Below the pieces are notes generated by a model, which worked only from the letters and a program-made list of their open reading frames with translations, was not told where the DNA came from and did no database searches. A stretch of 64,000 nucleotides of DNA. Source: an uncultured Bdellovibrionales bacterium. GTDB lineage: Bacteria; Patescibacteriota; Minisyncoccia; Moranbacterales; UBA1568. Of the stretch, positions 1 through 64,000 are shown piece after piece. Position 1 is the first letter of the stretch. Each line of letters starts with the position of its first letter. Where the stretch lies: NCBI GenBank assembly GCA_964624415.1, contig CAZUWR010000001.1:180256-244255 (forward strand), given 5' to 3'. The position numbers and the translations under genes are program-made.

Positions 1-77
1 ATATAAACAAAACTCATTGCGCTCTTCCTCGTAAAAAAGTATAAAAAAATAACCACTCCATGTCGCCTGTTATCATG

Positions 78-105
78 GTATACTAAGGATATTCCCTTAG
101 TATAC
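78..105. promoter_or_regulatory. Palindrome gtatactaagg-N6-ccttagtatac, containing a TATACT hexamer on each strand, about 40 nt upstream of the flippase start
   Basis: Read directly from the sequence. Two 11-bp inverted arms flank a 6-nt spacer, and each arm contains a -10-like TATACT. It is a candidate operator/promoter. Confidence 0.3.
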
Positions 106-144
106 TCCATAATATTAAGACAATATTAGTATAGAAAAACGCTT

Positions 145-1608
145 ATGTCAAGACAAACCGCTCTCAAATCTATCTTCTGGCTTACCTTCTCGGAAATATT
201 GTTCAATCTCTCGGGCTATGTCATTCATGCGGTGGCCGGACGGCACTTAGGCCCGGCGGATTATGGTCGCTATAGCCTGGTCATTACCCTCACTACCGTC
301 ATAGTGGTACTGGTCGGCAACGGCATCCCGACAGCGATGTCCAAGTACCTCAGCGAGGCCTTCGAAAAAAATCCATCGCTTGTTCCGGTTATCAAAAAGC
401 AAGGTACTCGATTGCAAATGCTCGTGATGAGCGCTGTGACCGTAGTATTCTTCCTCGCCTCCCCACTCATCGCCTGGGCGCTCGGCGATGCCACCCTCAC
501 GCCGCTCTTTCAGCTCTCATCGCTCATCATACCCGCCTTTGCCGCCGCTTCTTTTTACTTTTCCTATTTCACCGGACTGCATCTCTTCAATCACCAATCC
601 ACGCTCAAGTCCTTCCGCTCCGTCGCTCGCATCATCGTCATCGTCGGTCTTGTACTGGTCTTCGGATTGCAGGGCGCTATTATCGGATACATCATCGCGC
701 CGCTCCTCACCTTTCTGCTCGGGATCTATTTGGACAAGAAAGTTTTCGCCACAGAATACGCACACCTTTCAACCAGCGAGACTTTTCCCGCGAAAAAACT
801 CCTCCGGTATGCCTGGCCGATCACCCTCTTTATGCTGTTTTACGAAATATTCGTATCGGTCGATCTCTATCTAATCAAAGCCCTGCTGCACAATGATGTC
901 CTCACCGGACTGTACAATGCTGCACTGACCATCGGACGCATCCCGTACTACCTCTTTTATGCACTTGCCATCTTCCTTCTTCCAGCGCTTGCTAAGATAC
1001 AATCCGAAAATGACACGGCAAAAATGAGACAGGTAATGACGACATCCCTGCGCTATGCCGGTATCATACTCCTCCCGACCGCCATCCTCATCATCGCCTA
1101 CGCTACGCCTCTGACGAGCCTCTTTTTCGGCAGCAAATACATCGCTTCAGCACCCATACTCCAGATACTGGTGGTGGGACTGAGTTTCCTCACTGTTTTC
1201 TATCTCCTGTGTTCGGCACTCAATGGTATCGGTCAGGCGAGACTATCGATGTGGCTTTCGGTTATCGGCACCCTTTTCAATGTCATCCTCAACTTTATCT
1301 TCATCGGACGCTGGGGTATCGTAGGCGCCGCATATGCCACGACCATCAGCGCCATACTCACCACCCTCATCGCACTCTTCATCTCACAGCCCTATATAAC
1401 TGTAGCATTCCACTGGACTAGCATAACCAAGACTTTGCTTACAGGAACGATACTGTGGTATACAGCATCACTTTTCCCTGCGCAAGGCAGCCTCTTCATA
1501 CTCTACAGTCTCGTTCTCGGTCTCGCATATACAGGAGGACTCTACGTACTCAATGTCATCACCGCAGACGACCTCGCTCGTTTTCACAAAAAAAAGAACC
1601 CCGCGTGA
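145..1608 (+). CDS. Polysaccharide biosynthesis flippase (Wzx/MOP superfamily)
   Basis: 487 aa with about 12-14 predicted TM helices. The N-terminus (SIFWLTFSEILFNLSGYV...GRHLGPADYGRYSL) is typical of oligosaccharide flippases (PF01943-like). Confidence 0.6.
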   Translation: MSRQTALKSIFWLTFSEILFNLSGYVIHAVAGRHLGPADYGRYSLVITLTTVIVVLVGNGIPTAMSKYLSEAFEKNPSLVPVIKKQGTRLQMLVMSAVTVVFFLASPLIAWALGDATLTPLFQLSSLIIPAFAAASFYFSYFTGLHLFNHQSTLKSFRSVARIIVIVGLVLVFGLQGAIIGYIIAPLLTFLLGIYLDKKVFATEYAHLSTSETFPAKKLLRYAWPITLFMLFYEIFVSVDLYLIKALLHNDVLTGLYNAALTIGRIPYYLFYALAIFLLPALAKIQSENDTAKMRQVMTTSLRYAGIILLPTAILIIAYATPLTSLFFGSKYIASAPILQILVVGLSFLTVFYLLCSALNGIGQARLSMWLSVIGTLFNVILNFIFIGRWGIVGAAYATTISAILTTLIALFISQPYITVAFHWTSITKTLLTGTILWYTASLFPAQGSLFILYSLVLGLAYTGGLYVLNVITADDLARFHKKKNPA

Positions 1609-1633
1609 TACTACAACGCAAGGCCTCATTTTT

Positions 1634-2065
1634 TCAGTTCTTTTCTTTCGGTCTTCTTGTATGATTTTCTAATCGATCTTTATCATAGATTCTTTGCCAC
1701 CACTCACAAAGTTTTTTAATTTTGTCTTTTCTTTCAACGCAATCCCTAAAATTCATCAATTCTATTTTGTGCCGCCAAACAGCACTTGTGACGTCGTCCT
1801 CCAAACCTTCAGGATCGATATAGTTTATCACTTGAATAGTCTGCGTAATCCACAATACAAAATCTCCTCGTTCCTCTTTTTGAATACTGAACCTGCATGG
1901 TATCTTTTGTTCATACCTAGACAGCAAGGCACCTAAATCGTAACGGTTATCTCTCAGCGCCTCTAAAATATCACATTCATCCTTGTCTTTTTTTGAAGCA
2001 TTGAATATTTCTTCCACTTTTTCGCGGAAATCATCCGGGTAAACAAGTTGGCTCATCGTTCGCAC
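1634..2065 (-). CDS. Hypothetical acidic cytosolic protein
   Basis: 143-aa ORF, divergent from the SNF2 helicase gene. No recognisable motif. The start may be the internal Met of MSQLVYP. Confidence 0.35.
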   Translation of the reverse strand: MRTMSQLVYPDDFREKVEEIFNASKKDKDECDILEALRDNRYDLGALLSRYEQKIPCRFSIQKEERGDFVLWITQTIQVINYIDPEGLEDDVTSAVWRHKIELMNFRDCVERKDKIKKLCEWWQRIYDKDRLENHTRRPKEKN

Positions 2066-2205
2066 TCCTCATAACAATACTTTTGTAGATTTTGTTATTC
2101 CTCAGCTACCTCGCAAAGAACACCGAAATCATATCCCATACACACGTTCATGTCAATTGTTATGCCCGCCAACAAACACCCCTCCCACTACAAAACTGGC
2201 TTTTT

Positions 2206-2241
2206 TGAGCGGTCCGTGGTATACTGGTTATTTACCGCTCA
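2206..2241 (+). promoter_or_regulatory. Extended -10 promoter TGGTATACT (2217-2225) bracketed by the inverted repeat tgagcggt/accgctca
   Basis: Read directly. TGnTATACT lies about 29 nt upstream of the helicase ATG. The 8-bp inverted arms at 2206-2213 and 2234-2241 flank the -10, giving an operator-like arrangement. Confidence 0.4.
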
Positions 2242-2253
2242 GCGACCATTTCT

Positions 2254-5200
2254 ATGCCCGAAATCGCTCTCAATAAGCATCATTTGACCGACCAGCTCCG
2301 CAGTTTTTTCGGCGGGGTCATGTTTCATCGTGGCAAAGAATACTTCGAGCAAAACCGCATCACAGACATCCGTATTTCACAGACCAATTCTCCGGAAAAA
2401 ATACAGATAGAGGCCTCGGTGCAAGGCACTGATCTGTATCAATCCAGCCTCAAGCTCAATTTGCGCACCGGGCAATTCGGTCATTCAAGGTGTTCGTGCC
2501 CATATGACTGGACCACCTGCAAGCACTCGGCTGCGCTCGGACTCGCCTTCATAGACAATGCCGATTCCCTCCTCAATGCCGATACTATCCAAGGCGTCGC
2601 CTTGCACAAAGAGAGACCGGCAAGCAAGAAATCTTTGCCCGCTCCTTCCATTCGCGTCAACAAGGATGTATTTGTCTTACCGGAAATCATCAGCAATCAC
2701 CTCGCTATTACCGATACTGATCCGCAAAAAACGCTTTCCGAAAAATACTACCTCATTATCGGCACGCGGTACTCGTTGAGTATCGACATCTACCTCAACA
2801 AAAATGATGCTCGCAATAACTGGCCGATCGCACCGGAAGTCATTCTGCAGTCTGAAGCGCACCGACTCAGCGATTCACAGAAAGACCTTTTTTCACTGCT
2901 TCGCGCCGTCAGTTTCCGCAATGCCGATGCCGACCTCGGCACACTCTTCACGTTGCTGGCATCCTCGAATCTGCCCGTATATCTGACCAAGAAATCCCGA
3001 GGAAACCTCCTTTCTTTCAATGCCTCTCCGAAAAAAATTCCCGCACAGCTATTCAAACAAGTATCCGAAACAACGCATTTCTCAGCGCAAACCCCTCGAA
3101 CCGACTTCATCTTCGCCTTCACGAAGCCGCTGTATGAGGACGGGAAAGTCTACTCGTTTTTTGGAAAACAGCATATCATACTCATCCGCGCACAGAATCA
3201 CACGGTAGAAATCCATCCTGTATCCTCGGCGATTTCCACGCTCGCAGCGACCTTAACCCAGACCGTTCGCGACCAGAGCCTCCCTGTTATTGAGCATCGC
3301 AAACAAGATACCGCCAACCTCTGGGAAACCGTGCTCGACGAAGAACACATCATCAACTTCAATCGATTCCTAACCGACGTGGAAAAAGCGTTTGATCTCA
3401 CGACATCGCTTCGTCCCTTGTTTTCAATACAGCAATCCTCCATTGCCACTCCGGTGATTTCTGTCGAGTATGACAGTGATCGGCATACGCTCGATATCCG
3501 CGCGACCATCGATTACGGATTCGCCAAAGTCGATGTATCCCAAGCCCTCTACAAGAGTATGCAGGGAGGCGGTATGAATTTCAAACGCAACCGACTCGAT
3601 GGTCGAAAACAGTATCATATCGTACTGGAAAAAGATACCATACACTACGCCCGCATCGATCACGCCCAAGAATCGGCACTATTTCAAAAACTGCATGCCG
3701 ATGATCGTTTCGGCTTTACCAAAAAAATGAGGTGTGTCCGCAAAGGCGCAAAAAATATATCGCTCTACCACACCCAGCACTGGCCACATCTGCAAAACCT
3801 CAAGCATCCTATCGAATATACCCGTCATCGATTCGCCTTTATCGAAGAACAGTTCAAAGCGGATGTGCGCGTCGATATGGACGCCAACAATGACTGGCTC
3901 ACCTTTGATGTGAATGTCTACTGCGGCGAAGATCGCGTGACACTCGATGACCTGAAGCGGTACATCCACGACAAGGAAGACTTCATCCGTATGAATGACG
4001 GCCGCTTATTGAAAATATCCAATACAAAGGATCTGGAACGGTTCGTGTTGATGCTGGAAAGTTTTCATCAGAAAGAAAATGACCGCTTCGAAGGCCGTGC
4101 CTACCACGCTCCCGAGCTTGAGAATATTTTCACCAACTCCCCCTATTACAATGCTAAATTTGAAAAGAGTTTCCGAAAATTTATGACAGAAGCTCAGAGC
4201 GGCAAACCGGTAGAGAAAGTCACCATGCCAGCATCTATAAGCAAAACGCTACGCACCTACCAAAAAGACGGCGTTCACTGGATGCATTTTCTACGCAAAT
4301 ATCGTTTTGCCGGAATCTTGGCCGACGATATGGGTCTGGGAAAAACACTGCAGGCGCTCACACTGCTCGATATGCACAAGCATGACAAAGAACCTTCGAT
4401 CGTTGTCTGCCCCAAAACGCTGCTCTTCAACTGGGAACAGGAAACGACCAAGTTCTTTCCCGATATCAAGACGCTCATCATCGAGGGCACACCTGCTGAA
4501 CGCGCCGAAAAAATACGGCACATCAAAGACTATGATCTGATTATCACATCCTATCCTTCCCTCAAAAAAGACTTCCCTACCTACGAAAAAACAGGGCAGC
4601 ATTTCCACTACTGCTTCATCGACGAGGCGCAGTTTATGAAAAATCACAAAACGCAGAACGCGCAGGTAGTCAAAAAAATCCCCGCCGATTATCGTCTTGC
4701 TCTTACCGGAACACCTCTGGAAAACAATGTTTCGGAAGTATGGTCTATTTTCGATTTCCTGATGCCGGGATTTTTGGGCAACTACGCGACCTTCGTCAAA
4801 AAATTCCAGACACCGATTATGAAAAACAACGATGCTCGTGCGCTGGACGAACTGCGCAAGAAAGTGTCGTGCTTTATGCTACGTCGTACCAAAGAAAAAG
4901 TGTTGACCGAACTTCCACCCAAGGTGGAACAAACGCTCTTGTGTGAACTCGAGGAAGCGCAGAACGTCTTGTATCAGGAAATCCTGGCCAATGTCAAAAG
5001 TAATATCTTCAATACGGTCAAAGAAAAAGGGTTTGCCAAATCCCACATCCATATCCTGGCAGGACTCACCAAGCTTCGGCAGGTCTGCAATCATCCAGCA
5101 CTACTTCTGAAGGACAAGGACTTCGATCAGTATGAATCCGCCAAGCTGAAAATATTCGAGGAACTCATCGAAGAAATCGTCTCTTCCGACCGAAAAGTGC

Positions 5201-5643
5201 TCGTCTTTAGCCAGTTCACGCAGATGCTTGATATTTTGCAGGAAGTGCTGCGCAAAAAAGGCGTGGAACACTTGTATCTCTCCGGTAAGACCAAGAATCG
5301 CAAGGAACTTGTGCAGGCATTTAATGAGGATGCTACCAAGAAAGTCTTTCTCATCAGCCTCAAAGCCGGCGGCACGGGACTCAACCTGACCTCTGCCGAC
5401 AATGTCATCATCTTTGATCCGTGGTGGAACCCGAGCGTGGAGAACCAGGCTGTCGATCGCGCCCACCGCATGGGTCAGACCAAGTCCGTCAATGTCTACC
5501 GCCTCGTCACCAAAGGCACCATCGAAGAAAAAATACTCAAACTCCAAGAGAAGAAGCAATTCCTTTTCGACAACCTCGTCAACGAAAGCAAGGATCTCTT
5601 CCAAAAACTCACCTGGGGCGATATCAAGGAGTTGTTTGAGTAA
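2254..5643 (+). CDS. SNF2-family helicase with N-terminal SWIM zinc finger
   Basis: 1129 aa. It carries a SWIM CxCxnCxH motif (CSCPYDWTTCKHSAALGL). The SNF2 N-domain has GILADDMGLGKT (Walker A) and a DEAQ box (CFIDEAQFMKN). The helicase C-domain has QAFNED..KVFLISLKAGGTGLNLTSADNVIIFDPWWNPSVENQAVDRAHRMGQTK. Confidence 0.85.
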   Translation: MPEIALNKHHLTDQLRSFFGGVMFHRGKEYFEQNRITDIRISQTNSPEKIQIEASVQGTDLYQSSLKLNLRTGQFGHSRCSCPYDWTTCKHSAALGLAFIDNADSLLNADTIQGVALHKERPASKKSLPAPSIRVNKDVFVLPEIISNHLAITDTDPQKTLSEKYYLIIGTRYSLSIDIYLNKNDARNNWPIAPEVILQSEAHRLSDSQKDLFSLLRAVSFRNADADLGTLFTLLASSNLPVYLTKKSRGNLLSFNASPKKIPAQLFKQVSETTHFSAQTPRTDFIFAFTKPLYEDGKVYSFFGKQHIILIRAQNHTVEIHPVSSAISTLAATLTQTVRDQSLPVIEHRKQDTANLWETVLDEEHIINFNRFLTDVEKAFDLTTSLRPLFSIQQSSIATPVISVEYDSDRHTLDIRATIDYGFAKVDVSQALYKSMQGGGMNFKRNRLDGRKQYHIVLEKDTIHYARIDHAQESALFQKLHADDRFGFTKKMRCVRKGAKNISLYHTQHWPHLQNLKHPIEYTRHRFAFIEEQFKADVRVDMDANNDWLTFDVNVYCGEDRVTLDDLKRYIHDKEDFIRMNDGRLLKISNTKDLERFVLMLESFHQKENDRFEGRAYHAPELENIFTNSPYYNAKFEKSFRKFMTEAQSGKPVEKVTMPASISKTLRTYQKDGVHWMHFLRKYRFAGILADDMGLGKTLQALTLLDMHKHDKEPSIVVCPKTLLFNWEQETTKFFPDIKTLIIEGTPAERAEKIRHIKDYDLIITSYPSLKKDFPTYEKTGQHFHYCFIDEAQFMKNHKTQNAQVVKKIPADYRLALTGTPLENNVSEVWSIFDFLMPGFLGNYATFVKKFQTPIMKNNDARALDELRKKVSCFMLRRTKEKVLTELPPKVEQTLLCELEEAQNVLYQEILANVKSNIFNTVKEKGFAKSHIHILAGLTKLRQVCNHPALLLKDKDFDQYESAKLKIFEELIEEIVSSDRKVLVFSQFTQMLDILQEVLRKKGVEHLYLSGKTKNRKELVQAFNEDATKKVFLISLKAGGTGLNLTSADNVIIFDPWWNPSVENQAVDRAHRMGQTKSVNVYRLVTKGTIEEKILKLQEKKQFLFDNLVNESKDLFQKLTWGDIKELFE

Positions 5644-5666
5644 GCCACAATAATCCTTTTTCTTCA

Positions 5667-5695
5667 TTGACAGGGTTTGTTTTGTATGCTATTAT
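5667..5695 (+). promoter_or_regulatory. Consensus sigma-70 promoter TTGACA-N17-TATTAT
   Basis: Read directly: ttgaca(5667-5672), then gggtttgttttgtatgc, then tattat(5690-5695). An RBS aaagaggg lies 7 nt before the ATG at 5775. Confidence 0.6.
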
Positions 5696-5774
5696 AGAGT
5701 GTCGAGTAAAGGCCTCCGGCGCTTTTACGAGACATGATAAATACTATTTTATATAAAACAAAGAGGGTTTACAA

Positions 5775-6317
5775 ATGAATATCAAACGTATTTGCACCAT
5801 ATTGGCTATCATTAGCTTATTGGTATTGTTCATAGCGGAAGTTGTGAATTATAGTCGTGCAACGAGTACAACTGAAGCAGATGCTTCGGTTTCGATAGTG
5901 GAGCAATATACTACCACCAATCTTGATCGTGTTGCCGCGCATTGTTCAGTACAGTTCAATGATGTATTTTTGAATGCCGCTAATACGATACGGCTCCTAA
6001 GAAGACCCGTATCCATCGCGGAAGCAAAAACGCAATTGGAGTTACTGGATCGCCTTAGCCGAGTAGAGGTCAATCAGATCAATAGTATTTGCGAAAGTGG
6101 TCGGCACAAAGCCTTTCTGGCACGTCTTGCCGTAACGCAACATACAGACTACTTCTTCGATACCCATACCGGGGTAAGCGTCGATGATAAACTCCTGTTG
6201 CTCAATAGGATTCCAGCGAATCAAACAACATTGGTCGCTCGCATAAAAAATCGTCTCCAAAAAATGGGTTGCAATGTTCAACAAGTTGATTTCGCATATC
6301 ATTGCGCAATTAACTAA
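5775..6317 (+). CDS. Hypothetical small secreted or membrane-anchored protein
   Basis: 180 aa with an N-terminal hydrophobic segment (ICTILAIISLLVLFIA). It is driven by the consensus promoter and followed by the terminator at 6339-6376. There is no pilin G-F-T-L-I-E motif. Confidence 0.45.
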   Translation: MNIKRICTILAIISLLVLFIAEVVNYSRATSTTEADASVSIVEQYTTTNLDRVAAHCSVQFNDVFLNAANTIRLLRRPVSIAEAKTQLELLDRLSRVEVNQINSICESGRHKAFLARLAVTQHTDYFFDTHTGVSVDDKLLLLNRIPANQTTLVARIKNRLQKMGCNVQQVDFAYHCAIN

Positions 6318-6338
6318 AAACCGATTACAGCGTGGCTA

Positions 6339-6376
6339 GAAAAACCCCGAACATGTGAATGTTCGGGGGTTTTTAT
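6339..6376. terminator. Bidirectional rho-independent terminator
   Basis: aaaaACCCCGAACATgtgaATGTTCGGGGgttttt. A GC-rich 13-bp stem with an A-tract on the 5' side and a T-tract on the 3' side sits between convergent genes. Confidence 0.7.
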
Positions 6377-6395
6377 ACCCAAGACTCTCTTTCAC

Positions 6396-7925
6396 TTACC
6401 ATCGATAGACGCTCACCTGGCCGCGAACCTGCGGATTGCTGATATGCTCCATATTTTTTTCGATAAAAGTCATCGCATCATTGGAGACAAAAGTATCGTC
6501 ATTGTCGGAGAGGACGACCCATCCGTGCGGATACTGACTGAGTATGGACTGCAGTCGCTCAGGTGTCAGTTTGTCCTTGGTCACTTCCCCGCCGATGTTT
6601 TCGATAGGCATATGTGCGCCAGACAGATAGTAACTGCGCAGATCGCGCGTGATGATGACATCATCCTTGGTACGATTCTTCATCACATAACCAAACACTT
6701 TCCTGTACTGAGGATTGTCGGACTGCGAAGTCTGATAATACGTAGTGTCGCTTTGGAAAAAATAGCCGTAATTCGGGAGGATAAGGAGACTGAGGATAAT
6801 GGTTGTGGCGAAAGCTTTTTTACCGAACTGCGGCATCTGCTGCTCGAAGAACTTAGCGACCGCGTATACGCCCAAAGCGATCATAATCATCTTAAACGGC
6901 TGAGCGAAAGAAATATACTGTTCGCCGACCGTGCGCCGCCACATAAAAACCGCCATAAACAAAGGGGTCAGAAACGAAAGCGCTACCCACAGACCCGCCT
7001 TGGTATGCTTTGTATCTTTCACTACATACCACACACCTGCGATGAAAAAGAATAGAGCAAGGAGACTGTGACTGTAGTCCTTGAGCACGATATCGAAATA
7101 CCCATAATGATTATCAGGAAAAGAGAAGGAGCTGGTCAAAAGCCCGAAGGTGCTGGGTGAAAGTATACGCAATAAAACAATACTCGCCACAAATCCTACG
7201 ATGATGGCCAGGTGTTTATTCCAGTGCCATCCCTTGTTTCGAACCAGCACAATAGCCTGTGCTATCGCATACGCCAAGACGATGAAAGCGATGTTGACGG
7301 TGAGTAAATGCAAGTGCAGACTCAGCGCTCCGAAAAGCAAAGCCGGCAGTATATAGAGCGCGTTGAGACCGAATCGTTTGTGTATCGTAGTGATCCATGT
7401 GATTTTACCCTGATATTTTTCCTCCAGGACGCGGTAAGTCATCCATGAAAATGCAAGAAAGACCGGCACAAACATCGCATACATACGCAAGCGCCGATCC
7501 ATCACTAGTGCCGAAATACTGATAGCATAGAAAAAGGCTGCTAGTAATCCGATTTCCTTGCGCTTGGTGAAGTATACGGTTGTCTGAAACACAAGAAGCA
7601 GCGTAACAAGACCCCATAGCGCACTGATGGCTCGAGCATGTTCCTCGGTCGGTGAAACCCAATGGAATAGCTCAGCCACCTGCCATTTATAAGCGAAAGC
7701 GCGTTCATCGCGAGCAATATTGGCATTCTCGGCCGTGTCGGGTCGTTCGAAGTTAAAATCCCACGCTTGCCACTGCCCGGTCTTGAAAAATCCGTACGAA
7801 GCATTGATATCAAGAAATTCATCCGCAACAAACGAGGTCGCTCCGAGATTGAAAAACCGCAAGAAGGCTCCGAGCAAAACGATGACAATCAACACTTTTT
7901 TCCAATCTTTGAAGAAGTTTTTCAT
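6396..7925 (-). CDS. GT-C glycosyltransferase, ArnT/PMT (GT39/GT83-like) family
   Basis: About 10 TM helices. The first extracytoplasmic loop has the Asp-Glu motif (ADEF) typical of PMT_2 family proteins, and there is a C-terminal soluble domain. The likely start is the Met of MKNFFKDWKK at 7925; the ORF track extends to 7970. Confidence 0.65.
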   Translation of the reverse strand: MKNFFKDWKKVLIVIVLLGAFLRFFNLGATSFVADEFLDINASYGFFKTGQWQAWDFNFERPDTAENANIARDERAFAYKWQVAELFHWVSPTEEHARAISALWGLVTLLLVFQTTVYFTKRKEIGLLAAFFYAISISALVMDRRLRMYAMFVPVFLAFSWMTYRVLEEKYQGKITWITTIHKRFGLNALYILPALLFGALSLHLHLLTVNIAFIVLAYAIAQAIVLVRNKGWHWNKHLAIIVGFVASIVLLRILSPSTFGLLTSSFSFPDNHYGYFDIVLKDYSHSLLALFFFIAGVWYVVKDTKHTKAGLWVALSFLTPLFMAVFMWRRTVGEQYISFAQPFKMIMIALGVYAVAKFFEQQMPQFGKKAFATTIILSLLILPNYGYFFQSDTTYYQTSQSDNPQYRKVFGYVMKNRTKDDVIITRDLRSYYLSGAHMPIENIGGEVTKDKLTPERLQSILSQYPHGWVVLSDNDDTFVSNDAMTFIEKNMEHISNPQVRGQVSVYRW

Positions 7926-8121
7926 AGTTGTGCAAACTATCCAAACCGTATCGATTTTTCTCAAAAACAAGACTCGCCGACCTTTTCCGTTACCTAAAAA
8001 TATCCCTCACTCGACACAATCAATGGCTATTTTTAGAACGGAAAAAGTCGTCTCAGACACGTTGTTTTCTTAAAAATCAATACGATTCGGATAGTTTATT
8101 TTAATTACAATTTAAAAGGCA

Positions 8122-9942
8122 TCACCCGCCGCTCTCATCCGCAGCTTCATCATCCGCGGTGCCGCCCTGATGATTCCACCACTCGCTCCAGGTGTAGCGC
8201 TCCGGCACGCTCGATACCGCAGGAGTTACATTCGGAACTTCCGGTTCGATAATCTGCTTTTCCGCCGTGATGGCCTTGGCTTTCGGCTGTAAGTGAAACA
8301 CCGTAAGCGTCCCTATTTCTTTTTCTTCTACCACATCGTACGCCGTCATATACTTTTGCAAACGATTGGTATGGTTGGACTCGGTACGGAGAATAAGGAA
8401 GTAATTGCCCTGTATATAGATACCATTGCTGTACCCGAGCACATCGTTGGTCATACCGCGACGTTCCATCAGGTACTTGAGAGCGCGCCTGTGCTCGGGC
8501 TCGCTGAACATATAGATCGGATACGTATTTTTCTTCTGAAACAGTTCCATATAATCCAAAACTTTCATCTGTTGTTCTAAAGTCACACGGGTTTTTTCTT
8601 TGAGTATCCTATCCGGCAAGGTATCGAAATTCTCAACAGAAGCGCGTTTGAGTTCACCCAATCGATGCGTCACGAAAAAGAGGTTGGACGCAATAAGTAC
8701 TGCCAACACCAGCCACACGATACCGGTAGCGATATATGCGTAGCGCTTCGCTGACTGCTGCAAAAATACGAGTAGCAGCCCGAAAAATACAAATGGAAAC
8801 GGCGCTATGAGCAGGAAGAATCGCGGCGCGAAATCATACGAAAGCGGTAAGAAAAGAGCGAAACAAGCGCCGAACCACAAAAACAACAAGAGAAGAAAAT
8901 CTTTCTTGCGCGGATCCGCCTCCTTCCACAAATTCCACATGAGGAGCGCTCCCCCGCCCAGAAAAACAACCATTGCCAGAAACGCTGACAGAAAATGCTC
9001 GTGGCAGTCATCATCGCAGATGAGCTCGAAATCGAATGTGCCCTGGCTAATGAATTGCCCCATCGAGGATTCCTCATAGCCGGTCAGTACTACCCAGTAC
9101 CCCAAAGCATGATTGGTGGTATCATGCACAAATTGTTCTACTAACGTATGATGCGACTTGTTGGACTTTCCGTGCACCGCCTGTATGAACTCTTGAGTAT
9201 TGGCACCGCCGGTAATCATTTCGTTCAAAAGCATCGGCATATACATAACCGCGATGACCGCGACCACAGCGAGCCACACTTTCCAGGAAAACCGCACACG
9301 CTTTATCAACAAGAAAATACCGACAATGACCGGCAGCGAAACGAAGGCAAGAAAATGCAGATGTGTCGCAAACGTCAACAGAAAAGCGGACAAGACCAAC
9401 CATCGGTCGCGATGCATTTCATCCCTATCCACCGCACGCAGCAAGGCATAGAAACCCAGCATCAAAAAAAACGGTACCGGATTGGGATTCCACACGAATC
9501 GACCGTATAAGACCACAAAGGCCGAGACGGAAAAAAGCATAGTAAGACCCAGTGAAAGCGCTACCGTAAAGTACCGTCGCATCAGAAAGAAAAAGACGAC
9601 GATGGACGCGATGGACAACACAGCAATGGGTACCGCTAGACCTCCGGGTGTACTCCCGAACACCAAAGCGCCCAGGTACTCCATATAGTAGAATCCCGGT
9701 CCGAGACGCAAGAACGTCCCTCCGGCACGAGGGCCGAGCAGCGGCAGATTGCCGATACCCTGATCGATGGCCAGGGCGATCACTTTGGCATCGCGAGCCT
9801 GATCGAGCTCGAAGTGCAACCAATCCGACAGATGGTACAGGCGTAAAAACGCACCCAGCACCACAATGAGCGCCATGACTGCAAACACGCCCCGCTTTCC
9901 TTCGAAAAACTGTTTCACTTTCTTTTTCGGGCTTTTTAACAT
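8122..9942 (-). CDS. GT-C glycosyltransferase, ArnT/PMT-like family (paralog 2)
   Basis: 606 aa and multi-TM. It has LGAFLRLYHL...ELDQARDA (a DE/DxD-like motif in loop 1) and a roughly 200-aa C-terminal extracytoplasmic domain with an acidic tail. Confidence 0.6.
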   Translation of the reverse strand: MLKSPKKKVKQFFEGKRGVFAVMALIVVLGAFLRLYHLSDWLHFELDQARDAKVIALAIDQGIGNLPLLGPRAGGTFLRLGPGFYYMEYLGALVFGSTPGGLAVPIAVLSIASIVVFFFLMRRYFTVALSLGLTMLFSVSAFVVLYGRFVWNPNPVPFFLMLGFYALLRAVDRDEMHRDRWLVLSAFLLTFATHLHFLAFVSLPVIVGIFLLIKRVRFSWKVWLAVVAVIAVMYMPMLLNEMITGGANTQEFIQAVHGKSNKSHHTLVEQFVHDTTNHALGYWVVLTGYEESSMGQFISQGTFDFELICDDDCHEHFLSAFLAMVVFLGGGALLMWNLWKEADPRKKDFLLLLFLWFGACFALFLPLSYDFAPRFFLLIAPFPFVFFGLLLVFLQQSAKRYAYIATGIVWLVLAVLIASNLFFVTHRLGELKRASVENFDTLPDRILKEKTRVTLEQQMKVLDYMELFQKKNTYPIYMFSEPEHRRALKYLMERRGMTNDVLGYSNGIYIQGNYFLILRTESNHTNRLQKYMTAYDVVEEKEIGTLTVFHLQPKAKAITAEKQIIEPEVPNVTPAVSSVPERYTWSEWWNHQGGTADDEAADESGG

Positions 9943-9999
9943 AGAATAGAATTACTTCTATCCTTAGTATAGTCATATTTTTAAACATAAGCAATCGCT

Positions 10000-12270
10000 A
10001 TGGAGAAACTCTTTCAAACCACGGAAAACAAGATTCTTGCTTTTTTGTCAATAGGTCTCTCGATCAACACTCTGTTCTTTATAGCTCGTGAAGTGAAATC
10101 CCTCAATTTTCTCATCATCACCCAAAACACCACCATTTTTTACTTCATCTACCTCGCGCTCGGCATCTGTCTTGCTGGGACTTTTTTCTTTTACGCAACC
10201 GGATTCCATTTCCGTGAATGGTACGCCAAAAAACTCCTCATTTTTTTTCCAACCGCCTTTCTGCTCGGATTCGCATTGATACAATCCAGACACTTCCACT
10301 ATATTTTTCAAATATCCGAAGGATTATACATTCTCGCGGTCGGATTCTTTCTCGTCGATCTGCATCACAGACGTGCACAGACATCCGACAAAACGCCTCG
10401 CCTTTCCGGCAAGCAATGGTTTGCCCTCCAAACCAAGCCTTTCCTCGCTATCCTCGCGCTGCTCGTCGTCATCAATCTTGGCTTCGGCACGTATCGTATC
10501 GCGCAATTCGCCGCTGTCGACGAAGCCCTTTGGACATTCGGCGGACGCATCAGCAAGTACTGGACCAATATCGCCGATCGCGACTGGAACGGAACACGAG
10601 TAAGCGACAAGCCGGGCGTAACAGTCTCCATCATCTCCGGCACAGGACTGCTTTTCGAAACACCTAAGAATTACAAACCAATCAAGTGGGAAGGCAGCAC
10701 CTATCACCCGAAAAACGACATTCAAAAACTCAACTTCGCGCTGCGTTTCCCTATCCTGCTCTTCACAGTGCTAATGCTTCCGGTATTTTACTTTTTCCTC
10801 GAGCGGCTCTTGGGATCCAAAAAAGCGCTCGTCTCCACCATTCTGATCGGCACCTCGCCCATTCTCCTGGGTATGGCGCGTATCATCAATCCCGATTCTT
10901 TACTGTGGGTTTTCGCGCCGCTCGCCATCGTCAGCTACCTGGTCTTTCTCAAACGCAAAGTCTTTGCCTATCTGTACTGGTCTGGCATATTCCTCGGGCT
11001 GGCGCTCCTCACTAAATACGTCGCCAATATCATCTTCGTTTTTTTCTTCGGTCTTATCTTCCTCGAATACATCCTGATGAGCAAAGAAGACCGGCAAACT
11101 ATCGACTTCATCAGATACATCAAAAAATCATTCGTCCACTACCTGATCCTGACCTTCATCGCCCTGGCCGTCTTTTACATCCTCTACCCGGCCGTGTGGG
11201 TCAAACCGACGCGCCTGCTCGATGCCACACTCCTCAGTCAGGCTTTCAAAAGCACCTGGCCACTCTTTATCGGTATCATCTCATTTGTCTTCGTCGATCA
11301 GTGGGCGATGAAAAACAGTATTACCAAAGCCATACTCGATGCGATTGCCGACAAAAAACACTGGCTCATCGCCAGTATCGCCAGCATATTCCTCCTTTCC
11401 GTTCTCTTTGTCTATCTCAATACCATCACCGGTATGCATTGGTATGACTTCGAGGATATGCTCGCTTCGCCAAAATCCGCCTACGCCTTCACGGGATTTC
11501 TGGGCATTTTCTTGGGTAATTTCTATCCTCTTCTCTTCGGCATCCATCCTCTCGCTTTCATCGCCCTCGTTATTTTCGCTATCTTCCTCACCCGCCATGC
11601 CAAAGCAACTTCCTTCACCTATCAATCGGGATTCTACTTCATTGCCTTCATCCTCCTCTACTACCTCGGCACCACCGTCAATCACGTCGCCACCATTTCG
11701 CGCTACCAGATTATGCTCTTCCCGATTATTCTCATCATCGCCGGCATCGCCCTCACCGTCGCGCTCGAAATCCTGCTCGCCAAAAAACCTCGTGTGCCTT
11801 TCGGTGCCGGAGCCTCTGCGGTACTGCTCATCGCTACGATGTCGCTCTGGCTTGCTACACCACTCTACAGCGGCTATGCTTCTGTATTACTCCCAAATAC
11901 CTATCATACCGATATCAAGGACATGGGTGACGGAAGCTACGAAGCAGCCGCCTTCCTCAATACCTTACCCGATGCCGAGCATATCACCATCTGGTCGGAC
12001 AAGAACGGCGTCTGTACTTTCTTCGTCGGCAATTGTTACAGCAGCTTCAATTACAACAACCTCATCACCAAAAACATCCAGTACGTGGTAGTCTCCTCCG
12101 GCCGCCAAAGCCGCACCACCAAAATGGTGCAAGGCTCGGTCGCCAACCTCAAACCCAATGTCATCCGCTTCGACCGCTACTACGATCAAACCGAAAATCT
12201 CTCCTGGTCGATCGCCATCGACGGCCGCCCGGGAAACTTCGTGAAGGTGATCCCTTTCGTCAAGGAATAG
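10000..12270 (+). CDS. GT-C glycosyltransferase, ArnT/PMT-like family (paralog 3)
   Basis: 756 aa with about 13 TM helices, the loop motif AAVDEALWTFGGR and a C-terminal soluble domain. Confidence 0.6.
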   Translation: MEKLFQTTENKILAFLSIGLSINTLFFIAREVKSLNFLIITQNTTIFYFIYLALGICLAGTFFFYATGFHFREWYAKKLLIFFPTAFLLGFALIQSRHFHYIFQISEGLYILAVGFFLVDLHHRRAQTSDKTPRLSGKQWFALQTKPFLAILALLVVINLGFGTYRIAQFAAVDEALWTFGGRISKYWTNIADRDWNGTRVSDKPGVTVSIISGTGLLFETPKNYKPIKWEGSTYHPKNDIQKLNFALRFPILLFTVLMLPVFYFFLERLLGSKKALVSTILIGTSPILLGMARIINPDSLLWVFAPLAIVSYLVFLKRKVFAYLYWSGIFLGLALLTKYVANIIFVFFFGLIFLEYILMSKEDRQTIDFIRYIKKSFVHYLILTFIALAVFYILYPAVWVKPTRLLDATLLSQAFKSTWPLFIGIISFVFVDQWAMKNSITKAILDAIADKKHWLIASIASIFLLSVLFVYLNTITGMHWYDFEDMLASPKSAYAFTGFLGIFLGNFYPLLFGIHPLAFIALVIFAIFLTRHAKATSFTYQSGFYFIAFILLYYLGTTVNHVATISRYQIMLFPIILIIAGIALTVALEILLAKKPRVPFGAGASAVLLIATMSLWLATPLYSGYASVLLPNTYHTDIKDMGDGSYEAAAFLNTLPDAEHITIWSDKNGVCTFFVGNCYSSFNYNNLITKNIQYVVVSSGRQSRTTKMVQGSVANLKPNVIRFDRYYDQTENLSWSIAIDGRPGNFVKVIPFVKE

Positions 12271-12290
12271 AGCATTTTACAATGAATATA

Positions 12291-12327
12291 AAAAACCCGC
12301 GAACATAAGGATGTCGCGGGTTTTTAA
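12291..12327. terminator. Rho-independent terminator between convergent genes
   Basis: aaaaaCCCGCGAACAtaaggaTGTCGCGGGttttt. Confidence 0.65.
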
Positions 12328-12347
12328 TTTTCTTTTTTCTCAAAAGC

Positions 12348-12869
12348 CTACTGAAAGTAGTCAAACTTTTTCAGGAAATCCTTATAACTCTCAAGGGTTT
12401 TCTTGGTCTGCTCAAGGTCTGGATGAAAGTCCTGCTCTTGAATGATACGATTGCGGATCTGATGGGCTTCGGAAAGCATCGCAGCATCGTCGGGCTGTGC
12501 GGCGCCGAGCTTCTCGATCTTTTGCGCCATATTCGCTCCCCCATTATACCCGACATCTTTCAAGATACCCTCCACAATGGCGTCCGCTTCCAGGATCGCT
12601 ACTTTATATTCCGAGAGGCTACCGCTACGCAACCTTTCTTCAATCTTGGACCACTGTTTGTCCATAGCCGATTTGGAAAGCGAGGGCACGTATTCGGATC
12701 CGAATTTACGCTGTTTCCTAAACTCGCTCACATCATGAAGGGAAAACAATAAAATCAGATCGAGAATCAGCACGACGCTATAGATGCCGAAAAATATCTT
12801 GATTGCCAAGAAAAAATACGATTGCGAAAACGCTTCATAGGCGGATTGGATGATGGTCAATTGATCCAT
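12348..12869 (-). CDS. Hypothetical membrane protein with one N-terminal TM helix and a helical cytoplasmic domain
   Basis: 173 aa. Hydrophobic segment FFLAIKIFFGIYSVVLILDLILLF. No confident family assignment. Confidence 0.4.
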   Translation of the reverse strand: MDQLTIIQSAYEAFSQSYFFLAIKIFFGIYSVVLILDLILLFSLHDVSEFRKQRKFGSEYVPSLSKSAMDKQWSKIEERLRSGSLSEYKVAILEADAIVEGILKDVGYNGGANMAQKIEKLGAAQPDDAAMLSEAHQIRNRIIQEQDFHPDLEQTKKTLESYKDFLKKFDYFQ

Positions 12870-13098
12870 AAGGGTCTCTATTTTATTGAATGAGAGGTGC
12901 GATAGAATGATTTTTGAAGAAACAAATTGTTTGAGACGACTTTTTACGCTCTAAAAATAGCCATTGATTGTGTGCAGTGAGGGATATTTTTAGCAAGCGT
13001 AAAAGGTCGGTGAGTCTTGTTTCAAGAAAATCGTCTATCGCATCTCTCATAAACATACTTTTCATAAGTATCATTTTCTCTTTCAAGAAACGTTTCTC

Positions 13099-14544
13099 TT
13101 ACTCTCCCTTTTCGAAAGCATCGGCGGCGCACAGGAGCGTCTCCTCATCGAACCACTTCGCCATCAGATGACCGCCGAGCGGCAAATTCTTGCCATCCTC
13201 GGTGAGCGTGCCCATCGGGAAAGATACAGCCGGGACACCAACCAAATTGGCCGTAATGGTATAGATATCGCCCAGATACATCTTGAGCGGATCATCGGTC
13301 TTCTCCCCAATCTTGAAAGCGACTTCCGGTGCGGTCGGTGAAAAAATAAGATCGACTTGCTCAAAGGCCTTTTCGAAATCATGTCGCAACAGCGAGCGGA
13401 CTTTCTGCGCCTTGATATAGAAAGCATCGTAGTAGCCGGCACTGAGGATATACGTCCCGAGCATAATACGGCGCTTCACTTCCTCGCCGAATCCGAAACG
13501 TCGCGTGTCCAGATAGGTTTCGAGCAATGTCGTGGTATGTTCAAAAGAATCTTCCTCGTCATTGATACGCAGGCCATACTTCACACCGTCGAATCGTGCC
13601 AGATTGGAGCTCACCTCGGCCGGCATAGCGATGTAATAGGCCGGGAGGGCGTACTTGCTGTTGGGTAAACTGATAGAGATGATTTCCGCACCCAGTCTTT
13701 TGAACTTTTCAATAGCCTCATCGGCCACCTTTTTAATACGCGGATCCAACGCTTCCGAAAAATATTCCTGCGGGATACCGATTTTCAAACCCTTAATATC
13801 ACCGGTCAGGAAGCTTTCATAGGGCTTATGCGCTCCCTCGGCGGTTGTGGCATCCATCGGGTCTTCACCCGCAATACACGAAAGTACCAAAGCGACATCC
13901 TCGACGGTTTTGCCGAAAGGTCCGATCTGATCGAGGCTCGAAGCCATCGCCATCGCGCCATAGCGAGAAACGCGTCCATAGGTCGGCTTGAGTCCTACCA
14001 GTCCGCAAAACGCGGCTGGCTGGCGGATCGATCCGCCCGTATCCGTCCCCAAGGAAAATACCGCTTCATCGGAAGCGACAGCCGCCGCCGATCCGCCCGA
14101 CGACCCTCCGGGAACACGCGCGGTATCGACCGGGTTTTTGGTCACCTTGTAGGCGCTGGTTTCGGTCGAAGAACCCATGGCAAATTCATCCATATTAGTC
14201 TTGCCGATCATCACCGCTCCCGCTTCTTTGAGTTTTTTGATCACTGTCGCATCATAGGGCGCGATGTAGTTGTCTAGGATTTTCGAACCGGCAGTAGCGC
14301 GTACGCCCTCGACACAGATATTGTCCTTGATAGCGCACGGGATACCCTCGAGCATACCGATCTTCTCGCCGTTCTTGATTTTTTCATCCACGACTCGGGC
14401 TTGCGCCAAGGCAGACTCTTTGGTCAGTGTCAGATAGGCTCCAATTTCTGCGTCCTGCTTTTCGATACGCGCAAAATAGCCTTCCGTCAACGCGACCGAA
14501 GTGATTTCACCGTCTACGAGTTTTTTGTGTAATTCTTTGATCAT
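13099..14544 (-). CDS. gatA: Glutamyl-tRNA(Gln)/Asp-tRNA(Asn) amidotransferase subunit A
   Basis: 481 aa. It has the amidase signature GGSSGGSAAAVA and a typical GatA N-terminus. It lies immediately downstream of gatC. Confidence 0.9.
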   Translation of the reverse strand: MIKELHKKLVDGEITSVALTEGYFARIEKQDAEIGAYLTLTKESALAQARVVDEKIKNGEKIGMLEGIPCAIKDNICVEGVRATAGSKILDNYIAPYDATVIKKLKEAGAVMIGKTNMDEFAMGSSTETSAYKVTKNPVDTARVPGGSSGGSAAAVASDEAVFSLGTDTGGSIRQPAAFCGLVGLKPTYGRVSRYGAMAMASSLDQIGPFGKTVEDVALVLSCIAGEDPMDATTAEGAHKPYESFLTGDIKGLKIGIPQEYFSEALDPRIKKVADEAIEKFKRLGAEIISISLPNSKYALPAYYIAMPAEVSSNLARFDGVKYGLRINDEEDSFEHTTTLLETYLDTRRFGFGEEVKRRIMLGTYILSAGYYDAFYIKAQKVRSLLRHDFEKAFEQVDLIFSPTAPEVAFKIGEKTDDPLKMYLGDIYTITANLVGVPAVSFPMGTLTEDGKNLPLGGHLMAKWFDEETLLCAADAFEKGE

Positions 14545-14548
14545 ACGT

Positions 14549-14836
14549 TTAAAATACGGACTTTACCTTCACATACCCATCTTTTGTTTCCGGCACATTC
14601 GCCATAATCGCTTCTGTTTGCTGCAGAGCGCCTTCTTTCACGCGGTCGCTTCGCATACCGTTTTCGCGACCGATAATTTGCCTCGGCACAGAGACCTGAC
14701 TCACATCCGCTGTTTCCAATTCCTTGAAAAAATCCAAAACGCCCGAAAGGTCTTTTTGGTATTTTTCCACTTCAGCATCCTTCACGCCGATGCGCGCGAG
14801 CAAAGCGATGTGTTTGACTTCTTCTTTTGAAAGCAT
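14549..14836 (-). CDS. gatC: Amidotransferase subunit C
   Basis: MLSKEEVKHIALLARIGVKDAEVEKYQKDLSGVLDFFKELE is the canonical GatC sequence. The true start is the internal Met at 14836; the ORF track extends upstream to 14935. Confidence 0.8.
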   Translation of the reverse strand: MLSKEEVKHIALLARIGVKDAEVEKYQKDLSGVLDFFKELETADVSQVSVPRQIIGRENGMRSDRVKEGALQQTEAIMANVPETKDGYVKVKSVF

Positions 14837-14941
14837 ATGATTGTATTCTACTGTTCGGATATATGTCGTATACGAGAATCTATTATGAGTATTTCTTATG
14901 AAAAAATACTTTTCTGATAAGAAATATCCCCGCAAGAGCTG

Positions 14942-17050
<2,109 letters not shown>

Positions 17051-17069
17051 TCAGTATATCACACGAAAT

Positions 17070-18248
17070 CTACCCCCGAAAATGGCGGATGATGTCTTGT
17101 GCGGGTTTTTGCCAGTTGAGTTCTTTGGCTCTCGCGAGGCCTCTTTGGCTGAGGGTGGCGTGGAGGTTTTTGTGAAGCAGGACTTCCTGTATCGCGTGGA
17201 AGAGGTCGTCGGGCTGATAGGGATCGATGAGGATACCGGCGCCACCGATCACTTCCGGAAATGACGAGGTGAGCGACGCGATAACCGGGACGCCGGACGC
17301 CATCGCCTCCACGGGCGGCAGTCCGAAGCCTTCGAAAAAGGACGGGTACACGAAAAGACTGGCGAGGTTGTACAGCGCGGATTTGTCGTTATCGTCCACG
17401 AAGTCGGTCACGATGATACTGTCGCGATACGGTGACTCCGCGATTTCCCAAAATATTTCCTCGCATTTCCACCCGCACACGCCGGCGATGACCAGCGCGT
17501 ACTTGCATAGTTCCGGATCGCCCGTCGCCTGGAGCTGATTGTAGGCGCGGATGATGGCCACGATGTTTTTGCGCGGTTCGATAGTGCCTAGGTACAGTAT
17601 GAAGCGATACGGCAATCGGTACTTGTCCTTGACCGCGACCAGTTCCGGGCTGTTGCGGTTCATCATGATGAATTTGCTCGACACGCCACTGAGCGTCGCT
17701 GTGACTTTTTTGGCGGGTATGCGATAGAACGAGACGATATCGGTCTTGGTGGATTCGGAGACGGCGAAGATATGATGCGCGCGTCGGCAGAGGCTGCGGA
17801 AATTGACCAGCGTGTGCCACAGTCGTCGCTTCCAAGAAAACATTTCCGGGTAGCGCTCGAAGGACAAATCGTGCGCCGTGACGAACAGCTTCGTGCGTTT
17901 GGAGACGGCGACGAAGTTCATATTGGGCATAAAGAAGACGTCCGTGCCGCCGAGCATCGTGTCCAGGTGTGGCCAGCGGAAATACCACAGGCACACGTTG
18001 AGGAGCTTGTTCGGGATGCGGAAGCGCTTGACGGAGACATTGGGATAGGACTTCACCCATTCCAGGTCGATGTCGGTGTCGTGGTAGATGTTGAGAAACA
18101 GGATGTAGGTGTTCTCACGGTCGCGCACGAACATATTTTCCAAGAGCTGCACCGTATATTCTTCCACGCCGGTATGTTTGCCGGCCGCGAGGCATCGTAT
18201 GTCGATTCCGATTTTCATAGTCGTGCTTTCAATACTGAAATACTGCAA
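17070..18248 (-). CDS. Glycosyltransferase family 4 (GT-B fold)
   Basis: 392 aa. The C-terminal GT4 motif is EGFGLPPVEAMASGVPVIAS. Confidence 0.75.
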   Translation of the reverse strand: MQYFSIESTTMKIGIDIRCLAAGKHTGVEEYTVQLLENMFVRDRENTYILFLNIYHDTDIDLEWVKSYPNVSVKRFRIPNKLLNVCLWYFRWPHLDTMLGGTDVFFMPNMNFVAVSKRTKLFVTAHDLSFERYPEMFSWKRRLWHTLVNFRSLCRRAHHIFAVSESTKTDIVSFYRIPAKKVTATLSGVSSKFIMMNRNSPELVAVKDKYRLPYRFILYLGTIEPRKNIVAIIRAYNQLQATGDPELCKYALVIAGVCGWKCEEIFWEIAESPYRDSIIVTDFVDDNDKSALYNLASLFVYPSFFEGFGLPPVEAMASGVPVIASLTSSFPEVIGGAGILIDPYQPDDLFHAIQEVLLHKNLHATLSQRGLARAKELNWQKPAQDIIRHFRG

Positions 18249-18402
18249 GGTTCTTCGCTTTATTCTCGATGGATTTTTAATGATTTTCTTGTTGCAAAAG
18301 ATTCTTTGAGAGTTTTCTTATGCAAAAGAATTTTTCAAGACCACTTGCGTACTCGCACTGGTCGGAAAAATTACTTTTGCAATAAGAAAACCCACTCGGA
18401 TC

Positions 18403-19038
18403 CTAGTTCTCTTTTTGAACAGATGTAAAATAGTGTCGCACAAGCACCGTCCAAAAACCCAGGAAAATGCCGAGTGCCAAGGCGATAGCGACGGTCACGG
18501 CGAGACTGATTTTCCCGTCGATCGCGACCGGCTCATCCCCCACCACCACAAACCACGAGACTTCCTGTTGATCCTTGTTGAGAGTATCCGTCTCTTCATT
18601 GACTCGCTTGATCAGCGATCGTGCGATAGCCCGCGCTTCGGTCGTACCGGTTGCCTTGTAGGTCACCTGTATCATCTGCGAGGAAAGTCGCTCGGCTTTG
18701 AAGGCGCGAAATCGTTCATCGCCCATGCGCAATCTTTCCGCATCCTGCGAATCAGAGGTAATCCATGCGTAAATATCCTCCACGATACGTGGAGAGCTCA
18801 GCCAACGCACCACCGTGTCCGCGAAACGCTCATCCGCTTGCAAACGATAGAAATCGTGATACTGATAGTCAGTCGTCTGCTCTGCTCCCGCGCGGGTAAT
18901 ATTGAGCGTCAGGTTACTCACGACAAAGTCCTTCTGCGCGAAATGAAATACGATACCCAAAGCGACACAGACCAACGTCGTCGTCCAAAAAGCGCGCGCG
19001 TGCCGACGAAAAAGATCGATAATGTCTTTGAATTCCAT
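18403..19038 (-). CDS. Wzz-like polysaccharide chain-length determinant protein (tentative)
   Basis: 211 aa. TM helices at both ends flank a hydrophilic domain. It sits inside the glycosyltransferase cluster. Confidence 0.4.
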   Translation of the reverse strand: MEFKDIIDLFRRHARAFWTTTLVCVALGIVFHFAQKDFVVSNLTLNITRAGAEQTTDYQYHDFYRLQADERFADTVVRWLSSPRIVEDIYAWITSDSQDAERLRMGDERFRAFKAERLSSQMIQVTYKATGTTEARAIARSLIKRVNEETDTLNKDQQEVSWFVVVGDEPVAIDGKISLAVTVAIALALGIFLGFWTVLVRHYFTSVQKEN

Positions 19039-19052
19039 AGTAAAATAATATA

Positions 19053-20156
19053 TTACCGCTTTGCCAGATGTTCGCGCAGAGCGTTTTCGATGTATGTCTT
19101 TATTGTAGCCTTAAAGCGCTCTTTGTCAAACGAAAGAGCCTTGTTCCGGATATACTGCGGGTCATAGTCATCATCTTTGAACCGCTTCACCGCCTCGATG
19201 ATAGCTTCCGGTGTCTGGCGCTCAAAAAACATCCCCATCTTCCCCTCTTCCAGATGCTCGGCGATATCCCCGCCGCGATACGCGATCAGAGGGCGACCGG
19301 CTGCCATCGCCTCGATAGCCACGATACCGAAATCTTCTTCCTGTGGAAAGACGAATGCCCGACACTTCGCATAATATTTTGGCAATTCTGCATCGGACAC
19401 GCGACCCAAAAACTCGATATTGGGACCGGCGATTTTCTTGAGGCGCTCAATTTCCAGGCCGCGGCCAATGATCTTGAGCGGAAGACCGAGCTTATTGAAG
19501 GCTTTGATAGCAATGTCGTGACGCTTGTAGGCGATCAATCGGCCCACCATGAGAAAATAGTCCTCCTGCTTGGGTGCGATATGAAAGCGATCCACATTGA
19601 CCGGCGGGTGTATGACTGTCGCTTCTTTGTGATAGTACTTGCGGATACGGCGCGCCACGAAGCGCGAATTGGCCAGGAAATCATCCACACGATCCGCACT
19701 CGCCTTGTCCCACAATCGAATGGGGTTCATAAAAAACGGGACGAATTTGGTTACAAATGCAGGGAAACCAAAATCCTGTGTGTATTTCTGGCAATCATCC
19801 CAAGCATAGCGCATCGGGGTGTGCATATAGCAGATATGGAGAGTTTTGGGTTTGGTAATAATGCCCTTGGCATAGCTGGAAGAATCTGAGAGCACGATAT
19901 CGTACTGCGAAAAGTCGAACTGCTCGATGGCGAGCGGCATCAACGGCGGAAACAAACGATGATTACGGCGTATCCATCCAAAGCGCTGCAGAAACGAGGT
20001 GCGGATATCTTTGTCCGCAAACAATCCCTGCATCGCTTCTTGGTCATAGATAAGCGTGTAAATGGGTGCATACGGAAACAGCTCGGCAAAGACCTCGAGC
20101 ACGCGCTCGGCGCCTCCTCGTTGAACCAGATAGTCATGCACCAGCGCTATTTTCAT
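19053..20156 (-). CDS. Glycosyltransferase family 4
   Basis: 367 aa with a GT-B architecture, containing ...GRPLIAYRGGDIAEHLEEGKMG... Confidence 0.7.
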   Translation of the reverse strand: MKIALVHDYLVQRGGAERVLEVFAELFPYAPIYTLIYDQEAMQGLFADKDIRTSFLQRFGWIRRNHRLFPPLMPLAIEQFDFSQYDIVLSDSSSYAKGIITKPKTLHICYMHTPMRYAWDDCQKYTQDFGFPAFVTKFVPFFMNPIRLWDKASADRVDDFLANSRFVARRIRKYYHKEATVIHPPVNVDRFHIAPKQEDYFLMVGRLIAYKRHDIAIKAFNKLGLPLKIIGRGLEIERLKKIAGPNIEFLGRVSDAELPKYYAKCRAFVFPQEEDFGIVAIEAMAAGRPLIAYRGGDIAEHLEEGKMGMFFERQTPEAIIEAVKRFKDDDYDPQYIRNKALSFDKERFKATIKTYIENALREHLAKR

Positions 20157-20216
20157 AGATTCTTTCCGTAATATTACAAAGTGTTTCCAAGTATTTTTTC
20201 CATCTTGTTTTTTTGG

Positions 20217-20284
20217 CTTTTGTATAGTATTTTTTCTCGCCTTTCGTCTTTGACCCGGCAGTTCAAAAAAACACTATACAAAAG
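20217..20284. repeat. Repeat copy 1: 19-20-bp terminal inverted repeats (cttttgtaNagtatttttt) flanking a 29-nt core ctcgcctttcgtctttgacccggcagttc
   Basis: Read directly. Copy 2 at 48446-48512 has the same inverted repeats and homologous outside flanks, but the core is reverse-complemented. Confidence 0.7.
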
Positions 20285-20346
20285 CAAAAAACGAAAAAGT
20301 TTTAGACAGTTACTTGAAACACTTCTTTCTACCTTTCACTTGTACC

Positions 20347-20700
20347 CTACTTCACCACATCAGTCGTGCGGAAAGCGAGGTGCAAGAACCAGTGCAAAAC
20401 CGACAATGCCAAAGCGCCCAAGAAAGCGGCGCCGAATCCGCTCACCTCAAATCCCTTGACGATGGTCGAAAGAAGCATCAGAAAAAAACCATTGATAACA
20501 AAGGTGAACAGTCCCAGGGTCAGGATATTGACCGGCAGGGTGAGGATGATGAGTAAGGGTTTGAGTGTCACACCGATAATACCCCAAAGCAAAGCGACAA
20601 TCAATGCTGTCCAAAAACTGGCAATGTGGATACCGGGGACGATGTTGGCAATAAGAAGAAAAGCGAGAGCGTTTAGAACCCATTTGGCAAGCATGTACAT
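20347..20700 (-). CDS. Phage-holin family 4 / YvlD-like small membrane protein
   Basis: NALAFLLIANIVPGIHIASFWTALIVALLWGIIGVTLKPLLIILTLPVNILTLGLFTFVINGFFLMLL matches the PF04020 pattern. The likely start is Met-Tyr-Met near 20700; the ORF track over-extends to 20865. Confidence 0.55.
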   Translation of the reverse strand: MYMLAKWVLNALAFLLIANIVPGIHIASFWTALIVALLWGIIGVTLKPLLIILTLPVNILTLGLFTFVINGFFLMLLSTIVKGFEVSGFGAAFLGALALSVLHWFLHLAFRTTDVVK

Positions 20701-20758
20701 ATCAGTATAAAGAAGGATTACTCCTTCAGTATAGCACAAAGCAAGGCAGGAGGAAGCA

Positions 20759-22174
20759 TTAATTCTTGCGCCTGCGGAAAAGCACACCCGCCGTTTTGAA
20801 ACACAGTTGGATATCGAGCCACAAAGACCAGTTCTCGATATAGAAGACGTCGAGTTTGTACTCATCCTCGAAAGGAAGATCGGAGCGGCCGGCGACCTGC
20901 GCCATACCCGTCACGCCCGGTTTGATGGTCAAGAGTCTGCGATGGTATTCTTTGTACTTCTCCACCTCGCGCTTCTGATGCGGACGCGGACCAACCAGAC
21001 TCATACTGCCGAAGAGTACATTGAAGAATTGCGGAAGCTCATCCAAAGAATAACGCTCGATGAACGCGCCGACACGCATTTTGCGCGGATCGTCCTGAAT
21101 CTTGTACAAAGGCCCCTTGCGGATGCTGCGCTCCTTGATCAATTCCTGTTCATACGCGATAGCCGCCTCAAACTCAAGGTTTTCCTTGGTGATGCAGTAT
21201 TTCCATTTCATATAGCGGAACTTGTAGACATAGAAGATGCCGCCGTTCTCGCCGATGCGCTCATTCTTGTAAATGATCGGCCCGGCCTTGTCTTCGATTT
21301 TGATAAGTATCGCCAAAAGCAGCATAATCGGCGACGAAACCAGAATAAGAATCGAAGATGCGACGATATCGAAGGCGCGCTTCAAAATCTTGCCCCAGCC
21401 ATCCAGCGGCGTGTGTTCCACCTCGATAATCGGTCCCCCATCGAAAATTTTCATAGTGAAGCGAGTCGTCTGCAGCGTGGTCGGGATATATTTATACGTT
21501 ATATTGTTGATAGCGCAGTAATCCAAAAGTTTGCTCTGCTCGCTGTCGGTCAGTGTCGGATCGCACACGATGATTTCGTCGACACCATGATCGAGGCGCA
21601 TTTCTTTGATAGCCTTGATACTCCCGGTTTCCAAACTCCCCACCACCTTGTAGCCCAGATTCGGATTTCGTTTGAAGACCATCTTGAGCCGGCGCAGTCT
21701 GCCATTGGTCCCGATGAGAGCGACCCGATGCACACCGACACCGCGATTCGCCACCAGCCATTTCTGGAATTTCTGCAGCCAGTACCGCGCGAAGACCACA
21801 TACATCACCGCAAACATCCAGCCGGCGAGAATGATAAAACGAGATGAGAACCATTCCCGTTTCAAAAAGATAGCGACGATGATAATGACCAGTCCGAGCG
21901 AAGTGGCCGAAAAAACTTTGAAGGCTTCCTGCCAAAACTTGCGCGTCACGCGGATATCATAGAGCCCTTCGAGCGCATACATTAGCACGAAAAGGCCTGC
22001 GATGATGAAAGTGACATCGAGATAATTCCTGAATGAAAACTGGTAGAGTTTAGGCAAAGCCGAGACTACCTGCGGGATATCGCGGATAGCGAAAGCGGTG
22101 AGTGATGCCAGAACTATCATTGCATAGTCCACCGGCACCTGCACGGCACTGAAAAAAAGTTCGGATCGTTTCAT
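20759..22174 (-). CDS. Undecaprenyl-phosphate sugar phosphotransferase (WbaP/exopolysaccharide initiating transferase)
   Basis: 471 aa. An N-terminal TM block is followed by the C-terminal bacterial sugar transferase domain (FDIVASSILILVSSPIMLLLAILIK...KFRYMKW...YSLDELPQFFNVLFGSMSLVGPRPH). Confidence 0.8.
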   Translation of the reverse strand: MKRSELFFSAVQVPVDYAMIVLASLTAFAIRDIPQVVSALPKLYQFSFRNYLDVTFIIAGLFVLMYALEGLYDIRVTRKFWQEAFKVFSATSLGLVIIIVAIFLKREWFSSRFIILAGWMFAVMYVVFARYWLQKFQKWLVANRGVGVHRVALIGTNGRLRRLKMVFKRNPNLGYKVVGSLETGSIKAIKEMRLDHGVDEIIVCDPTLTDSEQSKLLDYCAINNITYKYIPTTLQTTRFTMKIFDGGPIIEVEHTPLDGWGKILKRAFDIVASSILILVSSPIMLLLAILIKIEDKAGPIIYKNERIGENGGIFYVYKFRYMKWKYCITKENLEFEAAIAYEQELIKERSIRKGPLYKIQDDPRKMRVGAFIERYSLDELPQFFNVLFGSMSLVGPRPHQKREVEKYKEYHRRLLTIKPGVTGMAQVAGRSDLPFEDEYKLDVFYIENWSLWLDIQLCFKTAGVLFRRRKN

Positions 22175-22270
22175 AATGATTCTATTGTATCATAGATCTC
22201 TGACTCTGTGAGCACGCTGAATCGAAAAAATCAAATGGAGGGGAAATATCGGCTCTCCGAAGAAGCAGGA

Positions 22271-22384
22271 GCAAATGAGAAAGAGTTTCTTTTACAGAGT
22301 ACGGATATTTTTCTGCTGAAAAATTCCTCGTACTCACCCCGTCGGTCTCGCAAGCCTCTGTAAAAGAAACTCTCTCTCATTTGC
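22271..22384 (-). ncRNA. Long hairpin with a 29-bp stem (28/29 paired) and a 56-nt loop, immediately 3' of rnpB and in the 5' UTR of the WbaP-like gene
   Basis: Read directly. Arm 1 is gcaaatgagaaagagtttcttttacagag (22271-22299). The reverse complement of arm 2 (22356-22384) is gcaaatgagagagagtttcttttacagag. Confidence 0.45.
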
Positions 22385-22402
22385 GACGCCTTCGCTTCAC
22401 CT

Positions 22403-22781
22403 CACGCTCTATCACGACATACCTATAAGCCGGATTCTGTGCATCGCTTTTGCAAGCGACCGGCTATCATTTCTCTAGGCGCGGCATTGCTGCCGTGCTC
22501 AAGCGGTACTCCTCGGATACAAATCCAAGGCACGACCTTGCACTCGGGTAAGGATTTAGCCGTTTCACCCTCGATATTGCTATCAAGGCTCATCCTCACC
22601 GAAATGAGGATGGCTTCTTTTTTCAAAGAAAGCCGTCTCTGCTCGCACCTCTGTCCTCGCGGACGACGGGAATTACCCGCTACCTGTCTGCTTGTGTCGC
22701 CACAAGCGAGTGTCCGGACTTTCCTCACCCTCCCGTCGAAACGGAAGGGCGCGATGGCCCGATATGTCGTGATAGAGCGTA
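22403..22781 (-). ncRNA. rnpB: RNase P RNA (bacterial type A-like)
   Basis: The minus strand contains the universal P4 motif GAGGAAAGUCCGGAC (+ strand 22711-22727) and the 3' motif ACAGAAUCCGGCUUA (+ strand 22424-22440). The 5' CGCUCUAUCACGACAUA and 3' UAUGUCGUGAUAGAGCG form a perfect 17-bp P1 helix. Length is about 380 nt. The ORFs at 22423..22728(-) and 22439..22858(+) are artefacts over this RNA. Confidence 0.85.
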
Positions 22782-22859
22782 TTGTGAAGGAATCCGTATG
22801 GCTTCATACAACCTTCATAGCATACACCATTTCTTTGAAATTGTCTAGTGGAATATAAA

Positions 22860-22896
22860 AAACCACCCGCATCATTCCTGATTTGGGTGGGTTCAT
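22860..22896. terminator. Hairpin terminator downstream of the 740-aa secreted protein gene
   Basis: aaaaaCCACCCgcatcattcctgatttGGGTGGgtt. Confidence 0.45.
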
Positions 22897-22915
22897 ATTT
22901 GAAACAACCTTTACA

Positions 22916-25138
22916 TCATTTCTTGCTGTAGCGTCCATAGGTTGAAATACTGTCATCACCTGTACACGTAGGTTCTTCACCTCGAGGATTCACACAGGCT
23001 TGTATCGTATGCCATTGCTTTTTCCAGGAACCGTCTTTGGGTATTCTCCAACGGTCTCCGTCCATAGAGTCTTCATCCGTTTTACCCGGAGAAAGCTCGC
23101 TTGGAGAAATGGTGCCGTAACCGATGTTCCACCATGCTCCTCCTGTACCGTTACTTGCGATACGATAAAGCACTCTGACATTGTTAAGCGGTGAAGCTTG
23201 TCCGTCATTGCGCACCCAGATATCGGGATAGACATACTCACCGGTATTGGTGGTACAGCATCCTTTTTGGTCTTGAAATTTGATAATGACAAGATTTGGT
23301 TTAGGTCTGGGTTGTAAAGTGAAGCTCAGAGTCGAACAGTTGTTGTCTTCCCCTTCACTCGTAACCGCATTTTGATAATCAGCACACAGATAGGCCGTGC
23401 AATTTCCCGTCGCATTTGGCATCGTAACCGCAGCTTTGGTTTCTTCCCAGTTGTTTTGTCCGGGAATCAGGTTATAGCTTTCCGTTCCATCATCCGTCAG
23501 ATAGACGGTGCCGGTACCGGGGCATTGTACTGAATAACTGCTGCGGATACCGACTTGAGATGGATTGCTTCCGATGTTTTGGATATATCCGCCAAGTCTG
23601 CCTTGGTCTCCCGCATAAGTTGGAGTTTGTAAAAATTGAAGAGAATGAGCTATGAAGTCGATGTTTGGAACATTGACCACTTGCCCATCGGCTGTGACTT
23701 CGAAGACCGCTTCCGTCGAACCGTTATTGCTTTCGTGCTTTTCAGGATACGCTCCTCCGTTATTGTGATCATCTCTGATATGGTCGATGTAAGCAGTGAT
23801 GTTGTAAATACCAGGCTCGGGAATATCTCTCCAAAGCTCGATACCTTCTTCCTCTTCATGCGTCATCGCAGGAGTCATTCCTGATTTGAGGTGATCGCAT
23901 TGGATGAAATCGGTACCGACCCGTTTCCAGGCATGAGGTCCGCTATGGTCATCTTCTTTGTATCCTTTGGACAGATAGAAATGCACTTCAACCGGTTTTG
24001 AACAATCACCGTTGCCATCGCCTTTGTTTTCAAACTGAGCGTGCATCTGCATCTTCTCGGGAGAACCGTAGGTGTAGCTTTCCGTTTGCCAAGGAGTTGT
24101 GAGCCAGACTTTGTTGGTAACGTAGTCGGGTGGTGGAGATTCAATCGGATCAGTAACGGCAGACGCGCCACCAGGACCTTTTGATGGAATAGTGGCAAAT
24201 CGAGAGATGATTGTCGCCTGTCCGTTTGATAGCATATCATTCGGAATAGCGCCATTGGAATTATAAATTGCATCTGAAACTGCATCCTGAAAAGGATTAC
24301 CAGCGAAACAATCAATATCATCTCCTTGCTTTGCATACCAACAAATAGTTTTGTGATCAGGAACAACCATATTGCTGAAACCATCACTTTCCACTACAAA
24401 ATAGTCAAAGCCATCACCATTTCCGTCATTGGCATACCCATTCAATTGATGGTCACCATTATCATATGCAACTATCATTGGGTTAAGCAATGAAGTATCG
24501 ACGCTCACCTGAAAAATCAAACGCACATCACCGATTTCTTGAATCACAGGCATTGTCGATGGATTACTAATCGATGCACCTTGAGCATAAAAAGCGACAA
24601 CATACACTTTCCCGACTTCCAGTTTATGCGGATTTCGAATCACAACGCCATATCCCGGATGACTATCAAACTCAGGTGTATCTTGAAATAATCCTACGTC
24701 ATCATGGATATTTAATCCAACCGCTCTCCCAAGTGGACGAAAAACATTATTCTTCAACGGCGAAATATCAATCTCCAAACCCATTGGAAAACGAGTATTG
24801 GAATCAAGAAATTTTGACTTAAAGAAATCAATCATTTCATTATCCACTTTAAACGCTATGAGAATTACATTATCCCCAACCGCAACCTTACCTTTTGTTG
24901 GAATCCAACGATGAGGTCTGCTCAACAGTTGATTTTCTATGCCGCTCGCCTCAAACAAAGTTTCGTATCCTTGACCTTTGCATTGAGCATGTTTATTAGC
25001 GGTATCAAAAATAGAAATCTTTTGCGGCATAACCATACACCACCAATACGTTGAGCTTATTTTATCACTCAAAGTACCGGCAGCGACATTCTGCATTGCA
25101 AAGAGCAACGACAGTACTACTATTATACGTAAGAACAT
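22916..25138 (-). CDS. Large secreted protein with CARDB-like repeats
   Basis: 740 aa with an N-terminal signal peptide (MFLRIIVVLSLLFAMQNVAAG). It is Gly/Asn/Asp-rich. The CARDB-like segments are ...PEKHESNNGSTEAVFEV... and ...TSEGEDNNCSTLSFTL.... Confidence 0.5.
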   Translation of the reverse strand: MFLRIIVVLSLLFAMQNVAAGTLSDKISSTYWWCMVMPQKISIFDTANKHAQCKGQGYETLFEASGIENQLLSRPHRWIPTKGKVAVGDNVILIAFKVDNEMIDFFKSKFLDSNTRFPMGLEIDISPLKNNVFRPLGRAVGLNIHDDVGLFQDTPEFDSHPGYGVVIRNPHKLEVGKVYVVAFYAQGASISNPSTMPVIQEIGDVRLIFQVSVDTSLLNPMIVAYDNGDHQLNGYANDGNGDGFDYFVVESDGFSNMVVPDHKTICWYAKQGDDIDCFAGNPFQDAVSDAIYNSNGAIPNDMLSNGQATIISRFATIPSKGPGGASAVTDPIESPPPDYVTNKVWLTTPWQTESYTYGSPEKMQMHAQFENKGDGNGDCSKPVEVHFYLSKGYKEDDHSGPHAWKRVGTDFIQCDHLKSGMTPAMTHEEEEGIELWRDIPEPGIYNITAYIDHIRDDHNNGGAYPEKHESNNGSTEAVFEVTADGQVVNVPNIDFIAHSLQFLQTPTYAGDQGRLGGYIQNIGSNPSQVGIRSSYSVQCPGTGTVYLTDDGTESYNLIPGQNNWEETKAAVTMPNATGNCTAYLCADYQNAVTSEGEDNNCSTLSFTLQPRPKPNLVIIKFQDQKGCCTTNTGEYVYPDIWVRNDGQASPLNNVRVLYRIASNGTGGAWWNIGYGTISPSELSPGKTDEDSMDGDRWRIPKDGSWKKQWHTIQACVNPRGEEPTCTGDDSISTYGRYSKK

Positions 25139-25244
25139 TTTCTGTTCCTCCTGATGTTAAAGAGCTACAATGGTTTTCGAAAGGCGATGTTATGCCTTTC
25201 TTACAAAAGAGAGTTCTGATTCTCTTCTGAAAAGAAAGGAGCAA

Positions 25245-25679
25245 CTATTTTTTGGAAAGGATATCAATGAAGCTTTGAATGCGGGCAACTTGATCTTTTC
25301 GACCATTACTCTCACGTTCATTTGCCTTACTTATCCAAAGTAACTCTCCCTGAGCAATCTCCAACAATTCTTCTTTTGTATACTCTTTTCCCCACGCAGT
25401 TTTTTGTTGTCCTCGATCTATTGCAAGAAAAACGGCGTCATTTTCAGTGAAAAGAGGGTATATTGGCATTCCTTTTGGATATTCTTTGATACAATTTCCG
25501 TTAATATAATCATCAACACCGCAATGCCGATAGGAAACAGGGGGATCTGGCACAAAAATTGTTTTATAGTACACGACATCTTGAACATATAGAATAGCAA
25601 CCCAAAGTAAATAGAGACCAACCAGAGCAATAAAAGGAGTCGCTAAAATCCACAAAGAAATTCTGGTTATTTTTTTCAT
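25245..25679 (-). CDS. Hypothetical membrane-anchored protein
   Basis: 144 aa with an N-terminal TM helix (ISLWILATPFIALVGLYLLWVAILY). Confidence 0.4.
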   Translation of the reverse strand: MKKITRISLWILATPFIALVGLYLLWVAILYVQDVVYYKTIFVPDPPVSYRHCGVDDYINGNCIKEYPKGMPIYPLFTENDAVFLAIDRGQQKTAWGKEYTKEELLEIAQGELLWISKANERESNGRKDQVARIQSFIDILSKK

Positions 25680-25786
25680 ATCATGACATTATTAATATTC
25701 TTAGACCCTTATGAATCCGGGGAATTCCGAACCCGTTTCCAAACGACGGAGTTTCTCATCGCGTGGAAAGGATTCGGAAAAATGCC

Positions 25787-26509
25787 TTATCTGAAAAATT
25801 TCATACTCTTTAGAATGTTAGGGTAAGCAGCTCTAACTTCTGGATATCCAATAAGACCGTATGACAACGAGACTCTACTATTTTCTCGAAATATATCTGC
25901 ACTCAAACCAAATCCGCCATCCAATACGACCGCAGGATACTTATCAATAGTGGTCGTGAAAATCTTATCGCCGTATCCTTGTTTTCTTTTCAGCATAGCC
26001 TCTCTATAATTTAATGGCGTAGATGATATATTTTTATTTTGATAAATATATAAACATAAAGCATCTTCCTTCCCTCCTTCGTACCAATATTCTTTTCCTT
26101 TCTGTCCAAAACACACACCAAATTGTTCATTTCCACTGTAATACTTTGCAGTGGATGCATCCTCAGATTTACTTAAATCATTCACATACCAATCCTTGGG
26201 TATCTTTATCTCAAACCCCATTGCCTCATTGCGATACGTTTGCCATTTGGAGGTGTCTACCGGGCTAAAAGTATACTCTCCATCAATAATATCATTGATA
26301 CTATCCAGCTCATTTCCTTGCGACACCGCCATCTCCGCGGACTGGCCATCAGACACATTTTGTCCGGGAATCGTATATATCGTCTTTATTTCACCCTCTA
26401 TCGGCGAAACTGTCATTTTCTGTTTCGTATACCAAAACCACCCACCGACGACGATAGCAATAATGAGTACGATAATGGCTACAATTAGCCTCTTTGAGAT
26501 GTTTTGCAT
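25787..26509 (-). CDS. Membrane-anchored protein of the MQNISK family (paralog of 46298..47035)
   Basis: The N-terminus MQNISKRLIVAIIVLIIAIVVGGWFWY is nearly identical to that of the paralog. Both share the internal motif W-x-TYRNE-x-GFE-x-K-x-PK. The start is at 26509; the ORF track extends to 26551. Confidence 0.5.
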   Translation of the reverse strand: MQNISKRLIVAIIVLIIAIVVGGWFWYTKQKMTVSPIEGEIKTIYTIPGQNVSDGQSAEMAVSQGNELDSINDIIDGEYTFSPVDTSKWQTYRNEAMGFEIKIPKDWYVNDLSKSEDASTAKYYSGNEQFGVCFGQKGKEYWYEGGKEDALCLYIYQNKNISSTPLNYREAMLKRKQGYGDKIFTTTIDKYPAVVLDGGFGLSADIFRENSRVSLSYGLIGYPEVRAAYPNILKSMKFFR

Positions 26510-26621
26510 AGGATGATATATGTTTCTTAAAGCTATGCTTGAGAATAGCAAGAATTGGCGCTTGCGTCAAGTATTTTTTCAGCTCTACATAGAGAAAATA
26601 TAGATATGCTCGCTTTGAACA

Positions 26622-29009
26622 TTACGCTCGCCGGGTCACTTTCAGATCTTTTTCCAGCGAGGCGGTGATTTTTTCCAGGAGCGTGTCAACATGGGCGCCT
26701 TCAAGCGTCTTGTCCGTATCACCGAAGTGAATATGAAATGCCAGGCTCTTCATCTTCTTTTCCTCATCAAAGTACTGATCGAACAATTCAGCATACAGCA
26801 CCAGTCCCTGACCCTTCTTGACAATACCATCCAAAACATCTTTCACGCGGACGGTCGCCGGTACGAAAAGCGAGATATCACGCAAGACTTCCGGGAAGCG
26901 GCGGAGCGGTGTGAAAGACCGGCTTTCGGGAAGCGCTTTGTGGAGCGAGGTTTGATCCAACTCAAAATACGCCACGCGTTTTTTGATATGGAAATATTCC
27001 AGTACGAACGGGTGGATTTCGCCGATGCGGCCGATGTGGAGCGCCTCGCGTCCTTTGATGGCGAAGATATCGCCCGTGCGGGTCGGGTGCCAGTACTGCC
27101 CGACATGTTCGGTAGTGTCATATGTCGAGACGATGCCCAGCCCGTGAAGCATTTTCTCCAGCAGCCCCTTGAGCGCGAAGAATGGTTCCGCGTCGTTCTT
27201 TTCCAAAACCAATGCTCCGGCACACATCGTGCTTTCGTGCACGGCTTGGAAATCGGAAGCATAGTATACGTTGCCCGTTTCGAAAATACGCAGGGATTTC
27301 TGATGTTTCAGATTCTCTCGGATGTTTTTGAGCAAAGCGGGAAGCAAACTCGCACGCATCAGTGCCTGATCGGGATTCATCGGATTAGCAAGTTCCAAAT
27401 ACGCCACATCGCCCATGCCGATGGCGTCCGCGTCTTGCTTGCTGTAAAAAGCGTAGTTGAGCACTTCCGTGAAACCGCTGGCCACTGCGCTATCCTGGAG
27501 CTTACGGTGTAGTACCTGCGTGTCCGAGAGTGTTGCGCCCGAAAGCGGTACGAGCGGAGCCGTCGCAGGAATAGCATCATACCCGACCAATTTTCCTATC
27601 TCTTCGATCACATCCTCGATGGAGGTCATATCCAAACGATAGGTCGGCACGGTCACCTCGATACTCTGACTTGCCTTCTTGTATTTCACCTCGCACCCTA
27701 TGCGCGGTAACAGCTCGACGATTGCTTCGGCAGATACTTCGATACCGAGAAGTTGCTGCACAGCGTCAATCGGGAGTTTCAAAACTTTCGGTTGTACGGC
27801 TTCTGGATAAACATCAACTACCTGTGGTTCCTCGCCCTTGGCGATATGCTGCAACAGTTCCAGAGCGCGCACCAAAGCTTTCTCTGCAAGATTGGGATCG
27901 AGGTCTTTTTCGAAACGATCGGAAGCATCAGTACGGATACCCAGACGCGTGCGCGTCTTGCGCAAAGTGACGGCATCGAAGTGCGCACTCTCCACAAAAA
28001 TGCTCGTGGTCTTGGCGGTCACACCCGTCACCAGCCCGCCCATCACGCCCGCCACAGCCAAAACATTCTCACTGTCGGCGATTACGATATCCTCCGGCGA
28101 AAGCGCATAAGTCTTATCGTCCAACAATCGCAAAACTTCTCCTTCACGAGCCACGCGTACGGCGATATGTTTCGTACCGTCCGTGTCTGCGGCGATTGTA
28201 TCCCAATCGAAAGCATGCAGTGGCTGACCAAGTTCAAACATCACGAAATTCGTCACGTCCACCACGTTGTTGATGGATTTGATACCGAGTTTTTGCAGAC
28301 GATTTTTGAGCCACGCCGGAGATTTTTTCACCTCGATATTGTGTATCAAAGCACCAATATATCTTTTCGATACTGCCGGACTTTCGATTGATACGGAAAA
28401 TTCTTTCGTATCACCGTGTGTCAGCATTAGGCTTTCATAGTCATAATCCAATACTTCTCCTTCAAGCGCCGCGATCTCGCGAGCCATACCGACATGACTG
28501 AGTGCATCATGCGCCCGATCAGGCAGGACCTTGATATCCAAGAGAAAATCAGTGTCCTTGAGAAATGCTTTGAGCGTTATGCCGACAATCACGGATTTCG
28601 AAAGCACCATAATACCCTCATGACCTTCTCCAAGTCCGAGCTCCTTCTGCGAGCATATCATACCGTTCGATGTCACGTCGCGGATTTCGCTTTGCTTGAT
28701 GATGACACCTCCGGGCAAAATTGCGCCCACCAGCGCTACGGGCACTTTCTGCCCCGCCTTGATATTAGGCGCACCACACACGATTTGCAGGGTTTCCTCG
28801 CCGACATTAATCTGTGCTACCCGAAGACGATCGGCATTGGGATGTTTTTTTAAGTCCATCACCTCGCCCACGACCACGTTCTCAATATCGAAGCCAACTT
28901 CTTCGACCGATTCCACCTCGAAAGCGCGCATCGTCAAAAATTCCGCCAGCTCTTGCGGTGATTTGGATGTCCCGGATAATTCTTGAAGCCAATTGTAGGA
29001 ATATTTCAT
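26622..29009 (-). CDS. pheT: Phenylalanine--tRNA ligase beta subunit
   Basis: 795 aa. Canonical N-terminus MKYSYNWLQELSG...; tRNA-binding, B3/B4 and FDX-ACB domain order. Confidence 0.9.
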   Translation of the reverse strand: MKYSYNWLQELSGTSKSPQELAEFLTMRAFEVESVEEVGFDIENVVVGEVMDLKKHPNADRLRVAQINVGEETLQIVCGAPNIKAGQKVPVALVGAILPGGVIIKQSEIRDVTSNGMICSQKELGLGEGHEGIMVLSKSVIVGITLKAFLKDTDFLLDIKVLPDRAHDALSHVGMAREIAALEGEVLDYDYESLMLTHGDTKEFSVSIESPAVSKRYIGALIHNIEVKKSPAWLKNRLQKLGIKSINNVVDVTNFVMFELGQPLHAFDWDTIAADTDGTKHIAVRVAREGEVLRLLDDKTYALSPEDIVIADSENVLAVAGVMGGLVTGVTAKTTSIFVESAHFDAVTLRKTRTRLGIRTDASDRFEKDLDPNLAEKALVRALELLQHIAKGEEPQVVDVYPEAVQPKVLKLPIDAVQQLLGIEVSAEAIVELLPRIGCEVKYKKASQSIEVTVPTYRLDMTSIEDVIEEIGKLVGYDAIPATAPLVPLSGATLSDTQVLHRKLQDSAVASGFTEVLNYAFYSKQDADAIGMGDVAYLELANPMNPDQALMRASLLPALLKNIRENLKHQKSLRIFETGNVYYASDFQAVHESTMCAGALVLEKNDAEPFFALKGLLEKMLHGLGIVSTYDTTEHVGQYWHPTRTGDIFAIKGREALHIGRIGEIHPFVLEYFHIKKRVAYFELDQTSLHKALPESRSFTPLRRFPEVLRDISLFVPATVRVKDVLDGIVKKGQGLVLYAELFDQYFDEEKKMKSLAFHIHFGDTDKTLEGAHVDTLLEKITASLEKDLKVTRRA

Positions 29010-29016
29010 AGGAAAA

Positions 29017-30057
29017 TTAAAACTGACTTAAAAAGCGCGTGTCGCCGCTATGGAAAAGCCTCACATCAGGGATATCGTATTTCATCGTCACCAAGCGTTC
29101 AATGCCCAGCCCCCATGCCAATCCCTGATACCGATTGCGTTCGTATCCCGCATTGACCAACACATTCTGATTGACCATACCGGCACCGCCGAGTTCCAGC
29201 CAGCCATTATAGCGGCAAGCCGGGCAACCCTTGGAACCGCCGCAAGACAAGCAACTGATATCGAATTCAAAACCAGGCTCAACAAACGGGAAAAAACTCG
29301 GGCGAAGACGGATTTTCACATCCTTTTTAAAAAACTTGGAAAAAAATTCCTGCGCGATGTATTTTAAATGACCGACATTCATATCCTCTCCCACCATTAA
29401 GACCTCAAATTGGGAAAAGGTGTGCTCATGGGTTGTGTCGGTCGCCTCATTGCGAAACACCCGTCCCGGCACCATCAGGCGAAACGGCGGCGTATGCTGC
29501 TGCATATACCGTACCTGCGCAGCGGAAGTATGTGTGCGTAACAAAAGTTTCTCTTCCCCTTCCTTGGAGTGCACCCAAAACGTATCCTGCATATCGCGAG
29601 CCGGGTGATGCGCCGGGACATTGAGGGCATCGAAATTAAAAAATTCGGTCTCAATTTCCGGACCGTCTCCAATCTCAAAACCCATCGAGATAAAAATATC
29701 CTCGATCTCACGCTGTACCTGAGTAATGATATGCAGATGCCCTTCCGGAAAATTGACCCCGGGCGCCGTCACATCCAAGCGCTCTTTCTCCCAATCGACG
29801 GAAGCGAGCTTGATTTTCTGACGCGCCTCGCCCAGCGATTTGACCATTTCTTGTTTGACCGCATTGACCAAAGGGCCGACCATTTGCCGTTCCTCGGAGG
29901 ACAAATCCTTGAGACTTTTGAGCAGCGTCGTGAACTCGCTTTTGCGACCCAAAAAACGGATTTCCCATTCCGCGATGTCCGCTTCGGTCTTGGCTTTGGC
30001 TAGAAGCTTGAAGGCTTCGTTCTGAATATCGACGACGTGTTGTTTGAAAGTATTCAT
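29017..30057 (-). CDS. pheS: Phenylalanine--tRNA ligase alpha subunit
   Basis: 346 aa with class II motifs (FRNE..., GLAWGLGIERL), immediately upstream of pheT. Confidence 0.9.
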   Translation of the reverse strand: MNTFKQHVVDIQNEAFKLLAKAKTEADIAEWEIRFLGRKSEFTTLLKSLKDLSSEERQMVGPLVNAVKQEMVKSLGEARQKIKLASVDWEKERLDVTAPGVNFPEGHLHIITQVQREIEDIFISMGFEIGDGPEIETEFFNFDALNVPAHHPARDMQDTFWVHSKEGEEKLLLRTHTSAAQVRYMQQHTPPFRLMVPGRVFRNEATDTTHEHTFSQFEVLMVGEDMNVGHLKYIAQEFFSKFFKKDVKIRLRPSFFPFVEPGFEFDISCLSCGGSKGCPACRYNGWLELGGAGMVNQNVLVNAGYERNRYQGLAWGLGIERLVTMKYDIPDVRLFHSGDTRFLSQF

Positions 30058-30078
30058 AGTGACTGTAGTAGCGAATTT

Positions 30079-31284
30079 TTATTTTTTCTCACCGATGGAT
30101 ATGCGCACAAAATCCTTCTTACCGACCTTGAGAACTTTGCCATTGTCTCCCTCACTTACCAAAGCGTCGGCAAACAATTTCTCGCCCTCAAGAGACACTC
30201 CGCCTTGCTCGATTTTCCGTCGTGCGTCTCCCTTGCTTTCAGCCAAACCGTTCGCCGCGATCACATCGACATATTTCTCTCCGAGCACTGCCGGCACTTC
30301 GCGGACATCGGTCGGGATTTCTTTCTTGGAAAAAGTATCGATAAAATACTGCTCCGCTGCATCGGCATCGGATGCGCTGTGATACATCGTCACGATTTCT
30401 TTAGCCAAGCGCAACTTCGCATCGCGTGGATTGAGCGTGCCCGTCACCATGCCTTCGGCTATATCGGAAATCTCAAGCATCGGCACTCGTGTGCAGTGCA
30501 CCAGATAATCGACTATCACATCGTCCGGAGCGCTCATAACTTTTCCGAACATATCCTGAGTGTTGTCGAAAAGGTTGATGGTATTGCCCCAACTCGAACT
30601 CATCTTGCGTCCGTCTGTGCCGAGGATAAGATTGGTCAAAAGAATATCTTGGGGTGTTTGTTTGGCGTGCGCTTGCATCTTCCGTCCTGCTAGAATATTG
30701 AAACGCTGATCATTGCCGCCGATTTCCATATCTGCCTTGACGACGACGCTATCGTAGCCCTGCATCAAAGGATAGAGCATCTCACGAAGCGAAACTCTTT
30801 TTCCAGCATCTAGTCGTTTTTTGATATTGTCGCGTGCGATAAATTCCGCCACCGAAAATTGATCCGCATGCTCCCCGATTTCACCGTAGCCGAGTTTGCC
30901 GAGCCATTCGGAATTATAGTGCACTTCCACCTTTTCCATATCCAACAGTTTCGATACCTGAGTCAGATACGACTGCATATTGCTTTGCACCGCTTCCGCC
31001 GAAAGCATCGGGCGCTCGCTCTCCTTGTCCGAAGTGTCCCCTACCTGTCCCGTAAAATCACCCACGATAAAAACGATCGTATGACCCAGCCTTTGCAGAT
31101 CGCGCAATTTCAAAAGCGGAACGGATCGTCCGAGATGGATATTCGGACTGGTCGGGTCGATACCGAATTTGATACGCAGGCTTTTCCCGGAAAGCAGCTG
31201 TTCCTGTAAATGATACGTATCGATTACCTCAGACACACCGCGGGTCAAAATCTCGTCAACTTGTGATTGGATAGTGGTAGCCAT
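30079..31284 (-). CDS. tyrS: Tyrosine--tRNA ligase
   Basis: 401 aa class I synthetase. It has an HIGH-like motif (IHLGRS), KMSSS in place of KMSKS and a C-terminal S4 domain (ARRKIEQGGVSLEGEK). Confidence 0.85.
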   Translation of the reverse strand: MATTIQSQVDEILTRGVSEVIDTYHLQEQLLSGKSLRIKFGIDPTSPNIHLGRSVPLLKLRDLQRLGHTIVFIVGDFTGQVGDTSDKESERPMLSAEAVQSNMQSYLTQVSKLLDMEKVEVHYNSEWLGKLGYGEIGEHADQFSVAEFIARDNIKKRLDAGKRVSLREMLYPLMQGYDSVVVKADMEIGGNDQRFNILAGRKMQAHAKQTPQDILLTNLILGTDGRKMSSSWGNTINLFDNTQDMFGKVMSAPDDVIVDYLVHCTRVPMLEISDIAEGMVTGTLNPRDAKLRLAKEIVTMYHSASDADAAEQYFIDTFSKKEIPTDVREVPAVLGEKYVDVIAANGLAESKGDARRKIEQGGVSLEGEKLFADALVSEGDNGKVLKVGKKDFVRISIGEKK

Positions 31285-31317
31285 AAAATATGTATGCGTA
31301 ATAAAATGTTCCTCTGT

Positions 31318-31626
31318 TTATTTTTCGTGTTCCAACGCCGGATACTTTTGGGCATTGAGCGACATCTTTTCTTGTATCGCTTCCGAAATATCGATACCGT
31401 TGAGGAGGGCGAATCGCAAGCAATAGATCATCACATCGGCCAGTTCACGCTTGATTTCTATCGTTTTTTCATCACCTCTTTCGGACCACTGGTAATGCTC
31501 GAGCAATTCAGCAGCTTCCAGGGAAATGGAAATAGCCAGGTCGCGGGATTTTTCATCCCATCCGCGCTCCTTCGCAAATTGGTCAAGGGCTCCTTTGAGA
31601 CTTTCGATACTGGTTCGATCATCCAT
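31318..31626 (-). CDS. MazG-like nucleotide pyrophosphohydrolase
   Basis: EAAELLEHYQWS...ELADVMIYCLRFA is the MazG/EEXXE(12-28)EXXD-type core. The start is probably the Met of MDDRTS at 31626. Confidence 0.6.
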   Translation of the reverse strand: MDDRTSIESLKGALDQFAKERGWDEKSRDLAISISLEAAELLEHYQWSERGDEKTIEIKRELADVMIYCLRFALLNGIDISEAIQEKMSLNAQKYPALEHEK

Positions 31627-31633
31627 AGGGAAA

Positions 31634-31930
31634 CTATTTATCCAAACCCATCTTACGCTTGGCAAGCCTATACTGATCATCCGAGACCATACCGCTCTTA
31701 CGAGCATCTTCGAGCTGCTGCAGGATTTCATCTTTGTGCTTGGCGATATTTTTCGGCGTCATCATCTTCTGCACCATTTTCTGCTGCTCCTGCGGACTCA
31801 TCGCCATAAAGCGCTTCATCGCCATACGCTGGAGCATATTCATATTCTTCATATCCGGAGTACCGCCCGGCAGCGTCTCATCACTTTCCTTCTCGTCTTT
31901 TTTAGTAAAAGGGTTCCACATATATTTCAA
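31634..31930 (-). CDS. Hypothetical Met/Lys-rich small protein
   Basis: 98 aa with no TM helix. The start is ambiguous: TTG at 31930 or ATG 3 codons downstream. Confidence 0.3.
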   Translation of the reverse strand: MKYMWNPFTKKDEKESDETLPGGTPDMKNMNMLQRMAMKRFMAMSPQEQQKMVQKMMTPKNIAKHKDEILQQLEDARKSGMVSDDQYRLAKRKMGLDK

Positions 31931-31932
31931 TT

Positions 31933-32060
31933 AACAGTTAACAAATAACAATAAACGAAATTCCATGTTTTTTGTTATTTGTTAACTGTTGTCTGCTTTT
32001 TGTTTATTGTTCATTGTTTTTTGTTAACTGTTAATTGTTGTTAGCTGTTATGTGTTACTG
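31933..32060. repeat. Intergenic 19-bp perfect inverted repeat (aacagttaacaaataacaa / ttgttatttgttaactgtt) plus GTTAAC-containing degenerate tandem repeats
   Basis: Read directly. The inverted-repeat arms are at 31933-31951 and 31972-31990. Downstream come tgttaactgtt, ttgttagctgtta and tgtgttactggttac. Confidence 0.55.
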
Positions 32061-32061
32061 G

Positions 32062-32979
32062 TTACTTTTTATTTTTCCACTCATGGCCTGTCACGAGCAG
32101 CGCCGAGGCGACATAGATGGATGAGTATGTTCCCGCTGCCACACCGATAAGCAGGGCCAGAGAAAAGTATCGTATCGACGCACCTCCAAAGATAACAATG
32201 GCAAGCAAAACGATAATCACGGTAAACGAAGTATTGATCGATCGCGCAATGGTTTCGTTCAGCGATCGATTGACGATGATTTCAAAACTTTCCTTGGCAC
32301 GAGATCGGATAAGGTTCTCACGGACACGATCATACACCACGATGGTATCATGCACTGAAAATCCGAGGATGGTGAGCAGAGCCGCGATAAACGAAGCATC
32401 CACCTCCACCCCGAAAAAATGTCCCAGCACAGCGAAGATACCAACGGTGATAGTGAGATCATGAAACAATGCCACATTGGCCATAATACCATAGTACCAC
32501 GAGGATACCGGATGCGAGACCTTACGGAAGGCCCAGGCGATATACAAGGCGATACCAACAATAGCAACCAAGAGGGCCTTAATGGCATTGGCCTTGATCT
32601 GGTCGGATACGGAAGCGCCGATGAAATCCGTGCGCACGCTTGCGGCCTGATCATCAAATGTCTGAAGCTGTGCCAGCACCTTTTCATTGAGCGTCTCATC
32701 AGATGCCAGATAGCGGACGCTGAGTTCATTGGTTCCGGTCGGCTGCACCGTCAAACTATGCAATCCCAACGTCTCAAGCGATGCCTGGGCATCGGTGACC
32801 GAAGGTACTTTTCCATCTGAAAAGCGCACCTCCATCAGTGTCCCGCCTCCCTTGAAGTCGATACTGAGCTGCAATCCCCAAATCGAAATAGCCAAAATAC
32901 TCAAAATGGTCAGTGCGCCCGAAAACCAGTACGCGTATTTTCTTTTTTGAATCAATTTCCACATAACACTCTTTTTCAA
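32062..32979 (-). CDS. secF: Protein translocase subunit SecF
   Basis: 305 aa with 6 TM helices. It has the SecF N-terminal periplasmic motif (LSIDFKGGGTLMEVRF). Confidence 0.9.
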   Translation of the reverse strand: MKKSVMWKLIQKRKYAYWFSGALTILSILAISIWGLQLSIDFKGGGTLMEVRFSDGKVPSVTDAQASLETLGLHSLTVQPTGTNELSVRYLASDETLNEKVLAQLQTFDDQAASVRTDFIGASVSDQIKANAIKALLVAIVGIALYIAWAFRKVSHPVSSWYYGIMANVALFHDLTITVGIFAVLGHFFGVEVDASFIAALLTILGFSVHDTIVVYDRVRENLIRSRAKESFEIIVNRSLNETIARSINTSFTVIIVLLAIVIFGGASIRYFSLALLIGVAAGTYSSIYVASALLVTGHEWKNKK

Positions 32980-34668
32980 TTATTTCCCACTTCTCGGCAT
33001 CTTGCGTTTCGGAGCGATCAGCCACAAGTGCTTCTGCACCCATTCGCCTAAACAAAATCGTATAATCGTCTTGACCAACACGATAGCCGTGAACATCGAG
33101 AACACTACACCGATAAGCAAGATAATAGCGAATCCTTTAACAAATCCCGTACCCAGCCACATCAGGATAAGACAGGTCAGTATGGTCGAGGAATTACCAT
33201 CACGGATACTAGGCCAGGCTCGACGGAAGCCTTCTTCGATCGCCTTCGGAAGCGACTTGCCGTTTTTCAGTTCTTCCCACGTGCGTTCAAAAATCAAGAT
33301 ATTGGCATCGACAGCCATACCGATCGAAAGGATAAATCCGGCGATACCTGACAGCGTAAGCGTGATAGCGAAGGGTGTGTATGAAGAAAATTTGAACACC
33401 GTGACCAGAATCGCCGTATACAGCACGAGCGCCAAAGCAGCGATCAATCCGAGGAAACGATAGTAGATGATCATAAAGACGATGACGGTCGCCACACCGA
33501 TCAAGCCGGCAAAAAGGCTTTTGTGTAAAGATTCTTCACCCAAAGATGCAGAAACACTCTGCTGTCCGTCTAAAGTAATCGGTACCGGAAGCGCTCCTTC
33601 ATTGAGCCGAGCCACCAAAGCCTTGGCCTCCTTTTGCGTGAAGTTACCGGTAATAACCGCCTTGCCATTGGTGATTTCGCTTTGAACAGTTGGGGCGCTA
33701 ACGATCTGCCCGTCAATAAAGATGGCCATCTGTTTTCCGAGATTTTTTTTCGTTAAGTCGGCAAACAACTGCGTCCCCTCGGCATCAAAAGTGACAGCAA
33801 CCTGCGGATTGCTCAAACCCTGATTCTGATACTCGACATGCGCATCCTGCAGGTTCTTGCCCGTCAGTCCTGTCTTGGTCCATGCCAGATCCGGATACAT
33901 ATCAATAGTCTGCTTGCGGAACAAAATATGCTCAGCGCGAACTTCTTTATTGTCGCCATCGCCACGCTCCTCAACTTTTTTGATGATATGCCACCCGTAC
34001 TGACTCTCTACCAAATCCGGCCATACATCACCTACTTTCAGATCATTATTAAAAATCACATTATCGAATTCCGGTACAAATTGGCCTTTCTTTGCAAAAT
34101 CAAGATCACCGCCGCTCTCTTTGGATCCGGGATCTTGGCTGAATTGCTTCGCCAGGTCTTCGAAATTTTCGCCATTTTTGACGCGCACCAGCATAGCCTG
34201 GGCATCTGCTTTGGCTTTCGCATTGGACTGATCAAACATCTGGGCCACCTCAGGTCCCGCTGCTTCTTTGAACTCGAGCAACGGCGTATCCTTGAGCATT
34301 TTCTTCGCCTGCTCGATATCTTTGATACCCGGGAGTTCTACGATAATATGGTCCTCGTTGCCAGACTTGGCCAGCTGCACGAGCGGCTCACCGACACCGA
34401 AGGCATTCACTCGGCGCTCAATCACTGCTAAAGAGGACTGCAGCGCATCGGCTTTTTTCTCTGCCGGAACCTGCGAGACATCCAAAGCATACTCAAGCCG
34501 GACACCTCCCTGCAAATCCAAACCGAGGTTGATTTTCGGCTTGTTCAAGAAATCCTGCACGGCCTGGGGCATAAACTTAGCCGCCTGAGGATACGCAAAA
34601 AACCCCGCCACGACAGCCAGCACTATAACCAACCCGAATTGTACTCGTATTTTCTGGCGAATTTTCAT
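32980..34668 (-). CDS. secD: Protein translocase subunit SecD with an embedded parvulin (PpiC-type) PPIase domain in the periplasmic head
   Basis: 562 aa. It has the SecD P1 start motif GLDLQGGVRLEY and C-terminal TM 2-6. Residues about 140-230 read GENFEDLAKQFSQDPGSKESGGDLDFAKKGQFVPEFDNVIF...YGWHIIKK, a full parvulin rotamase signature, where the P1 head subdomain would normally be. Confidence 0.85.
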   Translation of the reverse strand: MKIRQKIRVQFGLVIVLAVVAGFFAYPQAAKFMPQAVQDFLNKPKINLGLDLQGGVRLEYALDVSQVPAEKKADALQSSLAVIERRVNAFGVGEPLVQLAKSGNEDHIIVELPGIKDIEQAKKMLKDTPLLEFKEAAGPEVAQMFDQSNAKAKADAQAMLVRVKNGENFEDLAKQFSQDPGSKESGGDLDFAKKGQFVPEFDNVIFNNDLKVGDVWPDLVESQYGWHIIKKVEERGDGDNKEVRAEHILFRKQTIDMYPDLAWTKTGLTGKNLQDAHVEYQNQGLSNPQVAVTFDAEGTQLFADLTKKNLGKQMAIFIDGQIVSAPTVQSEITNGKAVITGNFTQKEAKALVARLNEGALPVPITLDGQQSVSASLGEESLHKSLFAGLIGVATVIVFMIIYYRFLGLIAALALVLYTAILVTVFKFSSYTPFAITLTLSGIAGFILSIGMAVDANILIFERTWEELKNGKSLPKAIEEGFRRAWPSIRDGNSSTILTCLILMWLGTGFVKGFAIILLIGVVFSMFTAIVLVKTIIRFCLGEWVQKHLWLIAPKRKMPRSGK

Positions 34669-34754
34669 AGTATACGCAGTATATCGCGCCTTTTCGTTTT
34701 AGGCAAATCAAAACAAATCGCTTCCAGAGTGCTCTATAAAAGGATTTTCATCTT

Positions 34755-35273
34755 TTATCGACTCAAAAAAACGTCAGCGGAAGTCAGGATATCTTTAGCG
34801 GCCGGAAATGTGAGCTTGGTAATCGCCTCTTCGAACGGAAGCCATGCGAAACCGATGTGCTCATTTGAGATAACGATTTCGCTATCGATAGCCTCCGCGA
34901 GGTAGAAATAAACGATCTTGAATATCCAGATACCATCACCGGCACGCTTGCGTTTTTCAAGCTCAGTTCCCTTCGCCGTATAAAAATACCGCGTGTGCTT
35001 GCGAAAACCCTTCATAATACTGATGGATTTGATGCCGGATTCCTCTTCTGTTTCACGGCGCAACGTCTCTTCTTGTGTTTCGCCTGCTTCGGAATGCCCC
35101 TTCACATAATCCCAGTGCCCGTGAGGATAGCGCAACAGCAAATACTCGACACCCCTCTCTGAACGACGAAAAATAACCGCACCGACGGAAATCTCGAATG
35201 CGAGCGGAAAACCGAAAAAACTCTGAAACCCGGGTTTTCTTTTTGTACCCCATCCGAACATATCCGGTAACAT
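34755..35273 (-). CDS. NUDIX hydrolase
   Basis: Nudix box GHWDYVKGHSEAGETQEETLRRETEEESG (GX5EX7REUXEEXGU). Confidence 0.75.
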   Translation of the reverse strand: MLPDMFGWGTKRKPGFQSFFGFPLAFEISVGAVIFRRSERGVEYLLLRYPHGHWDYVKGHSEAGETQEETLRRETEEESGIKSISIMKGFRKHTRYFYTAKGTELEKRKRAGDGIWIFKIVYFYLAEAIDSEIVISNEHIGFAWLPFEEAITKLTFPAAKDILTSADVFLSR

Positions 35274-35565
35274 TTAATGAGAGTTTCCTTATAAAAGAAA
35301 TACCCTCTACGACTTAAGCTAGGACTACTATCGAAGAAAAGTTTTATACTGAAACCCCAACCTAATTGCGGGTAGTACTATTTCGATATTTCGAGCGAGA
35401 CGAAGTGAAAATTATGAGGCATATCCGTAGATACGTTGAGTGATTTTCACAAAGTCGCAGCCGAAATATCGGAATGGTACGCGCAAGGAGGTTGAGGTTT
35501 CAGTATCGACTATCTATACTGCCATTCTATCGCAAAAAACCAAGAAGGGCAACCATACCGTCGTA

Positions 35566-36816
35566 TCACTGACGAATCGCCTGGATAGGATTGATCTGCG
35601 ACCCACGCCACGCCGGATACACCCCGAAGACCAGTCCTGCCAACAGCGAAAATCCCATCGCCAAAAGCACCGTCGTCCATGAGAACTGAAAGGTCACCGC
35701 CAAACCAAATGATGGAAGAACGGCGAAAATCCCGAAAAGCAGCGCTTCAGCAATCACGATACCGATGATACCTCCGATCAAAGCCACGATGAGCGCCTCT
35801 ACCAAAAATTGGAAAAGGATATCCTTGGCGCGTGCACCCACCGCTTTGCGCAGACCGATCTCACCCGTACGCTCCGTCACCGCCACAAACATCACATTCA
35901 TAATCCCCACACCGCCTACTACCAGAGAAATCGACGCCAACATCAAAAGCAGGATCTGAATCGCGCCAAAGACAGTCTGGACGGTTTCTTGGGCTTCTTT
36001 GATGGTTGTTACAGCGAAGTCATCCTGTCCTTCCTTGCGGATATCATGCCGATCGCGAAGCAAAATTTCAATATCCTGCGCTGTCTGCGTTGCTTTGGAT
36101 ATATCCGCGATCTTGACGGTGATAAACTGCGCATGATCGGTGCCGAGAATCTTTTTCTGCATCGTCAGCAGCGGAACATAGATAAAATCATCGAAACTGA
36201 TAAATCCGGTCGAACCTCGCTCCTTGAGCACCCCTATCACCCGATAGGTCTGATTCTTCATTTTAATGGTCTTGCCTACCGCGGATGTCTCGCCGAAGAG
36301 AGATTTCTTCACACCCGATCCGATCACCACTGATTGAGACAGTCCTTTTTCCATCGAGTCGGTATAAAAACTTCCCTCGGTCAGCGTGAGGTTTTTGTCC
36401 ACACCTACTATAGAAGCTGTGGCACCAAACAGCATGATACGCTTGTTGAGTTCTTGGTAACTCACCAGTTCCTGCCCTATCACCGCAGCATACCAGGTCA
36501 GCACATTAGGAAGTTTTTGCATCGCTTCGCCGTCACTTTGCTTGAGCGTGGTAATCTGCACACCCGATGCCAGCGAAGTCGCGTTTTGGGTTGAATTTTT
36601 GGAAGCAGACGGAATCTTGACCTCCACCTGGATCACATCCGACCCGAAAGTATCGATCTGTCCCAGCACATAGCCTTTGACCACATCCCCGAGCGTCACC
36701 ACCATAATGATGACGATAGTGCCGATAATGATACCGGACAACGTCAACATCGTCCGACCGAAATTGGCGGTCAGGCTCTTGAAAGCGAATTTGAGCGAGA
36801 GAAAAATTTCCTGCAT
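35566..36816 (-). CDS. ABC transporter permease, MacB/FtsX family
   Basis: 416 aa. TM1 is followed by a large periplasmic domain and the C-terminal FtsX 3-TM module. Confidence 0.8.
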   Translation of the reverse strand: MQEIFLSLKFAFKSLTANFGRTMLTLSGIIIGTIVIIMVVTLGDVVKGYVLGQIDTFGSDVIQVEVKIPSASKNSTQNATSLASGVQITTLKQSDGEAMQKLPNVLTWYAAVIGQELVSYQELNKRIMLFGATASIVGVDKNLTLTEGSFYTDSMEKGLSQSVVIGSGVKKSLFGETSAVGKTIKMKNQTYRVIGVLKERGSTGFISFDDFIYVPLLTMQKKILGTDHAQFITVKIADISKATQTAQDIEILLRDRHDIRKEGQDDFAVTTIKEAQETVQTVFGAIQILLLMLASISLVVGGVGIMNVMFVAVTERTGEIGLRKAVGARAKDILFQFLVEALIVALIGGIIGIVIAEALLFGIFAVLPSFGLAVTFQFSWTTVLLAMGFSLLAGLVFGVYPAWRGSQINPIQAIRQ

Positions 36817-36911
36817 AGTTTATTCCAGTATAGCATAGATGCGAAAACAGAAGGTCTCATAAAGAACCTCCTGTTATACTAAGTATTTGCACATTGCAAA
36901 GCAACGTTTCA

Positions 36912-37370
36912 TTAAGCAGCTTTCTTCACATCACTCAATGGATGCGAACGATCATCATCCATAGCACGCTTAAGTCTTCCTGTCTGAATATCTCCGCCCG
37001 AGAATTGACCTTCTTTAAATTTGAAATTCTCGTCCTCTAAGTCTACTTCAGCTGGTTTATCGGTATTCTTTGTAAACGAAAGCACTCCAGGTTCTCGATC
37101 ACCGCGATCAACACTCGGCAAACCTTTTTCGATATTTCGAATACGTTTCGCTTCTCGATCAAACTCCTCCTTTGTAGCAGCAACAAATGATTCACCTCCT
37201 GTAACTTGCTCCGGCAAATGTTTTTTCACGACATTCTCAATCCCTTTTGCTGGTTTATCAAAAGACGCAGCCATTTCTTGAGACATAAGCATTTCATTAC
37301 AAATTAGAGAACCGTCCCCCACACCGCCACTATACCACATTTTACAAAGCATTGCCTCTATACTTGTCAA
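36912..37370 (-). CDS. Hypothetical hydrophilic, likely disordered protein within the efflux operon
   Basis: 152 aa and acidic/Lys-rich. Its start lies 4 nt from the upstream permease stop, suggesting translational coupling. Confidence 0.35.
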   Translation of the reverse strand: MTSIEAMLCKMWYSGGVGDGSLICNEMLMSQEMAASFDKPAKGIENVVKKHLPEQVTGGESFVAATKEEFDREAKRIRNIEKGLPSVDRGDREPGVLSFTKNTDKPAEVDLEDENFKFKEGQFSGGDIQTGRLKRAMDDDRSHPLSDVKKAA

Positions 37371-37373
37371 TCG

Positions 37374-38615
37374 CTATTCATACCGCAAGGCCTCCATCGG
37401 GCTCACCTGGGCGGCTTTCTTGGCAGGATAGAGACCGAAGACGATACCGATAAAGAGTACGACTGACAGAGCTACCAATGCTGACTGGAGCGTGAGGATA
37501 AATTCCCATTCATAGCCCAGGCTCCGAATAACCACCGATGCCAGATAGGTCAAAGCAACCCCGAGGATGAAGCCGAGCACGCCGCCCGCCAAAGAAATGA
37601 AGACTGACTCGACGATAAACTGGAATTCGATGTCCGTATTGCGCGCACCCAAGGCCTTGCGCAGCCCCACCTCGCGGATGCGTTGTTTGAGCGCGATGAG
37701 CATGATATTCATAATCCCGATACCTCCGACAAACAGCGAGATACCCGCCACAAAGGTGAGGAAGTATTTGAGCACATTGGTCACATTGGTCAGGATAGAC
37801 AAAGCATCCGCCGTATTGCGTATGGAAAAATCATCCTCCTTATCGCCTTTGAGCTTATGCTTATCGCGCAAAATAGCGCGCATACTCTCACTCACCGCAG
37901 CGATGTTTTTTTCATCGTCCACCTTCATGCGGGACAGATTGATATAGTCGATACCGAGCAACAGTTTCTGCGCCGTCAAAAGTGGCACAAATACCATCTG
38001 ATCGGGATTGGAAAACCCCGAGCTCCCCCGTTTTTCCAATACACCCACGACGGAAAAATTCACATCCCCAAAAGAAACCGTCTTGCCCAGAGGATCGTCA
38101 GCACCGAAAAGGTCATTGGCCCGATCCGCACCCAGCACCACCACACGAGCCAATCGATCATTCTCATCCTTGGTAAAAAACCTCCCTTGCCCGATGATAA
38201 TTTTTTCCACCTGCGGAAGCGCTGGAGAGACGCCCTGATAAGTCATAGAAAACGACTCACTCTTATACGACACGGTCGCCGAGCCACTCACATACCCGGA
38301 CGCCGCCACAATATGCGGGTTTTGCTTCACGATAGCCTCTATATCCGACATTTTGAGCGTCGTTGTAATAACGCCAAGAGCCGAGGCGGGCGGTCCATTG
38401 GAATCCGAAGCTCCAGGAAGCACACCTACCAGATTCGACCCCACCGAGCGAATCTGACCCAAGATAAGGGCTTGCGCCGAAGCACCAACCGACATCACCA
38501 GTATCACCGAAGCGATACCAATCACAATACCCAGTATCGTCAAAAACGTCCGAAACTTCGAAGCGGACAGATTCTTCCAGGCCATTTTCATGGAGCGATA
38601 GATTTGTGGAATCAT
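37374..38615 (-). CDS. ABC transporter permease, MacB/FtsX family (paralog)
   Basis: 413 aa with the same architecture as 35566..36816. Confidence 0.8.
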   Translation of the reverse strand: MIPQIYRSMKMAWKNLSASKFRTFLTILGIVIGIASVILVMSVGASAQALILGQIRSVGSNLVGVLPGASDSNGPPASALGVITTTLKMSDIEAIVKQNPHIVAASGYVSGSATVSYKSESFSMTYQGVSPALPQVEKIIIGQGRFFTKDENDRLARVVVLGADRANDLFGADDPLGKTVSFGDVNFSVVGVLEKRGSSGFSNPDQMVFVPLLTAQKLLLGIDYINLSRMKVDDEKNIAAVSESMRAILRDKHKLKGDKEDDFSIRNTADALSILTNVTNVLKYFLTFVAGISLFVGGIGIMNIMLIALKQRIREVGLRKALGARNTDIEFQFIVESVFISLAGGVLGFILGVALTYLASVVIRSLGYEWEFILTLQSALVALSVVLFIGIVFGLYPAKKAAQVSPMEALRYE

Positions 38616-39739
38616 AGATGTCTGCTTAATACTCTCAATCGCAATAATGGATACGCCGTCGCTATGAACAAAAATCCGGCAAAGATGTACATCAGTATCG
38701 CGAAAGAATACCGATCAAGAATAAATCCGGAAGCGAAAATCATACCGGCGGAAAACAATCTCAACACAAGACTCTTCAAAGACAAAACACTGGCGCGTAC
38801 CGATGCGTCGATAGTCTCGGTTATATCGACATCAAGCATCGTCTCAATGTAGCCCCGCAGTATATGCATCGCAAAAAGCGCTGCAATAGCCGTGGAAATA
38901 TGCTGTGTGTAACCGAGCATCACTATCAGACACAAAAAAATGAGTGTTGTTATTACTAGCGACCATCGGCGTACTTTTCGATATATATGCGCGCCAAAAG
39001 CGATCAAAAGCGTTGCGATACTGATAACAATCCCCCACTGCGCCACAGGGATATGCAGTTGCAAGAAAAGTGGATTATAAAACCATTTGAAACTAAAGAA
39101 AAAAGCCCCCCACATCGAAGCGATGCCGATCAATACACGCAGTTTTTGATTCCGCCATACAGTCTGCATACCCGTTCGAGCGGTGGCGAAGATATTGCCT
39201 GAAAGCTTTTCATACTGATACTGACCGATAGAAAATGTAAACGCACTCGCTATCAAGAAAAAAAGCGCCGACAAGTAGAATGGGTATCGCAAATCAAAAG
39301 ACGCTGCAAAACCGCCGAACGCGATGGCGCAGACGGACATTATGATACTATACAACCTCACTTGTGCATAATCGTCCTTGAAGTTCTGTGATAATGCGTG
39401 GATCAATGCCGTATCGCTCCCGGACACCAGCGCGGCACCGAGCGCTCCAAATACCAGCAATGCAGCATACATTGCAAACGAAACCGGGAATACCATCACC
39501 GCAAATACCACGCTCAAGAGCAAGTAGCCCAAAGACATCGAAACCTTATGGGAAAAGTAATCCCCGATAACTCCCGTAGGGTATTCGAACAGCACGATGC
39601 ACAAGGAGTAAAAAGCGAGCAATTCATAGGTTTGCGTCGTCGTCACGCCTTTCGTAGTGAGAAACAACACAAAAGTCGGCATCCAAAATTGGCAGGATGC
39701 GAATATGATAGCCAATTTTGCTTTCGTCAGTGCATTCAT
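38612..39739 (-). CDS. MFS transporter
   Basis: About 12 TM helices. The start is probably the Met of MNALTKAKL at 39739, which avoids overlap with the upstream ATPase. The ORF track gives 39820. Confidence 0.65.
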   Translation of the reverse strand: MNALTKAKLAIIFASCQFWMPTFVLFLTTKGVTTTQTYELLAFYSLCIVLFEYPTGVIGDYFSHKVSMSLGYLLLSVVFAVMVFPVSFAMYAALLVFGALGAALVSGSDTALIHALSQNFKDDYAQVRLYSIIMSVCAIAFGGFAASFDLRYPFYLSALFFLIASAFTFSIGQYQYEKLSGNIFATARTGMQTVWRNQKLRVLIGIASMWGAFFFSFKWFYNPLFLQLHIPVAQWGIVISIATLLIAFGAHIYRKVRRWSLVITTLIFLCLIVMLGYTQHISTAIAALFAMHILRGYIETMLDVDITETIDASVRASVLSLKSLVLRLFSAGMIFASGFILDRYSFAILMYIFAGFLFIATAYPLLRLRVLSRHL

Positions 39740-39746
39740 AAGCAAT

Positions 39747-40562
39747 CTATTTCGCCAAATCGGTTTCATCTTTGGCGATGCGACGGATTTTGATGAGATC
39801 ATCGGCGATGATTCTTCCATCCTTCATATAGAGCATGCGCTTGGCGTGATTGGCAGTAGTGGTTTCGTGCGTGACGAGTACCACGGTGTGACCCGCGTCA
39901 TTGAGCGCCTGCAGTATCATCATCACCTGCAGTCCCGATTTAGAATCCAGGTTCCCTGTTGGCTCATCCGCAAAAATAATATCAGGATTGTTGACCAGGG
40001 CGCGCGCGATAGCGACACGCTGCATTTCCCCGCCCGAAAGTTGATTGGTCATATAGTCGCGGCGATGCTCCATCCCTACGGCCGTGAGCGCTTCCATCAC
40101 CTTCGTCTCATGCGTTTCCCGGCTCATCCCCGACCACATCTTAAAAAACGATTGCTTGAGCGCCGCAGGATCAGGCGTTGAAATACCGCGAAAAGCCCGG
40201 CGACTCACACCGTACACATCATACAGAAGCGGGAGCTCGACATTCTCAAACACGCTCGTGCGCGGGAGCAGGTTGAACGACTGGAAAATGAATCCTATTT
40301 TCTGATTGCGGATTTCGGCCAATTCATCCTGCGAGAGACTTGTTACATTTTTCCCGAGGAACAGATATTCGCCCGACGTCGCCTGATCGAGCAGTCCGAG
40401 CAAATGCATCAGTGTGGATTTGCCCGAGCCGGACGGCCCCATGAGCGCCACGAATTCCCCCTTGTCGATAGCAAAAGACGCCTCCGCCAGAGCGACGGTC
40501 TTAATATCGCCGCTCTCGTATATTTTGGTCAGCTTGTCGCACTGGATGAGGGGTTCATTCAT
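39747..40562 (-). CDS. ABC transporter ATP-binding protein (MacB/LolD-type)
   Basis: Walker [10 protein letters not shown]; ABC signature [15 protein letters not shown]; Walker [13 protein letters not shown]. The start is the Met of [11 protein letters not shown] at 40562. Confidence 0.85.
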
Positions 40563-40563
40563 A

Positions 40564-41886
40564 CTATTTCTTCGTCTCAGTGATAACCTGATCCCCTTCG
40601 CTAATACCGGAGATGATTTCAATCTGGCCGTCACTGCCTTCCAGGCCAACTTTCACTTCCTTACGGACAGCGGTTTTACCATCAGAGCTCTTCACCTCCA
40701 CATAGCGCGTGTTGCCGTCTTGTTTGACCGCGCGCGTCGGCAACAGCAAGACGCCTTTTCTCTCGGCGATATGGATATCGATATCCCCACTCATTCCTGG
40801 TTTAAGACGCTTATCGATATTCGCCAATCGCAGTTTCACTTTGTAGTACACGACATCCTGGATAACGGTCGATTCCGGATCGATTTCCACAACGCTCGCA
40901 TCGAATTTCTCATCCGATCCTAGGGCATCGAAGGTGGTTGTTGCAGTTTGATTGAGCTTAACCGAAGCGATATCGGACTCGGGAATCTTGGCTTCCAGAA
41001 TCATATCCGCAGACAAAAGCCTCCCGAACGATTTGGCTACGGCGGATCCGATCACTTCGCCTCGCTGATAATTAAGTACTGTCACCGTACCATTAACCGG
41101 CGCCTTCAAGAGGGCTTTGTCGAGATTATTCATCGCGATATCATAGTTAGACGATGCGATGGCGATGGCGCTGTTCTCGATGATCTGCTTGCTCTTGGAT
41201 TCGAGCGACTTCACATTTTCTTTTTGTGAATCATAACTGTTTTCAGCAACCCTTACCGCCACGTCACGATTGCGTCGCGCGGTATCCTGAGCCTCCTTGG
41301 CAGCTTCCTTGGCATTGGTGGCAGCTGTCAAAGAAAGCTTGGCATTCTTGGCTGTCGAACCGCTCGCACCATTATCGCTGACCACCTGGTTATAATAGCT
41401 CTGCACATCTGCTTCATAATTCACGGCATTGTCATAGGCTTTATCGGCAGCATCGACTTTCTGGTCTTCCGCATCGGACACATCCGACGCATACTGCTTG
41501 GCATTCTTCTCGGCATTGCGCGCCTCGCGCAACACATCATCATTGACACCCGCATCAGCTTGAGCCTTATCTAGAGCCGCCTGCGCTTTTTTGACATCCT
41601 CGGTCAGGGCGACGGATTCGACGGATGCCAAAGTATCGCCCGCACTGACTTGCGCGCCGACCCTGGTCGAAATATTCTTCACCCGTCCGGCCGTCTCGAA
41701 ATTCAGATCGATTTCCTGATCAGCCAAAAGCGTTGCCGAGGCGGACACGAGTTGGGAAATATCGCCCCGAGACACCGGCGCCGCCACAAACAAATCCTGA
41801 TTCGCATTACGCTTGGCATACCACCAGTATCCCCCCACCACCATGATGACGATAATCCACAACCACTTCTTCTTGAAAATCGACAT
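40564..41886 (-). CDS. HlyD/MacA-family periplasmic adaptor (membrane fusion protein)
   Basis: 440 aa with an N-terminal TM helix, a coiled-coil middle region and a barrel-sandwich hybrid domain (AAPVSRGDISQLVSASATLLADQEIDLNFETAGRV). Confidence 0.75.
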   Translation of the reverse strand: MSIFKKKWLWIIVIMVVGGYWWYAKRNANQDLFVAAPVSRGDISQLVSASATLLADQEIDLNFETAGRVKNISTRVGAQVSAGDTLASVESVALTEDVKKAQAALDKAQADAGVNDDVLREARNAEKNAKQYASDVSDAEDQKVDAADKAYDNAVNYEADVQSYYNQVVSDNGASGSTAKNAKLSLTAATNAKEAAKEAQDTARRNRDVAVRVAENSYDSQKENVKSLESKSKQIIENSAIAIASSNYDIAMNNLDKALLKAPVNGTVTVLNYQRGEVIGSAVAKSFGRLLSADMILEAKIPESDIASVKLNQTATTTFDALGSDEKFDASVVEIDPESTVIQDVVYYKVKLRLANIDKRLKPGMSGDIDIHIAERKGVLLLPTRAVKQDGNTRYVEVKSSDGKTAVRKEVKVGLEGSDGQIEIISGISEGDQVITETKK

Positions 41887-41929
41887 AGAAAAAAGATAGA
41901 TAAAATTATATCTTCAGTATAGCACAAAA

Positions 41930-42358
41930 CTACACCAGACTCTTTTGTTTATTCGCGTTATCGAGCGCATGATTCACCATTGCATCTGCGCGCTTATTCT
42001 GCTCGCGCGGGACATGAGTAAAGGTCACTTTGCCGAAATCAAGCATCTCATTCCAGATTTCCATAAACAATTTCTGGATGCGTTCTTCCTTGATCTTATA
42101 GATATGATTGAGTTGGCGCACGGCAAGCTCGCTATCCATATACATATCGACGTGTATCTTTTTCGCCTTATCTTTGCCGAGTAAAGCCTTCACTTTTTGC
42201 AGACCAAACAAAATAGCGCCGTACTCCGCATCATTATTCGTCTTGTGCCCGATGCATTCGCCATATTCTTTGTTCAGCGTTTCGATATACACCCCGATGG
42301 CCGCATCCCCCGGGTTACCTCGCGATCCGCCATCCGTAAACACTACTATTTTTTCCAT
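41930..42358 (-). CDS. rnhA: Ribonuclease HI
   Basis: MEKIVVFTDGGSRGNPGDAAIGV... with the conserved D/E/D/D catalytic residues. The start is at the Met of MEKIVV. Confidence 0.85.
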   Translation of the reverse strand: MEKIVVFTDGGSRGNPGDAAIGVYIETLNKEYGECIGHKTNNDAEYGAILFGLQKVKALLGKDKAKKIHVDMYMDSELAVRQLNHIYKIKEERIQKLFMEIWNEMLDFGKVTFTHVPREQNKRADAMVNHALDNANKQKSLV

Positions 42359-42487
42359 ACTGCTCATTACTACCAATTACCCTCTCAGTATACCACACCC
42401 CCTTCACTCTCGTTTTGCCAGCGGACAAACAAAAAGGCCCACGGTCTTAAATCCGTAAGCCTTTCAGAAGCAGCACTCTTTCAAATA

Positions 42488-42769
42488 CTAGTTACCGATA
42501 ACCGCCAAGACATCCTCGTTTTTCACGATCAGGTAATCCGTATCGTCGATCTTGACCTCAGTGCCACCATATCGCGTGTAAATGACCGTCTGACCAACCT
42601 TTACCACGATCTTGTCACTCTCGCCCACGGCGATCACCTTTCCCTGCTGTGGGCGCTCTTCAGTGGCGGTATCGGGAAGAAAAATACCGGTTCCGGTTTT
42701 CTTTTCCGCCTTCTGAGGCAACACCAAAATATTCTTTCCAAGCGGTTGTATATTCACGGCAGTCATATA
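42488..42769 (-). CDS. groES: Co-chaperonin GroES
   Basis: MTAVNIQPLGKNILVLPQKAEKKTGTGIFLPDTA...GKVIAVG is canonical GroES. No groEL follows: the next downstream gene is rnhA. Confidence 0.85.
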   Translation of the reverse strand, partial: YMTAVNIQPLGKNILVLPQKAEKKTGTGIFLPDTATEERPQQGKVIAVGESDKIVVKVGQTVIYTRYGGTEVKIDDTDYLIVKNEDVLAVIGN

Positions 42770-42807
42770 TTTTTTCTTACTGTTTACCGCTCCATTATAC
42801 CAAACGA

Positions 42808-42834
42808 TTAGCACTCGTCAATATCGAGTGCTCA
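42808..42834 (-). promoter_or_regulatory. CIRCE operator (HrcA binding site) upstream of groES
   Basis: TTAGCACTC-gtcaatatc-GAGTGCTCA matches the consensus TTAGCACTC-N9-GAGTGCTAA at 17 of 18 positions. It lies 39-65 nt upstream of the groES start. Confidence 0.8.
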
Positions 42835-42963
42835 TTCTCATAACCATACTCCCTCAGTATCCCCTCTTAAAATGTAAATTCAGGTATGAAAAAAGGCCCT
42901 AACATTCGATAGAGCCTTCTTGTTTTCATACATTTCTCCTTTCCAGATATTACTGAAAAAAAT

Positions 42964-45900
42964 TTACTTCGGCATCACATAATCCCCTGCCGTTACATCC
43001 ACCACTATCCCCGAACCGAAAGCGAAGGTGGCGACGCTTTGCCAACTTTTCGTACCATTGGTCAGTGTCAGATAGGCATTGCCCCCAAACTCGGGAGGCA
43101 GTCCCGTAAAGACGAGAGTCCAGATACCACTTGATGAACGAGCAACCGTTCCGGCAATCAGTTTGGTTGCCTGACCGGTCGGAGCTATCCACGCATCGAA
43201 ATACCCGTCTTTGGTGATGTGAGAGATATTGGTAATACCGTTGAATGATGTCAGCATCCGACTATCGCCATTGATAGTAAGCGTCAGTTTTTGCTGGCCT
43301 TTGTCATAGGTCACCTCTCTTTTTTGAAAAGGACTGGCACTAAGTGGGAGTTTGTAGTCTCCATTGGCATTGACGATGGTTGCACCCACAGGTAGTATCC
43401 ACTGATTGGTGGTTTGCCATCCAAATTGAGTTCCATCAGTCAGTCCGAGAAGTATCCTTCCCGTGCTTCCCGGAGCGACGTTTGCTATGCTCGCTATCAG
43501 TTTCCCGTTCGCATCACAACTCAATTGCCCTGGCATTCCCGGATAATTGTCTTGGTCATTGTTCCAAAAGACTTTTCCGTTGAGGACAGTGCCTGTCGGG
43601 AGCCAGAATCCTGAAATGACCTTTGATGAGAAAGCGGTATTGAGCGCCATACCCGAAGCATCTTCACTGACCGTAACCGTATTGGGAGTCCATCCGTTGT
43701 AACGGATATGTCCATCGGTATCATTTTCTAAAAGAGTGATGGTACTTGGATTGACCCAGTATTCCGTATCCCCTTGTTTGAAAGACCACGTGCCTTTCGA
43801 AGCCTGAGGGGTGTTGGGAATATCCACTATCCAGTTGGTTCCTTGTAAAGTGAATGTATTGGCACAAGCTGTTGATGCAGTCACTCCCCAATTGGTATCG
43901 GCAGAATTAAAACAAATCCTTGTTACCAAGGACGGATGAAAAGAAGAGAAGCCTCCCCACACCAAACTGATTTTTGCTTGCACCAAGGTGGATGCAGGTA
44001 GAATCAGTCTTTGCTTGTTGTTCCCGAAAATGACCGCGCCGACGTCTCCACTTTGGATAGTCGGTATAGCGTTGAAGTCAGGGTCGGGCGCTTGCGCGCA
44101 ACTGGTGATGAGTGGGATGTTGGCCGGTTTATACACTATGGTATATACCGTCAACACCTTTTCAACACAGTTATCGCCTTCATTGGACTCGGCTATTTCC
44201 CCAAGATAATCGACACACGCTTTGAGAGTGTGCTGACCCGGAGTCGAAATCGAGAACTTCTCCAGCGTTTCCCGCTTGGTTTTACCTGTCGGTAAGTTTA
44301 TGGCCTGTACCTGGTCGGTACCCGCCAAGATACCGTCCCGATAGTAACCGATTTTGATAAGTTTATCCGCCAATCCGCCATCATTTCTGACTGTGAATCC
44401 GGGAGTAAACGTTTCATTGACTTCGATGACCTGTTCTCCGCCGAGGTCTATGGAGACACCGACGAGACTGGGTAACGGACGCACTTCATACGGCATCGAT
44501 TTGCAATTGTCCGTTTCATTGGTTTCCGCAATACGGTTATCAAAGTCGGGACAAACCATCAGCGTATGCATGCCGGGTGTCATCGGAGCGATAGCAACAC
44601 TAAGATTTTCCACCTTACTGACACCGCCCTTAAGATTTTCCCGTTGAATCCGGTCTGTACCAATGAGCGTGCCGTCATTGTAGTAGCCGATAAGCATGGT
44701 TTTTCCAAAGTTTTCTTCATTGTTTGTCAAAGTAGCGTCAATACTGAATGTTTCACCCGGAAGTAAAACGGTCTTATTGCCGATGATGGTTATATTGGTC
44801 GTCAATACATTAGCATTGCTCCACACAGTGAAAGGGTCTTCGATATGGCAATTGTCATTTTCTTTCAATTCCTTCACTTGACCCTGACTCGGTCCTGCGG
44901 AATCCGTACACCACACAAGATTGTACTTTCCCGGAAACTCCGGGGCAATAAAGTCTTCGTGCTCGGTATTGGTAGCGCCTTTGGCAAGACCTTTCGTATC
45001 TTCTTTGCCTTGGTCTTTCGGATTAGTGTCTATCTTATCCCCGTCGGATATCCAACACTGACTCTGAAACGCCGTCGCATCTTTAGTGCCGATATTCTTC
45101 GTCTGCATCCTGCAAAAGCCCGGTTCATTGATGTGCAATGTCGTGACCTTTGTCTTGGATGCGTTTTCGACATCGGAATTGTTGGCAATGAGATTGGCGA
45201 GTGTTCCGGTGTTGGTACCGCCGGTGACAGGCATCGGACCTGCGACTTCGGAACCGCCGCCAGCGTCTCCTGCACCTCTTGTACCTGCAAGAAAAACTGC
45301 ATCCTGAAAAAACATCATCGGGTTTACTGGTTTTTGTAAAGTATTGGCGCAATATGATTGTATTGCAGCATTACTCAGATTCCACGCCGCAGATAAAACA
45401 CCACCCTCACTTTTGAAATAATTTGTGTGAGAAGTTCCATTAACACAAGCTGAATTATTTACGCCTCTTGGATTCATCCAACACAAAATACCTCCTCCAA
45501 AGTTTTCATTAAGAACAAGACAATTTCCAGCACTATATCCATTAGATAAAATAAAATTAATGGGATTAGTATACTGTGATTTTATCCAATCGGAGTTGTG
45601 TCCAGCAACCTCGCAAAAATACGATGGATTAGTGGCTTTTTCATGCTCAGGTCTCCGCACTTCAAAGTGTAGATGTGCTGATCCTGACGCGCCATTATCC
45701 CATATACAACCAATCTGCTGACCAATTTTTATATTGTCGCCCAATTTTACTTTTGTGAATGAATGTCCCTTACCATTTACTGTTGACTGACATTGTACGG
45801 GATCCAGTTCAGCATGACCATAAATGGAGTAATATTGTACATTACCCATTGTATGCTCTAGAGAAATCCTTGACCAACCATTATCAATAACTGAAATGGC

Positions 45901-46185
45901 TTTTCCGTTAGCAATAGCATATATAGGAAAACCTTTATCTCCATTGGCAGTAGTGCCTTTTTTATTTATATCGACACCTGGATGAAGAATAGCTGAATCC
46001 CCACAGCTAGGATAAGGGGTAACATTGCCATTCGAAGCTTTGGTATCCTCTAAAAAATTATAACCAATCTGCTCAGATGGATTAAAATCAACGGGTGATC
46101 GAATCGTATTCTCACTATGCACTAAACATGGCATAGCCACTACCACAGATAAACCCAAACAAAACACTTTCGTTAGCTTTTTCAT
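42964..46185 (-). CDS. Large secreted M23-family metallopeptidase with multiple CARDB-like repeats and a C-terminal beta-rich domain
   Basis: 1073 aa with a signal peptide. The M23 motifs are HxxxD (GHAELD) and HxH (SAHLHFEV). CARDB-like repeats follow (PGMHTLMVCPDFDNRIAETNETDNC; TPGQHTLKACVDYLGEIAESNEGDNC). The C-terminal roughly 400 aa are Gly/Thr/Asn-rich. Confidence 0.7.
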   Translation of the reverse strand: MKKLTKVFCLGLSVVVAMPCLVHSENTIRSPVDFNPSEQIGYNFLEDTKASNGNVTPYPSCGDSAILHPGVDINKKGTTANGDKGFPIYAIANGKAISVIDNGWSRISLEHTMGNVQYYSIYGHAELDPVQCQSTVNGKGHSFTKVKLGDNIKIGQQIGCIWDNGASGSAHLHFEVRRPEHEKATNPSYFCEVAGHNSDWIKSQYTNPINFILSNGYSAGNCLVLNENFGGGILCWMNPRGVNNSACVNGTSHTNYFKSEGGVLSAAWNLSNAAIQSYCANTLQKPVNPMMFFQDAVFLAGTRGAGDAGGGSEVAGPMPVTGGTNTGTLANLIANNSDVENASKTKVTTLHINEPGFCRMQTKNIGTKDATAFQSQCWISDGDKIDTNPKDQGKEDTKGLAKGATNTEHEDFIAPEFPGKYNLVWCTDSAGPSQGQVKELKENDNCHIEDPFTVWSNANVLTTNITIIGNKTVLLPGETFSIDATLTNNEENFGKTMLIGYYNDGTLIGTDRIQRENLKGGVSKVENLSVAIAPMTPGMHTLMVCPDFDNRIAETNETDNCKSMPYEVRPLPSLVGVSIDLGGEQVIEVNETFTPGFTVRNDGGLADKLIKIGYYRDGILAGTDQVQAINLPTGKTKRETLEKFSISTPGQHTLKACVDYLGEIAESNEGDNCVEKVLTVYTIVYKPANIPLITSCAQAPDPDFNAIPTIQSGDVGAVIFGNNKQRLILPASTLVQAKISLVWGGFSSFHPSLVTRICFNSADTNWGVTASTACANTFTLQGTNWIVDIPNTPQASKGTWSFKQGDTEYWVNPSTITLLENDTDGHIRYNGWTPNTVTVSEDASGMALNTAFSSKVISGFWLPTGTVLNGKVFWNNDQDNYPGMPGQLSCDANGKLIASIANVAPGSTGRILLGLTDGTQFGWQTTNQWILPVGATIVNANGDYKLPLSASPFQKREVTYDKGQQKLTLTINGDSRMLTSFNGITNISHITKDGYFDAWIAPTGQATKLIAGTVARSSSGIWTLVFTGLPPEFGGNAYLTLTNGTKSWQSVATFAFGSGIVVDVTAGDYVMPK

Positions 46186-46297
46186 TTTACTACCTCATAA
46201 GTTGTCAATGTACCATATTTTCGAGAAACAGTTGTCCCTCGAGAGTGGCACTATTATATACAAATATAGCAACACTCTTAGAAGGACCCTGAAATCA

Positions 46298-47035
46298 CTA
46301 ACGACTAGTCTCAATAAGACGAAAAGATTGAATGAATCCAAGGGATGTTCCGTGGATATTCGACATCTCATCAAACTCATAATTCCCTATACCTGAACTG
46401 GAAACATACGCATATTTCAGATCATCAACAGCTTCTTTTTGCTCTACGGAACGTTTCTCAAAAACAGCATACACAGCGCCACTCGCTCCATCTGTCTTTT
46501 GTATAGATACGTTTTGACGAAGTGGTTTAGATATAAACTGATTTCCAGATTCAGCTGCAAAATCTTTTTTCCACACAGTTATAGTTATACCATTTGGATA
46601 ACCGCTCAATGAACCCTTCTCTCCAAAGTAAAATGCATGCGCTCCATCCATACCGGAAGTAGTGAGTCCTAAATCAGTTTCGGTTACTACCCATTCACAA
46701 TCATACGTTTTTTGATTACAGTAATTACCATAACTTTTTTTCGGGTATTTAACTTCAAAACCAAACTCTTCATTGCGGTAAGTCTCCCAATTTGAAGTAT
46801 CGTCTGCTGTAGAAAAAAATTCTTGAGGAGGAATATATTGTGGCTCATAGGATTCCAATGTATCTGAAGTTAAGGGGATGTTACTTTTTGAAACATTAAT
46901 CGCTTGGGATATTTCTTGCTGCTGCTTTACTTCTCCTGGTTCCCGTACGGAAGCATACCAAAACCACCCACCGGCAACAATGGTGATAATGAGTACGATA
47001 ATAGCTACAATGAGCCTCTTTGAGATATTTTGCAT
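46298..47035 (-). CDS. Membrane-anchored protein of the MQNISK family (paralog of 25787..26509)
   Basis: N-terminus MQNISKRLIVAIIVLIITIVAGGWFWY. The 5' region, including about 40 nt upstream, is about 88% identical at the nucleotide level to 26429..26552. The remainder of the protein is divergent. Confidence 0.5.
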   Translation of the reverse strand: MQNISKRLIVAIIVLIITIVAGGWFWYASVREPGEVKQQQEISQAINVSKSNIPLTSDTLESYEPQYIPPQEFFSTADDTSNWETYRNEEFGFEVKYPKKSYGNYCNQKTYDCEWVVTETDLGLTTSGMDGAHAFYFGEKGSLSGYPNGITITVWKKDFAAESGNQFISKPLRQNVSIQKTDGASGAVYAVFEKRSVEQKEAVDDLKYAYVSSSGIGNYEFDEMSNIHGTSLGFIQSFRLIETSR

Positions 47036-47190
47036 ATAATATGAGTAAGTTTCTTAAAGCTACTCTTGAAAATAGCAGAGATGCATATTCCCGTAAAGGC
47101 TTATGCAAAGCAAAATTGCACATCCTATTCCCTATTCAACCCACCAAAAAGAAGAAAGGAATCCCTTTGCCATTTTTTCAAAAAATCCCC

Positions 47191-48372
47191 TTACTGCAAG
47201 ATTACGCTTATCTTTTTTTCTTCTTTGCCGCGAACCACGAGAAACTCCGCCGTGTCACCCTTCTTCAATCGTCCCACCACCATCGAGAGCGGGTTATCCA
47301 GGTTTATTTCAGCACCGTTCACGGATACGATAATATCGTTGACCGCAAACATCGCCTTATCCGCAGGAGATCCGGCGATTACCGCCAATCCCAATTTTCC
47401 CGAAGGAGAATACACTAAGGCGCCATGATCGCGCTCAAAGTGATACGCAAGATTCATTTCCTGGGTAATGGAGCGGTAGTAGAGTCCCAGTACCGGTCGT
47501 GTGGCCAGATTGCCTGAAAGCTGCAGATCCAGGGATGACTTGATCACATTGGCTGGGATAACGAAGTACTGCTTCTGATTATCCAGTTCCGTCAACGCTA
47601 CCATACCTACCATTTCGCCGTTGTAGTTGATAACAGGTCCTCCGATATAGTCTTTCTGATTCGGAAAATCCATCACTAATACACCCTCCATCTTTTCAGA
47701 TGAAGAAACGGTCTTTTCCGAAAGATTGAATGTCTTGTCGACAGTATTGAGCAATGCGGTCGAAAATTGATCCTGATATCCCTGCGCGGCCATCGCCAAA
47801 GCGATAAGCTTTTTTCCCGAACGGACATCCGACGAATCCGCAAAAGAAATCGCCGGTACATTGGTCGCTTGAATTTTCAAATACGCGAGATTGGTCAGTG
47901 TATCGATTCCGACCAGGTCAGCGGTATAATTCACTCCGTTGAAAAGCACGACGGTATAGTGGGCATTCTTTTCAGTTATCGCCTTACGATACGTCACAAT
48001 CAATCCGTCATTGGTGACCAAAATACCCGATCCGACAAGCAAAGGCGAGGTCGCGGCAACGACCGGCGCATCCCCTACTGCCTTGGTATTTTTAACTTCA
48101 TCAGTCACGCTGACGATTTTCACGACAGCCGTCGTTGCTTGCGAGGCTATCTTTTCCACCGAATCATCTTCGCGTACCACCACCTGTTCCGTCTTGTTGA
48201 TGATGGTCGTAGTCTCGGTAGCTTTTTTCAAAAAAGCGAAACGGGAAAAAACGGATGAATCCGCAAACTTAGGAATAATGTATCGTTCGACTATAACGGA
48301 ACCGACACCTCCGAGGAACATAATCCAAAGAATCACTATCAGTATCCGACCGATTTTTTTCAACACATTCAT
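47191..48372 (-). CDS. HtrA/DegP-like trypsin-fold protein with PDZ domain and a degenerate catalytic triad (predicted inactive)
   Basis: 393 aa with an N-terminal TM anchor. Aligned to the S1C motifs it reads GSGILVTNDGLIVTYRKAI (His missing), NLAYLKI (Asp to Asn) and DYIGGPV in place of GNSGGP (Ser to Ile). The C-terminal PDZ domain is intact. Confidence 0.6.
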   Translation of the reverse strand: MNVLKKIGRILIVILWIMFLGGVGSVIVERYIIPKFADSSVFSRFAFLKKATETTTIINKTEQVVVREDDSVEKIASQATTAVVKIVSVTDEVKNTKAVGDAPVVAATSPLLVGSGILVTNDGLIVTYRKAITEKNAHYTVVLFNGVNYTADLVGIDTLTNLAYLKIQATNVPAISFADSSDVRSGKKLIALAMAAQGYQDQFSTALLNTVDKTFNLSEKTVSSSEKMEGVLVMDFPNQKDYIGGPVINYNGEMVGMVALTELDNQKQYFVIPANVIKSSLDLQLSGNLATRPVLGLYYRSITQEMNLAYHFERDHGALVYSPSGKLGLAVIAGSPADKAMFAVNDIIVSVNGAEINLDNPLSMVVGRLKKGDTAEFLVVRGKEEKKISVILQ

Positions 48373-48445
48373 ACATGCTATGCTATTAAAATTAAGTGTT
48401 CGCTTGGGGTAGCTCAGTAACTATCTGAAATCTTTTCGTTTTTTA

Positions 48446-48512
48446 CTTTTGTAGAGTATTTTTTCGAACTGCCGGGTCAAAGACGAAAGGCGAGAAAAAA
48501 TACTCTCAAAAG
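48446..48512. repeat. Repeat copy 2 (same inverted repeats and flanks as 20217..20284, core reverse-complemented)
   Basis: cttttgtagagtattttttc | gaactgccgggtcaaagacgaaaggcgag | aaaaaatactctcaaaag. About 17 nt upstream and 38 nt downstream are also homologous to the copy 1 flanks, in the same orientation. Confidence 0.7.
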
Positions 48513-48543
48513 TTAAAAAACAAGAAAAAGATTTGAACAGTTA

Positions 48544-49284
48544 CTAAGACACCGGGAGCCACCGCGTACTCGTCAGTACCATACCTATCAAAAAGATAAA
48601 GAGTACGGTATGGGCCAGAATATATTTTTTAGACAGCGTCTTCAAAAAATAGCTCTGCACCATATACCACAGCAGGTAGTAAAACATAAGCACCACCACT
48701 CCCGTAGTCAGATACCCAAAAGGCCAGAAATTGATAATCCAGGCCACCTCTGCCAAAGACAATCCAAGCAAGAGGCTGTATATACGTGCCAGGCGCGCAT
48801 CATTCTTATCGAAAATCAGAAAATACTGATAGCTTACCAGCGCCGTCGCAATGCAGTACGCCAACATCAATCCTCCAATGGGAATGGCGAAGTTAAGGTA
48901 TATGCCATATGCCCCCGCATAAAAGAGGAAAAGCGTGGACATGCTCGCAAAAGCCATCAATCCGCGGGCTGTCTGATCGCGCTTATAGTATCGTAACCTA
49001 TATATGCCTAAAAAAGCAAGGTAATAGGCACAAAAACTCAGCATGATTAGCAATTGTTGCTGCTTGAACGAATCGACCAGATACAGGATCATCACCGAAG
49101 AAAGGGCGAAAACAAGCGGTATTATCCCAGAAAAAGAGCTTTTCCCGAATTTTTTGGCGGCCTGAAACGTCACAAAAGCAATGGTGGCGGCGACCAAAAA
49201 CACCCACTCGTTCTGAAAGACGATGAGCTCGAGTCCGCAAAGGAACAACAACGCAGAGAAAAGGACGGAAAAATTGAAAAACAT
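48544..49284 (-). CDS. Hypothetical polytopic membrane protein
   Basis: 246 aa with about 7-8 TM helices and no recognisable catalytic motif. Confidence 0.4.
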   Translation of the reverse strand: MFFNFSVLFSALLFLCGLELIVFQNEWVFLVAATIAFVTFQAAKKFGKSSFSGIIPLVFALSSVMILYLVDSFKQQQLLIMLSFCAYYLAFLGIYRLRYYKRDQTARGLMAFASMSTLFLFYAGAYGIYLNFAIPIGGLMLAYCIATALVSYQYFLIFDKNDARLARIYSLLLGLSLAEVAWIINFWPFGYLTTGVVVLMFYYLLWYMVQSYFLKTLSKKYILAHTVLFIFLIGMVLTSTRWLPVS

Positions 49285-49377
49285 AGGTTATTTCTTTGAT
49301 TTGACGGATTCTTATTCAGACGATATCTGACTTATTGAGGAGTGTCTTCATATTCGGATAAAACCGTCTTTGCAAAA

Positions 49378-50673
49378 CTATTTCTTCTCTTCCAGTGTCA
49401 CTTTCACGGTTTTCGTCTCACCTTTGTGCCACACGGTCAACGACAACGTATCGCCCGGTTTATGATCAGCGATAACATCAGCCACCTGCTGATTGGCATC
49501 TATTTTCACACCATCGATCTCAGTAATCACATCGTTTTCCATAAGTCCGGCCTTATCGGCAGGAGACCCTGGTATGACGGCGAAGTCAGTCATTTTCTCT
49601 CCTCGCAAAATGAGCGCACCATGATCGACCGCTAAATTATTCTCTTTTTGAATTTCAGTCGTCAGCATACTGTAGCGGACTCCCAAATAAGCCGTCGTGA
49701 TCTTTCCGGTCGACTGCACCTGATCGATAATTTTTTTTATCTGATTGGCGGGAAGGGCAAATCCGATGCTCTGAGCCCCCTGCGCCATAGCAACATTCAC
49801 TCCGATGACTTTTCCTGAAATATTCAAGAGCGGCCCTCCGGAATTACCGGGATTGATAGCAGCATCGGTCTGAATGATATTGCTGAGGTATTCGCTTCCG
49901 CCCGCATCACCGCCAGCGACAAGATTCCGCCTCAGTCCTGATATGATTCCTTTGCTCACGGTATTGGAAAACTCGCCCAAAGAATTGCCGATGGCCACGA
50001 CACTTTGTCCGACCTTGATGGTATCAGAATTATCGAATTCGAGAAAAGGCATATTCTGCGCGTCGATTTTGAGTACAGCGATATCCCTGTTCGGATCACG
50101 TGCCAGCACCTTCGCCTTATACTCCTTTCCATCGGTCGTGATAACCGTATAATCCGCACCTGTCGAAGAAACCACATGCTTATTTGTAACAATCATACCA
50201 TCCGAAGACACCAGAAATCCCGAACCCTGACCGATAGTCTGTTTCTCGGTATCATTTCCTCCGGTAGCACCGCGATCTTGACTACCTTGCGGCATCATAA
50301 AAAAGGGAAATCCGAAGAAGCCATTACCCCTGTTTTGCAGTTTCGGGACATCCTGACTGATAACCACGCTCACAACAGCTGGTGAGGCTGCCTCGACCGT
50401 CGCTATGACCGCGGTATCTTCTGCGCCTATGTCTTGTTTCGTCGCGGAAGCATTCTGACTGCGTACGGATGATGACTGTTGCGGCAGATGCTTTGCCAAA
50501 AATGGCATCCGATGCTCTAGCGTCGGCAATGCCATGAAAGCCACCACTCCGCCCACAAAACCGGCGACAAGACCTAAAAGCATAGTAATAACTCTCTGGC
50601 TACAGCGAAAACGTCTAAACCTCTCTGTGTGCGTATTATTGACAGGCGTCTCTTTTTCAAAAGAATGATTCAT
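49378..50673 (-). CDS. HtrA/DegP-family serine protease (S1C) with PDZ domain
   Basis: The intact triad motifs are GSGFLVSSDGMIVTNKHVV (His), DIAVLKI (Asp) and GNSGGPLLN (Ser). There is a C-terminal PDZ domain and an N-terminal TM helix. Confidence 0.85.
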   Translation of the reverse strand: MNHSFEKETPVNNTHTERFRRFRCSQRVITMLLGLVAGFVGGVVAFMALPTLEHRMPFLAKHLPQQSSSVRSQNASATKQDIGAEDTAVIATVEAASPAVVSVVISQDVPKLQNRGNGFFGFPFFMMPQGSQDRGATGGNDTEKQTIGQGSGFLVSSDGMIVTNKHVVSSTGADYTVITTDGKEYKAKVLARDPNRDIAVLKIDAQNMPFLEFDNSDTIKVGQSVVAIGNSLGEFSNTVSKGIISGLRRNLVAGGDAGGSEYLSNIIQTDAAINPGNSGGPLLNISGKVIGVNVAMAQGAQSIGFALPANQIKKIIDQVQSTGKITTAYLGVRYSMLTTEIQKENNLAVDHGALILRGEKMTDFAVIPGSPADKAGLMENDVITEIDGVKIDANQQVADVIADHKPGDTLSLTVWHKGETKTVKVTLEEKK

Positions 50674-50707
50674 ATATTTGAAAATAAACTGATTACACCA
50701 AAACTCG

Positions 50708-51766
50708 TTAGAAGAGAACGGAAGCGTCTCCTTGCGATGTCTGCAGTATGTTTTCTTCGAAAGACCTCATTTCCGGTTGTTTGAATTCGATGCGCGCCGT
50801 ATCCTTATCCCACATATATCCCTTGAATAATACTGTTACATTCATACGTTTCATCTGCTGTGTCAGCCAATCCGAAAACGTGACCTTTCTGGTAAAAATC
50901 TGTTTCATGCGAACCATTTCCTGACCCTGTTCCTGCTTGCGCTCTTCGATGGCGATGATATGAAACCCAAGCGAACTCTCGATAATATCACTCACCTGGT
51001 TGATAGCTTGCTTTTTCACCGTCGATGTGAGTTCCGGCGCCAATGAAGATATAGGGACCCATCCGAGTTCGCCGCCATCTGCAGCAGTATTACCCTGCGA
51101 GTATTCCTTGGCGACATCCGCGAAAGATTTTTTCTGCTTCAGGTCATTTTGTGCTGCGAGCGCACGATTCTTTGCATACGATGAAGTGTCGATATCTTTG
51201 GCATACACCGCCGCCAAAGCATCGCGGTACATTTCCGGCGCGACGATTTTATTCTCGAAATCATCCATGTCCCATCCGTACAAGCGCTTGAGTTTTGCTG
51301 ACACATCATCGCGATTATTTCCAAGCGCGCTTATTTTCTGATCGACAGCTGAACTGACCGCGTCTTGAGTAATGGTGATATGTCTATCCTGCGCCAGTAT
51401 CTGTATCGCTTTATCCTCGACCATCTTGTTCAACAATTCCTTTTCGCGTACCATCAACCGTTTCTGCCCATCCTCGGTCGAAAAATCAACACGGACACCC
51501 GCTTTCGATAACTCATCCGACTGGCTTTCGTAGAAACGCCGTATGGAGGCCATATCGGTATCGACATCATGAAACATAATCATATGTGTACCATTGACGA
51601 GAATAGCCGGCTGAGGCACGATGCTGCGTATACGGACAGAAGCCCCATTCTGAGGAAATAGATAGGTGAAAGCCGTCAGCCCCGCCACCAACACGAAAGC
51701 GATGATAAGGCCCGCTATCACTACCGATTTCACCCTGATACTTTTTGTATTCTCCTGTTCCTGCAT
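50708..51766 (-). CDS. Parvulin-type peptidyl-prolyl isomerase (PrsA/SurA-like foldase), membrane-anchored
   Basis: An N-terminal TM helix and a PpiC domain (FADVAKEYSQGNTAADGGELGWV...SSLGFHIIAIEE). Confidence 0.75.
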   Translation of the reverse strand: MQEQENTKSIRVKSVVIAGLIIAFVLVAGLTAFTYLFPQNGASVRIRSIVPQPAILVNGTHMIMFHDVDTDMASIRRFYESQSDELSKAGVRVDFSTEDGQKRLMVREKELLNKMVEDKAIQILAQDRHITITQDAVSSAVDQKISALGNNRDDVSAKLKRLYGWDMDDFENKIVAPEMYRDALAAVYAKDIDTSSYAKNRALAAQNDLKQKKSFADVAKEYSQGNTAADGGELGWVPISSLAPELTSTVKKQAINQVSDIIESSLGFHIIAIEERKQEQGQEMVRMKQIFTRKVTFSDWLTQQMKRMNVTVLFKGYMWDKDTARIEFKQPEMRSFEENILQTSQGDASVLF

Positions 51767-51796
51767 AGCTATGGAAATAATAATGCTGATTATAAG

Positions 51797-52192
51797 CTAC
51801 TTCGTAAAAAATTGACTCCACCACTTTTCGTAATTAGGAAGAAGGTTGTGTGCCCTGACTGAAAAAGAAGCCCCGTCGTCTTTCTGCGTAGGTTCATCGG
51901 GAACATTCGATTTAATCACCACCGTCTTTTCATTCGGGCTTTGGTAATTGAGCTTATCGCGAGCTTCCTGAGCTTGAAAAGCATCTGTCTGGAAATACTT
52001 TATTTTCTCCTCGAGTAGCGCATTTTCTTTCTGCGTCTTTTGCGCCTCCATTTGCAAAGAGGTGATTTCCTCTTGAATACGTTTTCCCCGATCCATTTCT
52101 TTCAGCGTAGCATTCCCCACCCAAAAAGCCAACGCAAGGGATATAAGTATGAACAACTTGGGGATGATAAAATGAAATGTTTTTCCAAGCAT
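51797..52192 (-). CDS. FtsB/DivIC-family septum formation initiator
   Basis: 131 aa with an N-terminal TM helix and a coiled coil (EITSLQMEAQKTQKENALLEEKIKYFQTD). Confidence 0.55.
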   Translation of the reverse strand: MLGKTFHFIIPKLFILISLALAFWVGNATLKEMDRGKRIQEEITSLQMEAQKTQKENALLEEKIKYFQTDAFQAQEARDKLNYQSPNEKTVVIKSNVPDEPTQKDDGASFSVRAHNLLPNYEKWWSQFFTK

Positions 52193-52229
52193 AAGAACGC
52201 GACTCTGTCACCCGAGATACAGGGCGATA

Positions 52230-52343
52230 TTAATACATAAATAGCGGCGCTATAAGAAAAAGCAACATCGAAAGACCGGTCAGTACCGATATGACCACCC
52301 AAATAGCATATATTTTTTTGTGACGCTTCTGAAAATTTTGCAT
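52230..52343 (-). CDS. Unannotated small ORF encoding a 37-aa single-TM peptide (MQNFQKRHKKIYAIWVVISVLTGLSMLLFLIAPLFMY)
   Basis: My own six-frame reading. An AAGGA sequence lies 10 nt upstream of the ATG. It is shorter than the ORF-track threshold. Confidence 0.3.
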   Translation of the reverse strand: MQNFQKRHKKIYAIWVVISVLTGLSMLLFLIAPLFMY

Positions 52344-52445
52344 ACGAGACAATCCTTAATAACAGTATCTATCCTACTGAATAGTATACCAATATACCTG
52401 TCATTTGTCTAAATGAGGGCTTACGCGTAGCTCTAAACAACTCTC

Positions 52446-54365
52446 TTAAAAAAGAGCTGGGGTGCTGCGGGTATCGTCTGCGGGAGCATCGTCGGCTGGT
52501 GCACTTGGTTGAACAAGGGCAGTTGAAGGTGATGATGCATGCGCAAATTTCTTGGGCGCAATGTATTCCATCTGGGAAAGCGAGAGCGGTTTGGCATCGG
52601 AAACACGCACGCCTGAACGCACATTGTTCGCCTCAAATACTCCTTGAGAGGGCTGCGCCGCTCGCGGAGCCATAATGCGCGAACTTCCCTGCAATTCCTC
52701 TTTCGCCTTGGCTGCTGTACGCTGATATTCCTTGAGGTGATCGCGACAGAATGTCGGCCGTTTGCCATCCGGTTTGAAAGGCACATTGATTTCCGTATCG
52801 CACACGGCGCAGTACGCGATATACAATTGTTTTTCAACTACCGGTATCGGCTCTTGCGCCACAACATTGCCCGCAGGCATCGCGGCTATTTCTTGCGGCG
52901 CTACAGTAGCTGCCGGCGCAGACACGGCAGGGCGAGGCGAAGGTGCTACTGCCGATACAGGCGCAGCAAAGATTGGCGCAGGCATACGCTGTTGAGAAGC
53001 TGCTGCTGGCGTCACCGGCATACCGACCGGTCGCGCCGCCCGACTCTCCGCCACTCGACTGGCAAAAACCGCTCGCTCCGCCTCAGTGAGCATACCCGTC
53101 CAGCGCCTGATCTTATCCTCGACATCCTGCTTTTTGGATGTATAACGCTCCCGTGAAATACGGATAACCTTTTCGATATTCTCCGCGGTTCCGTGAAGCT
53201 CAATAGGCGGCAACACCGTCGCACTGAAAGCATCCCCTGCCACCCCATCGATCATCAATTTCAAATAGATATTAAACTTGGGCAAATTAACCAAATCGTT
53301 CACCATAAAAATCGGCTCGAATTCTTTTTCGAGAAATTCCGCATCGGCAGCACCGACTCGGAAGCTGATAATCGTACCCGCATTGCCGAAAATAGCATCA
53401 CGCACCTTCTCATCCACCTGAGACACATACTGGTTGGCAAGGATAAGGCTGAGGCGATATTTTCGAGCTTCGGACAAAATATTGGCAAAAGATTCCGTGG
53501 CGAAGTTTTGGAACTCATCGACATAGAGGAAAAAGTCCTTTCGGGTATCTTCTTCGATATCCACGCGACCCATCGCCGCCAACTGGATTTTCGTGATCAT
53601 CATCGCTCCCAACAAGGCACTGTTATCCTCACCGATACGTCCCTTGGCCAGATTGAGAATAAGGATTTTTTTCGAATCCATCGCTTCGCGCACATCAAAC
53701 GACGACTTGGTCTGTCCGACGATATTGCGGATAAGCGAGCTCGACAAAAACTGCCCGACCTTGTTTTGGATCGGCGCGATCACTTCCTGCAACACGCGAT
53801 CATTCCATTTGGTAAATTCATCCACCCAAAACGACTTCACTACCGGATCAGTCACTTTGTCCACCACGCGCTTGCGGTATTCTTTGTCTACCAATATCCT
53901 TGTGACGCCCAAAAGTGTGCTCCCAGGGTATTCCAAGAGCGCCAAGATGGCATTGCGCAAGATGTATTCCAAGCGAGGTCCCCACGAATCCGCCCAGATT
54001 TTTTTGAACACACCGACCAGACCCGAAGCGACCAAATGCCGATGCTCCAAACTCACGCTTTCCATCACATTAAAAGCTAATGGAAAATCCTGATCGGCCG
54101 GATTGAAATAGATGACATCATTGATACGATGAGCCGGAATAGCCTTGATAATCTTTTCAGCCGTGTCACCGTGCGGATCGATAAAAGCGACACCATGGCC
54201 GTGCTGGATGTCTTGGATGACCAGGTTCTCGAGCAGGTTCGTCTTTCCCATACCCGTCTTTCCGATCACGTACATATGGCGGCGCCGATCATCGGTCTTT
54301 ATACCGAATACCCGTTGCTGATTGCGAAAATTGGTCTTAGCAAAAAAAGTGATTTCTTGTTGCAT
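52446..54365 (-). CDS. P-loop NTPase of the TraD/TraG/VirD4 (type IV coupling protein, AAA_10/DUF87-like) family with a C-terminal Pro/Ala-rich linker and zinc ribbon
   Basis: Walker A IGKTGMGKTN; Walker B FFLYVDEFQNF. The C-terminus has a PAPIFAAPVSAVAPSPRPAVSAPAATVAP linker followed by CAVCDTEINVPFKPDGKRPTFCRDH (CxxC..CxxH). Confidence 0.55.
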   Translation of the reverse strand: MQQEITFFAKTNFRNQQRVFGIKTDDRRRHMYVIGKTGMGKTNLLENLVIQDIQHGHGVAFIDPHGDTAEKIIKAIPAHRINDVIYFNPADQDFPLAFNVMESVSLEHRHLVASGLVGVFKKIWADSWGPRLEYILRNAILALLEYPGSTLLGVTRILVDKEYRKRVVDKVTDPVVKSFWVDEFTKWNDRVLQEVIAPIQNKVGQFLSSSLIRNIVGQTKSSFDVREAMDSKKILILNLAKGRIGEDNSALLGAMMITKIQLAAMGRVDIEEDTRKDFFLYVDEFQNFATESFANILSEARKYRLSLILANQYVSQVDEKVRDAIFGNAGTIISFRVGAADAEFLEKEFEPIFMVNDLVNLPKFNIYLKLMIDGVAGDAFSATVLPPIELHGTAENIEKVIRISRERYTSKKQDVEDKIRRWTGMLTEAERAVFASRVAESRAARPVGMPVTPAAASQQRMPAPIFAAPVSAVAPSPRPAVSAPAATVAPQEIAAMPAGNVVAQEPIPVVEKQLYIAYCAVCDTEINVPFKPDGKRPTFCRDHLKEYQRTAAKAKEELQGSSRIMAPRAAQPSQGVFEANNVRSGVRVSDAKPLSLSQMEYIAPKKFAHASSPSTALVQPSAPADDAPADDTRSTPALF

Positions 54366-54385
54366 ACGGTTATATTATGACACTA

Positions 54386-55675
54386 CTATATAGGGAGATT
54401 AGAAGGCGAACCGCCACGCTTGGCACTGACACGAGTGAGCGCCGGGGAAATGACCGACATATCCGGAAGGTGAAATAAAGTCGCCAGCTCCGAGGTGCTG
54501 AGCACGAAAATGTTTTCAGCCGGATACCGGTCCCGATCGCAGTAACGGCGATACAAACGCCTCTGCAAAAAAAGCAGCCTCGATTTTGTGAAAAGATACT
54601 CCGCGGATGTCTTCGTTGGATTGTATGGGATGATACTATTGAGATTCGAGTCGCCGTACGGCTTGATAACCGCGCCGAAAATCGCCGGCAAAAAAGCGCC
54701 GCTGTTGTAATTCTCCCGTCGTCCCAGATACATAAATCGCATCTTGACCTTGAAAACATTTTTTCCGATATTGCTTTCGATAGCCTCAAGTACTTTTCTT
54801 TGCACCGGAGTCAAGCGAAGATCAAGAGGATCAGTAGGTTTGCTTTCCTTTTTTTCCGCCGACTCGGCCGCGCCGAAAAGACCGCGTATCACACCTCCGA
54901 CGATATCGCTTAAATGCTTTACGAGCTGGGATACTACTCCCGCCGGCTTTTCTTTTTTCCCTTTGACGATTTCATCCACCAACGTTTTGCCTTCATTGTC
55001 GTACCATGTAGAGCGTTCCGGGGAAATAATGTACTGCAGCCAAATTTTCTGCCCCGGAGGAAGCTTGCCGATGACTTCGATCAAACCTGCCAAAGGATCT
55101 ATCATCTTGCCCGTCACGCTTTCCTCGAACAGATGATACGTCTTAATAGGATACGCATCGGCCCTGGCCAGCTTCATATCGGTTCCCCATACGTTCCAAT
55201 CCTTATTAGGGACCAGTTTCGGCATTGCATTGACGTAATCCTCGACCTCCACGATTTCCACATCCGGATACTGAGCATACAAATGCGCTTCGATGAGGTT
55301 TCGGTTCACAGCGGGAGTGCGTATATAAAAATGGACATGACCATCTTCACCGACGACTTCAAGACTGAATTTCGGCGCACCCATACCCAAAACGAATTGC
55401 TCATACGTCAAAAACGCCTTGTCTGTGCCGGCCAAACCATCAAAGAGCCCCTCCATAAGCTGCGGGCTCTTTTCAATATCCTTAGGCGGAATAAGCTCAA
55501 GCATCACGCGCGGCACCTTGGATTCGTATCCGCCGATGATATGATTCATCCACACATACATAAACAAAGGATACAGCATGACTGGCAACGCCAAAAACCA
55601 CACCGAACCCCCGATAGAGGCAATCTGCGAAAAGGTATGCGTGATGTTCGCGATACTGGCAAGGAGAATATCCAT
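54386..55675 (-). CDS. Hypothetical membrane-anchored protein (two N-terminal TM helices and a large soluble domain), likely co-transcribed with the ATPase
   Basis: 429 aa. There is a 20-nt gap to the downstream ATPase gene. Confidence 0.4.
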   Translation of the reverse strand: MDILLASIANITHTFSQIASIGGSVWFLALPVMLYPLFMYVWMNHIIGGYESKVPRVMLELIPPKDIEKSPQLMEGLFDGLAGTDKAFLTYEQFVLGMGAPKFSLEVVGEDGHVHFYIRTPAVNRNLIEAHLYAQYPDVEIVEVEDYVNAMPKLVPNKDWNVWGTDMKLARADAYPIKTYHLFEESVTGKMIDPLAGLIEVIGKLPPGQKIWLQYIISPERSTWYDNEGKTLVDEIVKGKKEKPAGVVSQLVKHLSDIVGGVIRGLFGAAESAEKKESKPTDPLDLRLTPVQRKVLEAIESNIGKNVFKVKMRFMYLGRRENYNSGAFLPAIFGAVIKPYGDSNLNSIIPYNPTKTSAEYLFTKSRLLFLQRRLYRRYCDRDRYPAENIFVLSTSELATLFHLPDMSVISPALTRVSAKRGGSPSNLPI

Positions 55676-55741
55676 GAGTGTACTTTTAATTTACGCTTTT
55701 GTATTGGAGTGAAACGACACCTTCAGACTCTTTGCACGTCC

Positions 55742-56758
55742 TTACTTCAAAGTATAAGCGTCCTTGCCGACTTTGGCAAAAAAAGTATTGAGATTGATGA
55801 TAATAGTGGACTTCTTGACCTGACGAATACCCAAAACCCGGTCGATAATATCCGTGCGATTCATAGGCGCACCTTCTTTGCGGAGCACTTCGCGTATCAC
55901 ATCCCTAACCGTCCCTTGAGCATATCCCCACTCGGATAAAGCATAGGTCCCCCGTCCCACCAGAATAAATCGATTATCTTTGATGAGTTCATTGTGTACG
56001 GTTTGCGGATGCGTTTTCTTTTTGCTGTTCTTGTTAAGTCCGTATGTATCGATAAGACCGGTAATTTCCCGAAAATGTAGTGGCTTATGCGTCGACTTTA
56101 AGATAAGGTAGGCTTTCTCACGCGTTCCTTTTGGGGAAACATCACTCCAGAAGTGCAGTCCGAAGCGGCCGAAGACATTCTGCTTCACCTCTTTGGATAC
56201 TGCCAGATAATCGAAAAACTGCTGTCCTGTAATCGAAGAGGTATTCTTATGCGAAACCTTCTCCAAAAGAGTTTTTTTCTCAACTGCTTCCTTTTCGCCT
56301 TCAAGGACCTTTACCGTGTCGCGAACAATTGCCTTCCATACATCCAATGGGAAGTTCTTGAGAGCATAGGAACGCTGTATATGAGCATCTTCTTTGAGAA
56401 GCCCAATGGTTGAAAGGCACTCCAAGAAAAAATGAAGCGCGGCAACCTCCTTGGGATTACCTTTGCCCAGCACCTTCACAATATCGGATTCGCTCATGAT
56501 TCCGCTTCGATCCTTGAGCGCTGTCTCGATCCTCTTCTCTATCTCTTGAAAAGAGGCTTTATTACGTGATTGAACGTCTTTCAATGAGCTTCTGATAATC
56601 TGACGTACCCGTTCTCTGGTGATACGATACTTCTTACCGATTTCCTCGAGCGTTTTGGCCTGTCCATCCACGATGCCGAAGCGCTCGCGCAAAATGTCCT
56701 GCGACCTTACGAGGAGGCTGTTAGTGAGCTTTTCAAAATGAGCGTAAAAAGATTCCAT
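55742..56758 (-). CDS. Sigma-70 region-4-like HTH protein with a C-terminal HARE-HTH/winged-helix domain
   Basis: [32 protein letters not shown] is a sigma-70 r4.2 signature. The C-terminus [14 protein letters not shown]...[12 protein letters not shown] resembles the HARE-HTH of the RNAP delta subunit. Confidence 0.55.
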
Positions 56759-56885
56759 AGAAACAATTCTTTACTGAATGATACCATCAATATACATTAG
56801 TACATATTCTATGTTTTTGTCAAGTATTCCCGATTTTTTTCTGGTTTCCATTGAAATAAATCCTCTTAAATCAGCTTATATAAGC

Positions 56886-58184
56886 CTATTTTTTCAATTT
56901 TTCTTTCAATACTTCCAAAGCCTTGTCCAATTGCGGATCTTTTTCCTGTTCCCTGTCCGAAGCGGCGAAAGCAACCTCCACATCCGGCGCTATACCCTCG
57001 TGATTGATCTGCTTTCCATTGGGCGTAAGCCATTTTGCGACCGTAATCTTGACCAAGGTATCCTTGGTCACCGAAACGGGCTCCTGTACCGATCCTTTAC
57101 CGAAAGATTTCTTGCCTACGAGTGTCACATTGCTGCGATTATCCCGCAGCGCACCGGATAAAATCTCCGAGGCGCTCGCGCTTCCCTCATTAATAAGCAC
57201 GACGGTTTCGATACTGGAGGCCACATCGCCACCACGGGCATATGTCTGCGTTCGCTTACCATTGCCATCCTCCTCCATCACGACCACTTTTCCTTTCGGG
57301 AGCATCAGGCTCGCCATAGAAACCGCACTCTCCAGATACCCACCAGGATTGTTGCGCAGATCGATCACTATTCCGGGACTTTTTTTCGCGATAGCATCAT
57401 TGATAGCCTGCTTGAATTCATCTTCCGTCTTATCACCGAACACATTTACCTTGATATACGCGATATTATTATCCTTAAATTCAGTCTTCACGCTTTTGAC
57501 CGTGATGATATCGCGCTTTACCGTTATCTCTTTGGTCTGCTCGACACCACCATTACGGAAAATAGTCATCTTCACTTCCGTATCTTTAGGCCCACGCATC
57601 AAAGATACCGCTTGCGTGATATCCATATCCATCGTGCTTGTCCCGTCGATTTTCAAAACCTTATCCCCTGCCAAAAGTCCCGCTTTCTGCGCTGGCGAAT
57701 CATCAAGAGGCGCTATAATCGTCAAAACATTGTCCTTCATACCAACTTCCGCCCCGATGCCAGCAAAGCTACCACTGAGCTCTTCCTGGAAACTCTTGTT
57801 TTCTTTCGGATCAAAGAAAGTAGTATATGGGTCGCCAGTCGATGCCAGCATACCCTTGATAGCGCCGTACATCATCTCATTGGCATCCAAGCTCCCCTTA
57901 TCAACATACTTGTCCTTGAGCAGATCCCATGATTTCCAAAACAAGCTGAAATCAACCGAGTTATTGCCGTTCTTATCACTGATACACTCATTTTTTGATG
58001 AAAGGATAGTATCCAAAACAGAAGAGGAAGCTGCTCCGCTATACGAACGACTGCCCTTCTCAATACCTGCCCAAAACGAGAGCGCCATCAACAAAACAAC
58101 AGTGACCACCGGAAAGGCTCGCCGCTGCTTGTTGCGCTTTGACTCGACTGTGGGTACATTCTCTTTATTGACAGATGTTTCCAT
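56886..58184 (-). CDS. ctpA: Carboxyl-terminal processing protease (S41, CtpA-like) with PDZ domain
   Basis: S41 motifs IVIDLRNNPGGYL, GSASASEIL (catalytic Ser) and TLVGKKSFGKGSVQ (Lys), plus a PDZ domain. Confidence 0.85.
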   Translation of the reverse strand: METSVNKENVPTVESKRNKQRRAFPVVTVVLLMALSFWAGIEKGSRSYSGAASSSVLDTILSSKNECISDKNGNNSVDFSLFWKSWDLLKDKYVDKGSLDANEMMYGAIKGMLASTGDPYTTFFDPKENKSFQEELSGSFAGIGAEVGMKDNVLTIIAPLDDSPAQKAGLLAGDKVLKIDGTSTMDMDITQAVSLMRGPKDTEVKMTIFRNGGVEQTKEITVKRDIITVKSVKTEFKDNNIAYIKVNVFGDKTEDEFKQAINDAIAKKSPGIVIDLRNNPGGYLESAVSMASLMLPKGKVVVMEEDGNGKRTQTYARGGDVASSIETVVLINEGSASASEILSGALRDNRSNVTLVGKKSFGKGSVQEPVSVTKDTLVKITVAKWLTPNGKQINHEGIAPDVEVAFAASDREQEKDPQLDKALEVLKEKLKK

Positions 58185-58202
58185 AGGTATGTATTTGATT
58201 AT

Positions 58203-59021
58203 TTATTGGTGTTTCGGAAGCGGTTTACCGCTGTATTTCTTGAAATATTTCAGAGCGCTGGCGATATGGTACCACATCAATTTATTGAAGAGCAATGAAT
58301 ACAGAAATCCTCCCTTGGCGCTACCCTTTCCGTGATAGTGATACATATGCGCATACGGATAGTACATCACCTTGTACCCGGATTCCCAAAACCTCCGGCA
58401 CCAATCGACATCCTCCATATACATGAAGAATCGCTCATCCATATAGCCCACCTTGTGCACGGCCGTCAAAGGCACCATCATAGCCGAACCCATCAGCCAG
58501 TCCACTTCGCGCGGCTGCTTGTGATCATAGTCCTTCATCAGAAACCAATCCGTGTGTTTTTTAGCGAAAGCGAACCGTCCGAGAAAGGTCCGGCGATACA
58601 AAATAGTAACCGGCTTGTAAAAGCGGAAACAGGATTCTTGAAACTCCTCGCTAAAGCCGAGCAATTTCGGGCCAACCATACCGACGTCCGGATGCTCCTG
58701 CAAAAAGCCGTGTAGACCCTCCACCACGCCTTCTGTCACAATAATATCGCTGTTAAGAAGGAGGGCATATTTACCCCTGCTCATTTCCAAACCCTTTTGC
58801 ACCAAACGACGGAATCCAACATTCTCCGCGAAGGAAAAAAACCTCACATCGGGAAAGTCTTCACGCATCATCATCGCCGTCGACTCCTGCGTCTCACCAT
58901 CCACAACGATAACCTCAAAAGAAACGTTTTTCACGTTTCTTTTGATGGACTCGATACAAAGCCTTAAAAGCTCGGTATTCTTGTAGCTATTGATAGCGAT
59001 GGAAACATCGATTGATTCCAT
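58203..59021 (-). CDS. Glycosyltransferase family 2
   Basis: 272 aa. GT-A fold with N-terminal VSIAINSYKN...EVIVVDGE...LLNSDIIV. Confidence 0.8.
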   Translation of the reverse strand: MESIDVSIAINSYKNTELLRLCIESIKRNVKNVSFEVIVVDGETQESTAMMMREDFPDVRFFSFAENVGFRRLVQKGLEMSRGKYALLLNSDIIVTEGVVEGLHGFLQEHPDVGMVGPKLLGFSEEFQESCFRFYKPVTILYRRTFLGRFAFAKKHTDWFLMKDYDHKQPREVDWLMGSAMMVPLTAVHKVGYMDERFFMYMEDVDWCRRFWESGYKVMYYPYAHMYHYHGKGSAKGGFLYSLLFNKLMWYHIASALKYFKKYSGKPLPKHQ

Positions 59022-59024
59022 AGT

Positions 59025-60248
59025 TTACGGTAACGAAGCGAATAATGCGTGAATGCGATCATAGTTGTCACCGCGCGGCCTGAGGATATAGCCTGTCTCT
59101 TTGGTTTCCTGCGGCGCATAGAGCAAACCTTCTTCGGAATCCTCCAGTACCTTCTGAGTGAGCGGTGCCGAATCGCCGACGGTCTTGTAGATATCAAACA
59201 AACGCTTCAGTTCCCAACCCTCCATATCGGTGCGGACATTGTCGCCGAGCGCATCGATCATGGCATTCACCTTGGTGAAATCAGTCAGGGTACCGGCACT
59301 GAGCGCCTTGGCCTTCAGAGCCTGAAGCACAGACTGCTGTCTGCGGGCGCGTTCGAAGTCGTTGGATGTATAGCGGGCGCGAGCATAACATAAAGCCTTG
59401 TCTCCCTCGAGATGATTAACACCGACGGGAAGCTCGAATAATCCGCCGCACTCCACATCTTTGTTATAACAAAGCGGATAGGACTTGGCGATATATTTGG
59501 TTCCGTTGGCTCTCACGTGATACTTGTTCTCAAACTGCTGCGGCTTGGTCGGTACATTGAAAACATACGGATCGCACACATGCGGCTGACGGAACTGCAC
59601 GCCTTCGGAAAACGGCTCGGTCAGTGTGATGTCGACGCCACCCACGGCATTCACTAAATCAGTAAATCCCTGGAAGCTGATGCTGACCGCGTACGAAATC
59701 GGCACACCGGTCACTTCGCTCAAGATTGTCTCCATGCTCTTCAAGCCTTCCCCGGTACCATTCTTCTCGCCCAAAGCATGTACCGCATTAATCTTCATCT
59801 GATCGGATGTCCCAGGAGCTGTCACATACAAATCGCGCGGCACGGATACGAGCGATGCTTTCGCAGGGTCGCCTTCTCCCTTGGATGGGTGAATGCTCAG
59901 TATCATGATCGTATCCGTAAGCAATCCGCCGCCATCCATATGCTCGCCGCGCATACCCAAAAGCGCGATATTGATGCGTCCCTCATCTTCGCCTTTGAGG
60001 GTCTTGTCCACGCCCGGCAATGACTTCACCAGACTACTGAAAATATTGCCCTTCGAGGTGATTTTGTTGAGCGTCGTGCCCGTCTTCCACAAAAACGCAC
60101 CGCCAACAAGCACGATAACACCCAATCCGATAAGCACCCACTTAAGCCACGCTCTTTTTTTCTTCAGAGGTGGTGGATTTCCGCCGAATGTCGGACGCGC
60201 GCCGCTATTTTTCGTTGTCGTAAAAAAATTCATATATATCGAACTCAA
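59025..60248 (-). CDS. LCP (LytR-CpsA-Psr) family cell-envelope glycopolymer phosphotransferase
   Basis: An N-terminal TM helix. LCP core INIALLGMRGEHMDGGGLLTDTIMILSIHP...LVSVPRDLYV. Confidence 0.8.
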   Translation of the reverse strand: MSSIYMNFFTTTKNSGARPTFGGNPPPLKKKRAWLKWVLIGLGVIVLVGGAFLWKTGTTLNKITSKGNIFSSLVKSLPGVDKTLKGEDEGRINIALLGMRGEHMDGGGLLTDTIMILSIHPSKGEGDPAKASLVSVPRDLYVTAPGTSDQMKINAVHALGEKNGTGEGLKSMETILSEVTGVPISYAVSISFQGFTDLVNAVGGVDITLTEPFSEGVQFRQPHVCDPYVFNVPTKPQQFENKYHVRANGTKYIAKSYPLCYNKDVECGGLFELPVGVNHLEGDKALCYARARYTSNDFERARRQQSVLQALKAKALSAGTLTDFTKVNAMIDALGDNVRTDMEGWELKRLFDIYKTVGDSAPLTQKVLEDSEEGLLYAPQETKETGYILRPRGDNYDRIHALFASLP

Positions 60249-60258
60249 AAAAATTACA

Positions 60259-61404
60259 CTACTTCATCTCCCTATATATCATGAGCATATTCTCCGCACT
60301 GACACGCCACGAGAAGCGCTCCGATCGCTGCATACCGACATCGATCAGTTTGTCACGTACGGTTGCCACAGTGGAGATAGTATACAAAACTTCGGAGAAT
60401 TTGGCAAGGTCGCGCGTATCGACAAAGAGCGCTCCGTCCTCGCCGATTTCCCGAAGCGGGGGTATGTCCGAAGCCACCACCGGTACCCGCTGACTCATCG
60501 CTTCCAGCACCGGAAGCCCAAACCCCTCATACAGCGAGGGAAACACAAAGGCTCGCGCCATCCGCATAATAACCGGCAAATCGCACTGCTCCACAAATCC
60601 CGGAAACAAAACGTCTTCTTGCACCACACTTTCCTGGAGAGCCTTGTCAATTTGCGTGTCATAGTTGTGTCCGGCCCTGTTCCCGACGATCACCAGCTTC
60701 ATCTCAGGAAGCTTGGTATGCAGAAGCGCAAAAGCCCTGATGAGAGCGGGAATGTTTTTCCTTGGCTGCAGCGTCCCGACATACAGGAGGAATGTTTCCG
60801 GAAGCGCATACTGTTTTCGCACGGCAGCGAATCTCTCTGAAGCGATGGGCTCATATGAAGCGAAGTCTCCCGACACAGCATTGAGCACAACCGCCACCTT
60901 GCTTTCCTTGATACCGTATCGCTCGATGATTTCTCGTTTCGTAAATTCCGACACCGCGATAATTCTGTCCGCCCGGCGCAGGCTTCGCGGAATCAAAAGA
61001 CCCAGAAACACCCTATCTTTCCAATTGATATACTGCGGATACACGCGAAACGAAATATCATGGATATGGGTAAGTATCTTGACCTTGCGCGAGACGAAAA
61101 ACGGCACGATATACTGCGTGTGATACGCATCAACAGGATATTTTCGCAGATATCGCGGCAGCGTCCACATATTCCAAGTGAATTTATTCGCCGTCGGAAG
61201 TGAAACTATGTGAAAATTGCTTTTGTCTCCGATACCAAGCGCGAGCGCGATAGCCGAAAGCTCCTCCTTAGAGCGCCCATCGATAAACAGACTATACTGA
61301 TTTTCCCCATCGATAAGCGCCAGATTTTTGACTATATTGAAAAACACCGACTCATCGCCCGTCCGTTTGCGCCCCACCATTCGAATGTCTATCCCTATAT
61401 GCAT
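60259..61404 (-). CDS. Glycosyltransferase family 4
   Basis: GT-B fold with EGFGLPVLEAMSQRVPVVASD. The start is at the Met of MHIGIDIRMVG (61404), which avoids overlap with the upstream gene. Confidence 0.75.
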   Translation of the reverse strand: MHIGIDIRMVGRKRTGDESVFFNIVKNLALIDGENQYSLFIDGRSKEELSAIALALGIGDKSNFHIVSLPTANKFTWNMWTLPRYLRKYPVDAYHTQYIVPFFVSRKVKILTHIHDISFRVYPQYINWKDRVFLGLLIPRSLRRADRIIAVSEFTKREIIERYGIKESKVAVVLNAVSGDFASYEPIASERFAAVRKQYALPETFLLYVGTLQPRKNIPALIRAFALLHTKLPEMKLVIVGNRAGHNYDTQIDKALQESVVQEDVLFPGFVEQCDLPVIMRMARAFVFPSLYEGFGLPVLEAMSQRVPVVASDIPPLREIGEDGALFVDTRDLAKFSEVLYTISTVATVRDKLIDVGMQRSERFSWRVSAENMLMIYREMK

Positions 61405-61423
61405 ACTTTTGTTATACGATACC

Positions 61424-63037
61424 TTACGAAATTTTCTTCTGCACAAAACCGATGGCGACCGCCAGCCATGCCCAAAAAAATCCAAGCAGTATGCCGGCAT
61501 TAAAAAGATTGAAAATCGTCAATCCGATCCAAGTGATGACGATAAACACATACACAGCGGTCAAAGGATTGTCTTTTTGACCCATAAGAAGCATTGCCCG
61601 ATACAAAGACACCGCACCGATAGACAGCCATATATACACAAAAGCAAGCAATCCGATAAGTCCGCTCCCGAGCCATACCTCCAAAAAGATATTGCTTGCA
61701 TTCAGTCCCGCACCACGCTCATCGGTCCCTAGAAGAGTGTGTATACTGCCAAAACCGACACCGAAGACGAAATGCTCGCGAAGCGCCGAAAAAGTCCGCG
61801 CATAGATATCCCTGCGGATACTCACATTGGGATCATCCCGGTATATCTCCCGCACAATTTCACCCTGCGCTTTCAGACTCTCCACTTCCTCCAAATTAAT
61901 ATGCCGGCAACCATAGCCCGCCAACTCATCCACCGAAACGATTCTCTCCGGAAGCGCGGCATCCGTCATGCACGCCACGGTAATGCGCTGCTCTCCGGAA
62001 GCGGTGCTTTGAGCCCGATTCAAAAGCTGAAACGACGTCAGATGAAACCCGACCACACACATCACGCTCACCGCCAAAGCGATGCCAATACCGCCGGCAT
62101 ACAGCAGCCCCGAGCGCCACTGCCAGCTCCTCACAGAGACGACGCGACCACCGGTCAACACGATACCGAAAGCGACTACCGTCATCAGCGCCACCCCAAG
62201 CCACGCGCTTCGCACCACCGAGAGAATAAGCGCTGTATAGAAAAGAATAAGCAGACTATGCAAAAAAATAACCAAGGGTAATTTCCGCTTCGACTGATCT
62301 TTGATACGATACTTCATCACAAGCGCATAGACCGCACCGATGGCAACCATCAGAAAAGCGCCCATCCAGTCCGGCTCCGCGAAAACACTGTTCGGTCTGC
62401 CTGGCATCACCTCAAATGCCCGAAGTCCTCGTGCAAACAAACTGTTCTGCCACAAGGCATATACGGCCACCACCACGCCCGAACCCATACAAAAAGTGAC
62501 GATATTGCCGACATCGCCCGCCGTCCGAATAAATATCCGTACCAAGGCGTACAAAGCGACGAATGAAAGTACGATGATAGATTGTTTCAGATCAGCACTT
62601 CGCTGCGCCGAAAATAACGCTGTCAGCAAACTCCCTGCCCAGAGCACCGCCACCGCCACATCCAATCGGTGCATCCGAGGCAGCGAAAAAGACAATCTCC
62701 CCGCGAAAAATCGTATGGCCACTGCGCCCAAAGTCAGGATGCCCACCCACTGATACGGACGCAAAGAAAGTCCCAATTCCACCGGCGCAAGACTGACAAT
62801 CTCAAAAGGAAGCAACCCGATAAAAAACAAAAATGCCCATCCCGGTCGATACAGAGCACACAACAATACCAGTCCGGAAAAAAACACGAAGTCACCCAAA
62901 GCGAGCGGGAACACACCACTGGTATACAGCGCAATCAGAACGCATGAAAACAGGACGCTCCCTGCAAGAAGCGCCATCTTTATCGGATGAAGAGATCGTA
63001 TCGATACCAGTATTTTCTCAAACATAGTTCGGATCAT
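61424..63037 (-). CDS. O-antigen ligase/polymerase-like (Wzy_C/WaaL family) polytopic membrane protein
   Basis: 537 aa with at least 10 TM helices and one large external loop. It is in the glycosyltransferase cluster. Confidence 0.5.
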   Translation of the reverse strand: MIRTMFEKILVSIRSLHPIKMALLAGSVLFSCVLIALYTSGVFPLALGDFVFFSGLVLLCALYRPGWAFLFFIGLLPFEIVSLAPVELGLSLRPYQWVGILTLGAVAIRFFAGRLSFSLPRMHRLDVAVAVLWAGSLLTALFSAQRSADLKQSIIVLSFVALYALVRIFIRTAGDVGNIVTFCMGSGVVVAVYALWQNSLFARGLRAFEVMPGRPNSVFAEPDWMGAFLMVAIGAVYALVMKYRIKDQSKRKLPLVIFLHSLLILFYTALILSVVRSAWLGVALMTVVAFGIVLTGGRVVSVRSWQWRSGLLYAGGIGIALAVSVMCVVGFHLTSFQLLNRAQSTASGEQRITVACMTDAALPERIVSVDELAGYGCRHINLEEVESLKAQGEIVREIYRDDPNVSIRRDIYARTFSALREHFVFGVGFGSIHTLLGTDERGAGLNASNIFLEVWLGSGLIGLLAFVYIWLSIGAVSLYRAMLLMGQKDNPLTAVYVFIVITWIGLTIFNLFNAGILLGFFWAWLAVAIGFVQKKIS

Positions 63038-63040
63038 TAC

Positions 63041-64000
63041 TTACAACATTCTCACAAGTTTCCCCACGCATCGCTGCCAGGAAAAATCCTGTGAGCGCAC
63101 CTTTCCACGACTGCCAAGGGTAACACGAAAATCCTTGTCGAGCAACATTTTCTGCATCGCGTGCGCTATAGATTCATCATTCATCGGATCACAGTACATC
63201 ACCGCATCCAAGCCCACCTCGGGCAGCGACGACGTCTGAGACGATAGCACAGCCGTCCCCTGACTCATCGCCTCAAGCACCGGCAATCCAAATCCCTCAT
63301 ACAACGAAGGAAAGACAAAAAACAAAGCCTCATGATACAGTGCCGGCAAATCCTCCTGCGGGACAAATCCCAACACCTTCACATGCGTCGAAAGATTGAG
63401 CTCCTTGACCAACGCTTCCACATCCGTAATCAGCGGCGCCAGCTGCGGCATCAGCTTGCCGGAAATCACCAGCTTCGGAATCGTCCTTCCCCATGGCTTT
63501 TTCTTGCCATCTTTGAGCAGTAATTTGTACGCGCGCAAAAGCCCCTCGATGTTCTTACGCTTTTCCAATCCCCCGCCCGCATAGATGTATCCGGGATGCA
63601 GCCGATATTTCTTCAGCACCTCCTGCATCCTGCTTATGGAAACCGTTTTCCGAAAAAGCGGATCGATATCGATATGATCCACAGTGATGGTATGCGCCAA
63701 AATACCCAGATGCGCGATGAGATCCTTTTCCGTCTTGGTCGAGACCGCCACGATCTTGTCCACCTTCCGGATGGCCTTCTCGATCCGATGCTGATACCAA
63801 CGTTTGCGCGCATTATTAAGATACTCGGGAAACAGTCGCGGGATGATATCGTGCACCACCATCACGTGCTTCATGCCCTTCGGTGCTATCGTCGCGCACT
63901 GATACAGACTAAGCAGCACATCGCAGCCATCCTGCTTGGCACGACTCGGAAGCGAAAACCTCTCCCAAAGCAGCGTACGGATCAAGTCATCGCGCCGCCA
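63041..64000 (-). CDS. Glycosyltransferase family 4 (5' end truncated by the window edge)
   Basis: C-terminal GT4 motif EGFGLPVLEAMSQGTAVLSS. The reading frame is still open at 63985-64000. Confidence 0.65.
   Translation of the reverse strand, partial: WRRDDLIRTLLWERFSLPSRAKQDGCDVLLSLYQCATIAPKGMKHVMVVHDIIPRLFPEYLNNARKRWYQHRIEKAIRKVDKIVAVSTKTEKDLIAHLGILAHTITVDHIDIDPLFRKTVSISRMQEVLKKYRLHPGYIYAGGGLEKRKNIEGLLRAYKLLLKDGKKKPWGRTIPKLVISGKLMPQLAPLITDVEALVKELNLSTHVKVLGFVPQEDLPALYHEALFFVFPSLYEGFGLPVLEAMSQGTAVLSSQTSSLPEVGLDAVMYCDPMNDESIAHAMQKMLLDKDFRVTLGSRGKVRSQDFSWQRCVGKLVRML

Follow-up and report, generated by a model that had tools for sequence, protein, structure and literature searches.

This locus raises the question of what an ATPase of the type IV coupling protein (T4CP) kind is doing in a chromosome where no type IV secretion system (T4SS) genes are found beside it. 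The DNA analysed here, a stretch of 64 kb referred to as the window, contains three co-directional open reading frames (ORFs), all on the minus strand and all present at the positions given by an earlier note on this DNA. They are listed in order of transcription, followed by a promoter-like site.

55742..56758, minus strand: gene for a 338-residue protein with sigma-70 region 4 and a HARE-HTH domain ('SigHARE'; ORF), 66 nt upstream of the DUF8128 gene
54386..55675, minus strand: gene for the DUF8128 (PF26449) membrane subunit, 429 residues (ORF), 20 nt upstream of the ATPase gene
52446..54365, minus strand: gene for the ATPase, 639 residues (ORF)
55751..55779, minus strand: promoter-like site TTGCCA-17-TATACT (consensus scan, 10/12 matches; a consensus match only)

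The promoter-like site precedes the DUF8128-ATPase pair and falls within the 3'-terminal part of the HTH coding sequence; no terminator-like site was found in a scan of the short gap between the two genes of the pair.

The N-terminal part of the ATPase has the following features.

53085..54365, minus strand: nucleotide-binding domain with a helical insertion resembling an all-alpha domain, residues 1–427 (alignments)
54240-54263, minus strand: Walker A, GKTGMGKT, residues 35–42
53502-53528, minus strand: Walker B, LYVDEFQNF, residues 280–288

The Walker motifs are of the TraD/VirD4/HerA type, as had been suggested, and both are invariant in 32 homologues. Most columns of residues 1–427 are also invariant (32 homologues, 66–85% identity), and there are more than 8,000 homologues in all. 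A Pfam search matched TrwB_AAD_bind (1.6e-10), and also TraG-D_C, T4SS-DNA_transf and DUF87, all above the curated cut-offs. Alignment with TrwB using hhalign gave a probability of 95.8% (E = 7.9e-9; 268 columns, TrwB 109–393), and TrwB and DotL are the closest PDB relatives by sequence. Foldseek, run with the AlphaFold (AF2) model, places DotL, Cag-beta and TrwB on top, the model itself being poor (pLDDT 54). These comparisons bear out the description of the protein as T4CP-like, and assign it to the TrwB/VirD4 clade of P-loop motors. The usual N-terminal membrane domain is missing, and a hydropathy scan shows no hydrophobic or transmembrane segment in the protein. The FtsK/SpoIIIE family, named in the earlier note as the alternative, does not apply: the Pfam search gave no FtsK match, and the E. 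coli FtsK motor used as a query found nothing. Identity as VirB4 is likewise rejected; only the Walker A region aligns with TrwK in hhalign.

The 429-residue partner had been described as lacking any known domain. It is in fact assigned to DUF8128 in precomputed Pfam data, a family of 2,782 clusters at 50% identity. One feature of it is clearly defined.

55538..55615, minus strand: hydrophobic membrane-anchor segment, about residues 21–46 (Kyte-Doolittle scan)

The protein consists of this N-terminal anchor and an alpha/beta domain of about 370 residues, which is predicted to be cytoplasmic because Lys and Arg residues follow the hydrophobic segment. The two N-terminal transmembrane helices proposed before are reduced by hydropathy to a single clear one, residues 21–43 being the only segment above threshold, although the AlphaFold model (pLDDT 73.5) draws two N-terminal helices. 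One such segment is found in 90 of 109 homologues, and by hydropathy the membrane anchor of the pair lies in this subunit only. When the model was compared with the PDB using Foldseek, the best match was TrwK/VirB4 (E = 1.7e-4, probability 1.0, TM 0.36). No sequence or profile similarity was found to TrwK, TrsD, TrsE or VirB3.

The relationship between the two subunits is indicated by fused homologues. In tblastn searches, matches to the partner and the ATPase occur within one ORF in at least 15 Bacillaceae plasmids. The hhalign alignment of the partner with a 904-residue Bacillus plasmid protein covers residues 57–310 of the latter (97.5%, E = 8.6e-12), and residues 1–427 of the ATPase align with residues 343–734 of the same protein (99.9%, E = 1.9e-32). 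In the reciprocal direction, phmmer with the 904-residue protein matched both window ORFs (1.4e-42 and 4e-6). The same holds for ORF23 of Geobacillus phage D6E, a single protein onto which the partner (ORF23 residues 59–356, probability 91.7%, E = 8e-7) and ATPase regions map collinearly, and for phrog_5156, with the partner at positions 75–285 (E = 4.7e-12) and the ATPase at 407–813 (E = 7.9e-64). The fused Firmicutes coupling proteins, of 904 and 913 residues, adjoin relaxases in Bacillaceae conjugation operons. The fused plasmid gene heads its operon, with a Replic_Relax relaxase, a VirB4-like AAA_10 ATPase and TcpD/TcpE as neighbours.

Judged by these alignments, the DUF8128 subunit matches, residue for residue, the N-terminal stretch ahead of this ATPase in the Bacillaceae-plasmid and D6E proteins; it is a detached part of a long coupling protein, and appears to supply the N-terminal and membrane part that the ATPase lacks. 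Because both are collinear on single fused proteins, the pair is regarded here as a split type IV coupling protein. A fused homologue has neither anchor nor zinc finger; the fusion therefore supports physical association of the two subunits, and is silent on the role of the ATPase tail.

This tail follows the motor domain.

52833..53078, minus strand: low-complexity linker, residues 430–511, 44% Pro+Ala (composition)
52731..52832, minus strand: treble-clef zinc finger C519-x2-C522-x17-C540-x2-H543 (zf_Tbcl_2 / TIGR04272; Pfam, NCBIfam)
52545..52589, minus strand: conserved short linear motif PLSLSQMEYIAPKKF, residues 593–607 (ATPase homologue alignment)

The Pro/Ala linker and CxxC...CxxH zinc module reported earlier are both recovered. 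The linker differs in length and sequence among homologues, alignment columns of about 430–690 being gappy and unconserved, and is modelled with pLDDT below 50. The zinc finger (residues 512–542; Pfam 3.8e-8, NCBIfam TIGR04272, CxxC-x17-CxxC, 3.1e-9) is the sole high-confidence region of the ATPase model, with pLDDT 89–94. Of 77 complete homologues, 75 have the finger; its fourth ligand is Cys in most, His in the window protein and Asp in three. The zf_Tbcl_2 family binds zinc in small proteins of M. mazei (PMC12704099). In PLSLSQMEYIAPKKF, conservation at P593, L596, Q598, P604 and F607 is complete or at least 90%, and the rest of the tail is variable. Variants of the motif are kept in lineages without the zinc finger (L056, L079). 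The last residues, 608–639, form an acidic Ala/Pro tail as originally described (41% Pro+Ala, four acidic residues and one basic).

In the 338-residue protein both predicted DNA-binding domains were found by Pfam (Sigma70_r4, residues 18–61, 2.9e-10; HARE-HTH, residues 214–277, 4.2e-14). The NCBIfam model RNAP_delt_lowGC also matches (46 bits, cut-off 42), and sigma regions 2 and 3 are absent. The C-terminal 60 or so residues are likewise conserved, and the two-domain architecture is common to at least 7,793 homologues. Database names for these homologues are 'HTH domain-containing protein' or 'RNA polymerase delta subunit'. The label of regulator given to this protein is an assumption, what is seen being only sigma region 4 and an RNA polymerase delta-like HARE-HTH; it could equally well be a DNA-targeting adaptor.

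The triad is a conserved chromosomal core module across the Patescibacteria, common rather than rare. Of 73 testable loci, drawn from different species, 71 keep the three genes in synteny, with the HTH gene directly upstream of DUF8128 in the same number, and the DUF8128-ATPase pair is kept in 76 of the 80 loci with enough upstream sequence. Four loci have the ATPase without an adjoining DUF8128 or HTH gene. The ATPase occurs in at least 577 species genomes. Its neighbours are housekeeping and envelope genes, and the GC content is ordinary. The earlier idea of a minimal system, of a kind usual in reduced genomes, is only loosely right; the module is Patescibacteria-wide and not peculiar to one genome; a role in surface attachment, also suggested, gained no support. 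T4SS genes were found neither in the window nor within ±8 kb at 82 loci, in agreement with the view that this is not a canonical T4SS or conjugation locus. Neither VirB4 nor a second T4CP is present in the window or in 1.19 Mb of related loci, and no relaxase or integrase was found near the module.

A survey by Quinonero-Coronel et al. (2025; PMC12102498) reports thousands of unexplained 'orphan' T4CP homologues in Patescibacteria. VirD4-type homologues occur in 2,918 of 3,035 genomes, about two per genome, and 148 of 5,713 are near virB4. Relaxases occur in 103 of the 3,035 genomes and VirB4 in 2,417 (about 80%), with T4CP genes often far from virB4. In S. epibionticum the T4CP is dispensable and the T4SS essential. 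The authors state that exaptation of the orphans 'cannot be ruled out'. These orphans are probably the same gene set as the ATPase described here, the counts being for T4CP homologues in general. The passages of the survey consulted do not describe a DUF8128 partner, the split/fused relation, a zinc-finger tail or the sigma-r4/HARE-HTH synteny, and a search of the paper for 'zinc' gave no match. DUF8128 is not mentioned in the literature searched. No earlier description seems to exist of the split architecture, the zinc-finger tail or the conserved DNA-binding companion.

We propose, as a reading with about an even chance of being correct, that DUF8128 and the ATPase form a two-subunit split coupling protein, now fixed as a chromosomal module in Patescibacteria and exapted. 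The DUF8128 subunit would anchor and scaffold the motor at the cytoplasmic membrane. The ATPase, probably a hexameric ring like TrwB, would use ATP hydrolysis to move a polymer (DNA or nucleoprotein being the likeliest) to a membrane channel or through it. The zinc finger and short motif, on a flexible Pro/Ala tether, may capture the substrate or an adaptor, comparable to the C-terminal tails of TraD and DotL, and the sigma-r4/HARE-HTH protein may be that adaptor, bound to DNA, or else a transcription factor for the module. Such a machine would have left plasmid conjugation behind and may work separately from a T4SS. We count in favour of exaptation the low number of virB4-near T4CPs, the rarity of relaxases and the dispensable T4CP of S. 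epibionticum, all from the survey, together with the phage D6E homologue, which functions with no T4SS present. The near-invariance of the ATPase domain is also unlike fast-evolving plasmid T4CPs.

The close rival is that the ATPase is the ordinary coupling protein of a chromosomal Patescibacteria T4SS encoded elsewhere (near oriC in many classes), delivering effectors or DNA to a VirB4/VirB6 channel and merely unlinked from it. This is a possible reading, though we hold it to be doubtful. It draws on the clear T4CP homology, the fused homologues within bona fide conjugation operons with VirB4 and relaxase, the wide occurrence of VirB4 with T4CP genes often distant, and the predicted fold of DUF8128, nearest to that of VirB4/TrwK, an inner-membrane T4SS component. 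However, in the survey counts T4CP homologues are found in more genomes than VirB4, the S. epibionticum T4CP is non-essential while its T4SS is essential, T4SS genes are absent around the module, and the extreme conservation with a constant DNA-binding companion is unusual for effector-coupling proteins. An exapted DNA or nucleoprotein translocase is favoured over service to a T4SS.

It is unlikely that the module is a pump for cell division or chromosome segregation, functionally analogous to FtsK, with DUF8128 as septal anchor and the HTH protein or zinc finger guiding it. In Moranbacteria a DivIC/FtsB gene follows the ATPase gene, with one short ORF of 36 or 37 codons between, and another lineage has the ATPase gene flanked by ftsA-ftsZ on one side and divIC-ftsE-ftsX on the other; a long low-complexity linker ending in a DNA-binding domain also recalls the FtsK layout, and the ATPase is conserved at housekeeping level. 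Yet Buchananbacteria, Uhrbacteria, Paceibacter and related loci have lost the link to DivIC and carry unrelated genes after the ATPase. An ftsK gene is annotated in at least Saccharibacteria TM7x (PMC10768705), and the ATPase sequence is unrelated to that of the FtsK motor.

A system for defence against phages or plasmids, with a T4CP/HerA-like ATPase at its core as in the case of mad8 in MADS, is very improbable. The PADLOC mad8 model does match residues 8–365 of the ATPase (2.1e-18), with weak matches to HerA and DndH models, sigma region 4 matches the defence-associated sigma factor MzaA (3.7e-11), and HARE-HTH is known from restriction enzymes (Pfam description). Against this, the MzaA match extends over no more than the generic sigma region 4, none of the seven remaining mad genes adjoins the ATPase, nor does a nuclease or methylase gene, and the module is near-universal, highly conserved and fixed among housekeeping genes, the opposite of a defence island. 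The view that the module is a decaying relic of a prophage or an integrated conjugative element, which the nearest multi-domain relatives on Firmicutes plasmids and a temperate phage might suggest, is hardly credible and already contradicted by the conservation data: hundreds of species keep the frames intact under strong purifying selection, chromosomal synteny is kept, composition is ordinary with no flanking integrase, relaxase or repeats, and DUF8128 is absent from IMG/VR viral contigs.

The split coupling protein can be compared with several known systems. Closest are the Bacillaceae plasmid coupling proteins, annotated 'DUF87 domain-containing protein' (WP_229762801.1, NZ_CP086062.1; WP_144625398.1, NZ_OX419581.1), and their equivalents phrog_5156 and D6E ORF23. 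In these too, a DUF8128-like domain at the N terminus precedes the T4CP ATPase (ATPase identity about 30%), but the two form one polypeptide. They are carried on mobile elements, namely plasmids with relaxase and T4SS genes and a phage with partition and integrase genes, and unlike the module have no sigma-r4/HARE-HTH gene annotated beside them. Of these, one full translation was inspected by eye, that from the Bacillus sp. BC1-43 plasmid: it shows no evident hydrophobic stretch near the N terminus, lacks the zinc finger and ends in an acidic tail.

TrwB (R388), VirD4, TraD and DotL share with the module ATPase the Walker A/B nucleotide-binding domain and helical insertion. These canonical T4CPs have a C-terminal extension for partner recognition, and the ATPase matches Pfam TraG-D_C, 'TraM recognition site'. 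They also have their own two-helix membrane domain and adjoining relaxase or T4SS genes, whereas the ATPase has neither, and they are without a DUF8128-type N-terminal domain or a treble-clef zinc finger.

TraJ/TraI of pIP501 exemplify class (iii), 'T4CP without TMD plus a separate membrane protein': the ATPase is soluble, the membrane protein has its own gene, and the two are believed to assemble into a VirD4-type complex (PMC7431656). The likeness is one of principle only, the sequences being uncompared, and the pIP501 pair, unlike the module, is plasmid-borne inside a T4SS operon. Finally, TrwK is the top Foldseek match of the DUF8128 subunit, yet with that low TM-score. VirB3 + VirB4 (TrwM/TrwK) and TrsD + TrsE of pSK41/pGO1 present a comparable series of anchor, N-terminal alpha/beta domain and FtsK/HerA-superfamily ATPase, sometimes split into adjoining genes, as in the module.

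The three genes lie one after another on the minus strand, and our ORF calls match exactly the coordinates put forward in the earlier note. In order of transcription they encode a protein with sigma-70 region 4 and HARE-HTH domains (the HTH protein), a DUF8128 membrane protein (the partner) and an ATPase resembling type IV coupling proteins (T4CPs). The gap between the HTH gene and the DUF8128 gene is 66 nt, and that between the DUF8128 gene and the ATPase gene 20 nt.

Features of the triad and of its 3' side, in window positions
55742-56758, minus strand: ORF of the HTH protein, 338 aa
54386-55675, minus strand: ORF of the DUF8128 partner, 429 aa
52446-54365, minus strand: ORF of the ATPase, 639 aa
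52731-52832, minus strand: treble-clef zinc finger of the ATPase (zf_Tbcl_2, aa 512-542, equal to NCBIfam TIGR04272 "CxxC-x17-CxxC")
52383-52411: promoter-like site upstream of the 37-codon ORF
52230-52343, minus strand: 37-codon ORF between the ATPase gene and DivIC, its product basic at the N-terminus and with one hydrophobic helix (MQNFQKRHKKIYAIWVVISVLTGLSMLLFLIAPLFMY)

A promoter-like site is also present upstream of the DUF8128 gene, which allows separate expression but does not prove it. In the related locus L002, a gene of 36 aa is called at the same place as the 37-codon ORF.

The window is ordinary chromosomal DNA of a Moranbacteria-type Patescibacterium. Its GC content is unremarkable, and the named relatives of the triad proteins are "Candidatus Moranbacteria/Moraniibacteriota". 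The triad is flanked by envelope and housekeeping genes: upstream are an S41 protease, GT2, LytR-CpsA-Psr, GT4 and Wzy, and downstream are DivIC, a PpiC-type foldase, two HtrA proteases and DUF5656, with LigA, PheT, GatA, SecD and the RNase P RNA farther away. VirB4 was found neither in the window nor in 82 related loci, the window holds no second T4CP, and no relaxase, pilin or integrase was recognisable among the examined neighbours of the triad. This agrees with the earlier observation that VirB4, pilin and relaxase genes are missing here.

Three other genes of the window deserve mention in their own right. The SecD homologue (32980-34668, minus strand) carries a PpiC-type peptidyl-prolyl isomerase domain (aa 146-233) between the first P1 segment and the P1 head, an arrangement that would represent a foldase fused to a translocon accessory subunit. 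A 740-aa ORF (22916-25138, minus strand) has no Pfam match at E <= 1e-5; the GC content of the window is lowest here (24001-26000, GC 0.399), and the RNase P RNA gene (22410-22770) is adjacent. A 1073-aa protein (42964-46185, minus strand) with an M23 peptidase domain and CARDB repeats is probably a large cell-surface hydrolase.

The ATPase has the Walker A motif GKTGMGKT and the Walker B motif LYVDEFQNF. It scores above the curated Pfam cut-offs for TrwB_AAD_bind, TraG-D_C, T4SS-DNA_transf and DUF87 (PF10412, TrwB_AAD_bind, 40.8 bits against a cut-off of 20.5; PF12696, 28.7 against 22; PF02534, 23.3 against 20.1), and the closest solved structures by sequence are TrwB and DotL. Aligned to R388 TrwB with hhalign, the family profile matches over 268 columns (probability 95.8%, E 7.9e-9) covering TrwB 109-393, so that the match begins after the TrwB membrane domain. 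The description of the protein as T4CP-like, of the TraD/VirD4 type, therefore holds. A hydropathy scan found no hydrophobic segment in it. Since it has no hydrophobic segment, matches TrwB only from residue 109 and has TrwB and DotL as the closest solved relatives, its sequence places it as a T4CP-clade motor lacking a membrane domain of its own.

The AlphaFold2 model of the ATPase is poor (pLDDT 54), probably owing to an alignment that is too uniform. Its top Foldseek matches are only T4CPs, DotL, Cag-beta and TrwB, which is weak corroboration from such a model. In the search for an all-alpha domain, a helical block was seen at aa 109-216 (pLDDT 60-88) of this otherwise poor model. Two other identities were considered and rejected. 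The earlier note had asked whether profile searches would assign the ATPase to FtsK/SpoIIIE; no FtsK_SpoIIIE family is among the 16 Pfam families matched at E <= 0.1, and the E. coli FtsK motor, used as a phmmer query, had no match in the window or the loci at E <= 1e-3. For VirB4, AAA_10 reaches 12.6 bits against a cut-off of 27.5, and the hhalign match to TrwK covers 24 columns at Walker A, that to TrsE likewise being confined to the Walker A region.

The closest relative of the ATPase domain in the plasmid collection is a stand-alone 395-aa protein of Sulfitobacter mediterraneus (NZ_CP081110.1; locus L086, 8986-10173, plus strand; 41.9% identity, E 2e-100), with no partner and no zinc finger, encoded among recombinase and transposase genes on an alphaproteobacterial plasmid. 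Relatives of the ATPase are also found on 128 Pseudomonas and 121 Streptomyces plasmids.

When 32 relatives are aligned, aa 1-425 prove invariant in most columns and the linkers hypervariable. Two elements of the tail are conserved: the four zinc ligands and a short motif, P-L-S-L-S-Q-x5-P-K-K-F, at aa 593-607. Pro and Ala together account for 44% of the linker that joins the motor to the finger and for 41% of the C-terminal 32 residues, of which four are acidic and one is basic. The zf_Tbcl_2 match exceeds the Pfam cut-off, and zinc binding has been shown for this domain family (PMC12704099). The finger is present in 75 of the 77 complete ATPases from related loci (variation was noted in L063, L071, L075, L056 and L079). 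Most have Cys as the fourth ligand; the window protein and six close relatives have His, and three loci have Asp. In the two lineages without the finger, the downstream short motif is retained, as is a terminal KPGQxxxF-like end.

The partner was earlier described as having two N-terminal transmembrane helices and no known domain, and neither statement can be kept. The precomputed Pfam annotation assigns PF26449 (DUF8128) to its database entry (P0121) and to all 120 homologues listed, as well as to the neighbours of the ATPase in the related loci L001 and L002. The hydropathy scan gives one clear hydrophobic segment, at aa 21-43, and the membrane anchor of the pair is in the DUF8128 protein only. 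Lys/Arg residues follow this segment, in agreement with a cytoplasmic location of the soluble domain. The partner and its profile have no match in NCBIfam, in PDB sequences or in a Pfam set without PF26449, and 35 homologues searched against the same Pfam set at E <= 10 returned nothing recurrent.

The AlphaFold2 model of the partner is better (pLDDT 73.5, pTM 0.69). Against the PDB, Foldseek places TrwK/VirB4 chains in 13 of the best 15 positions (best E 1.7e-4, probability 1.0, TM-score 0.36). VirB4 likewise has a membrane-associated domain at the N-terminus and a related ATPase after it, and for this reason the modelled resemblance in fold is suggestive, and we treat it as a lead. Homology is not supported by profile methods: the partner profile had no similarity to the VirB4 N-terminal domain, TrsD, TrsE or VirB3 (A1 alignment, 109-sequence DUF8128 alignment and 4-sequence VirB4 alignment), and what remains is the Foldseek match.

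The relation between partner and ATPase is best seen in single-chain proteins of Firmicutes plasmids and phage. In a tblastn search against plasmids, partner residues ~87-265 match the N-terminal part of ORFs whose C-terminal part matches the ATPase. Both fall in the same ORF in 15 of the 16 plasmids matched (partner E 2e-6 to 6e-4), the hosts being Bacillus, Niallia, Peribacillus, Shouchella and Metabacillus; for most of these ORFs the annotation reads "DUF87 domain-containing protein". In the 904-aa protein of NZ_CP086062.1, hhalign puts the DUF8128 profile on 57-310 (probability 97.5%, E 8.6e-12) and the ATPase profile on 343-734 (probability 99.9%, E 1.9e-32), and as a query this protein recovers both window ORFs (1.4e-42 and 4e-6). 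In the phage family phrog_5156, the partner lies on positions 75-285 and the ATPase on 407-813. A further example is the 752-aa ORF23 of Geobacillus phage D6E, with the partner profile on 59-356 and the ATPase profile on 399-722:

L091, 5794-8052, plus strand: phage D6E ORF23, in the lysogeny region of a temperate phage, between a partition protein and an integrase

RefSeq names this ORF 'type IV secretory system conjugative DNA transfer family protein' and GenBank names it MsbA. No type IV secretion system (T4SS) is found around it. On the plasmids, the fused gene is the first of a conjugation operon, with genes for a Replic_Relax relaxase, conjugal-transfer proteins, TcpD/TcpE, a VirB4-like AAA_10 ATPase and a cell-wall hydrolase behind it. 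DUF8128 was not found on IMG/VR viral contigs. In Priestia megaterium pFDU301A (L088, 5744-9385), the fused gene is seemingly broken into several frames: the ORF at 5744-7348 ends early and the ATPase match is in three pieces, in a region unannotated in PLSDB. This is either a pseudogene or a sequencing error.

The fused proteins of phrog_5156 and the Bacillaceae plasmids are one polypeptide, whereas the window has two ORFs 20 nt apart with the same domain order. Judged by these alignments, they are a classical Rosetta-stone fusion, each of the two Patescibacteria proteins being the counterpart of one half of a single coupling protein. In the fused proteins the DUF8128-like domain is joined directly to an ATPase that is cytoplasmic, and a cytoplasmic location is therefore expected for the soluble domain of the partner. 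The fused protein translated from a Bacillus plasmid differs: no zinc finger and no obvious hydrophobic stretch at the N-terminus were seen in it, and its C-terminal tail is acidic. That DUF8128 and the ATPase have the architecture of a split T4CP is, in our view, very probable.

The triad is widely conserved. ORFs were called in the 82 related loci and searched with the window proteins. DUF8128 is directly upstream of the ATPase in 76 of them, with a median gap of ~14 nt, and the order HTH protein, DUF8128, ATPase is kept in 71 of the 73 loci with >=2.6 kb of upstream sequence; the concern that the three genes might not be syntenic in relatives is thus answered. The genes 3' of the ATPase differ by lineage, DivIC-PrsA-HtrA being found only in Moranbacteria, and the conserved unit is therefore the triad. 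Only four loci (L054, L065, L073 and L081) have no adjacent DUF8128 despite enough upstream sequence. These represent a second context of the zinc-finger ATPase, with no adjacent HTH gene either: the ATPase (at ~8000-9900 or 6800-8800) stands in the order ftsA-ftsZ-...-nrdR-nrdD-nrdG-ATPase-DnaQ-like exonuclease-large membrane protein-divIC-...-ftsE-ftsX.

When each species was represented by one genome, a scan recovered the ATPase from at least 577 species, the loci named including Moraniibacteriota, Buchananbacteria, Uhrbacteria, Paceibacter and "Parcubacteria". It has >8,000 relatives in databases; the best 120 of these are 62-100% identical and have the ATPase and zinc-finger architecture in common. 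A profile search of 1.84 billion representatives (E <= 1e-3) gave 2,782 DUF8128 clusters at 50% identity. The best 150 of these cluster representatives are all stand-alone proteins of 224-576 aa, with no fused or distant members among them. At least 7,793 relatives of the HTH protein combine its two domains. Many records that carry the module (L004, L007-L009, L013, L058, L061 and others) are titled 'uncultured Bdellovibrionales' or 'uncultured Gammaproteobacteria'; these MAG labels seem mistaken, to judge by the gene content and by an identity of 55-75% to Moranbacteria proteins.

Sigma region 4 and HARE-HTH modules are otherwise known from RNA-polymerase-associated proteins. In the HTH protein, Sigma70_r4 occupies aa 18-61 and HARE-HTH aa 214-277. 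Pfam and NCBIfam find no sigma regions 2 or 3; the NCBIfam sigma models all match it only through their own last ~60 positions, with scores far under their cut-offs. The HARE-HTH domain scores 46 bits against the delta-subunit model TIGR04567 (cut-off 42), and some homologues are named 'delta subunit' by JGI. However, delta (RpoE) has an N-terminal HARE-HTH and an acidic disordered tail, whereas here the domain is internal and is followed by a conserved non-acidic C-terminal region. The HTH protein has no similarity to the Replic_Relax relaxases encoded beside the fused T4CPs.

Patescibacteria make up a large share of bacterial diversity, and most of their conserved genes have no assigned role. 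Orphan T4CPs in Patescibacteria have been published, and both DUF8128 and the zinc-finger domain are catalogued families. As far as we have found, the literature does not describe DUF8128 and the ATPase as a pair or as the equivalent of the fused Firmicutes coupling proteins, nor does it describe the conserved tail of zinc finger and short motif or the invariant sigma-r4/HARE-HTH neighbour; DUF8128 itself had no mention in the literature searched. A recent survey leaves thousands of "orphan" coupling-protein genes in Patescibacteria unexplained, and the word "zinc" has no match in that text (PMC12102498).

That survey records VirD4-type homologues in 2,918 of 3,035 Patescibacteria genomes. Of 5,713 such homologues, only 148 are close to virB4, and relaxases are present in 103 genomes; in S. 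epibionticum the T4CP is dispensable and the T4SS essential, and the authors allow for exaptation (PMC12102498). On the basis of these counts, the housekeeping-like conservation and the phage homologue that has no T4SS, we favour a split T4CP exapted as a DNA or nucleoprotein translocase, an overall explanation to which we give about an even chance. The closest rival is that the module still serves a chromosomal T4SS from a distance; this is a serious possibility, to which we give less credence. A division or segregation machine is improbable: DivIC and the ftsAZ/ftsEX genes are neighbours in two lineages, but the link to DivIC is not general. A defence system is rejected on context, since no other PADLOC MADS model matches the triad neighbours, even though mad8 (MADS, P. 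aeruginosa) matches the ATPase at 2.1e-18 over aa 8-365, better than Pfam TrwB; MADS is an eight-gene operon (bioRxiv 10.1101/2023.03.30.534895). From the mad8 match it follows that T4CP-like motors are also used in defence operons. A remnant of a mobile genetic element is contradicted by the conservation of the module.

The exapted translocase can be taken a step further, to a reading that we consider less likely than not. The triad might be a T4SS-independent, phylum-wide DNA-handling machine, in which a conjugative T4CP was captured by a Patescibacteria ancestor, split into membrane and motor subunits, equipped with a zinc finger in the tail and connected to a DNA-binding protein of RNA-polymerase-like (sigma region 4/delta-type) character. 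Its present role would be a core one, such as chromosome segregation at division or the export or import of DNA across the single membrane in episymbiosis. If the module does act independently of a T4SS, it would be a plain example of a conjugation motor recruited to core cell functions, and one that could be approached by genetics in the few Patescibacteria that can be cultivated. The pairing with DUF8128 gives the orphan ATPase a concrete, testable architecture and names two candidate interaction partners, and DUF8128 gains a function-level context as the N-terminal module of a T4CP subfamily.

A mechanism can be proposed from what is established for TrwB, TraD, DotL and pIP501. TrwB is a hexameric DNA-dependent ATPase, and the C-terminal tails of TraD and DotL bind adaptors. 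By analogy, DUF8128 would act as membrane tether and scaffold for a ring of ATPase subunits, the motor would translocate DNA or nucleoprotein, and the zinc finger and short motif, on flexible tethers, may recruit a substrate or adaptor. The HTH protein could be a DNA-bound adaptor or the transcription factor of the module. A canonical T4CP carries its N-terminal transmembrane domain in the same polypeptide, whereas here the anchor is in the separate DUF8128 protein; and it is linked to a relaxase and/or a VirB4-containing T4SS, neither of which was recognised in the neighbourhoods examined. DUF8128 and the ATPase correspond to class (iii) of the literature, the T4CPs without a transmembrane domain, for which a complex with a separately encoded membrane protein is assumed, TraJ/TraI of pIP501 being an example (PMC7431656).
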